DNA of 56,455 nt from a virus (Duplodnaviria > Caudoviricetes): positions 1 through 56,455 of IMG/VR virus record IMGVR_UViG_3300030117_005233, one strand, 5' to 3'. The translations under genes and the position numbers were made by a program. Shown one piece after another: positions 1 to 56,455 of this stretch; position 1 is the first letter of the stretch; every line of letters starts with the position of its first letter. The notes below the pieces were generated by a model. It saw nothing but the letters and a program-made list of their open reading frames with translations. It was not told the DNA's origin and ran no database searches.

Positions 1-1
1 T

Positions 2-307
2 ATAGCTGCACCACAAATATATAATAACTCAGCTATTTTTGGGTTTGGTGCTGGACAAACTAATTCCATAGAAGGTAGTGGACTTTTTGCTGATGACGGC
101 CCGTTCAACGCAAGTTTAGAACTAAACGAAGAACAATACCTAGTTGTATTCACTTCATTTAGACCAGATGCTTTAGGTTCAATGAGTGTAGATGTACATG
201 GGCCTAATGAATTATCGTGGGCTGTAGTACCTGAACCAGCAACTATAGGTTTATTTTTAGGTGGAATAGGAACACTATTGTTAATTAGAAAAAGGATACA
301 TGGATGA
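2..307 (+). CDS. PEP-CTERM sorting-domain protein, 5'-truncated by the window edge
   Basis: Not in the ORF track. Frame 2 translated by hand is open from base 2 and ends VVPEPATIGLFLGGIGTLLLIRKRIHG* (PEP motif, TM helix, basic tail). The TGA at 305-307 overlaps the next ATG. Confidence 0.9.
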   Translation: MAAPQIYNNSAIFGFGAGQTNSIEGSGLFADDGPFNASLELNEEQYLVVFTSFRPDALGSMSVDVHGPNELSWAVVPEPATIGLFLGGIGTLLLIRKRIHG

Positions 308-864
308 AAAAACTAATCATAGGATTAATGATGTTATGTTCAGTTGTCTATTCTGATCTGATTACTACATTTGATTTTGATATTACAACTGCATTAACTT
401 GGACCCCGCCTGGTGAAAGTGGTACGTTCTATTATAATGTTGCATACTTTACAGTAAGTACAAATGGTTCTTATACTGCACAAAATAATCTTATTACTTC
501 ACATGATTCTTGGGATTATGGAACATCTACAAATGGTTTTACAGAAGCAGACACATATATCTATCTCTATAAGGATATGTTTCAAAAAGAAGACCCAAAT
601 AAATATTTAATTGCAGAAGATGATGATGGTTATAATGGTGGTAATGGTTATCAATTTGAGTTAACTCAAACTTTACAATCAGGTGTAACATATTGGGCAG
701 TTATATCGACATATGATTCAGAAGAATTAATGAGTGGAGATGTAAATGTATTAGGGCCAGCTGGTTCAAGTATTAATATAACAACTATACCTGAACCATA
801 CGCAGCCGGGTTAATTGTTGTAGGTGGATTAAGTTTATTAATAGGTCGAAGATTGTTTAGGTGA
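304..864 (+). CDS. PEP-CTERM surface protein with signal peptide and a PPC/DVUA0089-like domain
   Basis: N-terminal signal MKKLIIGLMMLCSVVYS; DTYIYLY...AEDDDG motif; C-terminus IPEPYAAGLIVVGGLSLLIGRRLFR. Confidence 0.88.
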   Translation: MKKLIIGLMMLCSVVYSDLITTFDFDITTALTWTPPGESGTFYYNVAYFTVSTNGSYTAQNNLITSHDSWDYGTSTNGFTEADTYIYLYKDMFQKEDPNKYLIAEDDDGYNGGNGYQFELTQTLQSGVTYWAVISTYDSEELMSGDVNVLGPAGSSINITTIPEPYAAGLIVVGGLSLLIGRRLFR

Positions 865-870
865 ACATTT

Positions 871-2055
871 ATGAAAAAGTTTTTTTGTTTATTAGTATTT
901 TTATTATCAGTTACGTCATCGTATGGATTACTGAACGATTTAATAATTCTTAAAAATCATACACGACCTGGATATGATGATAATATTTTTACTCGTACAT
1001 CAGGTAACGAAACAGGTTCTTACTATGTAGAACAAATAGTAAGTATCGATGCAATCTTATCTGCTAGTCAAAAACAAATGTTATCTACAATGTATAGTCC
1101 AAAGTTTGTATGGAGAGATATAGATAACAAACAAATGTTATTTCATAATTGGACTACTAAACTACAATATAAACCTAATCCAAAATCAACAATAGATGCT
1201 TCTCATAAATGGACTGTATCAGAAAGAGAACCAACAGATATAGATATTGATTCAGATATAACTTGGGAACAAACACAAACTGATTTACAATTTTCTCATA
1301 CATATTCACGAAGACATTCTACCGTTATTGGTTTAACACGAAAAACAAAAGAATGGTCAGAGAACTTATTGGCAGTCGGTGAGATGTATACTGATGGAGA
1401 CTTTGAACAATATTCAGCAAACATTCATCAGATATATGAGATCTGGCAAGGAAAATTATTTTGGACTTATGGTATTGAAGCTGCACATCACGAATATGTA
1501 AATGATCGTGGTGGATTTTATGGAGGAGACATCTATAATAATCTAATGTATGTGTTAGGACAATCATCAATACTTCAACTTAGTTATTGGTACGGACACG
1601 CAACAACTGTATTACAAGGAGATGATGGTGAACACGAAACAGATGGTGGAGGCTGGGGACCGTCTTGGAAAGTATCATTAAATTCTCAACTATCAAAAAA
1701 CCTAATGACTGGATTATCTGTATCGTACGAAACAGTTGATTCATCTATCGCATTTTGGAACTCAAAAGATGTTTACAAAGCAATGGTAAATGCTAAATAT
1801 AATATAACACCGAAAACAGAAATAATGTCTGCTTTTGTCCTGACAGATAGTCATTATCTTGAGGACTATGACAGAAACGGTACTGGCCTTACCAGAGAAG
1901 ATATACTCGGTGTTGCTATATGTAACTTTACCTATAATATAAACAGAAATCATGCTGCAGAAATTAATTTTATGGGATTCGCAATGAACCCGGATGATGA
2001 AGTTCAAGGCGTCGCAAGAAATAAATTAACAATTGGTTATAGGCTTACTCTATAA
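871..2055 (+). CDS. Outer-membrane beta-barrel protein (EPS/PEP-CTERM-associated type)
   Basis: Signal peptide, early GYDDNIF motif, alternating amphipathic strands, C-terminal beta-signal-like LTIGYRLTL. Confidence 0.75.
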   Translation: MKKFFCLLVFLLSVTSSYGLLNDLIILKNHTRPGYDDNIFTRTSGNETGSYYVEQIVSIDAILSASQKQMLSTMYSPKFVWRDIDNKQMLFHNWTTKLQYKPNPKSTIDASHKWTVSEREPTDIDIDSDITWEQTQTDLQFSHTYSRRHSTVIGLTRKTKEWSENLLAVGEMYTDGDFEQYSANIHQIYEIWQGKLFWTYGIEAAHHEYVNDRGGFYGGDIYNNLMYVLGQSSILQLSYWYGHATTVLQGDDGEHETDGGGWGPSWKVSLNSQLSKNLMTGLSVSYETVDSSIAFWNSKDVYKAMVNAKYNITPKTEIMSAFVLTDSHYLEDYDRNGTGLTREDILGVAICNFTYNINRNHAAEINFMGFAMNPDDEVQGVARNKLTIGYRLTL

Positions 2056-2059
2056 TCTG

Positions 2060-2067
2060 TATAAATA
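2060..2067 (+). promoter_or_regulatory. T4-type late promoter
   Basis: TATAAATA 5 nt upstream of the ATG at 2073. Confidence 0.7.
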
Positions 2068-2072
2068 GAAGT

Positions 2073-2333
2073 ATGATATATACATTTGCATGTGATAATT
2101 GTAATGGAAGTTTTGAAGTTAACGTGCCTATCGCAGATAATCAAAAACCACTTTCTCAAAAATGTCCACTATGTGGCGTAAAAGGAAAAGTCTATAGAGT
2201 CTTCGATAGTAGTGGTTTTCAATATAACGATCAAATGATGAAGAGAGCCGGAGATGGATGGAATGATGTTTTAAAATCCATTCATAAAGCTTCTGGACGT
2301 AAGAGTAATATTCATCAACATATGAGACGTTAA
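2073..2333 (+). CDS. FmdB-family zinc-ribbon protein
   Basis: YTFACDNC...FE...CPLCG pattern and C-terminal GWNDVLKSI, typical of T4-like phage members. Confidence 0.8.
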   Translation: MIYTFACDNCNGSFEVNVPIADNQKPLSQKCPLCGVKGKVYRVFDSSGFQYNDQMMKRAGDGWNDVLKSIHKASGRKSNIHQHMRR

Positions 2334-4465
2334 GCAACCATCTCAACGAACTTGTTGACGAATATTCTTTGACCCTTATTCTTCTTGTTGTGCTTGATGA
2401 AGGCATTCTTAAGTGCGCTGTCACTTAACTCTCGTGTATCAACATCACCGAACGAAGTGTCAGAGTCAAGATTGTTTTCATCGTATCTTCGATTAGCAGC
2501 CTTAAGGATGAATGATCTGTCGAAGCCACACTCACCATCACGCATGAAGATGTTTTCTGCTCTGTACTGCTTCCACTCATCATTAGAAACATACCAATAT
2601 TGTTGTCTTACATCTTCCTTAGAATTTGTTAAGAAGAAGTGAATAACGTTTGAACCAGTAACAGCTCGGTAGTTATCGAAAAGAATAGGTGTAACATGCT
2701 TGTGACGTGTATCATCAATTGTGATTTGCTTTCCACCAGCGATCTTACCGATGAACTTCGAACCACGCTCTGACATACCTAAACTAAAACCTTCACCATC
2801 AGTCAACCACATTGTTGTAACATTTTGTGGCTTGTGACGAGCGATGAAATCTTTTGCGATGTGAGTTGAAACAATAATTGCTTCTGACATCGGAGTACCA
2901 CCAAGACCTTCTAAATTAGAAGGAGTATCGTGACAATCTAACATTCTTGAAGCTACATACATATCCTTACAAGCTTTGTTGAACTTAGCACCTTTAAGAT
3001 CACTTGAAAGAAGTTGAATCATTTGTAAATCATCCATTCTAGAAAAAGTACAATTAGGAGCTTCGAAGTTAACATCTCTTCTGTTACCAGAAGTGAATCC
3101 GTAAACTTCGAAAGGTATACCAACACCTTGACAAAACATTGCTAGGTTAATAGCTTGCTTGTAAATTGTACCAATGTTGTAAGACATTGAACCAGACATA
3201 TCGATGTAGAACAACATCCCGTGATTTTTAGCGTTAGCTAAAGTTGTCACGCTGTTGAAGATATCTTCGCTGTACTTGTAAGAGTGAATCTTGTTAACAT
3301 CTAGTTTACCAGTTTTAGAAACTGTTGCTCTAGAGTATTGGTAAGCAGCTTTCTTCATATCAAACTCACGTTTAAGAGCCGCAACATATTTTTTAGTTGT
3401 TCTTTTAAATTCTAAATAATCATCCGCATATTCTGGTTTTCTATCAGCACCGTAACCGGTCCACTCATCACGTGATTTTTCTAACTCATCGTATGTGAAG
3501 ATTGTGTGGTTAATCATTTCCTTAGTAGCATCAACAAAGTTGTGAATAGCATTACAATTCCAATGGTCGTCATCATCATTAGAAACTCTTGTATCTTTCA
3601 TGCTGTCATTAAGAGCTTCGTCAGAATCTGAACCGTAACGACTAGGAGCAGGTTTTGATTCTTCAGTTTCAGCTTCTTCACCGTCGTCTGACCAGTCATC
3701 ATCGTAATCTGAAAGATCTGTTGATTCGTCATCGTCTGTACTCATAACATCACCTTGTGAGTTATCAGTTTCTTCAGAATCAGAATCAGAATCATTGTTA
3801 GATGAAGTAGACTCAGTATTTTCACTAGAATCATCGTTAGAATCATCAGATGAATTAGAAGTTTCTTCGTTGTCTTCGTCTTCAGGCTTTTCGTTTTCGT
3901 CAACAAACTTGATAATCTCTTCACAAGCATCAAGAACATCTTCGTAAGTTTCAGCCGCATAAACTAAGTCAACTAATTTTTGCTCTTCATCAGAAAACTC
4001 AACATCAACTAATTTACGAAGTTTTGCTTTGATATTTAATCTATCAACAAAACCACGCTCAGATATTGGTGTTTCGTTTAATTTGAAAAAGTCTCTGTCA
4101 TAAAGGTCTTTGTAACCATTAGTAAATGAACGAATCAATCCAGGATATTCTTTCTGAACTAAACGCTCTATACGTACGTCTTCTACTATATTACATAAAG
4201 AGAATGGTACATTTTTAAATCGTTTTAAGAACGCATCAACACCATTTTCTGGAGTATGAAGTGCGTGTGATATTTCGTGACCAATGAAAAGGTCAAGAAC
4301 ATCGTTTGATATACCGTCCCACAATGGAAGTTGTAGTACACGGTTTTTTACGTCAAATGAGGCTGTTTCATAGTCACCACGTTGGATAGTAATATCCTCA
4401 CGTGCTAATAATTTAGCAACCATAGATTTGACTTCTGTACGGATTAATTTTTCCGCAGCAGTCAT
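2330..4465 (-). CDS. CobT-like metallopeptidase-motif/VWA protein, partner of the MoxR ATPase
   Basis: HEISH motif, NIVEDVRIE, acidic linker, VWA MIDAS DMSGS...T...LTDG. Start re-called to 4465 (MTAAEK; 4492 is an alternative) because the 4561 start lies upstream of the promoter. Confidence 0.8.
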   Translation of the reverse strand: MTAAEKLIRTEVKSMVAKLLAREDITIQRGDYETASFDVKNRVLQLPLWDGISNDVLDLFIGHEISHALHTPENGVDAFLKRFKNVPFSLCNIVEDVRIERLVQKEYPGLIRSFTNGYKDLYDRDFFKLNETPISERGFVDRLNIKAKLRKLVDVEFSDEEQKLVDLVYAAETYEDVLDACEEIIKFVDENEKPEDEDNEETSNSSDDSNDDSSENTESTSSNNDSDSDSEETDNSQGDVMSTDDDESTDLSDYDDDWSDDGEEAETEESKPAPSRYGSDSDEALNDSMKDTRVSNDDDDHWNCNAIHNFVDATKEMINHTIFTYDELEKSRDEWTGYGADRKPEYADDYLEFKRTTKKYVAALKREFDMKKAAYQYSRATVSKTGKLDVNKIHSYKYSEDIFNSVTTLANAKNHGMLFYIDMSGSMSYNIGTIYKQAINLAMFCQGVGIPFEVYGFTSGNRRDVNFEAPNCTFSRMDDLQMIQLLSSDLKGAKFNKACKDMYVASRMLDCHDTPSNLEGLGGTPMSEAIIVSTHIAKDFIARHKPQNVTTMWLTDGEGFSLGMSERGSKFIGKIAGGKQITIDDTRHKHVTPILFDNYRAVTGSNVIHFFLTNSKEDVRQQYWYVSNDEWKQYRAENIFMRDGECGFDRSFILKAANRRYDENNLDSDTSFGDVDTRELSDSALKNAFIKHNKKNKGQRIFVNKFVEMVA

Positions 4466-4498
4466 ATTGTTTGTCTTATCAGTGTCAATCATGTATAT

Positions 4499-4527
4499 AT
4501 TATACCAAACCATGCCAGATTTGTACA
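4499..4527 (-). promoter_or_regulatory. Early (sigma70-like) promoter for the VWA gene
   Basis: TGTACA-N17-TATAAT with extended TGG on the minus strand. Confidence 0.75.
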
Positions 4528-4542
4528 CAAAAAAGAATCTAC

Positions 4543-4627
4543 CTAAGTTGTTGGTACCCAATCACTTACATAGGCGACCGCAAAAAAATCGTCAATTTAC
4601 GTAAGTGATTCAGTACCAACAACTTAC
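4543..4627. repeat. Pair of 27-bp imperfect palindromes, inverted to each other
   Basis: CTAAGTTGTTGGTACCCAATCACTTAC (4543-4569) and GTAAGTGATTCAGTACCAACAACTTAC (4601-4627); 24/27 match as reverse complements. Confidence 0.9.
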
Positions 4628-4643
4628 GTAGGTCACTTTTCGA

Positions 4644-4672
4644 TTTACTTTTGATAGGTCATTTGGTATAAT
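4644..4672 (+). promoter_or_regulatory. Early promoter for the MoxR ATPase
   Basis: TTTACT-N17-TATAAT with extended TGG. Confidence 0.75.
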
Positions 4673-4702
4673 ATTACCATAACAACATAACAAAGGACTA
4701 AC

Positions 4703-5863
4703 ATGACTGATACAGTTAAAATATTAAAAGAGGCAATGGGGGAAAAATCTCTAAGTCGTAAAGATATCATTGCCCTAGGTCACAAACATGACCTAACGAC
4801 TGAGTCTGTGGATAAAGTTATCTACAGTAACAAATACCTACATAGAACTCCAAAAGGTGCTCGTGGGTATACGTATTCATTTAATAAACCAGTTGCTGCA
4901 GCACCTGCTCCAAAAGCTGAGTTTGCTCTTTCGACAAGCGTTACTTCTGTCAAATCAGAAGAAGTTTACGTTCCATCTGTCGTTCCAGAATACGTCAAAT
5001 GGGGTCAATCTCGTAACATCGAGATGATTATCCGTTCTAACGAATTTTTCCCGGTTTACATTTCGGGACCATCTGGTAATGGTAAAACCATGATGATAGA
5101 ACAAGCGTGTGCTAGAACAAAAACAAACTATGTTCGTGTTCAGATCACACCTGAAACTGACGAAGACGATTTGATCGGTGGTTTCAGATTAATTAATGGT
5201 GAGACTGTTTTCTGTAAAGGTCCAGTCATCAAAGCCATGGAAGAAGGCGCACTTCTTCTTATTGACGAGATCGACCGTGGTTCAAACAAAATCATGTGTT
5301 TGCAAGGTGTTCTCGAAGGTAATCCTGTTCTAATCAAAAAGACGGGTGAGGTTGTTCATCCGGCTAGTGGTTTCAACGTGATTGCGACAGCAAACACTAA
5401 AGGTCGTGGTTCAGAGGACGGTCGTTTCTCTGCGGCTACAATCATCGACGAAGCTTTCTTAGAAAGATTCGTTTCAGCGATCGATCAACCTTGGCCCACA
5501 AAAGCCACTGAGGTTAAGATCCTTAAAAATCACATGAGCAAGTACGATGCTCTTGATGAGGATTTCGCTGACAAGTTAACAACTTGGTCAAGTATCATCC
5601 GTAAGACTTTCGAAGCGGATGGTGTCGATGAGGTTATCTCAACACGTCGTTTGTGTCACATCGCAAAGTCGTTCGCGATCTTCAACGATCGTCTGACAGC
5701 GATCAATATGTGTATCGCTCGTTTCGACGAAGATACGACTACCGCGTTCACAGATCTTTACACTAAGATCGATGCGGGTGAGTTGACCGAGGATGAGGAT
5801 GAATATTCAAATCCTTACGCTCACGAAGGTCGAATTGATCCAAACGATGATTCAAGATGGTAA
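4703..5863 (+). CDS. MoxR/CbbQ-type AAA+ ATPase (phage CobS-like)
   Basis: Walker A GPSGNGKT, Walker B LLIDEID, DLIGG, TANTKG, AFLERF, ISTRRL. Confidence 0.9.
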   Translation: MTDTVKILKEAMGEKSLSRKDIIALGHKHDLTTESVDKVIYSNKYLHRTPKGARGYTYSFNKPVAAAPAPKAEFALSTSVTSVKSEEVYVPSVVPEYVKWGQSRNIEMIIRSNEFFPVYISGPSGNGKTMMIEQACARTKTNYVRVQITPETDEDDLIGGFRLINGETVFCKGPVIKAMEEGALLLIDEIDRGSNKIMCLQGVLEGNPVLIKKTGEVVHPASGFNVIATANTKGRGSEDGRFSAATIIDEAFLERFVSAIDQPWPTKATEVKILKNHMSKYDALDEDFADKLTTWSSIIRKTFEADGVDEVISTRRLCHIAKSFAIFNDRLTAINMCIARFDEDTTTAFTDLYTKIDAGELTEDEDEYSNPYAHEGRIDPNDDSRW

Positions 5864-5896
5864 TCAATTTCCCTCAAAATCGTGTTAGTCCCACGT

Positions 5897-5922
5897 GCCA
5901 CTCCTTCGGGAGTGGTTTTTTT
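5897..5922 (+). terminator. Rho-independent terminator with a C(UUCG)G tetraloop
   Basis: GCCACTCC-TTCG-GGAGTGGT followed by a T run. Confidence 0.9.
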
Positions 5923-5935
5923 ATTAAAAGAAGTA

Positions 5936-5964
5936 TGTACAATGATTTAGAAATTTGGTATAAT
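5936..5964 (+). promoter_or_regulatory. Early promoter for the gp45 operon
   Basis: TGTACA-N17-TATAAT. Confidence 0.75.
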
Positions 5965-5990
5965 ATACCTATAATTACAAGGAGAAAGAT

Positions 5991-6638
5991 ATGTCGATAA
6001 GTACAGATACGATTAGTAAGTTAAAAAACTTTTCTAATATAAATGCCAACCTAGTTTATACTGGTGACGGTAAATTAAAAACAATCAGTGAAGCAAAAAA
6101 TATTCTTGCCGCAGCTGATATTACAGAAGATTGGAAAGATGAGTTTGGTATCTACGATCTAAATGAATTTTTAGCAGTCTCACAGATTATTCCAGACGCA
6201 ACATTTACTTATACAAAAGAAAGTTGTGTGTTTTCTGGTAATGGTCGTAAAGTAAAATATACTTTTGCAGATCCAGCAATTCTCACAGCTCCAACAAAAG
6301 ATGTGACAATGCCTGCGGCTGAAGTACAGATTACAATTACTAATGATGAAATCAATGAATTGCGTAAAGCCGCATCAACACTTGGTCACAATACACTTAG
6401 AATAACTGAGTCGTCTTTGTCAGTGATTGATTCTAGTGGTGCGACAGCAAACACTTTTAGTATAGAAAATAAAATTAAAACAGATGACACATTTCAGTTT
6501 GATTTTCTAATAAATAATTTGAAACTCATGCCTGGAGATTATGACGTTAACTTATCGTCTAAGCTTATCTCTGAATGGGTTGGTCAAAATGTAACATATT
6601 GGATAGCATTGGAGAAAACATCTAAATATGGTGGATAG
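5991..6638 (+). CDS. gp45: Sliding clamp
   Basis: LKNFSNIN, FGIYDLNEFL, NLKLMPGDY, YWIALE motifs; upstream of gp44. Confidence 0.95.
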   Translation: MSISTDTISKLKNFSNINANLVYTGDGKLKTISEAKNILAAADITEDWKDEFGIYDLNEFLAVSQIIPDATFTYTKESCVFSGNGRKVKYTFADPAILTAPTKDVTMPAAEVQITITNDEINELRKAASTLGHNTLRITESSLSVIDSSGATANTFSIENKIKTDDTFQFDFLINNLKLMPGDYDVNLSSKLISEWVGQNVTYWIALEKTSKYGG

Positions 6639-6882
6639 ATTTTATATGTGTAGATGCGGTAACATTATTGAAACTGGCCGCGTAGAGTTAGGTTTAAAAA
6701 CTTGTTTAAAATGTGCACAACGTATGAATGCGCCAAAAGTTATGGGTCGTATGGTTTATCCACATAAAACCGGAGGCGAGATTGAAATAATGACAGCAGA
6801 ATCCTATAACGAAAATAAAAAATATTTTAAACCACAAGGTACACATTCGTGTGTAAAGAATTTTAGTAAAGCAACTAGATAA
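6628..6882 (+). CDS. DksA/TraR-like C4 zinc-finger protein
   Basis: CRCGNII...RVELG...TCLKCA spacing. Confidence 0.55.
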   Translation: MVDRFYMCRCGNIIETGRVELGLKTCLKCAQRMNAPKVMGRMVYPHKTGGEIEIMTAESYNENKKYFKPQGTHSCVKNFSKATR

Positions 6883-6896
6883 AAAAGGAAAGTCAT

Positions 6897-7154
6897 ATGG
6901 CAACAGAATTACATTTACCTGATATCGCAAATGCTCTACAATGTATTGATATAGCTGCTCAAAGAGGAGCATATCAAGGTAGGGAACTAAGTGATATTGG
7001 TCGTGTTCGCGACAAGCTAGAAGCTTGGGTACAACAAAATGCACCTAAGCCAGAAGATGTTCAGCCACCAGCGCCTCCAGTAACGGCACCTCCGCCAGTT
7101 AATGAGACTGCTGACACGGCTGAAATAGTTGACGTTAACACAGAAGGAGAATAA
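6897..7154 (+). CDS. Conserved T4-like hypothetical protein
   Basis: IDIAAQRGAYQGRELSDIG motif, Pro-rich tail, upstream AGGA SD. Confidence 0.6.
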   Translation: MATELHLPDIANALQCIDIAAQRGAYQGRELSDIGRVRDKLEAWVQQNAPKPEDVQPPAPPVTAPPPVNETADTAEIVDVNTEGE

Positions 7155-7158
7155 TTAA

Positions 7159-8109
7159 GTGAGTAGTGGTGAATTTCTTTGGTGTGAAGAATATAGACCA
7201 AAGACTATAGATGAATGTATACTACCGGAAGATCTTAAAGTAACGTTTAATAAGATCGTTGAAACAGGTGAAATGCATAATATGTTATTATCCGGGACAT
7301 CTGGTCTTGGTAAAACAACTGTAGCTAAAGCACTTTGTCACGAACTTAATCTTGATTATATTCTTATTAATAGTTCAGAAGATAGTGGTATTGATGTACT
7401 CCGTAATAGGATTCGTCAATTTGCTTCTTCTATTTCTTTAAGTGGATCTGATTCTCATAAAGTAGTGATACTTGATGAGGCAGATTACTTAAATACACAA
7501 TCTACTCAACCAGCACTTCGCGCATTTATTGAAGAGTTCTCAACGAACTGTCGATTCATCTTTACTTGTAATTATCGTAACAAGATCATTGATCCTCTTC
7601 AATCGCGTTGTGCTGTAGTTGAGTTTAATACTACAAAAAAACATCTAGCTGGCTTAGCAGCACAATTTCATAAAAGACTTTCAAAAATATTAAAGGAAAA
7701 AGAGGTAAAATATGATGAACGAATTCTTGCAGAGCTCATTATGTTACATGCACCTGATTGGCGCAGAGTCCTTAACGAAGTTCAGCGTTATAGTATTAAC
7801 GGCGAGTTATCGGCTGCAGCTTTGGTCGGAACATCTGTTGGACAAATCGATGCGCTCGTTGGATTCCTTAGAGAAAAAAATTTCAAATCTATGAGAGGCT
7901 GGGTTGCGCAAAATCCGGATTTAGATTCAAGTGTTATATTTAGAAAACTATACGACGGCGCAAATCAATATTTAGAACCACACAGTATTCCTCAATTAGT
8001 TTTAATATTAGCGGACTATCAATACAAAGCAGCGTTTGCAGCTGATAAAGAATTAAATATAGTTGCTTGTCTAACAGAGATAATGGGATCATTACAATGG
8101 AAAAAATGA
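7159..8109 (+). CDS. gp44: Clamp loader large subunit
   Basis: LWCEEYRP, GTSGLGKTT, ILDEAD, LQSRC. Confidence 0.96.
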   Translation: MSSGEFLWCEEYRPKTIDECILPEDLKVTFNKIVETGEMHNMLLSGTSGLGKTTVAKALCHELNLDYILINSSEDSGIDVLRNRIRQFASSISLSGSDSHKVVILDEADYLNTQSTQPALRAFIEEFSTNCRFIFTCNYRNKIIDPLQSRCAVVEFNTTKKHLAGLAAQFHKRLSKILKEKEVKYDERILAELIMLHAPDWRRVLNEVQRYSINGELSAAALVGTSVGQIDALVGFLREKNFKSMRGWVAQNPDLDSSVIFRKLYDGANQYLEPHSIPQLVLILADYQYKAAFAADKELNIVACLTEIMGSLQWKK

Positions 8110-8390
8110 CAAAAAAAGAAAAAAAAGAATTTTTGAAAAACTATGATGATGGAAGCTTCATAAACGATAAAGGTATTAAAACTTATACAATATATAATAA
8201 CGATCATGTTCTAGAACAAGTCTTAGGACTAGCAAAATCCTATGGCCAATGGTGTAGTTGGGATCATAAAGAGATATGTTCAGACTTAAAAGAAGTATGG
8301 GATGTAGAAAAACCTGGCATGATTATAAAAGAATTTAATGAGATATTTAAAGATTATGTTCAACTAACATTTTTATAAAGGAGAAAAATA

Positions 8391-8594
8391 ATGGCGTGGT
8401 ATGAAAAAGGAAGTCTATTGGACAAGTTTATCAAAACACTTGATAAGTGGGCCGGCAATACAGGAGAACCAAACTTCGAAGAACTGACAAAAACAGAATT
8501 AGAAGAGTATGGTCGTACTATTGGTATTGAATTAGACAAAAGAAAAAAGAAAGCTACCTTGATTAAAGAATTACATCAAGCTCGCGGTGAATAA
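8391..8594 (+). CDS. Small helical protein (Rho-N/HeH-like C-terminus)
   Basis: AAGGAG SD; LTKTELEEYGRTIGIELDKRKKKATLI. Confidence 0.5.
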   Translation: MAWYEKGSLLDKFIKTLDKWAGNTGEPNFEELTKTELEEYGRTIGIELDKRKKKATLIKELHQARGE

Positions 8595-8769
8595 TACTAG
8601 TATAAAAGTTATTGTTTGGAGATTATTATCTATTACATGTTATATAATCGCAGCTAGAACTTGGTTTGGAGATTGGCATGTTACTGGTTTTGGCTTAACA
8701 ATGGCAGCAATAATGACATATGTGCATTATCTTTTTGAGAAAGTGTGGGTAAGATTTGAGTCCGTTTGA
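8587..8769 (+). CDS. Small membrane protein (DUF2061-like)
   Basis: K..VWR...two TM segments...HYLFEKVW. Confidence 0.5.
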   Translation: MNNTSIKVIVWRLLSITCYIIAARTWFGDWHVTGFGLTMAAIMTYVHYLFEKVWVRFESV

Positions 8770-9139
8770 TTATTTAAATTCAATAAACTTGACAAAGAAA
8801 AATCTTATAGTTGATGAACAATCTGAAAAGGATTATGTTCCTTTTATTGTTAATCGAGGATTAGGTTATTTTTCTGATACGGTTTTACTTGCTAATGAGA
8901 TGAATGTTAATTGTAATTTAGATAGTAAGATGCAGTATGATTTTCTAAGGAGTACCGTGAAAAAGAGAAAGAGATTTAGTAAATGGTTAAAAGCAGATGA
9001 CGATGAAAAGATTGATATTATTTGTAAGTATTTTGGTTATAGTCGCAGTGTTGCTAAATCTGTCGTTGATTTATTTGATGAGCAAACTATCGATATACTA
9101 AAGAAAAGATTAGACAAAGGTGGCTCATACAGGAAGTAA
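8756..9139 (+). CDS. gp62: Clamp loader small subunit
   Basis: SPFDYLNSIN, YVPFIVNRGL, KRKRFSKW, DKGG. Confidence 0.93.
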   Translation: MSPFDYLNSINLTKKNLIVDEQSEKDYVPFIVNRGLGYFSDTVLLANEMNVNCNLDSKMQYDFLRSTVKKRKRFSKWLKADDDEKIDIICKYFGYSRSVAKSVVDLFDEQTIDILKKRLDKGGSYRK

Positions 9140-9143
9140 TTTA

Positions 9144-9151
9144 TATAAATA
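9144..9151 (+). promoter_or_regulatory. T4-type late promoter
   Basis: TATAAATA just before regA. Confidence 0.65.
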
Positions 9152-9156
9152 CTTCT

Positions 9157-9585
9157 ATGAATGATGAAATTATAGAATGGTCACCTGATGATATGTTAGA
9201 AATATCATTAAACGAACCTGATGATTTTCTTAAGATTAAAGAGACTTTAACCAGAATTGGTGTAGCTTCTAGAAGAGAAAACAATACTCTGTTTCAGAGT
9301 TGTCATATACTTCATAAGCAAGGGCACTATTTTATTACCCACTTTAAAGAGTTATTTTTATTAGACGGTAAGCCATCTAATTTAACAGAGAATGATATAG
9401 CACGAAGAAATACTATAACTTCTTTACTCTCTGATTGGGGACTATTAGGAATAGTTAATAAAGATTCAATGCAAGCATTTGCAGAATTAAAACAAATTAA
9501 AATTATTCCTCATAGAGAAAAAGAAAACTGGATTTTGGAATCGAAATATTCTATAGGAAATTCTAAAGGTAGATCGTATTCCTAA
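9157..9585 (+). CDS. regA: Translational repressor RegA
   Basis: PDDFLKIKETLTRIGVAS, QSCHILHKQG, HFKELFLLDG. Confidence 0.96.
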   Translation: MNDEIIEWSPDDMLEISLNEPDDFLKIKETLTRIGVASRRENNTLFQSCHILHKQGHYFITHFKELFLLDGKPSNLTENDIARRNTITSLLSDWGLLGIVNKDSMQAFAELKQIKIIPHREKENWILESKYSIGNSKGRSYS

Positions 9586-9593
9586 TATAAATA
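9586..9593 (+). promoter_or_regulatory. T4-type late promoter for hsp20
   Basis: TATAAATA immediately after the regA stop. Confidence 0.65.
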
Positions 9594-9655
9594 AAATAGA
9601 AGATGCTCGAGTGAGGTCTTCATAACATATAACTTGCTTAATAAGGAGGCAAACA

Positions 9656-10129
9656 ATGACACAGTTCACAACTGCGGTGCTCGATTCTTTTTTCGATCAC
9701 CTACAACCCGATAATAGATTTATCGGAATGGATAACATCTACGACCGTATACAACGCGGTGTACAATATCACGACACAAACTTTCCTGTGTACAACGTGA
9801 TTCATGATAATAAAGAAGAAACATATACTATTGAGATAGCTCTTGCTGGTTACAGCCAAGATAATATCGATGTTACATTAGACGATCAAACATTGATTGT
9901 TAAAGGTGACAAAGGCGATGACGATCAAAATTATTTCCATAAGGGAATTGCTTATCGTAAGTTCGAAAAGCGATGGACTCTTGGTGAGTTTATGGTTGTA
10001 GACAATGCTTCTTTTGAAGACGGTTTACTTAAGATTTATTTAAGTAAAGTTATACCAGATGAAAAGAAACCACGTACCATTGAAATTAATGGTAAAAAAA
10101 GTAAAAAAAAGAGTGTACTTAAAGGTTAA
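9656..10129 (+). CDS. hsp20: Small heat-shock protein Hsp20
   Basis: FPVYNV, IEIALAG, HKGIAYRKF, FEDGLL, KPRTIEI; located between regA and gp43. Confidence 0.93.
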   Translation: MTQFTTAVLDSFFDHLQPDNRFIGMDNIYDRIQRGVQYHDTNFPVYNVIHDNKEETYTIEIALAGYSQDNIDVTLDDQTLIVKGDKGDDDQNYFHKGIAYRKFEKRWTLGEFMVVDNASFEDGLLKIYLSKVIPDEKKPRTIEINGKKSKKKSVLKG

Positions 10130-10178
10130 TATTTGGTATAATATATACTATAATTTAAAACACCGAAAGGTATAAATA
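10114..10178 (+). promoter_or_regulatory. Tandem early (10114-10142) and late (10171-10178) promoters
   Basis: TGTACT-N17-TATAAT, then TATAAATA. Confidence 0.7.
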
Positions 10179-10184
10179 GATTAT

Positions 10185-10458
10185 TAACAATTTGGTGAGA
10201 GCGACGGTTCTCACCTGGGTTTGGCTGAGCAGCAACCTGACATAAGTTGCAAGGCACCGCGGATCTGATCAACGGTCAAGTGATTGAGAGATGACGAGCG
10301 GGTACAAGTAGGATATTATAAAACAGGATTTGTGTTTCTGAAAGTCGTTGGTAACCCTGAGTCCAACAGCCCACCTTTTAAACAGAGGCAGGACCCGCGC
10401 CTCGTAAACTAAACGAAGGGGATCGACCTGAGCAAGTTGTAAAACTGCTCCTCTTTTA
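10185..10458 (+). ncRNA. Candidate structured non-coding RNA, family unknown
   Basis: GC-enriched intergenic stretch with several hairpins downstream of two promoters; no credible + strand ORF. Confidence 0.55.
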
Positions 10459-10460
10459 TT

Positions 10461-11111
10461 ATGATAGAAAATATTTTCAGCATACCGATTTACAAAACGA
10501 TCATACAAGATTATCCAAAAGAAGCAATGATAGATCGTTGTAAAAAATATATTGCTGAAGCAAAACCTTGTGCAAAAAGTCTAACTCCTCGTGATTTAAA
10601 AGATACTAGAAGTTATTTTGGCGATACTTTTAACGGTGGGCAACTTCATAATTTTCCTGAATTTGATGTGCTAAATGATGCTATTAGTAAACATGTTAAA
10701 CTATATTTTGCAGATGCCACAGAAGATTTTTTAAGAGACTTAAACATTTATGCACAAAAGTCTTGGTTTGTTAGAGTAAAATCAGGTGGAAGTGTTGGAA
10801 TGCATTCTCATCCTAATGGTCATGTTAGTTGTGTTTTTTATATTGATGTGCCTGATAAGTGTGGTAAGTTATGTTTTTCTGCTCCAGAAAACTGTGTAAC
10901 AAATCTACCTATACCAATGGGATATGATGATTATGAAATAGTACCGCAAAACGGTATGTTAATTTTATTTCCATCATCATTAGAACATTACGTTTTAAAC
11001 TCAATGCCAGACATACCAAGATACTCGGTGTCTTATGACCTAATTTGTGCGACACCACTTCCAGAAGAGAACTATTGTTTAGATCCTTCTAATTGGAAAA
11101 AACTAAAATAG
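10461..11111 (+). CDS. 2OG-Fe(II) oxygenase (TIGR02466-like)
   Basis: IFSIPIY, HSHPNGHVSCVFY, LILFPSSLEHYV, RYSVSY. Confidence 0.85.
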   Translation: MIENIFSIPIYKTIIQDYPKEAMIDRCKKYIAEAKPCAKSLTPRDLKDTRSYFGDTFNGGQLHNFPEFDVLNDAISKHVKLYFADATEDFLRDLNIYAQKSWFVRVKSGGSVGMHSHPNGHVSCVFYIDVPDKCGKLCFSAPENCVTNLPIPMGYDDYEIVPQNGMLILFPSSLEHYVLNSMPDIPRYSVSYDLICATPLPEENYCLDPSNWKKLK

Positions 11112-11114
11112 TTA

Positions 11115-11143
11115 TTTACTTTTATCCCAAGTTGTGATACTAT
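11115..11143 (+). promoter_or_regulatory. Early promoter for gp43
   Basis: TTTACT-N17-TACTAT. Confidence 0.6.
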
Positions 11144-11152
11144 ATATAAGTT

Positions 11153-13624
11153 ATGAGTTACAAAAGTTTTTATACATCCGTAAATAGATACGGCCAGAAT
11201 ATTCTTTACCGCGGATATGACACCGAAGGCAAACCGGACATACGTAAAATTAAGTACCGTCCAACAATGTATGTTCCTTCTAAAAGTAAGAATCCCACAT
11301 GGCACGGACTAGATGGTACTCCTGTCGATCCTATCAAACTCGGCTCGATGCGTGAGTGCAAACAATTTATTGAAAGTTACGGTAAAATAGATAACTACAA
11401 TATCTATGGTAACACTCGACACGTTCATGGTTGTATTCAAGAAATGTATCCGAATACTATTCAAGCCGATACTAGTTTAATTAATGTAGTAACGTTTGAC
11501 ATCGAGACTGCAGTCGGTGACGGATTCCCAAGTCCAGATCAAGCGCAACAAGAGATTCTTGCAATAACTCTCAAGTCAAGTCGTAATAATAAGTACACAG
11601 TTTTCGGTCTAAAGCATTACGATCCAAAACTTAGTGAACTAGATCTTGAGATAGAATACTTTCGTTTCGATAACGAACATACTTTACTTTCTGCATTTGT
11701 TGAATGGTGGGAACAACCTTATCATTTACCTGATGTTATCACAGGTTGGAATACAAGATTCTTTGACATTCCTTACATGGTAAACCGTCTTGCTCGTGTT
11801 CTCGGTGAAGATGAAACTCGCAGACTTTCTCCGTGGAAAATGATTGAGCAAAGACAAATAAAACGTATGGGCCGTGAATCGATTGCGTTTGATATTATTG
11901 GTGTTCAGTCTCTTGACTACATGGATCTATTTCAAAAGTTTGCATACACTTACGGTAATCAAGAATCTTATTCTTTAAATCATATCTCGCATGTTGTTCT
12001 CGGTGATGAAAAGCTTGATTATTCTGACATCGGTACTTTTATGGAAGTGTATGATAATGATTTTCAAAAGTTTATTGATTACAACATCAAGGATGTAGAA
12101 CTCGTGCATCGTATCGATGAGAAACTTGGTTTGATCGATCTTGTTATGACGATGGCATATATGGCCGGTGTAAACTATTCCGATACTCTTGGTACAACTG
12201 CGATATGGGATTGTATTATCTTCCGTGAACTAATGCGTAAAAAAATTGCTGTTCCTCAACCGAAAGATCACAAGAAAGCTGCATTCGTTGGTGGTTATGT
12301 AAAAGATCCACATGTCGGAATGCATGATTGGGTTATGTCGTTTGACCTTAACTCTCTTTATCCGAATATTATTATTCAATATAATATGTCGCCAGAAACT
12401 TTGATTCGAATGCCTAACGCGATCGGCGCAAAGGCTGCAAACGGTGCGACGTTCCGTAAAGATAAGAAAGGTATTATTCCTGAGATTGTAGAAAAGATGT
12501 ACGAGACTCGTGTTTCTGTTAAGAAAGAAATGTTACAAGTTAAACAAGAGATCGAGAAAAATGGCACAACAGATCAGCTTGTTCGTAAAGCAAGTATTCT
12601 AGAAAACAAACAGATGTCTACAAAGATTCTTCTTAACTCTTTGTACGGTGCGATGGGTAATCGTTACTTTAGATACTTTGATTTGCAAGTTGCTGAAGGT
12701 GTAACTACTACAGGTCAGAAAGTAATTCAAGAAGGCGAAATTGCTATTAACAAATATCTTCAAAAAGTTATGGAAGATGATAAAGACAGAGTTATTGCAA
12801 TGGATACTGACTCTCTTTATATTGGCGTTGGTGATTTTATTGAAAAGTATCACCCTAACCATACGCCTGATGTCAATACTGATTATCTAAATAACTTTGC
12901 TGAACGAGCTTTAGAACCCGTGCTTGAAGCCGCATATGATAAATTTGCCAAAGATACCGATGCTTATGAAAATCGTATGGTCATGAAACGTGAAGCTATA
13001 GCTGATCGTGGTATCTGGACTGCAAAAAAACGTTATATCTTAAATGTTTATGACAACGAAGGTGTTCGATATGCGAAACCTAAGATTAAAGTTATGGGTA
13101 TCGAAGCTGTCAAGTCTTCTACTCCAGAAGTTTGTCGTGATGCAATGAAACAAATGTTCAAGATTATTGTGACAGGTGATGAAAGTAAAACTCAAGATGC
13201 GATTGCACAGTTCAAACAAGTATTCAAAAGTTTGCCTCCACATAAAATTGCGTTTCCTCGTGGTGTAAGTAACATTACAAACTATGCAGATAAAGTTCAC
13301 ATCTTTTCTAAAGGTACTCCGATTCACTCCCGTGGTGCTTTATTATTTAATTACTATGTCAAGAAAAATAATCTAGATAAAAAATATCGTCTTATTCAGA
13401 ACGGCGATAAGATTAAGTTCATTTATCTTCTTAAGAATAATGCTATGCGTCAGAATGTTATCTCATTTCCTGATGAGAATCTTCCGGAAGAACTTGGTCT
13501 ACATAATTACATCGATCACGAGTTACAGTTTCAAAAAACTTTTCTTGATCCGTTAGAAATTATTCTTAAATCTATCGGATGGAAAGCAGAACCGGTTGCA
13601 TCATTGGAGGACTTTTTCGCATGA
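11153..13624 (+). CDS. gp43: Family B DNA polymerase
   Basis: FDIET exo I, SFDLNSLYP, KILLNSLYG, MDTDS, KKRY; uninterrupted. Confidence 0.98.
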   Translation: MSYKSFYTSVNRYGQNILYRGYDTEGKPDIRKIKYRPTMYVPSKSKNPTWHGLDGTPVDPIKLGSMRECKQFIESYGKIDNYNIYGNTRHVHGCIQEMYPNTIQADTSLINVVTFDIETAVGDGFPSPDQAQQEILAITLKSSRNNKYTVFGLKHYDPKLSELDLEIEYFRFDNEHTLLSAFVEWWEQPYHLPDVITGWNTRFFDIPYMVNRLARVLGEDETRRLSPWKMIEQRQIKRMGRESIAFDIIGVQSLDYMDLFQKFAYTYGNQESYSLNHISHVVLGDEKLDYSDIGTFMEVYDNDFQKFIDYNIKDVELVHRIDEKLGLIDLVMTMAYMAGVNYSDTLGTTAIWDCIIFRELMRKKIAVPQPKDHKKAAFVGGYVKDPHVGMHDWVMSFDLNSLYPNIIIQYNMSPETLIRMPNAIGAKAANGATFRKDKKGIIPEIVEKMYETRVSVKKEMLQVKQEIEKNGTTDQLVRKASILENKQMSTKILLNSLYGAMGNRYFRYFDLQVAEGVTTTGQKVIQEGEIAINKYLQKVMEDDKDRVIAMDTDSLYIGVGDFIEKYHPNHTPDVNTDYLNNFAERALEPVLEAAYDKFAKDTDAYENRMVMKREAIADRGIWTAKKRYILNVYDNEGVRYAKPKIKVMGIEAVKSSTPEVCRDAMKQMFKIIVTGDESKTQDAIAQFKQVFKSLPPHKIAFPRGVSNITNYADKVHIFSKGTPIHSRGALLFNYYVKKNNLDKKYRLIQNGDKIKFIYLLKNNAMRQNVISFPDENLPEELGLHNYIDHELQFQKTFLDPLEIILKSIGWKAEPVASLEDFFA

Positions 13625-13887
13625 TAGAAAACATATTAGGATTTACATATAACTTTTGTTTTATTGTTTGTTATTGGCCACAGATCATAAAGGCGATAAA
13701 ACGAAAATCAATTAAGAACGTAAGCTTGTCATTATTTACATTATCTATTATTGGTTATGCAGCAGCAATAGGTTACACCATACTAAGAGTTGGCTTTGAC
13801 TTTTGGTGGTTATTTAATTATATTGCCTCTTGTGTTTCTGCAATTGCAATGGTAATAGTTTACTTTAAATATAGGAAAACAAGATGA
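13621..13887 (+). CDS. PQ-loop/SemiSWEET-like small transporter
   Basis: Start re-called to ATG 13621 (ATGA overlap with the gp43 stop); YWPQIIKAIKRKSIKNVS and three TM segments. Confidence 0.75.
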   Translation: MIENILGFTYNFCFIVCYWPQIIKAIKRKSIKNVSLSLFTLSIIGYAAAIGYTILRVGFDFWWLFNYIASCVSAIAMVIVYFKYRKTR

Positions 13888-14129
13888 ATCATAATATAAC
13901 AAAAGTGTACGAAGCAATAAGTACAATACTTGCAATTGCAGCTTCGTTATATCTATCAACAATGACGAACGACTCTAACATGTTAATTGTTTTTGGTTGT
14001 TTCTTTATTAGTTCAATTGCAGGCGTAATAGCATTTAGACGTCGTAAATTAGGATGGCCACTAACATTACAATATTATTTTTGTTTCGTAAATTTATTTG
14101 GTATAACAAGAACATTAGGATGGTTATGA
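13884..14129 (+). CDS. Small 3-TM membrane protein
   Basis: Hydrophobic helices; ATGA-coupled to the upstream gene. Confidence 0.55.
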   Translation: MNHNITKVYEAISTILAIAASLYLSTMTNDSNMLIVFGCFFISSIAGVIAFRRRKLGWPLTLQYYFCFVNLFGITRTLGWL

Positions 14130-14276
14130 GGTATAATAAAGAAAAGAAAATAATAACTTTTATGGTTATACTATCAGTACTTGCTGTATTCATAGATGTA
14201 TCTTGGGGTATATACTTTGCAGTTATGACTAATGTACTTACTAATTACTTTGGACACTATACGAGGCATTACATAG

Positions 14277-14474
14277 ATGGGTAAAGGAATGACACCAAAG
14301 AAAGGATACAACGATAAGAAGTATAAAGATAATTATGATTCTATCGATTGGTCTAGCGTAAGAAAAAACTCTAAAGGACTTATGGGCTCTAAGACAAAAG
14401 TACATGAGGATAAAAGAAGGAAACAAATTGATAAGGAACATAAAAATGAGATGTACAACAGCGACAAAATTTGA
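14277..14474 (+). CDS. Small basic hypothetical protein
   Basis: MGKG...KYKDNYDSIDW. Confidence 0.5.
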   Translation: MGKGMTPKKGYNDKKYKDNYDSIDWSSVRKNSKGLMGSKTKVHEDKRRKQIDKEHKNEMYNSDKI

Positions 14475-14480
14475 TATAAT
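14452..14480 (+). promoter_or_regulatory. Early promoter
   Basis: TGTACA-N17-TATAAT. Confidence 0.7.
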
Positions 14481-14492
14481 AGGAGGCGTAGA

Positions 14493-14957
14493 ATGAGTGA
14501 TGATAGTGTTTGGATGTCTCATTTGCTAGGAGAATTAGAACCGGAGAAAAAAAATATGTGGTCAGAAGATATGAATATGATGCATGGACATTATGGCGTT
14601 CATGAATCAATAGAAAAAATGGATAAAGATACACTTCGTAAGTTTCTAAAGTTTAGAGCAGAATGTATTCAAGAAGAGGTAGATGAACTTGACCAAGCTG
14701 TTCGAGGTAGAGAAGTAGATGCAGAAGAAACTGTAGATGCTTTAATTGATATATGTGTATTTGCAATTGGAACTTTAGATTTATTTGGTGTAGACGCACA
14801 TAAGGCTTGGAGAGAAGTCTACGAAGCAAATATGAACAAAGAGATTGGAATTAAAAAAGAAAGACCAAATCCTTTTGGTTTGCCTGATTTAGTTAAACCA
14901 AAAGGATGGGCACCACCAATTCACATAGATAATCACGGAAAGTTGAGAGATTTATAA
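14493..14957 (+). CDS. All-alpha NTP pyrophosphatase (MazG/PRA-PH-like), possible dCTPase/dUTPase
   Basis: EEVDEL...ETVDALIDI, EVYEANMNK, DLVKPKGW. Confidence 0.85.
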   Translation: MSDDSVWMSHLLGELEPEKKNMWSEDMNMMHGHYGVHESIEKMDKDTLRKFLKFRAECIQEEVDELDQAVRGREVDAEETVDALIDICVFAIGTLDLFGVDAHKAWREVYEANMNKEIGIKKERPNPFGLPDLVKPKGWAPPIHIDNHGKLRDL

Positions 14958-15193
14958 TGGGTACACCTTTTATAGGACAACACGATAAAGCACAAGTAAG
15001 TATGATACTATTCTTATCTTGGGCTAACTTTGCATTGATGATAATGCTAATTAGTTGGTTAGTGGTATGGACCAATCATCAATAAATTTATTTTATGGTA
15101 TACTTTTTATAATAGTAATACCTATGATGGTAACTATTAGTTTACAAATATTTGAAGATGATGACGTTAAAAAAGAAAGACAACTTAAATGGC

Positions 15194-16138
15194 ATGATGA
15201 TTGAGTTTACAGCATTTCCATCTGTATACGATAACAAGACTCATAGAAAATTCTCATTTGAGAACTGGGATAAATTTAAAGCTGCACTTTTTAACATGTC
15301 AAAAAAGCCTGGTTACAAACCACGTAAAGGCGAAAAAAGCAATCTTAAAGCCTCACCACTTATTACACCTGCGACTTATGATGAAGGTACAACTCGTGCA
15401 AACGCTAATGTAATAAAATGGGCAGGTTGGTGTGCTCTTGATATAGATGAGTATGACGTATCCTTCAAAGAAGCTGTAAAACAATTCAGTGACTATTCTT
15501 ATGTTTGTTACTCGACTGCTTCGTCGACAAAACAAAAGCCAAAGTTTAGAATTGTATTTGAGTTAAGTACAGATGTAGAGAATGAAAAGATAAAACATTT
15601 TTGGTTTGCGTTAAACAAAGAATTTAATTCTATCGGCGATCCGCAAACAAAAGATTTATCTCGTATGTATTATATACCTGCACAATATCCTAATGCTTAT
15701 AACTTTTGTTTTAGTAATGAAGGATTACAACTAGATCCGCAAACGCTTATGGATAAACACGAGTATGTAGATAATAGTGGTACATTTTTATCTAAGCTTC
15801 CTATAGAAATGCAGCAAGCGATATTACAACATCGCAAAGATAGTTTAACAAATACTGATTATACATGGACATCATATCAAGATTGTAAGTTTGTAAATAA
15901 AAAATTAGTCGAAGAATATCGTAACATAACAGAAACAGGTTGGTATCATAAAATGTACCAGATAATGATATCAATTGGAGGCAATGCAATTCGTTATAAA
16001 TATCCTATAACAGCTACAGAGATTGCAATCTTGTGTAGACAGATAGATTTAGAAACAGGTGGTTGGTATAAAAACAGACCAATTGAAAAAGAAGCACAAA
16101 GAGCGTTAGATTTTGTGCTCGCAAGTGATAAATATTAG
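15194..16138 (+). CDS. AEP/Prim-Pol-like protein
   Basis: ALDID (motif I), YSTASS..KPKFRIV, GDPQTKDLSR; start uncertain (15152-15197). Confidence 0.6.
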   Translation: MMIEFTAFPSVYDNKTHRKFSFENWDKFKAALFNMSKKPGYKPRKGEKSNLKASPLITPATYDEGTTRANANVIKWAGWCALDIDEYDVSFKEAVKQFSDYSYVCYSTASSTKQKPKFRIVFELSTDVENEKIKHFWFALNKEFNSIGDPQTKDLSRMYYIPAQYPNAYNFCFSNEGLQLDPQTLMDKHEYVDNSGTFLSKLPIEMQQAILQHRKDSLTNTDYTWTSYQDCKFVNKKLVEEYRNITETGWYHKMYQIMISIGGNAIRYKYPITATEIAILCRQIDLETGGWYKNRPIEKEAQRALDFVLASDKY

Positions 16139-16614
16139 TGAGATTTATTATGAAGAAAATATTGAAATCAAAGTACCACGACCAAAAATATATCACTATT
16201 AACGATGAAAAGTTTGAAGTTAAACCTTTACCACTTGAAAAATGTTGGCCATCAGTACCTCGAGCCGATATCCATCGTGATATACCTTTCTATCAACCAG
16301 TAAAAGAATCAATTCAAAAAGAAGGTATGCATTTTCCTATTATGGTATATTATGCCACACGATGGGAACTTATCGAACAAAAAAAGATATGGCATAAGCA
16401 TATTGAACCTCTTCCATTTTATAAAACAGACACAGCAAATCACCATAAAAAAATATATGTTGTATGGGGTGGATCTAACCGTTGGCATGTTGCAAAAGAA
16501 TTGGGTTATACTCATATCGATTGCGCACTAATGCCATCATTCGATAAAGCATACGGATTACAAAAAAACTTTAGAATGCCGTATCCTAATCTTTATGGTG
16601 GAGACCCAAGATAG
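16138..16614 (+). CDS. ParB/Srx-like domain protein
   Basis: ESIQKEGMHFPIMV...VWGGSNRWHVAKELGY. Confidence 0.65.
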   Translation: MRFIMKKILKSKYHDQKYITINDEKFEVKPLPLEKCWPSVPRADIHRDIPFYQPVKESIQKEGMHFPIMVYYATRWELIEQKKIWHKHIEPLPFYKTDTANHHKKIYVVWGGSNRWHVAKELGYTHIDCALMPSFDKAYGLQKNFRMPYPNLYGGDPR

Positions 16615-17363
16615 TGCGTAATTTAATTTTCCAGTATTATATTCCATATGAAGCAGGTGATGCTGACATGGGAGGATTCCAATTACCTGAATGGGCGCAC
16701 GGCGGTAGTTATTCTGCTAGACGATATGCAGAAATTTGTGGTGCTGAATATGAATTTTCGAATGAAAGATATTTTAAACACTTAGATCCTCGCCTTGATT
16801 CACTAAGAATTTTTTATGATGAGAAGTATGATGAGTATGATAATATTCTTTGTTTAGATTTAGATATGCTAATAAAAACAAAAGAGAATATATTCGAAAA
16901 AGATATCGGTGATGTTGCAATGGTTCACGAGCTAGGTGTTCATGTTAGTCAAGGTAACTGGCTAAGAAATGTTATGGAGGTTCCTTTAGAAAAAAGAGGA
17001 GTTATCGCTTACGGTAAACATTTATTTGGAAGTGATTGGATGTTTCCTAAATCAGAGTTATATCCTGATGAAGCTTGGAGATATTTAAACGGCGGACTAC
17101 AACTTTGGTCAAAAGAAGGTAGACAAAAAGCACGTAAACATTTTACTTCAGTTGATAACTATTATTTACATACAAGATACACAGAACAAATGTACATTAA
17201 TTTACAATTATCACAACCGATTTTTAATGTAAAAGAACTTCCTACAGAATGGAATAGAATAGCTATATATCAAAAGCCTCTGTTTGATGGAAAGATAAAT
17301 CATTTTTTAGCAAGGCATAAATTTAGTATACCGCAACTTATAAAAGACGGATGGAGCGTATGA
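16614..17363 (+). CDS. GT-A fold glycosyltransferase (GT8/GT34-like), paralogue 1
   Basis: LDLDM, LNGG, EQMYIN, EWN. Confidence 0.75.
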   Translation: MRNLIFQYYIPYEAGDADMGGFQLPEWAHGGSYSARRYAEICGAEYEFSNERYFKHLDPRLDSLRIFYDEKYDEYDNILCLDLDMLIKTKENIFEKDIGDVAMVHELGVHVSQGNWLRNVMEVPLEKRGVIAYGKHLFGSDWMFPKSELYPDEAWRYLNGGLQLWSKEGRQKARKHFTSVDNYYLHTRYTEQMYINLQLSQPIFNVKELPTEWNRIAIYQKPLFDGKINHFLARHKFSIPQLIKDGWSV

Positions 17364-17971
17364 AGTATTTAGAAATAGCTGCAGCCAAAAAACGTGGATC
17401 TGAATGGGTTGCTGTTCGTGACGAATGTGATGATTACGATGGCGTACAAAAATATGATATGACAAACTTGCCTATGTCAGGTGTTCCAGATAATTGCTTC
17501 GATGGAATATATTCTGAACATTTTATCGAGCATCTATTTAAATATCAAGGGGTTAATTTTTTTAAGGAAGCTTTCCGCATACTTAAACCTGGAGGAATCA
17601 TTAGAACAGTTTGGCCTCCATATGAATTTGTAGAAAAATTAGTTAGTGATGAATCTTTAACTCAAGCTGAAAATAATTTTGTAGAACACTATTTTCAATT
17701 CTATGTTCAAAGGCATAACTTTGCTCCGTCTGGAAATGAACATCGTAGTAAAAGAGAACAATGTGCATTAGGATTATCATATCAAAATGGTGAACATCTA
17801 TATGTATGGCCTAAAAAAGAACTTATAGAAGTATGTACTGATATTGGATTTACTCGTGTAGAAGAAAAACTTTATAACGTAAGTAGTTTACAAGCATTCA
17901 ATTATATTGAAACACCTTGTCAAATTAGAGCAGCACATTCTGCTGTTGTGGAGGCAACGAAACCAGCATGA
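17360..17971 (+). CDS. SAM-dependent methyltransferase
   Basis: FDGIYSEHFIEHL...FRILKPGG. Confidence 0.8.
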   Translation: MKYLEIAAAKKRGSEWVAVRDECDDYDGVQKYDMTNLPMSGVPDNCFDGIYSEHFIEHLFKYQGVNFFKEAFRILKPGGIIRTVWPPYEFVEKLVSDESLTQAENNFVEHYFQFYVQRHNFAPSGNEHRSKREQCALGLSYQNGEHLYVWPKKELIEVCTDIGFTRVEEKLYNVSSLQAFNYIETPCQIRAAHSAVVEATKPA

Positions 17972-18378
17972 CAATAATTGCAGAATATAAAGGTAATCTA
18001 TCTGAGTTTACATATTTTTGGAAACCATTAATAATTAAACACGGCGAAGTTGAATTTATTTTTACTAATGGTAATGATTTAACAGGTGTAAAAACAGCTA
18101 ATAGTATTGAAGAAGCAGTCAGTATGAGTTCAAGTGAAAATATATTTTTAACAGATACTAATGGTATACCTACCTATGAAACAATGATATATTTAACGTC
18201 AATGGCTGGTAATGTTTGTTGTAATCCGGTTTGGCACGACTATAATAACGCACCCGCTGGTCAAAAAACAAACTCATTTACTATTTTAAAACAACAATTT
18301 ACAGGAACAGATTTTAATGAATATGTCAGTAAATGGAATCCAAAAGTGATTGAAGACTTAACATTATATAAGGTATGA
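17968..18378 (+). CDS. Hypothetical protein in the glycosylation island
   Basis: ATGA-coupled ORF with no recognisable motif. Confidence 0.5.
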   Translation: MTIIAEYKGNLSEFTYFWKPLIIKHGEVEFIFTNGNDLTGVKTANSIEEAVSMSSSENIFLTDTNGIPTYETMIYLTSMAGNVCCNPVWHDYNNAPAGQKTNSFTILKQQFTGTDFNEYVSKWNPKVIEDLTLYKV

Positions 18379-18382
18379 ATAC

Positions 18383-19738
18383 ATGATTAAATTAGTATTA
18401 TTTGATTTAGACGGTGTTTTAATTAATTCAAAAAAAATTCACTATGATGCAATGAATGTTGCATTACCTTCTCAATATAAAATTACTTATGAAGAGCATC
18501 TTAATTTATATGATGGTTTAAAAACAACTGAAAAGTTAGAGATGTTAACTAAAGAAAAAGAATTACCTTTATCTGAGCACAAAAACATATACGATGCAAA
18601 ACAACAAGAAACTATGAATCTTTTATCGAATTTAAAACCAAATAAAGACATAGTTGAATTATTTTATAGTTTAAATAGATTAGGTTATAAAATTGGTGTA
18701 TGTTCAAATTCAATTAGAAGAACAGTTTTAACTACTCTTGCTCAAACTAATTTGATAAAGTATTGTTCTGTAATTATGTCTAATGAAGATGTTAAGAATG
18801 GTAAGCCTCACCCCGAAATGTATTGGAAAGCAATGTCTATGTTAGGTCATTTACCAGAAGAAACAATTATTATAGAAGATTCACCACCTGGTTTATTAGC
18901 TGCAGAAAGATCAAGAGCAAATTATATTAGGGTTAAAGACCCAACAGAAGTGACATGCAAAAATATTTTAAATAAAATTAAAGGAGAAAATAAAGTGAGT
19001 AAGTGGAAAGATGATAAACTAAATGTATTAATACCAATGGCAGGTGCTGGTTCAAGATTTGAACAAGCCGGATATACATTTCCTAAACCATTAATACCTG
19101 TTAATGGAAAACCAATGATACAAGTTGTTGTAGATAATTTAGGAGTAGATGCTAATTTCCATTTTGTAGTTCAAAAATCTCATAAAGAAAAATATAATTT
19201 ACATTCAATGTTAGATTTAATTGCACCTGGGTGTAAAGTTATTGAAGTAGACGGTATTACAGAAGGTGCAGCATGTACGGCACTATTAGCTAAAGAGTTT
19301 ATTAATAATGATCAACCATTGTTATTTGCAAATAGTGATCAATTCTGTGAATGGAAACCAATTGATTTTATGTATAATATGCAAGAAAAAAATTGTGACG
19401 GGGGTATTGTAACATTTGAGAATACACACCCTAAATGGTCTTATGCAAGAATTGATAATAACGGTTTAATAACAGAAGTACAAGAAAAGAATCCTATATC
19501 TAAAGATGCTACGGTAGGATATTACTATTGGAAACATGGATCAGATTTTGTTAAGTATGCTGAACAAATGATTGAAAGAAATATACGCGTTAATAATGAA
19601 TTTTATGTTTGCCCTGTATTTAACCAGGCTATCGAAGCTGGTAAATCTATTAGAGCATTTCGTTCTGAAGGCATGTGGGGATTAGGTACACCTGAAGATT
19701 TAGAATATTTTGTTGCTAATTATAAGGAAAAAGTTTAA
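18383..19738 (+). CDS. HAD phosphatase fused to a sugar-phosphate nucleotidyltransferase
   Basis: FDLDGVL, GKPHP, IEDS; then LIPMAGAGSRF...PKPLI, EFYVCP, GLGTPEDL. Confidence 0.88.
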   Translation: MIKLVLFDLDGVLINSKKIHYDAMNVALPSQYKITYEEHLNLYDGLKTTEKLEMLTKEKELPLSEHKNIYDAKQQETMNLLSNLKPNKDIVELFYSLNRLGYKIGVCSNSIRRTVLTTLAQTNLIKYCSVIMSNEDVKNGKPHPEMYWKAMSMLGHLPEETIIIEDSPPGLLAAERSRANYIRVKDPTEVTCKNILNKIKGENKVSKWKDDKLNVLIPMAGAGSRFEQAGYTFPKPLIPVNGKPMIQVVVDNLGVDANFHFVVQKSHKEKYNLHSMLDLIAPGCKVIEVDGITEGAACTALLAKEFINNDQPLLFANSDQFCEWKPIDFMYNMQEKNCDGGIVTFENTHPKWSYARIDNNGLITEVQEKNPISKDATVGYYYWKHGSDFVKYAEQMIERNIRVNNEFYVCPVFNQAIEAGKSIRAFRSEGMWGLGTPEDLEYFVANYKEKV

Positions 19739-20476
19739 ATGAAAGTAGCTGTGTGTGTATCAGGTGTTCCTGAAAGTAGATATAATCTAATTAAAAGGAA
19801 TAATACTGTTCAAAAACTTAAATTTCCAAATGCAGACTTTTACTATGCAACATGGAAAGGTAGAGAAAAATTATTTTATGAAAATTTTCCAGATTATGAG
19901 TTACATACTTTTGATGAACCTGTAATGCATTATCACCCGTATATGGATATAAAAGATTTTACATCTCCATATTTTGAGGAAACTAAGTCTTGGGTAGTGC
20001 GGACAAATAGAATAGAATGGACTAGCCATCATACTAAACAAATTTTAATTCATGCAATGTTACTAGATAAAATAAAAGATAACTATGATGTTATAATCCG
20101 AGGAAGATTTGATAATTTTATTTGGAATGATAAAGCTGCAGACTTTACTCCATTTATAGAAGATACTTACAATAACAATAGAGCAAACTGTTTTGCAGTA
20201 ACTAATGGTCCAAAATTTAAAGAACAGTATGAATCAGATTATGAAAAAAATCCTAAAATGCGAGAATGGCCTTTAGATCAACTTATTATTCATCCAAGAA
20301 ATATGATTAATTTATCTGATATACTACAACTTCATAAGGAAAAAAAATTAAGAGCAGCAGAGTATGGTTGGCATCAAGTTCTAAGTGAACCATACGGTAA
20401 TAATCATAGAAACTGGCACGGATGGGTTAATCACGATAAAAATGTTCCTTATCAATTTATAAAGGAGGCAGAATGA
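19739..20476 (+). CDS. Putative glycosyltransferase
   Basis: MKVAVCVSG...YDVIIRGRFD. Confidence 0.6.
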   Translation: MKVAVCVSGVPESRYNLIKRNNTVQKLKFPNADFYYATWKGREKLFYENFPDYELHTFDEPVMHYHPYMDIKDFTSPYFEETKSWVVRTNRIEWTSHHTKQILIHAMLLDKIKDNYDVIIRGRFDNFIWNDKAADFTPFIEDTYNNNRANCFAVTNGPKFKEQYESDYEKNPKMREWPLDQLIIHPRNMINLSDILQLHKEKKLRAAEYGWHQVLSEPYGNNHRNWHGWVNHDKNVPYQFIKEAE

Positions 20477-21168
20477 AAAATATAATATTACAACATTATA
20501 CAGGTGAATTAGGTGAATTAGAAAAATTATCTCAGGCAAATATGATTAAGTATGCAGAATTTTGTGGTGCTGAATACAGATTATTGAGCGGTGATTTATT
20601 TAATGAAGAATATCCATGGGAACCTACGTTATATGCACCAAACCAAAAGATGCATATGATGAGTAAAGAGTTTGATGATTATGATATTGTACTAATGGTC
20701 GACATAGATATGTTTACACGAAAAGGCATGACAGAAAATATATTTACAGATGTAAAAGGTATAGGAATGTATACAGACTTTCAACAACATTTATTTGGTG
20801 GTTTAAAAAGACACTTTCCTGATATAGTCGATTTAAATTATCCTTACTGGGGAGGCGCAATATACAGATTAGAAAAAGCACAACGCGTACAATTAAGAGA
20901 ACACATTAAAGATAATATGAAAGACATTGCAAGATTTGATAGAGGATTTAATGATGAAGGAGCAATGCACCTATTAGCTAAACTTTCAGATTTTAAAGAC
21001 AGAGCAATTTTACCAGGTGGATTTAAATGGTGTCATTGCAGTTATCGAGAAGGAATAGAAAACTCAGCAATGATACACATTAGACCTAAGGTAACACCCG
21101 TAGGACCAAAGAGACCTAAAATAGAAAATTATAGAGAATTAGTTAGAAAAGGATTAATAGAAGAATGA
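20473..21168 (+). CDS. GT-A glycosyltransferase, paralogue 2
   Basis: MKNIILQH, YAEFCGAEY, VDIDMF, NDEG. Confidence 0.7.
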   Translation: MKNIILQHYTGELGELEKLSQANMIKYAEFCGAEYRLLSGDLFNEEYPWEPTLYAPNQKMHMMSKEFDDYDIVLMVDIDMFTRKGMTENIFTDVKGIGMYTDFQQHLFGGLKRHFPDIVDLNYPYWGGAIYRLEKAQRVQLREHIKDNMKDIARFDRGFNDEGAMHLLAKLSDFKDRAILPGGFKWCHCSYREGIENSAMIHIRPKVTPVGPKRPKIENYRELVRKGLIEE

Positions 21169-21977
21169 AAAATTTAATTTATCAATATTGGGATGGAGAT
21201 ACTTCTAGGCCAGGAGTAATTGCTGGCGTTAAAGCAATGAAAAAGTATGCAGAGAAAATCGGCGCGGAATATTTATTTGAAGATAATCCAAGGTATTATA
21301 CTCATCTAGGTCCTTACAGTCCACACTATGGTCAGTTTAAATTAATACATGAAGAAAAATTTAGTGATTATGACCATATCATGTTTGCTGATACAGATGT
21401 ATTTCCTGTTGAAAAGTTAGAGAAAAGTATATTTGATGATTTAACTGCAGACATAGGAATATGCGCAGAAGGATGGATGACTAAAAACAAAGGTAAAACT
21501 CCTGCTGAATCATATAATCCGATATGTAGAGACGCAGATGAAGTCTGGGCAGCTAAACTAGAACAACGGTTTGGTGTTAAATTCCCTAGATGCGAAGAAA
21601 CGAATCATTTAATGATGTACAATTCAGGTATGGTAGTGTATAATAATAAAGGTTTAAAGGAAGCAAAACAAAAATTTATGCAATACGAGGATTATATAAG
21701 AACAATTAGTCCATGTGCTTCATTTTACACATGCGATCAACCATATTTACATGCACAATTAATTATTAAAGATATTAATTGGCAACAGATGGATCCAGCT
21801 TGGAATTGTTTTGTACATTATATAGGACACCCAGCTATAAAACCAAGACCAATTAATGACACAAGAGTAAACGGAGAAGGTAATTTTATTCACATTCAGC
21901 TTAGAGGTGCAGATGATTTCGATGAAGAAAAATTATGGAGAATAACTAATTTACCTCAATCAGAATGGAGAATATAA
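21165..21977 (+). CDS. GT-A glycosyltransferase, paralogue 3
   Basis: MKNLIYQY, YAEKIGAEY, ADTDV, YNSG, DQPYL, AWN. Confidence 0.75.
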   Translation: MKNLIYQYWDGDTSRPGVIAGVKAMKKYAEKIGAEYLFEDNPRYYTHLGPYSPHYGQFKLIHEEKFSDYDHIMFADTDVFPVEKLEKSIFDDLTADIGICAEGWMTKNKGKTPAESYNPICRDADEVWAAKLEQRFGVKFPRCEETNHLMMYNSGMVVYNNKGLKEAKQKFMQYEDYIRTISPCASFYTCDQPYLHAQLIIKDINWQQMDPAWNCFVHYIGHPAIKPRPINDTRVNGEGNFIHIQLRGADDFDEEKLWRITNLPQSEWRI

Positions 21978-22564
21978 TGCAAATTTTTAAATATAAAGAT
22001 TATGAGCACTACGTTAAAGAACAAACTTTTTATAATAAAGAAAAAATAGCGTGGAGCTTCTTTAATAAACAAGGTCCGAGAAAAGGTATATTAATTCTAA
22101 TGATTGAAAAATATTTTGGAGAATCAGCTAATAATAAAGATGTCATATGTCACGGTACTCGCGGGGGTCACGAACAACAATTTTTTAAAGGCTTATTCCC
22201 AAAAGGGCATATACAAGGTACAGAAATTAGTGATACCGCATCACAATTTCCAATGACGGTTGAATGGGACTTTACTAAACAACATCCAAGATGGGTTAAT
22301 AGATTTGATATAGTTTATTCTAATTCTTTTGACCACTCGATAAATCCACAAGAAACTTTACGTGTTTGGCACGAGCAACTTAGAGAGGGCGGTTTTATGT
22401 TTATAGAATGGGCTGAGGGAGACTCTGTGTGTACATTAAATGATCCTCTTGATGCATCTGCGAAAGAGATTACTAAACTAATTAAAAAAACAGGATTTGT
22501 AATAGAAGAACAACACGTCATAGGTGTTTCTCAAGGTAATATGTATATATGTAGAAAGGTTTAA
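21977..22564 (+). CDS. SAM-dependent methyltransferase
   Basis: ICHGTRGG, GTEIS, FDIVYSNSFDH, LREGG; start 21965 or 21977. Confidence 0.75.
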   Translation: MQIFKYKDYEHYVKEQTFYNKEKIAWSFFNKQGPRKGILILMIEKYFGESANNKDVICHGTRGGHEQQFFKGLFPKGHIQGTEISDTASQFPMTVEWDFTKQHPRWVNRFDIVYSNSFDHSINPQETLRVWHEQLREGGFMFIEWAEGDSVCTLNDPLDASAKEITKLIKKTGFVIEEQHVIGVSQGNMYICRKV

Positions 22565-22566
22565 TT

Positions 22567-23154
22567 ATGTTAACAGCAACAATAGAAAATGCAAGTACAC
22601 TAGAAGAGTTTTATGAACAAATAAGAAGTCAACAGGAGGATCCTAAAAATCATGGGCCACATTATTGTTCACACCATGATTTAATAAAAGAGTTTGCGCC
22701 AGGATGCACATCTTATAAAGAGCTTGGAACACATCAAGGAGCATCTGCTGCAGCCGCTCTTTTAGCTGGATTTAAAGAAGTTCATTTTGTAGACCATACT
22801 TTAGAAAAGTATAATTGGCAAAAACATTTATTTGAAAAGTATTGTGAAGAAAATGAAGTTGATTTAAATGTATATGAATGTTCTTCAATTCACCATAGCA
22901 CAGCCGTAACTACAGATGTACTTATGATCGATTCATTACATGATTGGTCTTGGACAATTTTAGAGTTAGATCATCATGCTCCACTTACAAAAAAACATAT
23001 TATATTTCATGATACTACAACCGTAAATGGAAAGCCTTCTAATATATGGCCAGGTATTAATATGTGGTGTAAAGTAAATGCAGATAAGTGGTATGTTAAT
23101 CGTAGAAATTTAGAAAATGTTGGATCAACAATAGTAAGTAGAGTGGGTGTATGA
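22567..23154 (+). CDS. Class I methyltransferase (Methyltransf_24-like)
   Basis: ELGTHQGAS, LMIDSLH, IIFHDT. Confidence 0.75.
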   Translation: MLTATIENASTLEEFYEQIRSQQEDPKNHGPHYCSHHDLIKEFAPGCTSYKELGTHQGASAAAALLAGFKEVHFVDHTLEKYNWQKHLFEKYCEENEVDLNVYECSSIHHSTAVTTDVLMIDSLHDWSWTILELDHHAPLTKKHIIFHDTTTVNGKPSNIWPGINMWCKVNADKWYVNRRNLENVGSTIVSRVGV

Positions 23155-23840
23155 AAGCATTTATAATATATCAAAGAGATAATCCAGATTCTGTTAAAGT
23201 AACTAAAGTATTAAAAGAATCGATAGAGCAAACCCAATCCGATATTAATGTTGAAATGTTTAATGCAATTACACCTAGTTCTCCGCCTAAAGAAATTCCA
23301 GATGAATTATTTGACATAACATATACATATCCTAGAGAAGGACAAACCAGATATGATACTAAAACAGGTCTTACTTTGACTGGTTACGTTGCATCATCTG
23401 CAGATGTTAAACTTGCTTGTACTTTAAGTCATGCTAAACTATGGAAAAAATGCGTTGAACTAGACGAAGAGATAATGATACTAGAACACGATGCATTTTT
23501 CTTAAGAAAGTTTGAACCATTTGAATGGGAAGGTGGTATATTAGGATTAAACGATCCAAGAGGCGCAACAAGAAAATCTATGGTTTTTCATGGCGAAGCT
23601 TCTAAGGTAAATGGTATTTCTAATTGTCCATACGTAGATACACAACCTGTACCACAAGGTCTTGCTGGTAATTCAGCATATATTATAAAACCATTTGCTG
23701 CAAAACATTTATTAGAAAAACTAAAAGAGTTTGGTGCTTGGCCAAATGATGCACTTATGTGTAATCAAGTTTGTCCATGGTTAAAAGTAATTCATCCGTA
23801 TTACACAAGAGTTCAAGGAGGAATAAGTACTACAACATGA
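23151..23840 (+). CDS. GT25-like glycosyltransferase
   Basis: ACTLSHAKLWKKC, ILEHDA, AYIIKP.AA. Confidence 0.8.
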   Translation: MKAFIIYQRDNPDSVKVTKVLKESIEQTQSDINVEMFNAITPSSPPKEIPDELFDITYTYPREGQTRYDTKTGLTLTGYVASSADVKLACTLSHAKLWKKCVELDEEIMILEHDAFFLRKFEPFEWEGGILGLNDPRGATRKSMVFHGEASKVNGISNCPYVDTQPVPQGLAGNSAYIIKPFAAKHLLEKLKEFGAWPNDALMCNQVCPWLKVIHPYYTRVQGGISTTT

Positions 23841-24574
23841 GAATATTAATTACAGGTCATAAAGGTTTTATCGGAAGTCGTCTCTGGGAAAGATTAGATC
23901 ATGAATCTATTACACTTTATGGCATAGATATAAAAGATGGTGACGATATTTTAGATACACCATTGCCTGAAGTTGATTTAGTTATTCACTTAGCAGCAAG
24001 AGCAGGCGTTAGAGAGTCTGTAAAAGATCCTAAAACATATTGGGAAACAAATGTCGAAGGTTCTAAAAGAATTATAAAACATTATAAAGATACAAGAATA
24101 TTAGCTGCAAGTTCTAGTTCGGCATATGCACCTCATCTAAATCCGTATTCTGCTACTAAATATATTATGGAGCAGATACCTCATAATAATATTTGTTATA
24201 TGAGGTTTCACACCGTATATAATGATTCAGCTAGAACAGGAATGTTCTTTGATAAATTATTTAAGGGTACTGTAAAATATATTACAAAACATGAAAGAGA
24301 TTTTATTCATTTAGAAGATATGTGTGATGCATTAGAATTACTAATAACGAATCCAAATGTAAAAGGGACGTTTGATATAGGAACGGGTAAAACAATTAAG
24401 ATGAATGATATATGTCCTGATCTTCCTATTAAAACAGATACACCAAGAGAAAGAGAAAGAACATGCGCAGATACAAGTTTTATGACAATAAACTGTGGCT
24501 GGCAAGCAAAACGTTTAGTAACGGAGTTTTTAAAGGAGAATAGTGAAATCATACGTTATTACAATAATGGATAA
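23837..24574 (+). CDS. NAD-dependent sugar epimerase/dehydratase
   Basis: Start re-called to 23837; ILITGHKGFIG, HLAA, YSATK, RDFIH. Confidence 0.88.
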   Translation: MRILITGHKGFIGSRLWERLDHESITLYGIDIKDGDDILDTPLPEVDLVIHLAARAGVRESVKDPKTYWETNVEGSKRIIKHYKDTRILAASSSSAYAPHLNPYSATKYIMEQIPHNNICYMRFHTVYNDSARTGMFFDKLFKGTVKYITKHERDFIHLEDMCDALELLITNPNVKGTFDIGTGKTIKMNDICPDLPIKTDTPRERERTCADTSFMTINCGWQAKRLVTEFLKENSEIIRYYNNG

Positions 24575-25196
24575 TCCTCGTTCTGTTGAAGTGGCAAAAC
24601 GATGTATTGAATCAGGTAAAAAGTTTGGTATTGAAGTAGAACATCATCCAGGATTTACACCTAAAGATAATCCTGAACAAATGATGATTGATAAAGGTAT
24701 AAACTACGATAGATTTAAAAATAATCAATATTCTAGATTCGAACCGTGCATGGCTGCATTTTTATCTCATCGTGAATGTTGGAAAAAAGCTATAGAGTTA
24801 GACGAACCCGTTTTAGTATTAGAACACGATGCAGTTTTTACTGCTCCGTTACCTAAAGTTGATATTGCATTTAAAGTTATATCTTTTGGTAAACCATCTT
24901 ACGGATCATACAGAGCTTCAACTAAAGAAGGATTTTTTGCAGTATTTTCTAAGCCTGGAGGCTATTTACCTGGCGCTCATGCTTATTTAGTAAGTCCAAG
25001 AGGAGCAAAAATTTTAGTTGAAAAATCTTACATGCTTGCAGAACCAACTGACATATATTTAAAGAAAGATAATTTTCCATGGCTAACAGAATATTATCCT
25101 TGGCCCGTAATGGCAGACGATTCTTTCTCTTGTATTCAATTAGATGAAGGTTGTAAGGCAAAACATAATTATAATAAAGGCATTGAAATAATATGA
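24543..25196 (+). CDS. GT25-like glycosyltransferase
   Basis: FLSHRECWKK, VLEHDA, GAHAYLVSP. Confidence 0.8.
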   Translation: MKSYVITIMDNPRSVEVAKRCIESGKKFGIEVEHHPGFTPKDNPEQMMIDKGINYDRFKNNQYSRFEPCMAAFLSHRECWKKAIELDEPVLVLEHDAVFTAPLPKVDIAFKVISFGKPSYGSYRASTKEGFFAVFSKPGGYLPGAHAYLVSPRGAKILVEKSYMLAEPTDIYLKKDNFPWLTEYYPWPVMADDSFSCIQLDEGCKAKHNYNKGIEII

Positions 25197-25852
25197 ACAA
25201 AACATTTATAACCGGTGTAGATAAAAATTTACAAGACTTATTACCTTGGTGGATTAATAATATTCGTAAACACGATACTGAAACACACATTACAGTAGCT
25301 GACTTTGGTATGGACGAAAACTGGGCGGCATGGGCTAAAAAGAGTGTGAACTGTTTTTTAAGTTATCCTCCTCATAAACGTTGCGCATGGTTTTATAAGC
25401 CACATACTTTAATCAAAGCTCCATACGAATATAAATGTTGGATTGATATTGATTGCGAAGTATTGACTAATATAACAGAGATATTTGACTTTGTAGACGG
25501 AACTAATTTAGCATTAACTGATGATCCATGTAGAACAAGAGAACCTGGAGATCCTAATCCAAAATGGTTTGCTACTGGTGTAAATGTTGTAAAAGGTAAT
25601 CCTAAAATTTTAAAAATTTGGGATAGATGGACAAGACCGGGAGATGGTGTAAAAACATGTCACTTTCGTGGTGACCAAGAGTGTTTGCACAAACTTCTTT
25701 CCACAGGCACTTTACACGAAAGTGTAGTTGAGATGCCGATGGAGTATCAATGGTTAAGAATACAACTTGCAAGAGGAGAAGATAATCCTAATAAAAAAAT
25801 TATCCACTGGACAGGTCCAGCAGGAAAAGATCACATTAGATCAAAAATGTGA
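25193..25852 (+). CDS. GT-A glycosyltransferase (GT8-like)
   Basis: WIDIDC, TGV, GDQE, IIHWTG. Confidence 0.75.
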   Translation: MNKTFITGVDKNLQDLLPWWINNIRKHDTETHITVADFGMDENWAAWAKKSVNCFLSYPPHKRCAWFYKPHTLIKAPYEYKCWIDIDCEVLTNITEIFDFVDGTNLALTDDPCRTREPGDPNPKWFATGVNVVKGNPKILKIWDRWTRPGDGVKTCHFRGDQECLHKLLSTGTLHESVVEMPMEYQWLRIQLARGEDNPNKKIIHWTGPAGKDHIRSKM

Positions 25853-25887
25853 TGTACAAATGCGTTAATTTGTGATAATATATACCT

Positions 25888-26430
25888 ATGAAAATTAAGA
25901 ACGCTATGATCGATGTAGAGACCTTAGCAGTAGACTGGAACGCAGTCGTACTCACTATAGGTGCCGTAAAGTTTAACCCATTCACAAATGATATTGACAG
26001 CAAGTTTCATGTTAAATTAGATGTCGATTCACAAATAGAAAAAGGTAGAGTCACGGACGAACGAACACTTGCCTGGTGGGGTCAACAAGAAGAAAGTGTA
26101 AAAGCAAAAGCATTTAGTCCTGAAGGTAGGATAGATGTTGGTGAAGCTTTAGATAAATTATCAGAATGGGCAAATGATACTCATCGTGTTTGGTGTCAAG
26201 GCCCATCATTTGATTTTCCTATCGTAGATAGTTTATACAGACAGTATGATAGACAAATCCCTTGGAAGTTCTGGAATCAACGAGATGCAAGAACAGTCAC
26301 AGGACTTTTAGCAGAAGACATAAAAGGAAAAATAAATTTTGATGCGCATGACGCGGCGGAAGATTGTGTAGCGCAAGCTAAATGTGTGCAATACGTATAT
26401 AATAAATTAGGAGTGTGTCATACAGTATGA
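25888..26430 (+). CDS. dexA: DEDDh 3'-5' exonuclease (DexA-like)
   Basis: MIDVETL, WCQGPSFD, RDART, HDAAEDC; early-type promoter at 25853-25881. Confidence 0.8.
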   Translation: MKIKNAMIDVETLAVDWNAVVLTIGAVKFNPFTNDIDSKFHVKLDVDSQIEKGRVTDERTLAWWGQQEESVKAKAFSPEGRIDVGEALDKLSEWANDTHRVWCQGPSFDFPIVDSLYRQYDRQIPWKFWNQRDARTVTGLLAEDIKGKINFDAHDAAEDCVAQAKCVQYVYNKLGVCHTV

Positions 26431-26855
26431 ATGAGTGGAACTTTAATATTAGTGAATTAGATCAAGAAGCATTAGACAAAAAAGCAAAAGAAGAAGCAGA
26501 TGGAGTATGGATGGACGGTAAAGGTCCACAAGTACACGGAAGAACATATGAAAAACTATTAGAAGACTGTAAAAGAGGTGACGCAGCAGAACACTATCTA
26601 ATAGAAAAACAAGGATTTACAAACGATGATCGGCCTTTTAAAGATGTGTTTGATCCTAGCGGCGCTTCAGTAGAAGTTAAAGTAACTACAAGTACGTGGA
26701 CCGCAGATAAATACACGATACCCGCTTGTAATGAAGCACGTAAATTAGCGTACAGAAATTTTTCAGATATTGTATATTTGTTTATTAATCCTAAAGGAAC
26801 AGAAGATTATTCTTTATACAAGATCCTAACTTGGGATGGACGCAAATTTATTTAA
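26427..26855 (+). CDS. Putative PD-(D/E)xK nuclease-fold protein
   Basis: GDAAE...FKDVF...VEVK. Confidence 0.5.
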   Translation: MNEWNFNISELDQEALDKKAKEEADGVWMDGKGPQVHGRTYEKLLEDCKRGDAAEHYLIEKQGFTNDDRPFKDVFDPSGASVEVKVTTSTWTADKYTIPACNEARKLAYRNFSDIVYLFINPKGTEDYSLYKILTWDGRKFI

Positions 26856-26863
26856 TTTTTTTA

Positions 26864-26892
26864 TTTACTTTTAACTTAAAATAAGGTAGTAT
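26864..26892 (+). promoter_or_regulatory. Early promoter heading the nucleotide-modification operon
   Basis: TTTACT-N17-TAGTAT. Confidence 0.6.
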
Positions 26893-26899
26893 ATATAAC

Positions 26900-27271
26900 A
26901 TGGTTGACGAAAAAAATACACAAAAAGAATCAATAAAAGTTCTGCAAGAATGTGCAGAGTTACAAATCAAAAAGTCTCAAGACTATAATAATCCAGACAG
27001 CCGAGTAAGACAAGAAATGTATTATACTCGTGGCGTTGCGACTCTACTAGATATTATGTGGGGTAAAATGCTTCGCATGTATTCTGTAGTAGAAGCTATG
27101 GAAAACGACATAGACTATAATCCTAACTTTGAGTCGCTAGAAGATTCAGCAAAAGATATGATTAACTATTCATCTTTTGTTGTCGCATATCTTCGTAATG
27201 GTATCGATGGCCAAGATGGTACAAAAGACTTCTTAGGTAGGAGAAAAAAGAATGAGACAACCGACGGTTGA
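26900..27271 (+). CDS. Nucleotide-modification-associated domain 1 (DUF1599/Nmad1-like)
   Basis: KKSQDY...K..R...ESLEDSAKDMINY. Confidence 0.7.
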   Translation: MVDEKNTQKESIKVLQECAELQIKKSQDYNNPDSRVRQEMYYTRGVATLLDIMWGKMLRMYSVVEAMENDIDYNPNFESLEDSAKDMINYSSFVVAYLRNGIDGQDGTKDFLGRRKKNETTDG

Positions 27272-27434
27272 GGTAAAACTAAAACGCGGAGAAAAAGTAG
27301 AGAGAGCTCTAAAAAGACTCAAGCGTAAACTCGATAAAGAAAACATTTTACAAGATTATCGAGATCGTCGTTATTATAAAAAACCCAGTGAAATTCGTAA
27401 AGACGAACGTAACGCAAGACGAAGGAGAAAATGA
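27252..27434 (+). CDS. rpsU: Ribosomal protein bS21
   Basis: EVKLKRGEKVERALKRLKRK...RRYYKKPSEIRK. Confidence 0.88.
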   Translation: MRQPTVEVKLKRGEKVERALKRLKRKLDKENILQDYRDRRYYKKPSEIRKDERNARRRRK

Positions 27435-27586
27435 AAGCAGCAACATGTGAGGTAAGATCTAATCGTATTCGTAAAATACAGAATGGTGGGTATACAGATA
27501 TTTTTCAAAGAGAAGCAGAACAAGAACGTAAGCGTAAACAAAATCAAATATTTCAAAGCTTTAGATCTGGAGGTAGACGTTGGTAA
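27431..27586 (+). CDS. 51-aa basic hypothetical protein
   Basis: Below the ORF-track cutoff; ATGA overlap with the rpsU stop; MKAATCEVR...RSGGRRW*. Confidence 0.55.
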   Translation: MKAATCEVRSNRIRKIQNGGYTDIFQREAEQERKRKQNQIFQSFRSGGRRW

Positions 27587-28299
27587 AAGTAGAAGATATT
27601 AGATGGCAACTTGCAAACAAACATAACGATCTCGATTATGTTACTGATAAATCAGGTTGTAAAATGCTTGAAGTTATTAACGCAGCATTTATTGCTGATA
27701 AAGATTATATATTTCGTGAACCTAATCAAGACTATATCGAACGTGAATTAGAATGGTATAAATCAAAGTCTTTAAATGTAGATGATATTCCAGGCGAAAC
27801 GCCAAAAATATGGAAAGATGTTTCTGATGAAAATGGAGTAATTAATTCTAACTATGGATATCTTATTTGGTCTGCAGATAATATTTGTCAATATGAAAAT
27901 GTTCGTATTGAACTAGGAGAAAATCCAGAATCAAGACGTGCTACAATGATTTATACAAGACCAACTATATGGTTAGATGCATTTAAAAATGGTATGTCAG
28001 ATTTTATTTGTACTAATAATGTTCAGTATTTTATTCGTGACAATAAACTTGTAACATCTGTGTATATGCGATCTAATGATGCAGTATTTGGTTACAACAA
28101 TGATTTAGCGTGGCAAAAACATGTGCGAGATAAACTTATTGATGATTTAGAAATAGACACATACAACAGATACGAACCTGGTCCTATATTCTGGAACGTC
28201 GGTTCATTCCATGTTTATGAACGTCATTTTCAACATGTTGAAAAATGGATGAAAGCAAACTTTTTAGAAGCAAGTAGACCGGAGTGGTTTGAACTATGA
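27580..28299 (+). CDS. gp42: dCMP hydroxymethylase (T4 gp42-like, thymidylate synthase fold)
   Basis: RELEWYKSKSL, DIPGETPKIW, INSNYG, GMSDFICTN, MRSNDAVFGYNNDLAWQ, WNVGSFHVY, closely matching T4 gp42 as recalled; GGAGG SD before the TTG. Confidence 0.88.
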   Translation: MVKVEDIRWQLANKHNDLDYVTDKSGCKMLEVINAAFIADKDYIFREPNQDYIERELEWYKSKSLNVDDIPGETPKIWKDVSDENGVINSNYGYLIWSADNICQYENVRIELGENPESRRATMIYTRPTIWLDAFKNGMSDFICTNNVQYFIRDNKLVTSVYMRSNDAVFGYNNDLAWQKHVRDKLIDDLEIDTYNRYEPGPIFWNVGSFHVYERHFQHVEKWMKANFLEASRPEWFEL

Positions 28300-28796
28300 T
28301 AAACAAATGGGATAAAAGATTTATTCAAATGGCCAAAGAAGTTGCTTCTTGGTCAAAAGATCCTTCACAGCAAGTAGGTTGTATTGCCGTAAAGCACAGG
28401 AGAATTATAGCTACAGGTTATAATGGGTTTCCTATCGGCATTGAAGATAAAAACCTAGAAGATAGGGAACACAAATATACATATATGGTTCACGCAGAAA
28501 AAAATATGGTGTATAATGCTTGTCGACATGGTGTATCTTTAGTTGATAGTGAAGTATATGTTTATGGATTACCTGTTTGTGGAGAATGCTGGAAAGGTCT
28601 TGTTCAAGTAGGTGTTAAAAAAGTTATAATGCCAGATGTAAATCATATAATAAATGAAAGATGGCATGAATCTTGTACTTGTGGATATTTAGGCATGAAA
28701 CAAGTTGGTATTGAAGTTGTTACATATAAAGGTAGAGATTTAGATGATAGTAATTGTGGGTCAGAACCCGTCGACTGCCAAACAGAAAAAGAATAG
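28296..28796 (+). CDS. cd: dCMP deaminase
   Basis: SKDPS, TGYNG, HAEKN, PVCGEC. Confidence 0.92.
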   Translation: MINKWDKRFIQMAKEVASWSKDPSQQVGCIAVKHRRIIATGYNGFPIGIEDKNLEDREHKYTYMVHAEKNMVYNACRHGVSLVDSEVYVYGLPVCGECWKGLVQVGVKKVIMPDVNHIINERWHESCTCGYLGMKQVGIEVVTYKGRDLDDSNCGSEPVDCQTEKE

Positions 28797-29085
28797 TACG
28801 TTTGATCGATTAGGTAAGTGGACAAAAGCCGTTGGTTTAGAATCATATGACTTTATGAATTGTAGTGACGATCCCGGCGATAAATACGAGATAGATTATG
28901 ATAGACTATCTACAACTAAAAAGTATAAAAAAGTTATCGCATTAGGTGGAGTTGCTTCGAAAGCACTTTCAAAAGTTGGTGTAGAACATTTTAAAATGCC
29001 ACATCCGTCACCGCGTAATAGACAACTAAACGATAAACAATTTGAGATTGATATGTTATTTAAAATGAAAGAATATTTATTATGA
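28744..29085 (+). CDS. Minimal uracil-DNA glycosylase superfamily protein
   Basis: VIVGQNPS (motif A), VIALG, PHPSPRN (motif B). Confidence 0.7.
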   Translation: MIVIVGQNPSTAKQKKNSTFDRLGKWTKAVGLESYDFMNCSDDPGDKYEIDYDRLSTTKKYKKVIALGGVASKALSKVGVEHFKMPHPSPRNRQLNDKQFEIDMLFKMKEYLL

Positions 29086-30050
29086 TAGTTAACCCAGTTA
29101 CAAATATACCAGTAAATCCTAAATCACACATTCATGGTTATGCACAAAAATGGTCAGGACTTTTAGATGAAAAGATAAGTCACAAATGTAATAACTTAGA
29201 TGAAGAATTATTTGTTGAACATGGTGTAAACTTTAGTGGCGCACTAAATCTTTTTGGTGGTGCTAACGAAGATTTATACAATAGATTTGAAAATGCAATG
29301 AAGGTAAAAATAATTACCTCACTTGATATTGATATGCCGGACTATGGAGCTATGATTAAAAAACGTATCGGCGCTAAAACTACTTTTGAAGGTATCACTG
29401 AAGAATGGTGTGATAAAGTATCTGAGTGGTGCGAGAGTGCAGAAAGATATGGAATGGAAGATTATGCAATAGATAATCCTGAAGTAGGAATCACAGTTGG
29501 TGATTCTCATGCTCCTTCTTTTGCTGCAAAAGGTGATGCCATATTTGTGAACAATGCTAAGACACTTCATGGTGCCGTAGTTAAATCTACTTTAGACACA
29601 TTGATGAGAGGTGTAGATGCAAAGAACAGAAAGGTCACTTTTTGTTTCGGTTCTATTGATATACGACATCATTATCTAAGAGATAATAATATACAATACA
29701 TGGAAGATACAATTAAAAAATATATTAATCAAGCTTTTCAGATAACAGATGATCCGTATTTTGCAGCACCAGTTCCTGTTGAATACGAAGGTCGTAAGAT
29801 ACCTAAAACAGGATGGAGAAAGGGAACACCTTTCTATGGTAGCTTAGCAGAAAGAAGTGGTATAACAGAAGAGTTTATTAGAGTAGTAGACGATCACTCA
29901 GGCGGAAGACTAATACATCCTCCATGGGAATGGTATGAGATGTGTCCTGAAAAATATGCAAAAACTCATATGGAACTAAACTCCAGTTTTCACATTGCTC
30001 CACTTTATTATAGAAGTGAGAACTGGGGTCAGAACGATTTTATTGGATAA
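29082..30050 (+). CDS. Protein with an SGNH/GDSL-like C-terminal domain
   Basis: VGDSH (block I), FGSIDIRHH (block III-like), SSFHI (block V-like). Confidence 0.55.
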   Translation: MIVNPVTNIPVNPKSHIHGYAQKWSGLLDEKISHKCNNLDEELFVEHGVNFSGALNLFGGANEDLYNRFENAMKVKIITSLDIDMPDYGAMIKKRIGAKTTFEGITEEWCDKVSEWCESAERYGMEDYAIDNPEVGITVGDSHAPSFAAKGDAIFVNNAKTLHGAVVKSTLDTLMRGVDAKNRKVTFCFGSIDIRHHYLRDNNIQYMEDTIKKYINQAFQITDDPYFAAPVPVEYEGRKIPKTGWRKGTPFYGSLAERSGITEEFIRVVDDHSGGRLIHPPWEWYEMCPEKYAKTHMELNSSFHIAPLYYRSENWGQNDFIG

Positions 30051-30943
30051 TGGCTCATGATAATCACATAGTCGATGGAGTTAACTTAGATGTTGGTCCA
30101 CTATATTCTCTTGAAGATGCAAAGAAAGAATACTTAGAACTTGCATCTGATTGGGAAGATCCTTACGGTCCGCCTGTCGTAAAAGAACATAATGGTGTAA
30201 GAGTTGTAAGAGATGATTTACTTACAGGTTCTAAAGTTCGTGGCGGTGATTGTTTAATATCTTCATTACCAGAACATATTGATACGATTGTTTATGTTCA
30301 ACCAAGAACCGGATTAGCAGGTGTTTCTATATTAGATGTTGCAAAGCATCACGGCAAAAAAGTAAAACTATTCATGCCATCAAGTAAACAAATATCTTAT
30401 CATCAAGCTTGTTGTATTGAACGTGGTTGTGATTATGAGTTTCATCGTATTGCTGCAATGCCTAATTTAAATAGACTTGCAAAGTTATGGGCGATGGAAC
30501 ATGAAAACTCTTTCTTTGTTCCGTTAGGATTAAAACATCCAAGAGTTACAGCTGGTATTGTAAAGACAGCTTCATCTATTCCAGAACCTGATGAAGTTTA
30601 TTGTGCAACATCAACAGGTGTACTTACGCGCGCTTTACAAATAGCTTGGCCAAATGCTAAGTTTACTTCTGTTTGTGTATCTAGAAACATGAAAGCTGGT
30701 GAGTTAGGTAGAGCAGAACCAATATCAGAAGCATTAGCATTTACTTCAGCTGAGAAAGAAAGTAACTTACCACCTTTTCCAACAATAGATACTTATGATG
30801 GTAAAGCATGGAAGTATGTACCAAAGGAATCAGATAAAGATATTTTATTCTGGAACGTAGGCGCAGAACCTGTTTTAAAAGACGATACACTTTATACAAA
30901 GATAAACAGTTACAGAGATTGGGCAAAGAATGCAGACGACTAA
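30050..30943 (+). CDS. PLP-dependent enzyme, fold type II (ACC deaminase/D-Cys desulfhydrase-like)
   Basis: VRDDLLTGSKVR (Schiff-base Lys), ATSTGVL, YDGKAW, LFWNVG. Confidence 0.82.
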   Translation: MAHDNHIVDGVNLDVGPLYSLEDAKKEYLELASDWEDPYGPPVVKEHNGVRVVRDDLLTGSKVRGGDCLISSLPEHIDTIVYVQPRTGLAGVSILDVAKHHGKKVKLFMPSSKQISYHQACCIERGCDYEFHRIAAMPNLNRLAKLWAMEHENSFFVPLGLKHPRVTAGIVKTASSIPEPDEVYCATSTGVLTRALQIAWPNAKFTSVCVSRNMKAGELGRAEPISEALAFTSAEKESNLPPFPTIDTYDGKAWKYVPKESDKDILFWNVGAEPVLKDDTLYTKINSYRDWAKNADD

Positions 30944-32120
30944 GTACTACGAAGAGTTTAAAAGATACTATGCATTAGCAGAAGATCAGCAAGGTAAAAC
31001 AAATCTAGGTTGGCAAGATTATGATGGATCGACCGAAGATGATTTGATGAATAACGTACAACTATATGATGTAGTTGAAAGAAAGCTTGCTGGTTTCTCA
31101 CAGATTATGAATGATGCATTCTATGGAAAATCAAAAGAACATCCTTACTACGATAAGATTCAGGCTGGTCATAGTACTAAACAACGTACATACATGCTTG
31201 ATAAGTGGGAAGGTAGACAAAGTGTTTATGGATTAAGAGAATGGTTATATGTTTTTCTAATTCATCGTGTTACTGGTTCTGCAATCAATTACGGCACAAT
31301 ACCTTCTGGTTATCACAACACAATTTTATTTGATCTATATCAATGTGATACCGTAAAAGAAATGACGCAGCTTGTACCACATTATCGTAAAACATTTTAT
31401 ACTTCTATTGGTTATCAGTTTCCAAGATTTCCTAAACCACCTACAGGATTTCATAGAAACAATTACAATGCTGATCTTGTAGAATATAAAAGAGGAGGAG
31501 ATTATTATCTGGCGGAGTTTGCACCAAGACTTGTAGATGATATGGCCACATGGTTAGAGTCAGGAAAGAAACGTGACTTTAGAGAAATGGGTAACTGGAT
31601 GTTTGACTGGAACACGAAGAATGGTTTAGTTAAATATAAGTTTCAATACGCGGCATATCTTGCAGACATTGCAGATTGGTTACCACAATTTGTAAATAGA
31701 GAATCACTTTTTTACTATGGAACAAACGCAGTTGAATGTATATCATATATGACCGAAGGTAAAAAGAAAGACGAGAAGACATTAGATAATGTTATGAAAA
31801 TGATATACGAAGATCTTGGTTCTTTACCTTATAATGCAGAGGACGTTTGTTGCGACTTTATCAGATGGGTAGAAAATTATATTAGACCCGGCGCGCACTA
31901 TAATAATCTTGATCGTGATAAAATATGGTCATCATCAAAGATACTCGATCATCCGTGCGGTAGACAAAAAGCAATGTTAGACTTAGGATTAGTAGAGTCG
32001 TTTAATACACTTAACTATCATCCGTCTGACTTAAAAGTTATTGAGTCTAATAATCTAACCGTTGATAAATATAAAAATATGGTAAATAATGTTTTACTTG
32101 TTGAACAAAATATGGTATAA
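30930..32120 (+). CDS. aGPT-Pplase-like amino-acid:DNA transferase (HhH glycosylase-like fold)
   Basis: YDVVERK.AGFS, FQYAAYLADI, YYGTNA, AEDVCCDFIRW (cf. E..LCE..K motif); adjacent to the PLP gene. Confidence 0.62.
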   Translation: MQTTKYYEEFKRYYALAEDQQGKTNLGWQDYDGSTEDDLMNNVQLYDVVERKLAGFSQIMNDAFYGKSKEHPYYDKIQAGHSTKQRTYMLDKWEGRQSVYGLREWLYVFLIHRVTGSAINYGTIPSGYHNTILFDLYQCDTVKEMTQLVPHYRKTFYTSIGYQFPRFPKPPTGFHRNNYNADLVEYKRGGDYYLAEFAPRLVDDMATWLESGKKRDFREMGNWMFDWNTKNGLVKYKFQYAAYLADIADWLPQFVNRESLFYYGTNAVECISYMTEGKKKDEKTLDNVMKMIYEDLGSLPYNAEDVCCDFIRWVENYIRPGAHYNNLDRDKIWSSSKILDHPCGRQKAMLDLGLVESFNTLNYHPSDLKVIESNNLTVDKYKNMVNNVLLVEQNMV

Positions 32121-32121
32121 T
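32093..32121 (+). promoter_or_regulatory. Early promoter for uvsX
   Basis: TTTACT-N17-TATAAT. Confidence 0.7.
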
Positions 32122-32146
32122 ATACAAGTAATTAAAAAGGATAGTT

Positions 32147-33199
32147 ATGTCTCTATTAGATAAATTAAAGAAAAACTCAAAGATAGAAGGTGCTGATGTA
32201 TTAAGCGACAGCAATCTCTATTCAACAAAAGATGTTTGTCAGACATCTGTTCCAATGATAAACGTAGCTTTATCTGGTTCTATTGACGGCGGTCTTACTT
32301 CTGGTTTGACTGTATTAGCAGGTCCATCTAAACACTTCAAGACTTCTTTTGGTTTGTTAATGGCTGCTGCGTATCTTAAAAAACATGAAGATGCAGTATT
32401 ATTATTTTACGATTCAGAGTTTGGTTCTCCTCAAGCTTACTTCGAAGCTTTTGGTATCGACACTGATCGTGTACTTCATACACCAGTTCCTAACGTAGAA
32501 CAACTAAAGTTTGACTTAGTTGGTCAACTAGAACAAATTGAACGCGGTGATAAAGTAGTAATCATGATTGATTCAGTTGGTAACTTAGCTTCTAAAAAAG
32601 AATTGGAAGATGCATTAAATGAAAAGTCTGTGGCTGATATGTCACGAGCTAAAGCACTAAAAGGTTTATTTAGAATGGTAACTCCATATCTTACAATGAA
32701 AAATGTTCCACTACTTGCGGTCAACCATACTTATCAAGAGATTGGTTTGTTTCCAAAAGCTGTGGTATCTGGTGGTACAGGTATTATGTACTCAGCAGAT
32801 AACGTATGGATTATCGGTCGTCAACAAGAAAAAGACGGCACACAAGTTAAAGGATATAACTTTGTAATCAATGTTGAGAAATCAAGGTTTGTAAAAGAAA
32901 AGTCTAAGATTCCTATCTCAGTTACATGGGAAGGTGGTATTGAAAAATGGTCTGGTCTTACAGATGTGGGTCTTGAACTTGGCTATGTAAGAAAACCAAA
33001 AGTTGGTTGGTATCAAGCAGTCAATCCTGCTACAGGTGAAGAACTAACTGGTAATAAGAGAATGAAAGATACATTAACATCTGAGTTTTGGACTGATGTA
33101 TTTGCAAAGACTGATTTTGCAAAAGCAATAAAAGACCACTACTCTGTTGGACATGTTGCAATGATTACAGGTGATAATAATGAAACTGAAGATAACTAA
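32147..33199 (+). CDS. uvsX: RecA-like recombinase
   Basis: AGPSKHFKT, YDSEFG, IDSVGNLAS, VVSGGTG. Confidence 0.96.
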   Translation: MSLLDKLKKNSKIEGADVLSDSNLYSTKDVCQTSVPMINVALSGSIDGGLTSGLTVLAGPSKHFKTSFGLLMAAAYLKKHEDAVLLFYDSEFGSPQAYFEAFGIDTDRVLHTPVPNVEQLKFDLVGQLEQIERGDKVVIMIDSVGNLASKKELEDALNEKSVADMSRAKALKGLFRMVTPYLTMKNVPLLAVNHTYQEIGLFPKAVVSGGTGIMYSADNVWIIGRQQEKDGTQVKGYNFVINVEKSRFVKEKSKIPISVTWEGGIEKWSGLTDVGLELGYVRKPKVGWYQAVNPATGEELTGNKRMKDTLTSEFWTDVFAKTDFAKAIKDHYSVGHVAMITGDNNETEDN

Positions 33200-33635
33200 A
33201 GAAGTATTTGAATTTGTAGAAATACCTGCATCAGCCGCTGAAGTTTATTCTATTAGAATTAAAAAAGGTAGATACAAAAATGTAATCTACAAATATGGTC
33301 CTGTAAAGTTTACAGAAGACAAAGAAAATGGACAATTAGGTTTTAACTTTGACTTTGGTGTAGATGTCGGTTCAAATAGATATTCTAAAAAAGATCTAGT
33401 AAACAGCGAGAAATTTAAAAAGTTTATTGCTGATATATTAATATTTATTATGGAAGAAGATTTAGCATCTCAGTTAGAAGATAAATGGAAAGATCACTAT
33501 GGTAAAGATTATCCATTTCCAGTAGTAACTCCAGGTAAAGATGCAGTAGATACATCAGATGATGATAACTTTGAAAGATGGTCAATAAGAGAAGATGACG
33601 AACATACAACGACTGATACTAAAGAAGATATGTAA
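33180..33635 (+). CDS. Probable gp40-like head assembly chaperone
   Basis: Position between uvsX and gp41; IRIKKGRYKNVIYKYG. Confidence 0.5.
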   Translation: MKLKITKEVFEFVEIPASAAEVYSIRIKKGRYKNVIYKYGPVKFTEDKENGQLGFNFDFGVDVGSNRYSKKDLVNSEKFKKFIADILIFIMEEDLASQLEDKWKDHYGKDYPFPVVTPGKDAVDTSDDDNFERWSIREDDEHTTTDTKEDM

Positions 33636-34962
33636 TGATGAACAATTTGCTCGTAAAGCATTACCTTTTATCAAACCTGATTATTTTGAAGGCACCGATA
33701 GAATAGCTTACGATCTTGTTCTTGATTTTATTACAAAGTTTAATTCGCTTCCTTCTAAAAGTTCGCTTCAAGTAGAGTTTGTAAACTCTGCGAAAAATGT
33801 AGCAGCTAATCAAGAAGTAGTAAGTGTAATCAATGACATCATTGTCGACGAAAAAGTTGACGATCGATGGCTATTAGAAAATACTGAAAAGTGGTGTAAA
33901 GACAGAGCCATCTTTCTCGGTATCATGAAATCTATTAGTATTATTGATGGTAAACAAAAAGAATTAGACAAAGGTGCAATACCAGATATTCTTACAAAAG
34001 CTTTATCTGTTTCTTTCGATCGTAATGTAGGTCACGACTATATCGAAGATTCCACTAATCGTTTTGACTTCTATCATCGTGTAGAAGATAAAATGCCTTT
34101 TGATATTAGTTTGTTTAACACTGTTACTAATGGTGGTATTAGTAAAAAAACTCTTAACATTATTCTTGCTGGAACTGGAGTTGGTAAATCATTAGCAATG
34201 TGTCATTTTGCAGCTGCTGCCTTAGAACAAGGTAGAAATGTTTTATATATTACTTTAGAAATGGCCGAAGAAAAAATCGCTGAACGTATCGATGCTAACC
34301 TTATGGATACAGACATTACAAACTTAAATACATTATCTAAAACACAATTTGATAATAAAATTCAAAATATTAAAAATAAAACGCAAGGTAGACTTGTTGT
34401 AAAAGAATATCCAACTGCATCTGCACATAGTGGTCATTTTCGTGCATTACTTAATGAACTAGAACTTAAAAAAGATTTCAAACCAGATGTCGTGTATATT
34501 GATTACCTAAATATATGTGCGTCTTCTCGTATCAAAGGTTTAGGTGGTTCAGTAAATACTTATCACATGGTAAAAGCAATTGCTGAAGAAGTTCGTGGTC
34601 TTGCAATTGAGTTTAATGTTCCTATTTGGTCTGCAACTCAAGTTACTCGTGGTGGATTTAATTCTTCTGATGTAGAACTAACTGATACTTCAGAGTCGTT
34701 TGGTTTGCCTGCAACTGCTGACTTAATGTTAGCTATGATTTCAACGGAACAACTTGAAGGTATGAATCAGGTAATGTTTAAACAATTAAAGAATCGTTAC
34801 AACGATCCAACTAAGAATAAAAGATTTGTAGTCGGTATTGATCGTCCTAAAATGAGACTATACGAACTCGATGATAGTGCTCAAGATGATATAATACCAG
34901 ACGTACATGAATACACAATAGGTGAATCTACTAAACAAGATTTTAGTTCATTTACTGTATAA
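33595..34962 (+). CDS. gp41: Replicative helicase
   Basis: AGTGVGKS, ITLEMAEE, KEYPT, IDYLNI, SESFGLP, QLKNRY. Confidence 0.97.
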   Translation: MTNIQRLILKKICNDEQFARKALPFIKPDYFEGTDRIAYDLVLDFITKFNSLPSKSSLQVEFVNSAKNVAANQEVVSVINDIIVDEKVDDRWLLENTEKWCKDRAIFLGIMKSISIIDGKQKELDKGAIPDILTKALSVSFDRNVGHDYIEDSTNRFDFYHRVEDKMPFDISLFNTVTNGGISKKTLNIILAGTGVGKSLAMCHFAAAALEQGRNVLYITLEMAEEKIAERIDANLMDTDITNLNTLSKTQFDNKIQNIKNKTQGRLVVKEYPTASAHSGHFRALLNELELKKDFKPDVVYIDYLNICASSRIKGLGGSVNTYHMVKAIAEEVRGLAIEFNVPIWSATQVTRGGFNSSDVELTDTSESFGLPATADLMLAMISTEQLEGMNQVMFKQLKNRYNDPTKNKRFVVGIDRPKMRLYELDDSAQDDIIPDVHEYTIGESTKQDFSSFTV

Positions 34963-34971
34963 GGAGAAATA

Positions 34972-35229
34972 ATGTTTATAGAATGTTATAGAATCCCAAT
35001 AAATGATTGGGGAAATGTTGATGCAAAAATTAGAGTGCCAGAGAATAAAATTCTTATTCCTCTGAATAGAATTGATTATGTGCAATCAGCTCCTCAAATG
35101 CCAAATAGAGCAGAGATTCTTTTATCAACTGATAAGAGAGTTCATGTACTTGGAAGTTATGAAGATATTCTTGCTCGAATAGAAAACTTGGGAGAAACAA
35201 CACATATAATGAATAGATTAGAAGATTAG
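34972..35229 (+). CDS. Hypothetical protein
   Basis: AAGGAG SD; 85 aa. Confidence 0.55.
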   Translation: MFIECYRIPINDWGNVDAKIRVPENKILIPLNRIDYVQSAPQMPNRAEILLSTDKRVHVLGSYEDILARIENLGETTHIMNRLED

Positions 35230-35238
35230 GAGTATATT

Positions 35239-35424
35239 ATGAATTATGATAAAGTATTCTTTTGGGCATCTTTAGTATCTATCGTAATTTCTATTGCGAT
35301 TTGGTGTGAAGTATGGCCTGGAGTAGAGCCAGGTTTATCAAAGATAACAGGTATCTTTGTTGGCTTATGGGCACCGACCCTAATGGTTTTATCTAATAGG
35401 TGTAAAGCTAACTGTAATGGTTAG
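35239..35424 (+). CDS. Small 2-TM membrane protein
   Basis: AGGAG SD; GIFVGLWAPTL. Confidence 0.6.
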   Translation: MNYDKVFFWASLVSIVISIAIWCEVWPGVEPGLSKITGIFVGLWAPTLMVLSNRCKANCNG

Positions 35425-35427
35425 ATT

Positions 35428-35515
35428 ACGCTAGTTCCGAGGCGGTCGCGTGTCAAGTTACACGGTTCGTGAGGAACGCTACCCGCGGTAGGGGTCCGCG
35501 TGACAAACCCCTATT
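35428..35515. ncRNA. Candidate small structured RNA
   Basis: GC-rich intergenic island with several, partly mutually exclusive stems. Confidence 0.45.
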
Positions 35516-36064
35516 AATTTATGAAAAAAATATGGAACTGGTTAGAAGAACATGCTATTACATTTTGTATTAGCTTAATAGTTGTATTAATAATATGGAT
35601 AGAGTGTTTTGTTAAGATGTAATCACAATATAGAATGGAATAATGTATCAGATATAGTAGACTTTTATGGTACATGGTTAAAAAAAGATATAGATTTAAT
35701 AAAAGAAAAAGTAAATGAAGTAGATAGTTTATCAGAACAAATGAAAATATTTGATAAATATTTTAAACCTGTCGTCTATCTAAAATATGGAAACCCTAAA
35801 TGGTCAATGTACGGATATGACAAACACTAATAAAAAGAAAGTAGTCTTTCATGGAATGAAAGGTGAACAAATTGAAGTTGATTTAAGTGAACACGACGCA
35901 GTAAAACATCACAATCACACTATAAATATAGAATCCGGTGCGTGGAATCAAAGAAACTTTTCTAATGATCCAACAAAAGTTTATAATGGCATGGAAATTA
36001 AACAAGATCATGGAGAACCTTTATTCCCTTGGTTACATGATATATTTAAAAAAAGGAAAAAGAA

Positions 36065-36298
36065 ATGAAAGATAATACATTTAAATGGGTGTCAAAGTTT
36101 TTTATTACATTAGGTGTAATATATTGGGTATGTTTAGTTACGGCAGCTTTAACAGGCTGTAAAACAACTAAAGATTGTTCAAGTTGTAGCAATTGTGATA
36201 CTTGTTATATTAATCCACTTGAAACTACTATATCTTTAGACCCAATGGATAGAAGCCAATGGCATGAAAGAGAAGAATTTTTAAGACACTTCGAATAA
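36065..36298 (+). CDS. Putative small Cys-rich lipoprotein
   Basis: Hydrophobic N-terminus, lipobox LTGC, then CSSCSNCDTC. Confidence 0.5.
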   Translation: MKDNTFKWVSKFFITLGVIYWVCLVTAALTGCKTTKDCSSCSNCDTCYINPLETTISLDPMDRSQWHEREEFLRHFE

Positions 36299-36640
36299 TT
36301 ATCCACCAGCTAAAACATTTGGTGAACCTTCTGCAACAGAAGTATTAGGTCCTGCACTTGTTCTTATTTTATCTCCGATTCTACCGATACCTTTACCATT
36401 AACAAAAACTGTTCTAGATCCTACAGCTATTTCATCCCCGGGATGAAAAGTGCAGTTAGGGTGCAATGGGGTTCCAGCTGGAGTATACAGATGTGGCAAA
36501 CCTAAATGCGGTGTATTAGTATGACCTTGACAAGATACTTTTATACCGTTAACAAAGACATTATTTGAACCTTGCCTTCTACGTGGAATTTCTTTACATT
36601 CCATCATTTCTTTATCTCCAACTCTACATACTCCTGGCAT
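36299..36640 (-). CDS. PAAR spike-tip protein (gp5.4-like)
   Basis: MPGVCRVGD, GSNNVFVNG, GSRTVFVNG.GIGRIGD, GSPNVLAG; late promoter TATAAATA on the minus strand at 36646-36653. Confidence 0.9.
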   Translation of the reverse strand: MPGVCRVGDKEMMECKEIPRRRQGSNNVFVNGIKVSCQGHTNTPHLGLPHLYTPAGTPLHPNCTFHPGDEIAVGSRTVFVNGKGIGRIGDKIRTSAGPNTSVAEGSPNVLAGG

Positions 36641-36648
36641 AACTATAT

Positions 36649-39600
36649 TTATAATACTGGTGAGAAGTTATGTAAATTTATTGATGTTATCGTTTTTGCT
36701 TGTTGGTATGTATCTGTGGCTGTAGTATTATAACTTATTCTACCAAAAGTAGGAGAGTTAGTCCATAGGTGTGGAGACTGGCCAATTGGGGTCATTCCGT
36801 ATGAACCGGGAAAACGACTTTTTGTTTCATTTAATGGCCATGGGCTATCACTTATTAGATTTTTAATTAGTGCCATGTCTCTACGTAGTTCATTTATTGC
36901 CATTGTTGCTCCACCATTATCATAATGTTTAGCTTGGAAATTTGCAAAAATTAGATAACTATCACCAATAGGCTCTGTGTTAATAGAACCATTTATTTTT
37001 CTTCTTGCCCTCCAATAAGGGTCACCACCAATTCGTTCATACAATTCTTCGTAATCATAATAGTCAGAACTATATCCAGATGGATCCTCCCTGACTTCTT
37101 CTAAAGTTGGATAATTATTTGCAGCTACATTCATTTCAACGGTATATGCCGGCGAATTTTGTTTATGCAGTACATATTCATCTCCATTAGCATCTACTTT
37201 TAATATATTCCAATATGCGTTTCTAGTGTATCTGTCTATTCTATCCTCAAGCGTAAGGCCAGTTCCCGCGTAAGGTGAACTGGTTATATCAGGATCAATT
37301 AATAATTCTAATTTATATTTTTCGCCGAATTCATCCATAGGAGTTTCAAATAAAGTTCCGTTAATGCGATCATATTTAGAGTTAATGCCAGTACGACTTT
37401 TAATACCATCAACATCATCACCCGATTCAGCCGCAGAAGGTTCATCTATGTTAACATATGCTCTAAGCTCTCTTCCTATACCTTGCGCTACGGTATTAAA
37501 TACCGGTTTATTATATTGCACTAATTCTATTTCATTAGTTACTATTCCGAGTTCACTAATTCTTTCTATTTGATATGCAACTTGATATGGCACAATTCTT
37601 GAAGGAGTATTGTCTACCGTAATATCAAATACTGTATTTGCTGTAGGTGGAAGAGGCCAACCATATCCTTTATAATCTTTAATTAATTCTTTACCGCTAT
37701 ATCTTTTTAAATTAAAACCTGCATAATATGTAGGTGAATCTTCAGAATCATACTCAGTTTTTAATTCAGTTCCGCTTTGATCAGACCATTTAGCAGTAAG
37801 TATTGTTGCATTTGGAGAATCAGCCGTGTATAAAGCAGGCGCATCAGGAATACCAGTTACTTGAGTGGTATAATTAACTCCATAAAAAGTAGGTATATAA
37901 TATGGCGGAGCTTCCATTTGTTGATCTGTATGATCGAATATTGCTTCAGCTCGTCTTCTTGCTTGCGACCAGCTTGTGTCCCATAATTCAGAAAAGATCG
38001 GCGCTTTTTCTATTGTGCCAACTTGTGGAGCTATTTTATTAGAAGTTAACCAGCTTGTTGTAAGTGTGGCAGCAACTATATCACGATCAGGGTTTTCATA
38101 ACCCTGAAAGAAGCGATAGTTTTCTTGGTTATAATCTGAAAAATTCTGCTGATCAAATAACAGTCCTGAAGAGGACTTTACATAAGTTTCTACAGGCCAA
38201 CTACCTAATGGATCTTCTTCATCGATAATATAATCTACTTCCCAATTTGCAACATCACTAGGCATACCGGTTTGAGTGTAAACAGTATCGCCGCTAACAG
38301 GTTTTAATTTCTCTTGGCCTGTAAAATAATCAAGATAACCAAATTCGCTGACTTTAATTTTACTAAATACAATAGAATAGTTTCTAAATCTAGACTGAAA
38401 TAGGAATGTATTGACTCCCTGTGATCGTGCCAGAGTCGGCGCGACATGATCTACAGGCCTAGTATCATAAAATAAATTTCTCATGACAAAAGCAATAGAC
38501 GGGACTGTATTTTCTAGTACAACAACACTGTCTTCATTCCTGTAATTGGCTCTAGCTTCGAAAGCTATATCTGACGCGTGCTCTTCAGGATGATAGTAAT
38601 CTCCACTTGTATAAAAATATCCTGTTTTCTTTAGTACTGAACGTGAAAATCCATCATCAAATAGCTTAGGATAGCCATCACTACCTAAAGACGTGTAAGC
38701 TAAAGATGTGCTAAAGTACATAACAGGTCTAAAATTATAAGGGAACGAAGACCAATTTACAGGTATCCAATGATGATGTTTAAATCTTTTATCTACAGTT
38801 CCATAATGTAAATTTGTACATCTATCATTTGAACCATTTCCATCATGCGCTTTAATATATTCATCTCTTGCTTCAATACTGTTCATAAGAATATCATTTG
38901 GAAACTCTTCGAATATTTGTTTTTCCTCTGGTGGATTATATTGACTACTAGTGGGTGCACTATAATAATAGCCTGTTCTGAAACTAGTAAATCCATCCTC
39001 TTCTTCCTCAGGATGTTTTGTTCTCATTGCAACTTTTGATTTATTCCCTGCGCCTCTTGCATCAACTAGCATCCATGTAGTATTAAGTCTAGGATCTGTA
39101 AATCCGGTTGTTGTCATCCTTATAGATTTAGGATCTATCATTGAATCTATTTCATCTCTTCTATATTTTTCATCGACGTATATTTGAAATATTTTATTTC
39201 CTTGTTTATATAATTCAGTTCCGTTATGGGTATTATTATAACTATAACTGCCGTTCCAAGTTCCGCCATCACTGATTGCATATTGAAAATTATCTTTTTT
39301 TATTTCAAAATCAGCGTGAACTGCGTTTTGTATTATTAACTTGCCTCCGGCATCTCCACTTTTAGAAATTTTAAAGTGATTATCTTGGCTATAAAATACA
39401 GGTGAGTTAACACCATAAAAAAGTGGATTACTTTGAAGTGGATTAGGATATGGTCCCCATTGATAGAAAGTAGAATTATTTAAATTCCATGCTTCTATAG
39501 GTGAATTACTATTGATAAATCCTTCAGCTGCTATAGTTATAATCTCAGGACTTTGTCGATTTATAATATCCGTATCTGCAATAACAACTTGGAATGTTGT

Positions 39601-42600
39601 ATTACCTGGATCAAGGCTTGGATCTTGTGTTGCTCTTATTGCAGGATGTTCATTTTTGTGATGAGCTGGGGAATCTACTCTGTCATGAGTATCATTATAT
39701 AACGATAAAACATCTGTAGATCTAAATCCTGGCGCAGCATTACTGATAAATTCTGTTATTTGTTCTACTGTGTCAAACTGTCTATATTTGTAGTGGATAT
39801 CAGGAAAAGACCTAACAGTATATTCACCACTTAAACTAACAATAGGCAACCCTACTGTATAATCGTTATTTGCATATAATATAACATTTTCATTATAGCT
39901 ATGTTCACTTGGATCTCGTAGACCCGTACCGCCGGTAGGATCAGACACTGGAACAACTCCAATTGCTGTTCTAGTAACTCCTGGTGAAGAATGAGTATCA
40001 TTCCAAAAAAGATTATTATTAAATACTGTATATGCATCTGATGGACTAAGATTTTCTATATATCTAGGACTATCTGGTATTTCAAAAGTTCCATCATTTA
40101 TAAGCTGAAAATCAATCTCATTACACTCAAATCCTTGACTACTATCTAAACTAAATGTAAATATCTCATTACCTTCAACTATATTATTATCTTTATTTAC
40201 TCTAAATTCAAAAGAATCAGATCCAGCCCCTGGACTTCCATCTATTTTAAAACTGCCTTGAAGACGTCTAGGTGTCTTTTGAATTAGATCATTTTGTAAA
40301 ATAATACCAGGATTAGGACAATTTGCTCCTGTAGTATTAACAAAAGAAGCGTTTGAAAAATCTAATGCCGGTGAATTTTTGTTATAATAGAAAAATGGAG
40401 AATCTACCGGAGTATTATTTCCTGTACTAGTAATGTTTTCTTCTTCAAAATCACTTTGATTAAATAATTCCAATGTACCATTAGTCCAATTGTCATTAGG
40501 ATTTTCATCTACATGATATAAATCCATGAAATCAGGAAAGAATCCAACCACATTACCATCTTTTTCCATTGTACCATTATCTAATGTTAAACCAAGTTCT
40601 TGTCCTTCTTCTGGGATAAAAAATCCTGTAGGTGGAGTTAGTCTATCCCATGTAGTAGGATCTTGAAAAGATGGAGGAAGTGTAACTACTGCTTTAGGGT
40701 CGTATGTATACCACCCTGGCAACATGTGAAATACAGAAAAGTTTCTTTGATAACTTGGATTAAACGAGCGATTACCAAATCCTCTAGGATCTATATTATA
40801 ATTTTCAAATAAAGTAGTTCTAGCGTGTACTTCTTCATTAAATACTTCACTTAGTTCTTCAAATGGCATAATATAACCAAATTGTGTTCCGTATCTTTGC
40901 TCTGTTCTTGGCCAGGATTTATATCTTTCTTTCCCTTCATCATCGGTTTGTGCATTTGGTAAAAACGATCCATAGATTTCGTGAAGACTATCGGTTTCGT
41001 TACTTGTTGAATGATTAGGTCCTAATACTTCTCCACCAAAATACGCGAATCGGCCGACTGCAATTGCAACGTCTAAAGTTTCTACTTGTGGTATTACCTC
41101 ACTATATTCATATAAGTACATTCCAATATGAGGATATATGTCATGTCTACCTGGTGCGAATCTCTCTTCTTGAACATAAAAATATTCTTCTCCTAAACGT
41201 GGAATTTTTTTTATAATATTACCTGCGGTATCTTCCATTTGTACACCGTATGTAGTTGCTATGTCACTTTCTAGAGGGACTTCTAACTCAATATAATTTT
41301 GTCCGTTTGCATCTATAGCAATATCTAATACTGTATAAATGTTTGTAAACTGATCAAGCTGCATAAACTCCCACGTTTTTACGGTTTTTCTTGGTTCAAC
41401 ATCCGAAGGAACCCACCAATTTCTTCCTCCTCCACCACCAGTTCCTACGGCCAATGGAGTAGGCCGATAAGGATCTCCTTTCCTAAATACAGGCCCCTTA
41501 TATAAAGCGGTTAAATTTGCTGTTGGCGTTAATCTTTCATCAGCTAAGTTTGGTTCGTTAAATCCTCCTTGAGATGTAGTTCTAACAAACCATTTATATC
41601 TAAAGTCTTTTCTTGGAACTATGGAACCTTCCCTAAGCTGAAACCCGCGGCCTGCAAGGTAGTCAGCCGTTGCTCTATCATATTTGGCATTGTTTGGAAA
41701 GTATTCTCTAACATCAATGTCTAGTTTAGTATCACCTGCCTTGTAATAAAATTTAACTTGACTTCCAACTTTTAAATTTTTAATATTATCAGGAATTTCT
41801 CCTAATTCTCCAAAATGCAATCTAGCTCTTCTTTTACCTCTTAACCCTGCAGATGTTGCCATTCCTGATGTTGCAGTTCCTTCTCTATAATCAAGTTGTT
41901 TCTCGCTTGCTTGTTTGTGTGTCTCTGTTATAGGTAAATTTTCCCACCTAGAAATTTGACGGCCACTATATGGGTTTGATGTTTTTCTAGTATCACTCGG
42001 ACTATTAAATCCTCCGATTCTAATAACATTTTTCCTTGGTCTTGCAATAATTTTATAAGAAGAAGTAGCAAAAGGTGCTAATGTGCCGGTTGGTGCACTT
42101 CCATCTTTATTTAAAAATTTAACGTATTGGCCAACTGAAAGTTTATCTAGTAAACTTGGGCTTTGCGTATTATAATATTGATAATAATTTTGGCTAGATT
42201 CGGACAAGAATGAACCAGTTGTTTCTCCTAACGATATATCAATATAAGGAGGTACAGATCTAAATGCATCTCCTTGAAATGCAACAGCCCCTGATACATT
42301 CCTTCCTGGATCCTCTTTTAATTTTTTAAGTGTTAAACCACTATATCCATATGTGTTTCTATATATTGTAAATTTATTTGGGCTTGAACCTCTATCAAAA
42401 GAAGCATTATTTGGAGATGCAAATGGACCGCCAAAACTAGGATGGCCTTCTCTAGGTGAATTTTGTCTTAGTAACCATTTAGCAAAGTTTATAGTTCCGT
42501 TACTACCATCTTCAGTTACTGTTGTATTAAAGTCTAATTTAGCATACTTAATTGGAGAATCAGAAACTAAAATATATTCACCATTAGCATTTCTAATAGT

Positions 42601-45600
42601 ATTTTCTGGAGAAGTATTAACACCAAAACCTCTAAGTGTTATTGACGATAAACCGACTCGTGGTGAATAATTTAATCCATAAATATCTTCATTTGTGGCC
42701 GAAACAGTTGCAAATCTAGGAGGATCCTCTGCACTTCTTGCATCAATATTAAATACAACGTTTGTCCCGGCCTGAACACCTGTGGTATTTAAATTAACTT
42801 TAAATGTATTTACACCATCACTAGGATTTTCATAAACCTTAACAACATTTATTGGCTTTTTTTGTTCATATACTTTAATACCATCTTCAGGAACACCTGG
42901 ACCATCACATATATTTCTAAACCTAGTTATTCGATCTACTGCGGCTACTACATATTTAGGATCATCGTAAATAGTTTGCTCACCAGTTTCGCCTATAATA
43001 GTTGGAAGTATTTGGAAAGATTCTTGAGGAGCTTCTTTTACATATCTTTCCATTAATTCTATAACTTGTAAAGAAGGTGTCGCAACAGTAAATACTCTAG
43101 TATCATCAGCCTGCGGAAATCCTTCAAAGCCTCTATAATAATCTCCATTTAATGTTTGTAAACCAACTGAGTATATTTCTTGATTATTTTTTAAAGAAAC
43201 TTGTAGAGCATAATCTCTTTCAAAACCATAATGTGTTGTTTGGGTTCTATTTCCTAATTGTAAAGTGCCTCCAAAACGCGGTGTATAAAATGTATTAAAT
43301 GTTCTATAGTTATATGTAGGTTCAAAAGTTGAATTTCTAATATCAACATCTGAGTTATATCCTTTTATTTCGTCTTGATAGTATTCATTATATGGCCATT
43401 CATTATCTCTAATAGTCCATCTACCAACATCATGAATAATATAACTGTATATTAAATCAACATCGCCGACATATCCTAAGTTATTTAGTTTAATAACATC
43501 TTCTTGGTTAAGATTATATTTTAATCCCTCTTCTTCAAGAACAGCTATGCCGTCTTTTGACATTTCCCATACTACTCTATCAGGTGATACAAATTGACTA
43601 GTTATAGTATTATTACTATCTTGATAAATTCTAACTTTAGATCTAAACATTAAAGGATCGTGATAGTTACATAATGTATTTCGATAGTTATTAAAAGATC
43701 TATAGATACTTTCTGATCTATTTAAATTTGTATTTCTTACGTTCTGTTTTGTAATAAGATCTTCTCTGCCGGAAACGCCCTTAATTTTATATTCTTGAGG
43801 TTCAAGATTTTTTGTGTATACATTAATTACCCATCTAGGATAACGATCTTCTTGAAGAGATTCACTTTCTAACTCAATTTGCCATATTTCGGACATCGCG
43901 GTCTGATATAAATCTGTTTCACTAATATATTGTAAATATTCTGCATCTGTGGCTGATGGTCCTATAAATGACACTAGCTCGTCTTTAGTAGGTATCCCCC
44001 TGAATACAGTTTCGCTTATACGTTGATAAACTCTAGATCCAGATTGAAATTGAACCCCTTTATAATTTATTGATAATAGCGGAAGTTGAAGATTTTCTGG
44101 ATCTCCATCCTCTGAGTATAAACTTCTAATATCATTAGGGGCTCCAGCAGTTGCCTGTATAGGTAAAACTATTTTTCCCTCATATTTTTTAAGATGTAAA
44201 CCTGAAGGAGGAAGTTTATTTCCACAAATTAAATTTAATATATTTTGTGCGTGAGACTGATTATGTCCATGTCCACTAACTGTTCCGTCTGCAAGATTAC
44301 GAAATTGTAAATCTGGATGTACTACAAAACCACCATTATAATAACTAGGAACTCCTTTTGGAACATTTAATAAACCCCAAATAAAATAATCTTTACCGCC
44401 CGCGGGCGCAAAAGCTGAGTCAGATTCCGGGCCCGAATATGATGATATAAAATTATCATAATCATTAGCTATATCTATTATTAACTCAGGATACCATTGA
44501 TTTCTAGATAAATTTTCTATTGGTCCTATATCAACTTTAAAAGGAAAATCTTCAGTATTACCTTCGGCTTTTACAGGATATTTTAAATGCCAGAGTGGAT
44601 CTCTGTATCCATTTTCAACAAAGTCTAATAACCAATTCCAAAATAATCCATCTTGCTGGAATTTATTATTGAAAATTGAACCACTAACTCTTGGCATTAA
44701 ATCTTTATGGACATTATCTGCTAATGCAAAAGTTCCAAAGTTAGATAATTTTATTTGACTAAGTACTTCTTCTTGTGCAATGAGTGGTTTTACTATTTCA
44801 GTATTATTAGTTGTATTAATATATCTATTATTATTTGATTTAATATACCTTCCATTTACGTTTTTAGTAAGTTGATTACTACCTACAGACAATCTACCAG
44901 AAGATAACGTATGATAATTTACGTTTATTTCTTGTGGTGGTGTTGATTCTATTAATCTAGGAAAATGGTTAATCGTGGTTGACTTACCAATTTGTTCAAA
45001 TCCACTCAGATATAGCTGACGTATATCTGTCTCACTTTGGTGATCTCTAATTATAGTATTATCAAATCCTGCGTTACTAGGTAAACCAGCAGATTTACTT
45101 TGCCAATTGATAAGTGCAGGATTTTGTAGATACGCGGATGTATAAGCATCCCCTCTACCATATAAACCTGGAGAACCTTGGCGGCCATTTTGACCGTATG
45201 GTAAATGTGCTCCACCAAATATAGTACTACCTGAAGCTCCTCTGTTATCTCTCCATAACCATTCCCATTCTTGTAATCCCCCGCCTTGAGTATCCTTAGC
45301 AAGTACAACTTGATAACCACTATTAGGACTATTATTATATGCATTTGGACTACTATTATCTTTATTATCGTATCTGTAATAAGTTCCATTTCTTTTTGGA
45401 GATGAATGTCCTGTTACAGTAAATGCTGCTATGTCTTGACCTGGCGATGAACTAAGTACAAATGTTTCAGGCTGGCTATCATCTTTAATAGTAAAAATAG
45501 TAAATGCTTTTTGATCTCCTGTAATTTGTACGCGTACTTGTTCATTTCCTTCACGTTTTTTATCGGGATTTATAGTTAAAACAATACTATCTTGTAATCT

Positions 45601-48600
45601 TCCATCCATTACAAATTTTCCCTTTAAGGAACTTAATCCAATAAAATCATCTATGTCTATATTATCTGTTAATCTATCACCTACTATTTCGTATTCAAAT
45701 TCTTGTCCGCGCTCTACTGCATAAGTTGTACAAGTTATAGTAATAGTATTATCTGGTGGGGTTTCACTTACAAAAGCTCTATCTTTACTTAATGCTAATC
45801 TAAAAGTAGATTCTCTAAGTATACCTCTCCAATCACCTACTGTTTTTCCATCTTGAATTAATTTAAATTCTTTTACAGTAGCTGGTATAGAACCACCTAA
45901 ATGGTTTCCAGGTGCTGGATTTAATCCTCCACCTAATAAAATGCGATTTCTAGGTATGACTAAACTTTTATGATCAAATTTTACTATTGCATTATCATTT
46001 CTTTTATAGTTATATTGTTTTACATGATTTTCATTATTAATTAAAGTTTCTCTTCTAGCTCTATAACTATCTAAATCACCAGATGTACCTAGATAAAAAT
46101 AACCTGACATAGAATCAACAACTGCTTTTGTAGTTTTATCTCGTGCTTCTACAATTGAATAAAAGTAATATTCATTAAATGCTTGGTGTTGGGCGATATT
46201 AGAAAAAGTATCCAGACTAAATTGATGTCCTATTGGTATAATACCTGTTTTTATATTTAAATCATACTTATATGCAACATCAACATTTCCATATTCATCT
46301 TCAGTAAAGATATGAGTACCATTATTCCAATCATTAACTAAGTTAAGTGTAATTGATGCTGTTTTTCCTACATCGCCTGTTGTTTGATAATTATAACTAC
46401 TTTCGACAAATGGAAATCCCATACCATCTGTTTTATAATTATTTTTTCCACCACCAGGAGAACCGTTCATTATAGGAGAGTTACCACCATGCGCACGACC
46501 TAAAAAGTCTTTTCCTGCGGCTGTTCTTCGTGTACCAATATTATACATTCCATTTTTAATATTTACTTGGAATGTTCCGTGACTCTCAAAGTCAAATTTA
46601 CCAGTACTAAAATTCCAAGTAGATTCTCGGTGCATAATGTTATTTCTTACTTTACCAAAATGCATATTAAAGTGTGGAGGATTACCAAATGGATACACAT
46701 TAACCGGTGCTCTATTTTCCCTGTCAGGCGCTGCACTTGCATCTAAGTCAGCTGTTATATCTCCTGCTTCTAAACAACCCATCCATCCTTCTTGGTGTCT
46801 ATTACCGATATTTCGATCTATAGTATTTCTTACTTCAGCAATATAAAACTTAAATCCATTCATTGTTCCGCCGGTAATTCTTACTTGCTGCCCGACCCAA
46901 AATGCACAGTTGTTTCCATTTGCAGCTGTCGGAGTAAATGAAATAGCTGTTACTTTTTTACTAGATGAGTCAACAGTAATACTAAATGTTCCTGCATACA
47001 TATTATTAGTTTCGTCCGATGCGCTGCTACTATACCATGAATGACCTTGTACTCCGGTTGATGTTGGTAAAGTATCTACATCAAACGTAGATATATTATT
47101 TGTAGTAGAGTGACTAGCATTTAATTCTCCTATTGCATCCCATGAAAATGTTTTTGGAACACCTAATTCTATAGTTGCAGGAGGTGCTCCATATACTGGT
47201 CTTGGGAAGTTGTTAGGTAAAGTACCTGGTGAGTTTGCTGCTCCTAATGGACTATTAGATGGAAAACTTCTATATCCTCTACATTTATAAACATTTGTAT
47301 AGTTTGCATTATGACGACTATCATTATTATGATATGGATTATGTTCTGCATTTTTAGGTGATTGTGTAGAAGTACCCTTTAAACTATAATCTCGCATATA
47401 GAAAAATGGAGAATCGTATACGATACGAATATCTTCTGTTGCAGTTGCAGGATACGAACCGTATGGAGATTGTGTGTTACTACTTGCACCTCCAGATTTT
47501 GGTTGTTGTATTTGTTTTAATGTTCTATCATGTTGTGCTCCTGATTTATCAGTCGTTAAGTCATATTTTTTATACCAGGCTGGAGCGATTGTTCCATCTG
47601 TTCCTGCACGTGTTTCTTCATTTTTATATCTAAAATAGTATCCGTTATATCTTGAAGAAAACGGTAAACATTTTGTTGGATCATTACGATGACCTCTATC
47701 AAAGTTTCTAAATGGACTATCAAATGCCGCTCCAACGTCTGAAGGAGATCCGTTTACTAAATTTTGTTTTCTATCACCAGCACCTTTAACTTCTATAACA
47801 GAAGGAACAAGATGTGTAACAACAGTATCTAAATTAGGTGAGTTAAGTGGTACTCCGTTCGGGCAATTGTGCCTTTTATTATACTGATTAAAATTACCAA
47901 AGTATGGAGAACCAAATTTAGGATCATCAGGATTGTTATTTCCCCATTCACGAGTTGGATTTCTTCTACTTACAAATTGTGCACCACCACTTTTTTGTGT
48001 ACTTCCAGGATCTAATGTAAACTCAAATTCTGTTGCTGTAAATGTGTCACCAGCATTTGGATTATTTACAATTAGTTCACCACTAAATCGTGGATTGGTA
48101 TCTTTTTTAAATGGATTTGTAGATAAAAAAGTAGATGCAGAAGTTATATCGACAGGTGCGTATCCATATTTAAAGGCAGGTGCACCATCAGCATAACTTT
48201 GTAAAAGGGATTGTATAAAATCCCCGCCATATGAACTAGCATAATGACTAGTACCGACTAACGGATGTGTAGAATAATCATAAGTTGCAATGTTTCCTGT
48301 GCCCCCGGTATTTACAAATTCGTCACTAAGACCTAAATTTTCATAACGATCATATTGTTCGAGACCTTCCGGGCCGTTAGTACCTATTATGAAAAGTTCT
48401 TTTGGGTATCTGCAATACATATTTTGTGTAAATAATGCAGTTCTAGGAGAATCAGCTACTGGAAAATAAGTTTCGGCAATATCTGATAGCGGAGTAGAAT
48501 CAAATGGTGAGTCAAATAAATCTGGACTATTTGAAATAGCAGTAAATACAGTATTATCTGTAAATCCGCTAAAAGGAACTGGCACATCAATATAATCATA

Positions 48601-49863
48601 TCCTACAGGATCAGCTATTATGTCAGATGTAACATAAGACGGAACTCGTTTTGCTCGATCAAAATTTGTTGCTTCATTTTTAATACTTTGTCTTAAAATC
48701 AAATCACTATTATTTCCAGACACGTCTTCCATAACAGCTAATGCGCGTATAGGTTTTTCTATTTCTGATTGAACTAAAGGAGGAATATAAGTAATAACGT
48801 CGCCTTGTATATCATTACGCTCAACAAAAAATCCTTTAGGAATTGATTTATAACCGCTAGCCGGTGCACCATTTGGACCGATAGTATAAGTTTCTCCTGA
48901 AAATGATGTTGTTCCAAGAGGTGGTTTTGTTGCTGTATAAAATATTTCACCCGCAAAAATAGGATTATTAGGATTATATGTTGTATTTGTATCAGTAGCA
49001 GTTTGTTCAGTAATTTGTATAGAACCAGGTTTATCAGCAATAAATGCTCTGTTTCTTCCGTTATAAACAACCCAAGTTGCTTCATCTGGAAATACATTAG
49101 CTACTGAAGAAAATCCTGCGTCTGATTCTTCGGGCGTTTCTTGTCTAAATAATATAATCCAATCAGATAATTCGTCTGCTATTTGAGTTTTAAGTTCATT
49201 AAGTTGTTCGCGTTCGGTTGCAGCTATTTGTTCGAAATAACTAGCTTCATCAGCACCGATATAACCACCAGCAGCCGAGACCCTACTTGCGTAGTTATTA
49301 AATGCTTGGTATTCCGCACTGTTATAAATACTCGGAAAAGAAAGATTTCCAGCTATATCCCAATTATTATTATATTCATTCTCAGAAATAGATTTAGCAT
49401 AAGCAAGATAATCTTTATAGTTTTGATCTGCTATTGCGGCATATTTTACTCCTGGGTTATATGCTCTAACGTCTCTGTTTCCAAACCCATAAAAATAAGC
49501 CTCGCCGCGGTAGTGACTATAGTAAGGGTACGAACTACTATTTACATTCCTTGCTAATTGTTTATATACTGAGTTAGTAGGCTTCCATTGAAGTTGCCAA
49601 ACTGGATTATTTGAATATACTAATTTAGTTCCGTCGTGATATATAGACGGTGCATAAATTAATCGATATTTTTCACCTAGTGTTGTATTAGTTTGTTTTT
49701 CATATAGATAACTATATTTTTTCTGATATACACCGGTCGCATCAACATATGATTCATCATTTGGTCTCCAATTAATGTATCCATCGTTATCAGCTGCCCA
49801 TCGGGTATGGCTTTGACTTGACGGAAAAACATCTATTTGGTATCCTGTAATTATTTCAGCCAT
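36649..49863 (-). CDS. Giant (4404 aa) probable virion/tail-fibre adhesin with Calx-beta-like modules
   Basis: Single open frame; late promoter upstream, so ATG 49863 is preferred as start; G/N/S/T/P/Y-rich; EGNE Calx-beta-like motifs; co-oriented with the PAAR gene. Confidence 0.7.
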   Translation of the reverse strand: MAEIITGYQIDVFPSSQSHTRWAADNDGYINWRPNDESYVDATGVYQKKYSYLYEKQTNTTLGEKYRLIYAPSIYHDGTKLVYSNNPVWQLQWKPTNSVYKQLARNVNSSSYPYYSHYRGEAYFYGFGNRDVRAYNPGVKYAAIADQNYKDYLAYAKSISENEYNNNWDIAGNLSFPSIYNSAEYQAFNNYASRVSAAGGYIGADEASYFEQIAATEREQLNELKTQIADELSDWIILFRQETPEESDAGFSSVANVFPDEATWVVYNGRNRAFIADKPGSIQITEQTATDTNTTYNPNNPIFAGEIFYTATKPPLGTTSFSGETYTIGPNGAPASGYKSIPKGFFVERNDIQGDVITYIPPLVQSEIEKPIRALAVMEDVSGNNSDLILRQSIKNEATNFDRAKRVPSYVTSDIIADPVGYDYIDVPVPFSGFTDNTVFTAISNSPDLFDSPFDSTPLSDIAETYFPVADSPRTALFTQNMYCRYPKELFIIGTNGPEGLEQYDRYENLGLSDEFVNTGGTGNIATYDYSTHPLVGTSHYASSYGGDFIQSLLQSYADGAPAFKYGYAPVDITSASTFLSTNPFKKDTNPRFSGELIVNNPNAGDTFTATEFEFTLDPGSTQKSGGAQFVSRRNPTREWGNNNPDDPKFGSPYFGNFNQYNKRHNCPNGVPLNSPNLDTVVTHLVPSVIEVKGAGDRKQNLVNGSPSDVGAAFDSPFRNFDRGHRNDPTKCLPFSSRYNGYYFRYKNEETRAGTDGTIAPAWYKKYDLTTDKSGAQHDRTLKQIQQPKSGGASSNTQSPYGSYPATATEDIRIVYDSPFFYMRDYSLKGTSTQSPKNAEHNPYHNNDSRHNANYTNVYKCRGYRSFPSNSPLGAANSPGTLPNNFPRPVYGAPPATIELGVPKTFSWDAIGELNASHSTTNNISTFDVDTLPTSTGVQGHSWYSSSASDETNNMYAGTFSITVDSSSKKVTAISFTPTAANGNNCAFWVGQQVRITGGTMNGFKFYIAEVRNTIDRNIGNRHQEGWMGCLEAGDITADLDASAAPDRENRAPVNVYPFGNPPHFNMHFGKVRNNIMHRESTWNFSTGKFDFESHGTFQVNIKNGMYNIGTRRTAAGKDFLGRAHGGNSPIMNGSPGGGKNNYKTDGMGFPFVESSYNYQTTGDVGKTASITLNLVNDWNNGTHIFTEDEYGNVDVAYKYDLNIKTGIIPIGHQFSLDTFSNIAQHQAFNEYYFYSIVEARDKTTKAVVDSMSGYFYLGTSGDLDSYRARRETLINNENHVKQYNYKRNDNAIVKFDHKSLVIPRNRILLGGGLNPAPGNHLGGSIPATVKEFKLIQDGKTVGDWRGILRESTFRLALSKDRAFVSETPPDNTITITCTTYAVERGQEFEYEIVGDRLTDNIDIDDFIGLSSLKGKFVMDGRLQDSIVLTINPDKKREGNEQVRVQITGDQKAFTIFTIKDDSQPETFVLSSSPGQDIAAFTVTGHSSPKRNGTYYRYDNKDNSSPNAYNNSPNSGYQVVLAKDTQGGGLQEWEWLWRDNRGASGSTIFGGAHLPYGQNGRQGSPGLYGRGDAYTSAYLQNPALINWQSKSAGLPSNAGFDNTIIRDHQSETDIRQLYLSGFEQIGKSTTINHFPRLIESTPPQEINVNYHTLSSGRLSVGSNQLTKNVNGRYIKSNNNRYINTTNNTEIVKPLIAQEEVLSQIKLSNFGTFALADNVHKDLMPRVSGSIFNNKFQQDGLFWNWLLDFVENGYRDPLWHLKYPVKAEGNTEDFPFKVDIGPIENLSRNQWYPELIIDIANDYDNFISSYSGPESDSAFAPAGGKDYFIWGLLNVPKGVPSYYNGGFVVHPDLQFRNLADGTVSGHGHNQSHAQNILNLICGNKLPPSGLHLKKYEGKIVLPIQATAGAPNDIRSLYSEDGDPENLQLPLLSINYKGVQFQSGSRVYQRISETVFRGIPTKDELVSFIGPSATDAEYLQYISETDLYQTAMSEIWQIELESESLQEDRYPRWVINVYTKNLEPQEYKIKGVSGREDLITKQNVRNTNLNRSESIYRSFNNYRNTLCNYHDPLMFRSKVRIYQDSNNTITSQFVSPDRVVWEMSKDGIAVLEEEGLKYNLNQEDVIKLNNLGYVGDVDLIYSYIIHDVGRWTIRDNEWPYNEYYQDEIKGYNSDVDIRNSTFEPTYNYRTFNTFYTPRFGGTLQLGNRTQTTHYGFERDYALQVSLKNNQEIYSVGLQTLNGDYYRGFEGFPQADDTRVFTVATPSLQVIELMERYVKEAPQESFQILPTIIGETGEQTIYDDPKYVVAAVDRITRFRNICDGPGVPEDGIKVYEQKKPINVVKVYENPSDGVNTFKVNLNTTGVQAGTNVVFNIDARSAEDPPRFATVSATNEDIYGLNYSPRVGLSSITLRGFGVNTSPENTIRNANGEYILVSDSPIKYAKLDFNTTVTEDGSNGTINFAKWLLRQNSPREGHPSFGGPFASPNNASFDRGSSPNKFTIYRNTYGYSGLTLKKLKEDPGRNVSGAVAFQGDAFRSVPPYIDISLGETTGSFLSESSQNYYQYYNTQSPSLLDKLSVGQYVKFLNKDGSAPTGTLAPFATSSYKIIARPRKNVIRIGGFNSPSDTRKTSNPYSGRQISRWENLPITETHKQASEKQLDYREGTATSGMATSAGLRGKRRARLHFGELGEIPDNIKNLKVGSQVKFYYKAGDTKLDIDVREYFPNNAKYDRATADYLAGRGFQLREGSIVPRKDFRYKWFVRTTSQGGFNEPNLADERLTPTANLTALYKGPVFRKGDPYRPTPLAVGTGGGGGRNWWVPSDVEPRKTVKTWEFMQLDQFTNIYTVLDIAIDANGQNYIELEVPLESDIATTYGVQMEDTAGNIIKKIPRLGEEYFYVQEERFAPGRHDIYPHIGMYLYEYSEVIPQVETLDVAIAVGRFAYFGGEVLGPNHSTSNETDSLHEIYGSFLPNAQTDDEGKERYKSWPRTEQRYGTQFGYIMPFEELSEVFNEEVHARTTLFENYNIDPRGFGNRSFNPSYQRNFSVFHMLPGWYTYDPKAVVTLPPSFQDPTTWDRLTPPTGFFIPEEGQELGLTLDNGTMEKDGNVVGFFPDFMDLYHVDENPNDNWTNGTLELFNQSDFEEENITSTGNNTPVDSPFFYYNKNSPALDFSNASFVNTTGANCPNPGIILQNDLIQKTPRRLQGSFKIDGSPGAGSDSFEFRVNKDNNIVEGNEIFTFSLDSSQGFECNEIDFQLINDGTFEIPDSPRYIENLSPSDAYTVFNNNLFWNDTHSSPGVTRTAIGVVPVSDPTGGTGLRDPSEHSYNENVILYANNDYTVGLPIVSLSGEYTVRSFPDIHYKYRQFDTVEQITEFISNAAPGFRSTDVLSLYNDTHDRVDSPAHHKNEHPAIRATQDPSLDPGNTTFQVVIADTDIINRQSPEIITIAAEGFINSNSPIEAWNLNNSTFYQWGPYPNPLQSNPLFYGVNSPVFYSQDNHFKISKSGDAGGKLIIQNAVHADFEIKKDNFQYAISDGGTWNGSYSYNNTHNGTELYKQGNKIFQIYVDEKYRRDEIDSMIDPKSIRMTTTGFTDPRLNTTWMLVDARGAGNKSKVAMRTKHPEEEEDGFTSFRTGYYYSAPTSSQYNPPEEKQIFEEFPNDILMNSIEARDEYIKAHDGNGSNDRCTNLHYGTVDKRFKHHHWIPVNWSSFPYNFRPVMYFSTSLAYTSLGSDGYPKLFDDGFSRSVLKKTGYFYTSGDYYHPEEHASDIAFEARANYRNEDSVVVLENTVPSIAFVMRNLFYDTRPVDHVAPTLARSQGVNTFLFQSRFRNYSIVFSKIKVSEFGYLDYFTGQEKLKPVSGDTVYTQTGMPSDVANWEVDYIIDEEDPLGSWPVETYVKSSSGLLFDQQNFSDYNQENYRFFQGYENPDRDIVAATLTTSWLTSNKIAPQVGTIEKAPIFSELWDTSWSQARRRAEAIFDHTDQQMEAPPYYIPTFYGVNYTTQVTGIPDAPALYTADSPNATILTAKWSDQSGTELKTEYDSEDSPTYYAGFNLKRYSGKELIKDYKGYGWPLPPTANTVFDITVDNTPSRIVPYQVAYQIERISELGIVTNEIELVQYNKPVFNTVAQGIGRELRAYVNIDEPSAAESGDDVDGIKSRTGINSKYDRINGTLFETPMDEFGEKYKLELLIDPDITSSPYAGTGLTLEDRIDRYTRNAYWNILKVDANGDEYVLHKQNSPAYTVEMNVAANNYPTLEEVREDPSGYSSDYYDYEELYERIGGDPYWRARRKINGSINTEPIGDSYLIFANFQAKHYDNGGATMAINELRRDMALIKNLISDSPWPLNETKSRFPGSYGMTPIGQSPHLWTNSPTFGRISYNTTATDTYQQAKTITSINLHNFSPVL

Positions 49864-49869
49864 AAACAC

Positions 49870-49877
49870 TATTTATA
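49870..49877 (-). promoter_or_regulatory. T4-type late promoter for the giant ORF
   Basis: TATTTATA on + equals TATAAATA on -, 6 nt before the ATG. Confidence 0.75.
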
Positions 49878-49923
49878 TGTTTTTTTGATGTACATTACTG
49901 GTGAATTATGGTATATTATAAAT

Positions 49924-50373
49924 ATGAAAAAATTAATAATAATTATCCTAGGTCTATTGATTGGATTTGTTTGTTTTGTCCAAGCAGATTATGAAAAAAT
50001 AATAGTAGCTACAACACTAATTTTAGAAGCTGGTGGAGAATATGACGAAGGTTCTCTTGAAGCAGTTTATGAAGTTATACACAATCGTTCAATAAAAAGA
50101 AATCAAACATACAAAGAAGTATGTTTACGATATAAACAATTTTCTTGTTGGAACAATATTCATACACCATTTCGCGTAAAAGAAATAGATAAGAATATTA
50201 AAAAAGCAAAGAGTCACCCTAGATGGTCAGAAGCTTATAAGATAGCTAGTAATACGTGTAATACTAATTATACTAAAGGCGCTGACCACTATCACGCAGA
50301 CTATGTCGATCCATATTGGAGAAAATCTTTAACAAAAACTGTTAAGATTGGCCTACATATCTTTTATAAATAA
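49924..50373 (+). CDS. SleB-like cell wall hydrolase (Hydrolase_2)
   Basis: Start re-called to MKKLIII; LILEAGGE, VIHNR, QFSCWN, GADHYHADYVDPYW, IGLHIFY; early-type promoter at 49889-49917. Confidence 0.9.
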   Translation: MKKLIIIILGLLIGFVCFVQADYEKIIVATTLILEAGGEYDEGSLEAVYEVIHNRSIKRNQTYKEVCLRYKQFSCWNNIHTPFRVKEIDKNIKKAKSHPRWSEAYKIASNTCNTNYTKGADHYHADYVDPYWRKSLTKTVKIGLHIFYK

Positions 50374-50405
50374 CAATAGTAATAACCTTAATTAAGGAGA
50401 AAATA

Positions 50406-50582
50406 ATGGTTACATTAATTGTAAGTTTTCTTTTAGGTGTAATTACAGGTGCATTAGTTGCTCGTAATAATATCAAAAAGCTAAACAAAATCGTGGCTGA
50501 AGCTGAAGAAGCCGCAGCAGCAATCGATTCCAAGATTGAAGGTCTTCCTGCTAAATACAAGAAGATTCTTGGAAAAGACTAA
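50406..50582 (+). CDS. 58-aa single-TM protein
   Basis: Below the ORF-track cutoff; TATAAATA at 50365-50372, AAGGAG SD, MVTLIVSFLLGVITGALVARNN... Confidence 0.7.
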   Translation: MVTLIVSFLLGVITGALVARNNIKKLNKIVAEAEEAAAAIDSKIEGLPAKYKKILGKD

Positions 50583-50589
50583 ATCGGCT

Positions 50590-50614
50590 GGGTGTCCGTT
50601 AACACCCCTTTTTT
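50590..50614 (+). terminator. Rho-independent terminator
   Basis: GGGTGT-ccgtta-ACACCC followed by T6. Confidence 0.7.
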
Positions 50615-50617
50615 AAT

Positions 50618-51103
50618 ATGGTAGGATTAGTTACAATGTTAGTATCGACTCTTGGTGCCACAGGTATGGGGTCAATTTTAAAAATAGCTGGTGGATTAGT
50701 ACAATCTTTTAATGATGCCAGAGAAAAAAAAGCTGAAAGAGAATTAGCTAGAGACCTTGCTATATCAGGTCAAGCAATTGATTTTCAGAAAGCTACATTT
50801 GGAGAAACAGATGCATCAACTGCAAAATTTACTAGGGCTACTCGCCGTTTCATCGCTCTTATGGGGATGTTCAACTTTTTCGTCATCTCCGTCCTCTGCA
50901 CAATCTGGCCAGACGTTGAGCTTATCACTTTTACCCCACCTGAACAAAAAGACACATACAAATTCTTGTTCGGTTTGTTCACAATCCCAATCGGAGAGCA
51001 AAGTCCAACGACCGCAATCACAACGGGTCACATCACTCTCGTCTCGATCACCACTTTGGGAGCTATCATCGGCTTTTACTTCACCCCAGGAGGAAAAAAA
51101 TAA
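50618..51103 (+). CDS. Holin-like 3-TM protein (GTA_holin_3TM-like)
   Basis: N-terminal hydrophobic helix, coiled region, TRRFIA + TM, C-terminal IIGFYF; next to the cell wall hydrolase. Confidence 0.55.
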   Translation: MVGLVTMLVSTLGATGMGSILKIAGGLVQSFNDAREKKAERELARDLAISGQAIDFQKATFGETDASTAKFTRATRRFIALMGMFNFFVISVLCTIWPDVELITFTPPEQKDTYKFLFGLFTIPIGEQSPTTAITTGHITLVSITTLGAIIGFYFTPGGKK

Positions 51104-51107
51104 ATGA
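50811..51107 (+). CDS. Overprinted lipoprotein (o-spanin/Rz1-like candidate)
   Basis: GGAGA SD at 50801-50805, ATG 50811, MHQLQNLLGLLAVSSLLWG-C lipobox; +1 frame inside the holin-like gene. Confidence 0.55.
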   Translation: MHQLQNLLGLLAVSSLLWGCSTFSSSPSSAQSGQTLSLSLLPHLNKKTHTNSCSVCSQSQSESKVQRPQSQRVTSLSSRSPLWELSSAFTSPQEEKNK

Positions 51108-51388
51108 CTGGTCATATACTAAAGTTTATGCAAGAAGTCGGTATTCCGATTACAGTTGCATTAGGAGTTGGTTGGTTTCTTTTTATTATTCTTAAATTTA
51201 TATTAGCACAAGTAGAAGAACGTATTCGTGGTGTTGCCAAAGCAATCGGTGGTTTAGAAAACAAAGTAGAAATCATGAATAACGACATCGTAAAAATAGA
51301 TACACTTATATCATGCGCATTTGAAACAGAACCAAACCTTACTCGTATCGCTGCGAGTGACGGTAAATCAGATGCGAGGGACAACTAA
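51104..51388 (+). CDS. Single-TM membrane protein with coiled coil
   Basis: VGIPITVALGVGWFLF; C-terminal DGKSDARD. Confidence 0.65.
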   Translation: MTGHILKFMQEVGIPITVALGVGWFLFIILKFILAQVEERIRGVAKAIGGLENKVEIMNNDIVKIDTLISCAFETEPNLTRIAASDGKSDARDN

Positions 51389-51657
51389 TGGGTGGACACG
51401 ACTTTGCACATTGGGCCGAGATTATCGGTCAAGTAGGATTTCCAGTAGTAGCACTATTATTCTGTGGATATTTTATATTCTACATATGGAAATGGGTAAC
51501 TAAAACTATTGATCCGGCTCTTGATGAGTTAGGTAGTTCATTAGGTAAGTTAAAGAAAGATGTTGCTACATTAGACAACGATTTGATACGTCTCAACATA
51601 AAGATGAAAGTTCTAAGAGCAGAACGCGAAAAAATCAAATGTATACAAGGAGAATAG
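51388..51657 (+). CDS. Single-TM membrane protein, paralogue of the preceding gene
   Basis: VGFPVVALLFCGYFIF...LDNDLIRL parallels VGIP...MNNDIVKI. Confidence 0.65.
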   Translation: MGGHDFAHWAEIIGQVGFPVVALLFCGYFIFYIWKWVTKTIDPALDELGSSLGKLKKDVATLDNDLIRLNIKMKVLRAEREKIKCIQGE

Positions 51658-51658
51658 T

Positions 51659-51919
51659 ATGTCAGACGAATTCTGGACAATAGAAGATTTTGGATTTACA
51701 GCGGTTAACGAAAATGAATTAGATGTAGCAAAAGCTGCAAGCACCGCATCATCAAGTGCCAAGGAGCAAGAAGAGAAATTGAAGAAACTCTATAACGCAA
51801 TCAAGCCTCTCTTGGCTAATCTTAAACAAAACCCCGAAAAGGAGTATATATTGTGGCCAAACAGAATAGGAGTTATCGAGAAGTTCGAGGCTCATTTGGC
51901 CGATATTGTCTACAAATGA
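51659..51919 (+). CDS. Conserved T4-like hypothetical protein
   Basis: DFGFTAV...NLKQNPEKEYILWPNR. Confidence 0.65.
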   Translation: MSDEFWTIEDFGFTAVNENELDVAKAASTASSSAKEQEEKLKKLYNAIKPLLANLKQNPEKEYILWPNRIGVIEKFEAHLADIVYK

Positions 51920-51920
51920 T

Positions 51921-52005
51921 GTAAGTTGTTGATTACCAATCACTTACATAGGTGACGCATATTCTTGCGTCTTTTTTTATAAGCCATTGATTACCAACTA
52001 CTTAG
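51921..52005. repeat. Second pair of 27-bp imperfect palindromes
   Basis: GTAAGTTGTTGATTACCAATCACTTAC (51921-51947) and ATAAGCCATTGATTACCAACTACTTAG (51979-52005). Confidence 0.88.
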
Positions 52006-52020
52006 GTAGGCGCTTTTTTA

Positions 52021-52049
52021 TGTACAAATCTGATATGTTATGGTATAAT
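52021..52049 (+). promoter_or_regulatory. Early promoter heading the small-ORF cluster
   Basis: TGTACA-N17-TATAAT with extended TGG. Confidence 0.78.
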
Positions 52050-52088
52050 ATATACATGATTGACACTGATAGAAAAGAAGGGACTGAT

Positions 52089-54249
52089 ATGGGATTACTT
52101 GAATTAGATAAAACGTATCATGAGGTTTTAAAAGAATATCATGATTCACCAAGCGGAAGTTTAAAAGAGTTTAAACTCAGTAAAAAGTTAGACGAGTTAG
52201 ATAGTAAAATTTCTAAAGAAATAGCGGATACTGAATTTGATTGGGGGTCCGATTAATATGGGCTGGTATGATGATATAGAATGGGAATATAAAGGTTACA
52301 AATGTTTAATCGAGTTTGATGTCGAAGAAGATAATGTAAAAGCATTTCATTCTGTAACTACACCAAAAGGTGAAGAAGTTGGTTTATACCTTTCTCCTTA
52401 TGACAGTAAAAAAGAAACAGTTGAAAACGAAGTTGACTACCATATTAAAAATGGAAAATTTAAGGAATATAAAAATGGTTAATTGGATAGGAACTAAGAC
52501 AGTTGAAGAACCGCACGCAAACGAAAAGCTTAAAATGGCTGACAACATCGCTGAAGCTTTCGCAGTTTATAAAACCAAAATAGGAGAAGATTATGAAAAT
52601 TGGACTCTTGGTTCGCGTGCTCTATTATCTGCTGATAATATAGAAAAGCGAATACGCGAGAACAGCGTAGTAGAATTTAAAAATGGCATTAGCCACAAGT
52701 GCGGTTCTAAATATATTAAAGTGACTAAAAATTTAGGTGATCAAACTTCAGTACACAGTTTCATCGTCAACACTTACGATGACAAAAAATTTAATTATGG
52801 TGATATTTTAAAAGCGGCAAGTTGGAAAGCACCAGCTAGAAACTTCTCGCGTGGAAATATCTTTGAAGAGTATAAAGTAAAATGGACAGGAGCAATATAA
52901 TATGAAAGCATTGTTAGATAATTTAACATTATATAATACACCAAAAACAAGAGAAGAAGCAAATAATTTAATCGATGCTTTAACACAAGCACAATACAAC
53001 TACAATCGAGAAGATTATGGTATGTCGGCAGAAGACTTGGCAATAGTATTCGGAAAAGAAAAAGGTGCTGAGTTAGAGAAGAATTATCAAGAGTCGTATG
53101 AACAAAATTACGGCATTCGTGAAAAAGCTTTTAAGGAAAAATTTAAAGGAAGACCCAATGGCAGATCCTAGTGAAAAAAGTTCTATCATAGAACAATTAC
53201 TTACCGAAATAAATGGTGGTAAAAGTCGAAGGGCGTATATACACGCTAATAGGTGTGTAAGGTGTGATGGTGATGCTTCACATTTTTATAATGAAGTATC
53301 AAGAAGAGAATATGCGATAAGTGGATGGTGTCAACACTGTCAAGATGAAATGTTTAATGACACAAGAACAGAAGGTATGTAATGAATAAATTATTCAAAA
53401 ATGTAGGATTATTTGCAATTAGTTTATTAATTGGAATATTTTTTATGAGGATTAAATAATGAATATACACGAAGATGCTGTAAAGCAAAGAGAACTTCAA
53501 GAAGAAAGACGAAGACAACTAGTTAAAAAAAAGCCACATATAGAGTACTATGATAAACTATATAACGCACAATTAGCTGTAGAAGCTGCAATAAGTGCGG
53601 TTGAGATGTATCAAAGTCACGAACAACATTTTTTAGGGCATCTTACTGCTGTAAAAGAAATGTTAGAGGCAAGGATAGAAAATGCCTAAATATTCAGAAA
53701 AGATAGATGCAATAGTTATGCGAGATACACGAAAACTCGTAAACGAGTGTATAAGTTTAGCGTGTGTACTCATAATGGTACCTGCGCATATAATTATATT
53801 ATTTTTTAGAATTATGTTTCCGTGGTTGATTCCATTTATAACAAAGGAGGACACGTGAAAACGTGGATAAGAGAAAACGTAAGAAGAATACAAGATGGCA
53901 TGATTGGTTTGTTTAGTGGATTTATAGTAACAAATCAAGATGTAGGTTTCGCAATGACCATGATTATAGCTGCAGCTTTTTTAGCAGTTATTGCTTGGGT
54001 AATAGGAATAAAATAAATGTATTTTAAGATGTACATTCCACTAGAAATATGGAATAATGGTATAACAATTAAAGAGGTGAGAATATGGCGATAGTAGGTC
54101 CGAAATGGAAAGATTATGATGATTACAATGATTCAGAGTTAGGCGGAATGGGTCCGGCTAGTTACGATATCGAAGATGAGTTTGGTCTGATGACTAATGG
54201 TAACGCAGATCAGAATTTGAATACGGAAACAGATGAGTGGGGTTATTAA
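52089..54249 (+). other. Cluster of small, tightly packed early hypothetical ORFs (e.g. 52089-52256, 52258-52482, 52475-52900, 52902-53171, 53159-53382 Zn finger, 53459-53689, 54085-54249)
   Basis: Co-oriented short ORFs with SDs or overlaps downstream of an early promoter. Confidence 0.6.
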
Positions 54250-55385
54250 TGGCGAAGAAATTTAATCGTGATGGATCGTTCTTTGCCGGTGATGCGCAGC
54301 ATACCGGCCAGGAACCAACTTGGGAAGACTACGATAGTTTATCTCAAGAAGAAAAAGATAAAAGATTACAAGATGCTTTATATTTTTACAGTTACTACTG
54401 TGATTTTGAAGATCTTAAAAAAGATTTTAAAACATATGCAACAAAGCATTATTCTGAAAAACAAGTCAAATATGTTTTAAAATGGTACAAAAGAGCTTCT
54501 AAGACTCTGCTTACTTCAGGAAAATTAGCACGTATGGTAAATCGTGGTTTACCTGAAAATGATGTTAACTTGAAGCACTTTAAAAATAACTTTGAAGAAG
54601 TGTTAAGAGCTTGTGAGATATGTGAAAGATATCAGAAAGTTGATGCAGAATTTCATGAAGCTGAAAAAGTAAAGAAAAAAGTTATATCACCTACAAAACG
54701 TTTAGAAGAAAAATGTGATTTAAAAGTCATTGTTTATTTAGAAGAAGTTATCGATGGAATAATTATGAGCATTGATTACTCAGATGTAAATATAACCGAG
54801 TTATTAGGTACAAATAATATACCAGCTAAAGGTTGTGAATATATTATGAAAGCAATACACAACGAATTAATGTTCTATAAAGAAATTAAATCAGGTAAGT
54901 GTGATCAACTCAATGAAGGATATAAATTTCTTGGTAAAAGAGATCTAAACAAAGTTATTAAGATACTAGGAGATTGGATTTGCGATACTGAAAAATATCG
55001 TCAGTCTATTAAAAAAACAGTTGTTCGCGTTAAGAAAGTAAAACCAGCCGGAACTCAAGTGAAAGATCTTAAGTTTGATAAAGACAATTCTAAGGTTGCA
55101 TCATATAAGATTCCAGGAGCTGTTGAATGTATAATATTTAATTCTAAGTATCGTAAGTTACAAGTATATTATGCGATTGGTAGATCTGGTTTATCTGTAA
55201 AAGGAACAACAATAAAAGATTTTGATGACGTTAAAAGTTATCAAGTAACAGTAAGACAAAATTTAGTAGAGGATGTTTTAAGTAAAAACCCAAAACAACT
55301 CGAAAAGTTTTTTAGTCCTAAAATAAAAAGAACTAAAGTGAATGGAAGAGTAAACGAACATTGTAGAATCGTTTACACAAAATAG
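54249..55385 (+). CDS. Conserved T4-like hypothetical protein upstream of gp33
   Basis: EPTW, QLNEGY, FNSKYRKL, SVKGTTI, NGRVN. Confidence 0.7.
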   Translation: MAKKFNRDGSFFAGDAQHTGQEPTWEDYDSLSQEEKDKRLQDALYFYSYYCDFEDLKKDFKTYATKHYSEKQVKYVLKWYKRASKTLLTSGKLARMVNRGLPENDVNLKHFKNNFEEVLRACEICERYQKVDAEFHEAEKVKKKVISPTKRLEEKCDLKVIVYLEEVIDGIIMSIDYSDVNITELLGTNNIPAKGCEYIMKAIHNELMFYKEIKSGKCDQLNEGYKFLGKRDLNKVIKILGDWICDTEKYRQSIKKTVVRVKKVKPAGTQVKDLKFDKDNSKVASYKIPGAVECIIFNSKYRKLQVYYAIGRSGLSVKGTTIKDFDDVKSYQVTVRQNLVEDVLSKNPKQLEKFFSPKIKRTKVNGRVNEHCRIVYTK

Positions 55386-55530
55386 GAGACATCATGAAAT
55401 TATTAATGTGGTTTACAGTAGGATTAAATTTGTTTAGTGCCGTACTAGGTTTTTTTGGCACAAATGAAAATTGGTCTGTAAATTTAATTACAGCGTGTGT
55501 AGTATATATTTTATTTAAAGAGGAAAATTA

Positions 55531-55773
55531 ATGGCCGAAAAAATTGAGATACCCGTAACTTTCACACAAAAATCTTTAGCACATAAAGTATGTATGTTAG
55601 TTCATTCTGATGGTTTAAAATATTCAGAAGCACTATTAGAAGTATGTGAGCAATACGAGATTGATCCGCACGACATTGCAAAATTAGTAAAAGGTCCATT
55701 GAAAGCTAAGTTAGAAGCTGAAGCAATGAAATACAATAATATACCAAATACAAATGGAAATAGTTTATATTGA
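55531..55773 (+). CDS. gp33: Late transcription coactivator
   Basis: YSEALLEVCEQYEID...LKAKLEAEA; upstream of gp59. Confidence 0.82.
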   Translation: MAEKIEIPVTFTQKSLAHKVCMLVHSDGLKYSEALLEVCEQYEIDPHDIAKLVKGPLKAKLEAEAMKYNNIPNTNGNSLY

Positions 55774-56423
55774 GATGTGATCCCTACATGGCTTGGTGTA
55801 TCTGTAATTCAGTATCACACCATTTTAGAAATGATTATAATGCAGTAAAATATAATTATAAGATGCCTTGGTTCTCACCGAATAAATTTAAAGGTGATAG
55901 AATGCAATGGTGGTACCGAACTTTAGTTAAGAAGTATCCACAACAAGATCAAGTAATTAAGATGGCATATGTTAATTGTAATCATGGAAATTTTCATGTG
56001 AGTGAATATAGCGCTGGATTGTATGAAGAACTTGAGAAATGGTTACAATCACAAGGATATAACTTTGAGAGAGCACTAACAGAACAAAGAAAACGGTATA
56101 TTAATGTTAGTAAAATAAAAGATTTTAGAAAGTATGAACACCATAGTGGTTATCCATATAAAGACTTTGACTTTCATTGTAAGCCTGAACATGATGTTTT
56201 AGCACCACCTTTTGCTAGTAGTAGAATTGATTTTAGAATAAGAGTAATAACTAATTTAATATGTGGATGGGCAGATCAATATGATAAGAGTGTTGATACA
56301 GAAACACTACATTGGCCAAATACATACAAAGCAATAAAAAGACATGAACCATTTTTGTCCCAGTGGATAAATATAAAGAAGATGAAAAAAATTGCATATA
56401 AAGTGTTTACAGACACTGTGTAA
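55770..56423 (+). CDS. gp59: Helicase loader, divergent
   Basis: HF..DYNAVKYNYK N-terminus, C-terminal K...PFL; gp33-gp59-(gp32) order. Confidence 0.65.
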   Translation: MRCDPYMAWCICNSVSHHFRNDYNAVKYNYKMPWFSPNKFKGDRMQWWYRTLVKKYPQQDQVIKMAYVNCNHGNFHVSEYSAGLYEELEKWLQSQGYNFERALTEQRKRYINVSKIKDFRKYEHHSGYPYKDFDFHCKPEHDVLAPPFASSRIDFRIRVITNLICGWADQYDKSVDTETLHWPNTYKAIKRHEPFLSQWINIKKMKKIAYKVFTDTV

Positions 56424-56434
56424 TTTGATATAAT
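56406..56434 (+). promoter_or_regulatory. Early promoter, likely for gp32 beyond the window
   Basis: GTTTACA-N17-TATAAT. Confidence 0.7.
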
Positions 56435-56455
56435 ATACACATACAAAACATACAA

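Follow-up and report, generated by a model that had tools for sequence, protein, structure and literature searches.

A gene cassette of a marine T4-like phage that may decorate 5-hydroxymethylcytosine with an amino-acid-derived group without a DNA kinase

Here, we describe a gene cassette from an uncultured marine T4-like phage and suggest, with guarded confidence, that it directs the post-replicative, kinase-less decoration of 5-hydroxymethylcytosine (hmC) with an amino-acid-derived group. The analyzed stretch of 56,455 nucleotides (the window) is a fragment with an estimated completeness of 31%. Because it encodes an hmC-forming enzyme of the T4 gp42 type together with three proteins related to enzymes that place amino acids on thymine, and because these genes lie at the site of the T4 sugar gene, the phage DNA probably contains a decorated cytosine; the chemistry (amino acid, linkage, and decarboxylation) is what we infer. 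The likely purpose of such a modification would be to shield the phage DNA from host nucleases. A literature search returned no paper describing such an amino-acid/PLP combination on hmC.

The cassette is part of an operon on the plus strand. As the initial annotation had placed them, nine open reading frames (ORFs) are found between 26900 and 32120, and neighboring ORFs overlap by 1 to 53 nt at eight of the nine junctions; downstream of the ORF at 30930-32120, uvsX is preceded by a 26-nt gap. The gene order 43 ... 42-[modifier]-uvsX-41 is that of T4, and the cassette lies between gene 42 and uvsX, at the position of beta-gt in T4. Unlike in T4, this slot contains genes for an SGNH-fold protein, a PLP enzyme, and an HhH-fold protein, and there is no alpha-gt or beta-gt. 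Conservation was surveyed in 80 related loci.

On the basis of its sequence, the ORF at 27580-28299 (plus strand) is a T4 gp42-type dCMP hydroxymethylase, predicted to produce 5-hydroxymethyl-dCMP. It is 55.1% identical to T4 gp42 over 98% of the length, matches PDB 1b49 with an E value of 3.9e-85, and retains, besides the catalytic Cys, each of the three diagnostic Asp residues; Asp occupies the position of ThyA N177, and the acidic residue three positions N-terminal to the catalytic Cys is kept. The ORF contains MRSNDAVFGYNND, the final Asp of which, counted on the alignment, is aligned with T4 D179, in agreement with the dCMP specificity that had been proposed for this TS-fold enzyme. Moreover, it reads MRSND, compared with MRSQN in the RB69 5-hydroxy-dCMP synthase, and these motifs are diagnostic for 5-hydroxymethyl- versus 5-hydroxy-dCMP enzymes (PMC13326640). 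RB69 and DLP3, which have an arabinosyl-5-hydroxycytosine pathway (PMC13326640), resemble the window in being T4-like, in having a TS homolog with the dCMP-specifying Asp, and in carrying modification genes between gene 43 and uvsX; however, RB69 gp48 is only 24% identical to the window enzyme, and its residue at the ThyA-D169 position is Asn. Because the window enzyme has Asp at this position, it should make hydroxymethyl-C and not hydroxy-C. Among the gp42-like ORFs adjoining the cassette, 35 of 36 read MRSND...ND. However, when loci with an upstream flank longer than 3 kb were examined, a gp42-like gene was detected in only 21 of 39, and it was present in two of five further records, the three without it being 20-46% complete.

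The next ORF (28296-28796, plus strand) was correctly called a dCMP deaminase (Pfam dCMP_cyt_deam_1, 1.7e-18; phrog_174, 1.2e-37), and in 33 of the 80 loci, a homolog is the next gene after the gp42-like one. This linkage is what would be expected if the deaminase converted hydroxymethyl-dCMP, or hmC in DNA, and the same three enzymes then acted on 5-hydroxymethyluracil (hmU) to generate a hypermodified thymidine. The initial annotation had raised this alternative, which we consider quite improbable. All characterized AADT/PLP systems use hmU (PMC8989533). In hmU phages, a dCMP deaminase belongs to the pathway; however, the enzyme is also part of ordinary T4-type nucleotide metabolism. Moreover, ThyX is present in three of four large relatives, with one ThyA-fold gene in each, and dTMP is therefore made by the normal route, which argues against the hmU route. 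The most likely role of the deaminase is the supply of dUMP for normal dTMP synthesis.

In phages M6, ViI, PaMx11, and PhiW-14, thymidine is hypermodified by a dUMP hydroxymethylase, a 5-hmdU DNA kinase, an amino-acid:DNA transferase (PF18724), and a PLP decarboxylase (PMC8989533 and PMC11472151). The window shares with these systems a TS-fold hydroxymethylase that supplies the precursor but differs from them in that this enzyme is dCMP specific and in that a P-loop DNA kinase is missing: PF18748 (5-hmdU DNA kinase) was absent from the window and from all five larger relatives in a search in which the M6 control was positive. This absence also speaks against hmU as the substrate.

The PLP enzyme (30050-30943, plus strand; fold type II) is, by sequence comparison, a full-length homolog of the M6 gp52 PLP decarboxylase family, which includes ViI gp226, and the earlier call as a PLP enzyme holds. 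Its score against Pfam PALP is 19 bits, under the cut-off of 35; however, it matches phrog_7093 (1.8e-36), the PHROG to which M6 gp52 itself belongs (2.2e-159). BLASTP aligned 269 aa with gp52 at 26% identity (E, 3e-9), and an hhalign comparison spanning 219 columns gave a probability of 96.1% and paired the invariant K62 with gp52 K36. M6 gp52 works on amino acids attached to DNA, and we propose that the window enzyme is likewise a decarboxylase of an amino-acid adduct on DNA.

The last ORF of the cassette (30930-32120, plus strand) encodes a 396-aa protein, orf396, for which the AF2 model (pLDDT, 81.8) predicts an all-helical HhH-glycosylase fold. Among 48,161 solved chains, the best match was 8z2m (PaMx11 gp46; Z, 8.3), and the comparison with 8z2n (PaMx11 glycine:DNA transferase) gave a Z of 9.2 (rmsd, 3.7; 207 residues aligned), values of 8 to 9 being within the range for which the tool warns that they can arise among helical proteins. 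After the PaMx11 5-PmdU glycinyltransferase, the structural matches were HhH-GPD glycosylases only, and searches of BFVD and Atlas returned AADT and HMUDK_hel proteins. By contrast with the thymidine pathways, orf396 fits neither Pfam model: neither Pfam, searched up to E≤10, nor PHROG yielded a match, none of its 38 distant relatives matched PF18724 or PF18723, and its profile was undetectable against the AADT alignment (probability, 1%). By sequence, we therefore place orf396 outside the AADT family PF18724. Of the initial aGPT-Pplase-like label, the HhH/aGPT-Pplase fold and the PaMx11 transferase as the best solved match stand, while membership by sequence does not, and the model supports that orf396 belongs to the aGPT-Pplase superfamily at the fold level only. 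E304-x3-C308 is invariant in the orf396 family down to 22% identity, and the invariant E-x3-C-x-F motif has the same spacing as in M6 gp51 (Glu243 and Cys247) and gp55. Cys and Glu are essential in M6 gp51 (PMC8989533). Because M6 gp55 has the same motif, the motif is no proof of transferase activity. We propose that orf396 functions in base flipping and Cys-dependent group transfer.

The remaining protein, orf322 (29082-30050, plus strand), has no Pfam family. Its AF2 model (pLDDT, 91.9) suggests an N-terminal alpha/beta domain (residues ~1-130) followed by an SGNH-fold catalytic domain (residues 133-317), consistent with the SGNH-like call made earlier. For the latter domain, the best structural match was 4rw0_B (Z, 11.6; rmsd, 3.4; 156 residues aligned), and all 50 matches listed had this fold, whether esterases, lipases, O-acetyltransferases, or further SGNH domains. 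Within the family, G140-D141-S142-H143 and H304 do not vary. By analogy, we propose that orf322 activates or acylates the hydroxymethyl group, although we know of no SGNH enzymes acting on DNA bases. The N-terminal domain may resemble the first half of T4 beta-glucosyltransferase (hhalign E, 3.3e-4 over 43 columns; weak PF09198 matches in eight of 33 family members), but orf322 has no UDP-glucose-binding half. Since beta-glucosyltransferase is an hmC-DNA enzyme, this resemblance is a further point against hmU.

To judge from its neighborhoods and fusions, orf322 is an obligate, sometimes fused, partner of orf396, a feature foreign to the thymidine pathways. Among the 29 loci with enough flank, orf322 was present in 28 and the PLP gene in 24, and all seven family proteins of 639-790 aa are orf322-orf396 fusions. 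The initial annotation mentioned neither this partnership nor the absence of the DNA kinase common to the characterized pathways.

The partnership also bears on an alternative in which orf322 and orf396 alone generate an O-acyl or O-aminoacyl ester of hmC, with orf396 as a DNA-binding, base-flipping subunit and a PLP enzyme that is non-decarboxylating. The fusions resemble the architecture of kinase plus helical domain, and the helical domain of the 5-hmdU DNA kinase may play a similar DNA-binding, base-flipping role. By sequence, the nearest named relatives of orf396 are in this kinase-associated clade, PF18723 (HMUDK_hel), rather than in PF18724, and we know of no catalytic role for the clade. 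Moreover, the listed orf322 matches include two O-acetyltransferases, OatA and PatB (Z, 9.8-9.9), and no PLP homolog was found at E≤1e-3 in the Aeromonas phages with a fused protein considered below. However, invariant E304 and C308 would be unexpected in a purely DNA-binding domain, an argument softened by the motif in M6 gp55, and the PLP enzyme is a full-length homolog of proven decarboxylases. We therefore regard the ester as unlikely, albeit the least improbable of the alternatives.

For the favored decoration of hmC with an amino-acid-derived group, we envisage the following pathway. Before replication, the gp42-type enzyme would convert dCMP to 5-hydroxymethyl-dCMP, which, as in T4, would enter DNA in place of C, while dUMP from the deaminase would feed ordinary thymidylate synthesis. 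After replication, orf322, orf396, and the PLP enzyme would act on hmC in the DNA. orf322 and orf396 would form one two-part enzyme, in which the helical HhH-fold orf396 binds DNA and flips out the base and orf322, through Ser142 and His304 of its SGNH domain, esterifies the hydroxymethyl group; by analogy, esterification would stand in for the phosphorylation step that the P-loop 5-hmdU DNA kinase performs in every characterized pathway. Cys308 of orf396 would then attack C6, the leaving group would depart, and the amino acid would join the exocyclic methylene, as with the M6 and PaMx11 transferases. Finally, decarboxylation of the adduct by the PLP enzyme (Lys62) would leave a side chain of the aminoalkyl or aminoalkoxy type. 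Paralog pairs of the helical protein, as in the thymidine pathways, occur in 38 of the 80 loci; because the second orf396 paralog is absent from the window, the gene set of the window may be incomplete.

The statement that no T4-type glucosyltransferase is adjacent is true, although the region 2-8 kb upstream contains two GT25-family glycosyltransferase genes along with nucleotide-sugar genes. These genes could glycosylate hmC, leaving the cassette for another role such as repair or activity toward free nucleotides; we give this scenario little credence. The sugar block (15152-25852) is bordered by genes 43 and 42, at the site of the RB69 arabinosylation genes, and an HhH-fold queuine salvage enzyme with a free-nucleotide substrate matched orf396 with a Z of 7.8. 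However, the GT25 genes were found in none of the 80 related loci, in which the cassette is conserved, and the characterized relatives closest to the cassette proteins act on bases in DNA. Moreover, marine phages commonly carry sugar clusters of this kind as variable islands.

Cultured phages also favor the proposed hmC pathway. Gene 42 is present and a glucosyltransferase is lacking in Aeromonas phages 44RR, 31, and 25 (PMC2993671), and the 44RR gene 42 product is of the Asp type (MRSND...RND), as in the window. 44RR2.8t ORF233c (795 aa), with homologs in phages 31, 25, Aes508, and phiAS4, is homologous to orf322 in its N-terminal third (28-29% identity over 97%; phrog_13881, 1.2e-111) and weakly HMUDK_hel-like at its C terminus (PF18723; E, 0.0036). 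Unlike in the window, it is a single fused protein encoded away from gene 42, where it adjoins a sodium:solute symporter.

The operon also contains four smaller ORFs, all on the plus strand. The first (26900-27271) encodes a small helical protein whose "Nmad1-like" label is weakly supported (phrog_1485, 7e-12; DUF1599 below the cut-off of 25 with 13.7 bits and an E value of 0.084); it also matches phrog_18404 "hydrolase" (1.9e-10), and in 29 of the 80 loci, a homolog precedes the gp42-like gene. As annotated, 27252-27434 encodes ribosomal protein bS21 (Ribosomal_S21, 7.6e-17), which was found in none of the 80 loci and is probably outside the modification pathway. It is followed by a matchless 51-aa ORF (27431-27586). 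The 113-aa protein encoded at 28744-29085, previously called a mini-UDG, matched nothing in a PDB sequence search; it scores just above the Pfam UDG cut-off (27.1 versus 24.3 bits), has the motifs GQNPS and HPSPRN, and has homologs in 19 of the 80 loci, mostly directly upstream of the orf396 homolog.

The operon at 26900-32120 comprises nine plus-strand ORFs arranged head to tail, with eight of nine junctions overlapping by 1 to 53 nt, and every ORF named in the initial annotation is present where it had been placed. Using a consensus scan, we found no excess of promoter-like sites (31 vs 35.7 in shuffles) and no convincing terminator inside the operon. The window, a T4-like phage fragment of 56,455 nt with an estimated completeness of 31%, also encodes RegA, UvsX, a DNA polymerase of family B, a helicase of the gp41 type, and a sliding clamp with its loader. 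For two of the operon genes, orf322 and orf396, we tentatively suggest, as a possibility that we consider less than even, that their products form a new DNA-base enzyme in which an SGNH acyltransferase and a base-flipping HhH partner activate 5-hydroxymethylcytosine (5-hmC) in DNA by way of an ester rather than the phosphate used in all known pathways, giving an undescribed aminoalkyl- or aminoalkoxymethyl-cytosine; this base would be widespread among marine T4-like phages and would also occur, with the enzyme in fused form, in the cultured phages 44RR, 31, and 25 of Aeromonas.

The gp42-like gene (27580-28299, plus strand) encodes a 239-aa protein with 55.1% identity to T4 gp42 over 98% of its length, and residues 3-234 align to residues 7-239 of the solved T4 enzyme (PDB 1b49; E 3.9e-85). 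The catalytic Cys is kept (DFICTN in the window vs DFMCTN in T4; by count, T4 C148), as is the dCMP-selecting Asp, which corresponds to N177 of E. coli ThyA (GYNND vs GFRND in T4; by count, T4 D179). The latter is the Asp that the initial annotation had singled out, and it aligns with T4 D179 in the alignment to 1b49; the assignment of the TS-fold enzyme to the dCMP hydroxymethylase type is borne out by the identity to gp42 together with these diagnostic residues. In sections of PMC13326640, roles are assigned to the ThyA N177 and L143 positions, and some gp42 look-alikes, e.g., RB69 gp48, are shown to make 5-hydroxy-dCMP, such synthases being marked by Asn instead of Asp at the ThyA D169 position. 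RB69 gp48 has 24% identity to the window enzyme and reads MRSQN, whereas the window and one related locus read MRSND. On the Asp at the D169 position, we reject the reading of the TS homologue as an RB69-type 5-hydroxy-dCMP synthase and place it in the hydroxymethyl type. Judged by its sequence, the window enzyme is a T4 gp42-type dCMP hydroxymethylase of the hydroxymethyl type, and 5-hydroxymethyl-dCMP is its predicted product. MRSND followed by Asp eight residues later is present in 35 of the 36 gp42-like ORFs of related loci, the window included; the remaining ORF does not match the motif. In L087, a 160-kb relative, the gp42-like match (G004 159103-159801) has one in-frame TGA.

No family could be named for orf396 (30930-32120, plus strand) by sequence searches: neither Pfam at E ≤ 10 nor PHROGs gave a match, and tblastn against 50,697 phage records and a profile search of the PDB at E ≤ 1 were also negative. 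The family is abundant, with 927 clusters (90% identity) at E ≤ 0.001 among 2,040 candidates, 167 representatives (50% identity) at the same threshold, and relatives encoded on 517 of 558 IMG/VR stretches. The initial annotation described the protein as aGPT-Pplase-like. This description holds for the predicted fold, which is helical with two bundles and HhH-glycosylase-like as in the 5-phosphomethyl-dU glycinyltransferase gp46 of PaMx11, but not for the AADT profile PF18724, which is absent from the window and which, like PF18723, is matched by none of 38 distant orf396 relatives; the positive control, the AADT gp51 of phage M6, scores 1.4e-46. Using hhalign, two alignments of the orf396 family (A1 and A2) gave nothing against M6 gp51, nor did A1 against the clade 1 protein M6 gp55 or A2 against 44RR ORF233c, and A2 against a 26-sequence AADT alignment reached a probability of 1%; a comparison of the family with gp55 gave a weak match (probability 6.4%, E 0.0058, 75 columns) that includes the Cys motif.

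The AlphaFold model of orf396 is all helical (pLDDT 81.8, pTM 0.83). Among 48,161 solved chains, its first match is PaMx11 gp46 (8z2m; Z 8.3, rmsd 3.9, 206 residues), and the next 13 matches listed are all of the HhH-GPD type (a queuine salvage enzyme, AGOG, OGG, AlkA, Mag1, NTHL1, endonuclease III, and MagIII); DNA-bound gp46 (8z2n), realigned from among the Foldseek matches, gives Z 9.2, rmsd 3.7, and 207 residues. Because Z scores of 8-9 lie in the range where chance matches occur for helical proteins, the HhH assignment leans more on the consistency of the match list than on Z. The top match among predicted viral structures belongs to a protein of 55% identity for which UniProt gives the label 'Amino acid:DNA transferase domain-containing', and weaker matches include AADT, HMUDK_hel, and 'Pplase1' proteins as well as endonuclease III. 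Of the 30 named clusters that lie nearest to orf396 in the ESM Atlas, 25 have PF18723 (HMUDK_hel) in only a minority of members (11-13% in the three best clusters), and a cluster with PF18723 on 99% of its members aligns with orf396 at TM 0.55/0.73.

Neither E304 nor C308 varies in any of 48 family members, among which identity falls as low as 22%, and D305 and D309 are nearly invariant. The pattern Glu-x3-Cys-x-Phe/Trp is common to orf396, M6 gp51 (EVETVLCKW, with Glu243 and Cys247), and M6 gp55 (EHTLCEF), whose clade is not one of transferases. Parts of PMC8989533 report the Cys and the nearby Glu to be essential in gp51 and ViI gp247, and in a section of PMC11472151, Cys247 of PaMx11 gp46 is proposed as the C6 nucleophile. 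We conclude that orf396 represents a putative separate family within the aGPT-Pplase superfamily that appears nearer to clade 1 by sequence. Two readings of its function stand, i.e., that it is a group transferase or that it only presents the base.

The protein encoded by orf322 (29082-30050, plus strand) matches phrog_13881, a PHROG of no assigned function. In its structural model (pLDDT 91.9), residues 133-317 are predicted to adopt an SGNH fold: all 50 matches listed are SGNH-fold proteins, peptidoglycan O-acetyltransferases included, with Foldseek probabilities of up to 1.00 and 4rw0_B as the best match (Z 11.6, rmsd 3.4, 156 residues). In all 33 family sequences compared, H304 and the stretch G140-D141-S142-H143, a candidate for the block I Gly-Asp-Ser nucleophile, are unchanged; by its position, H304 would be equivalent to the block V His. 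At block III, the family does not keep the Asn, and the window has Ser. Pfam Lipase_GDSL gives weak matches in only 3 of the 33 members, and the profile searched by sequence against the PDB gave one chance match only. The N-terminal domain (residues 1-130) was not placed by the fold searches, the match lists of which were filled by the SGNH domain, and in the ESM Atlas we found only generic alpha/beta matches to it with TM under 0.5. The T4 beta-glucosyltransferase (BGT) family PF09198 gives weak matches in 8 of the 33 members (best E 0.002), the window protein not among them, and hhalign of the orf322 profile against T4 BGT gives a probability of 38% (E 3.3e-4) over 43 columns (NLFGG vs NFFGG).

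Decisive for the function of these two proteins are the fusions. All seven family representatives of 639-790 aa join an N-terminal half resembling orf322 to a C-terminal half resembling orf396. Among cultured phages, homologues of orf322 were found only in records from Aeromonas (38), Tenacibaculum (3), and Stenotrophomonas (2). In Aeromonas phage 44RR2.8t, the match covers the first third of ORF233c (795 aa), the C-terminus of which matches PF18723 below the cut-off (E 0.0036), and the homologue of ORF233c in phage 31 is a weak match among the orf396 fold matches. The gp42 of 44RR is 53% identical to that of the window and of the Asp type. According to passages of Petrov et al. 2010 (PMC2993671), phages 44RR, 31, and 25 of Aeromonas possess both gene 42 and gene 56 and are without a glucosyltransferase, and these passages leave open whether the hydroxymethylcytosine of such gene-42 phages is further modified. 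Directly upstream of ORF233c, 44RR2.8t encodes a sodium:solute symporter (ORF234c; 4399-5922 of its record; Pfam SSF, 6.2e-53), which may import a group donor.

The product of the PLP gene (30050-30943, plus strand) scores below the cut-off against Pfam PALP and matches phrog_7093 at 1.8e-36, the core of which is the PLP decarboxylase M6 gp52 (2.2e-159). By pairwise BLASTP, it is 26% identical to gp52 over 269 residues (E 3e-9), and a 22-sequence profile aligns with gp52 over 219 columns (hhalign probability 96.1%); in this comparison, the invariant Lys62 aligns with gp52 Lys36. A search of the PDB with the protein sequence alone gave no match. As described in parts of PMC8989533, gp52 decarboxylates a glycine adduct on DNA experimentally, and K36 is its proposed aldimine Lys. 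Based on these alignments, the PLP enzyme is a full-length homologue in the M6 gp52/ViI gp226 family, and decarboxylation of an adduct is its predicted activity. In cultured phages, we found matches to it only in Erythrobacter phage vB_EliS_R6L (gp1), Microcystis phage Mae-JY30, and Erythrobacter phage ZS04 (30-32% identity over 77-78%); these matches lie within large ORFs annotated as 'DNA modification methylase', which suggests that a PLP-like domain is fused to a DNA methyltransferase in ORFs of this type.

In the thymidine pathways, an AADT acts downstream of the P-loop 5-hmdU DNA kinase (PF18748); by contrast, this kinase is absent from the window and from all five larger relatives (33-99% complete), while the same search was positive in M6. 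As an alternative to cytosine as the target, it had been proposed that the adjacent deaminase opens a route to hypermodified thymine. ThyX, which is present in three of four large relatives, weighs against this proposal. In each of the four, the gp42-like gene is the sole one with a ThyA fold; together with ThyX, this argues for an ordinary route to dTMP in these phages, which the dCMP deaminase probably feeds. The target base is very probably cytosine.

A comparison of 80 IMG/VR loci shows a recurring arrangement: an Nmad1-like gene, the gp42-like gene, the deaminase, a small UDG, orf396, often a second gene of ∼330 aa, the PLP gene and orf322 in either order, uvsX, and gp41. Among the 29 loci with >2.5 kb upstream and 4.5 kb downstream, orf322 is present in 28, the PLP gene in 24, both in 23, and the second gene in 16. 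By hhalign (probability 81%, E 1.2e-5), this second gene is paralogous to orf396, and the alignment takes in the motif IEDKLCFF; an HMM of 38 sequences found no match to it in the window at E ≤ 10. The gp42-like gene is present in 21 of the 39 loci with >3 kb upstream, and for five further records without it in the locus, it is present elsewhere in both that are 88-89% complete and absent from the three that are 20-46% complete. In the 260-kb record L088, an Asp-type TS homologue directly adjoins a second orf322-like gene (361 aa) at 1315-3273 (minus strand), about 75 kb from the orf396 locus of this record. T4 has the order 43, imm, 42, beta-gt, segA, uvsX, 40, 41; thus, the cassette of orf322, the PLP gene, and orf396, lying between the gp42-like gene and uvsX, sits in the beta-gt slot, and the arabinosylation genes of RB69 lie in the same region. 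In L024, another relative, a C5 cytosine DNA methyltransferase gene (12075-13274; Pfam 2.3e-17) directly follows the cassette.

The family identities are established, as are the fusions, the synteny, and the lack of a kinase. Regarding the interpretation in the initial annotation, i.e., an amino-acid-type decoration of 5-hmC, its parts were right and so, very probably, was its target, while the chemistry is still a model. We propose that hydroxymethylcytosine enters the DNA as in T4 and that, while orf396 flips the base, the SGNH domain forms an ester at the hydroxymethyl group, which thereby becomes a leaving group. Cys308 of orf396 would then add to C6, an amino acid would replace the leaving group, and the PLP enzyme would decarboxylate the adduct. 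A live variant is that the ester itself is the final product and orf396 only a DNA-handling subunit. The window shares parts with, and matches none of, the thymidine pathways of M6, ViI, PaMx11, and PhiW-14, and it likewise shares parts with the cytosine pathways of T4 and RB69 and matches neither.

To our knowledge, all characterised amino-acid-type DNA hypermodifications are on thymine and begin with a DNA kinase. In the literature searched, we found no publication joining these enzymes, SGNH included, to hydroxymethylcytosine, the nearest being papers on thymidine pathways and T-dioxygenases, and the decorations of hydroxymethyl- and hydroxy-cytosine characterised there are sugars only. MetaGPA reportedly revealed a carbamoyl derivative. 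A kinase-less cytosine version would, if true, represent a modified base and an activation chemistry that are both new, and the fate of hydroxymethylcytosine in T4 relatives with gene 42 and without a glucosyltransferase, the question raised in part of PMC2993671, would be explained. The abundance of the orf396 family suggests that the base may be common in the sea; a common base would matter for the evasion of restriction and CRISPR, for bias in virome sequencing, and as a source of DNA-modifying enzymes. The system is widespread, and cultured Aeromonas phages make the idea testable.

Genes related to sugars form a block (15152-25852) that separates the operon from the DNA polymerase/primase genes, in a slot equivalent to that of the DNA arabinosylation genes of RB69. 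It contains a fusion of an HAD hydrolase with a nucleotidyltransferase (18383-19738), ORFs resembling methyltransferases (17351-17971 and 22567-23154), two GT25 glycosyltransferases (23151-23840 and 24543-25196), and an NAD-dependent epimerase (23771-24574), together with about eight ORFs without any family; GT25 genes are present in none of the 80 related loci. The block could glycosylate DNA or change the host surface.

Within the operon, a short UDG-superfamily protein (28744-29085 in the window; 7601-8005 in L024) carries GQNPS close to the N-terminus and HPSPRN close to the C-terminus, motifs reminiscent of SMUG1-type glycosylases, which remove hydroxymethyluracil. Sequence searches of the PDB gave nothing useful and no confirmation of the subfamily; if of the SMUG1 type, the protein could clear deaminated hydroxymethylcytosine. 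The operon also contains a bS21 gene (27252-27434; Pfam 7.6e-17), which is found in none of the 80 related loci. Downstream, a single minus-strand ORF of 4,406 aa (36649-49869) neighbours a gene for a small PAAR-motif protein (36299-36640, minus strand; Pfam 1.6e-8). Elsewhere in the window (2330-5863), a 743-aa protein that matches phrog_459 ('peptidase') and, less strongly, a cobalamin biosynthesis protein is encoded facing the gene for a CbbQ/AAA_5 ATPase (phrog_249, 'porphyrin biosynthesis'), a pair that presumably resembles the CobT/CobS-like pair of marine phages.
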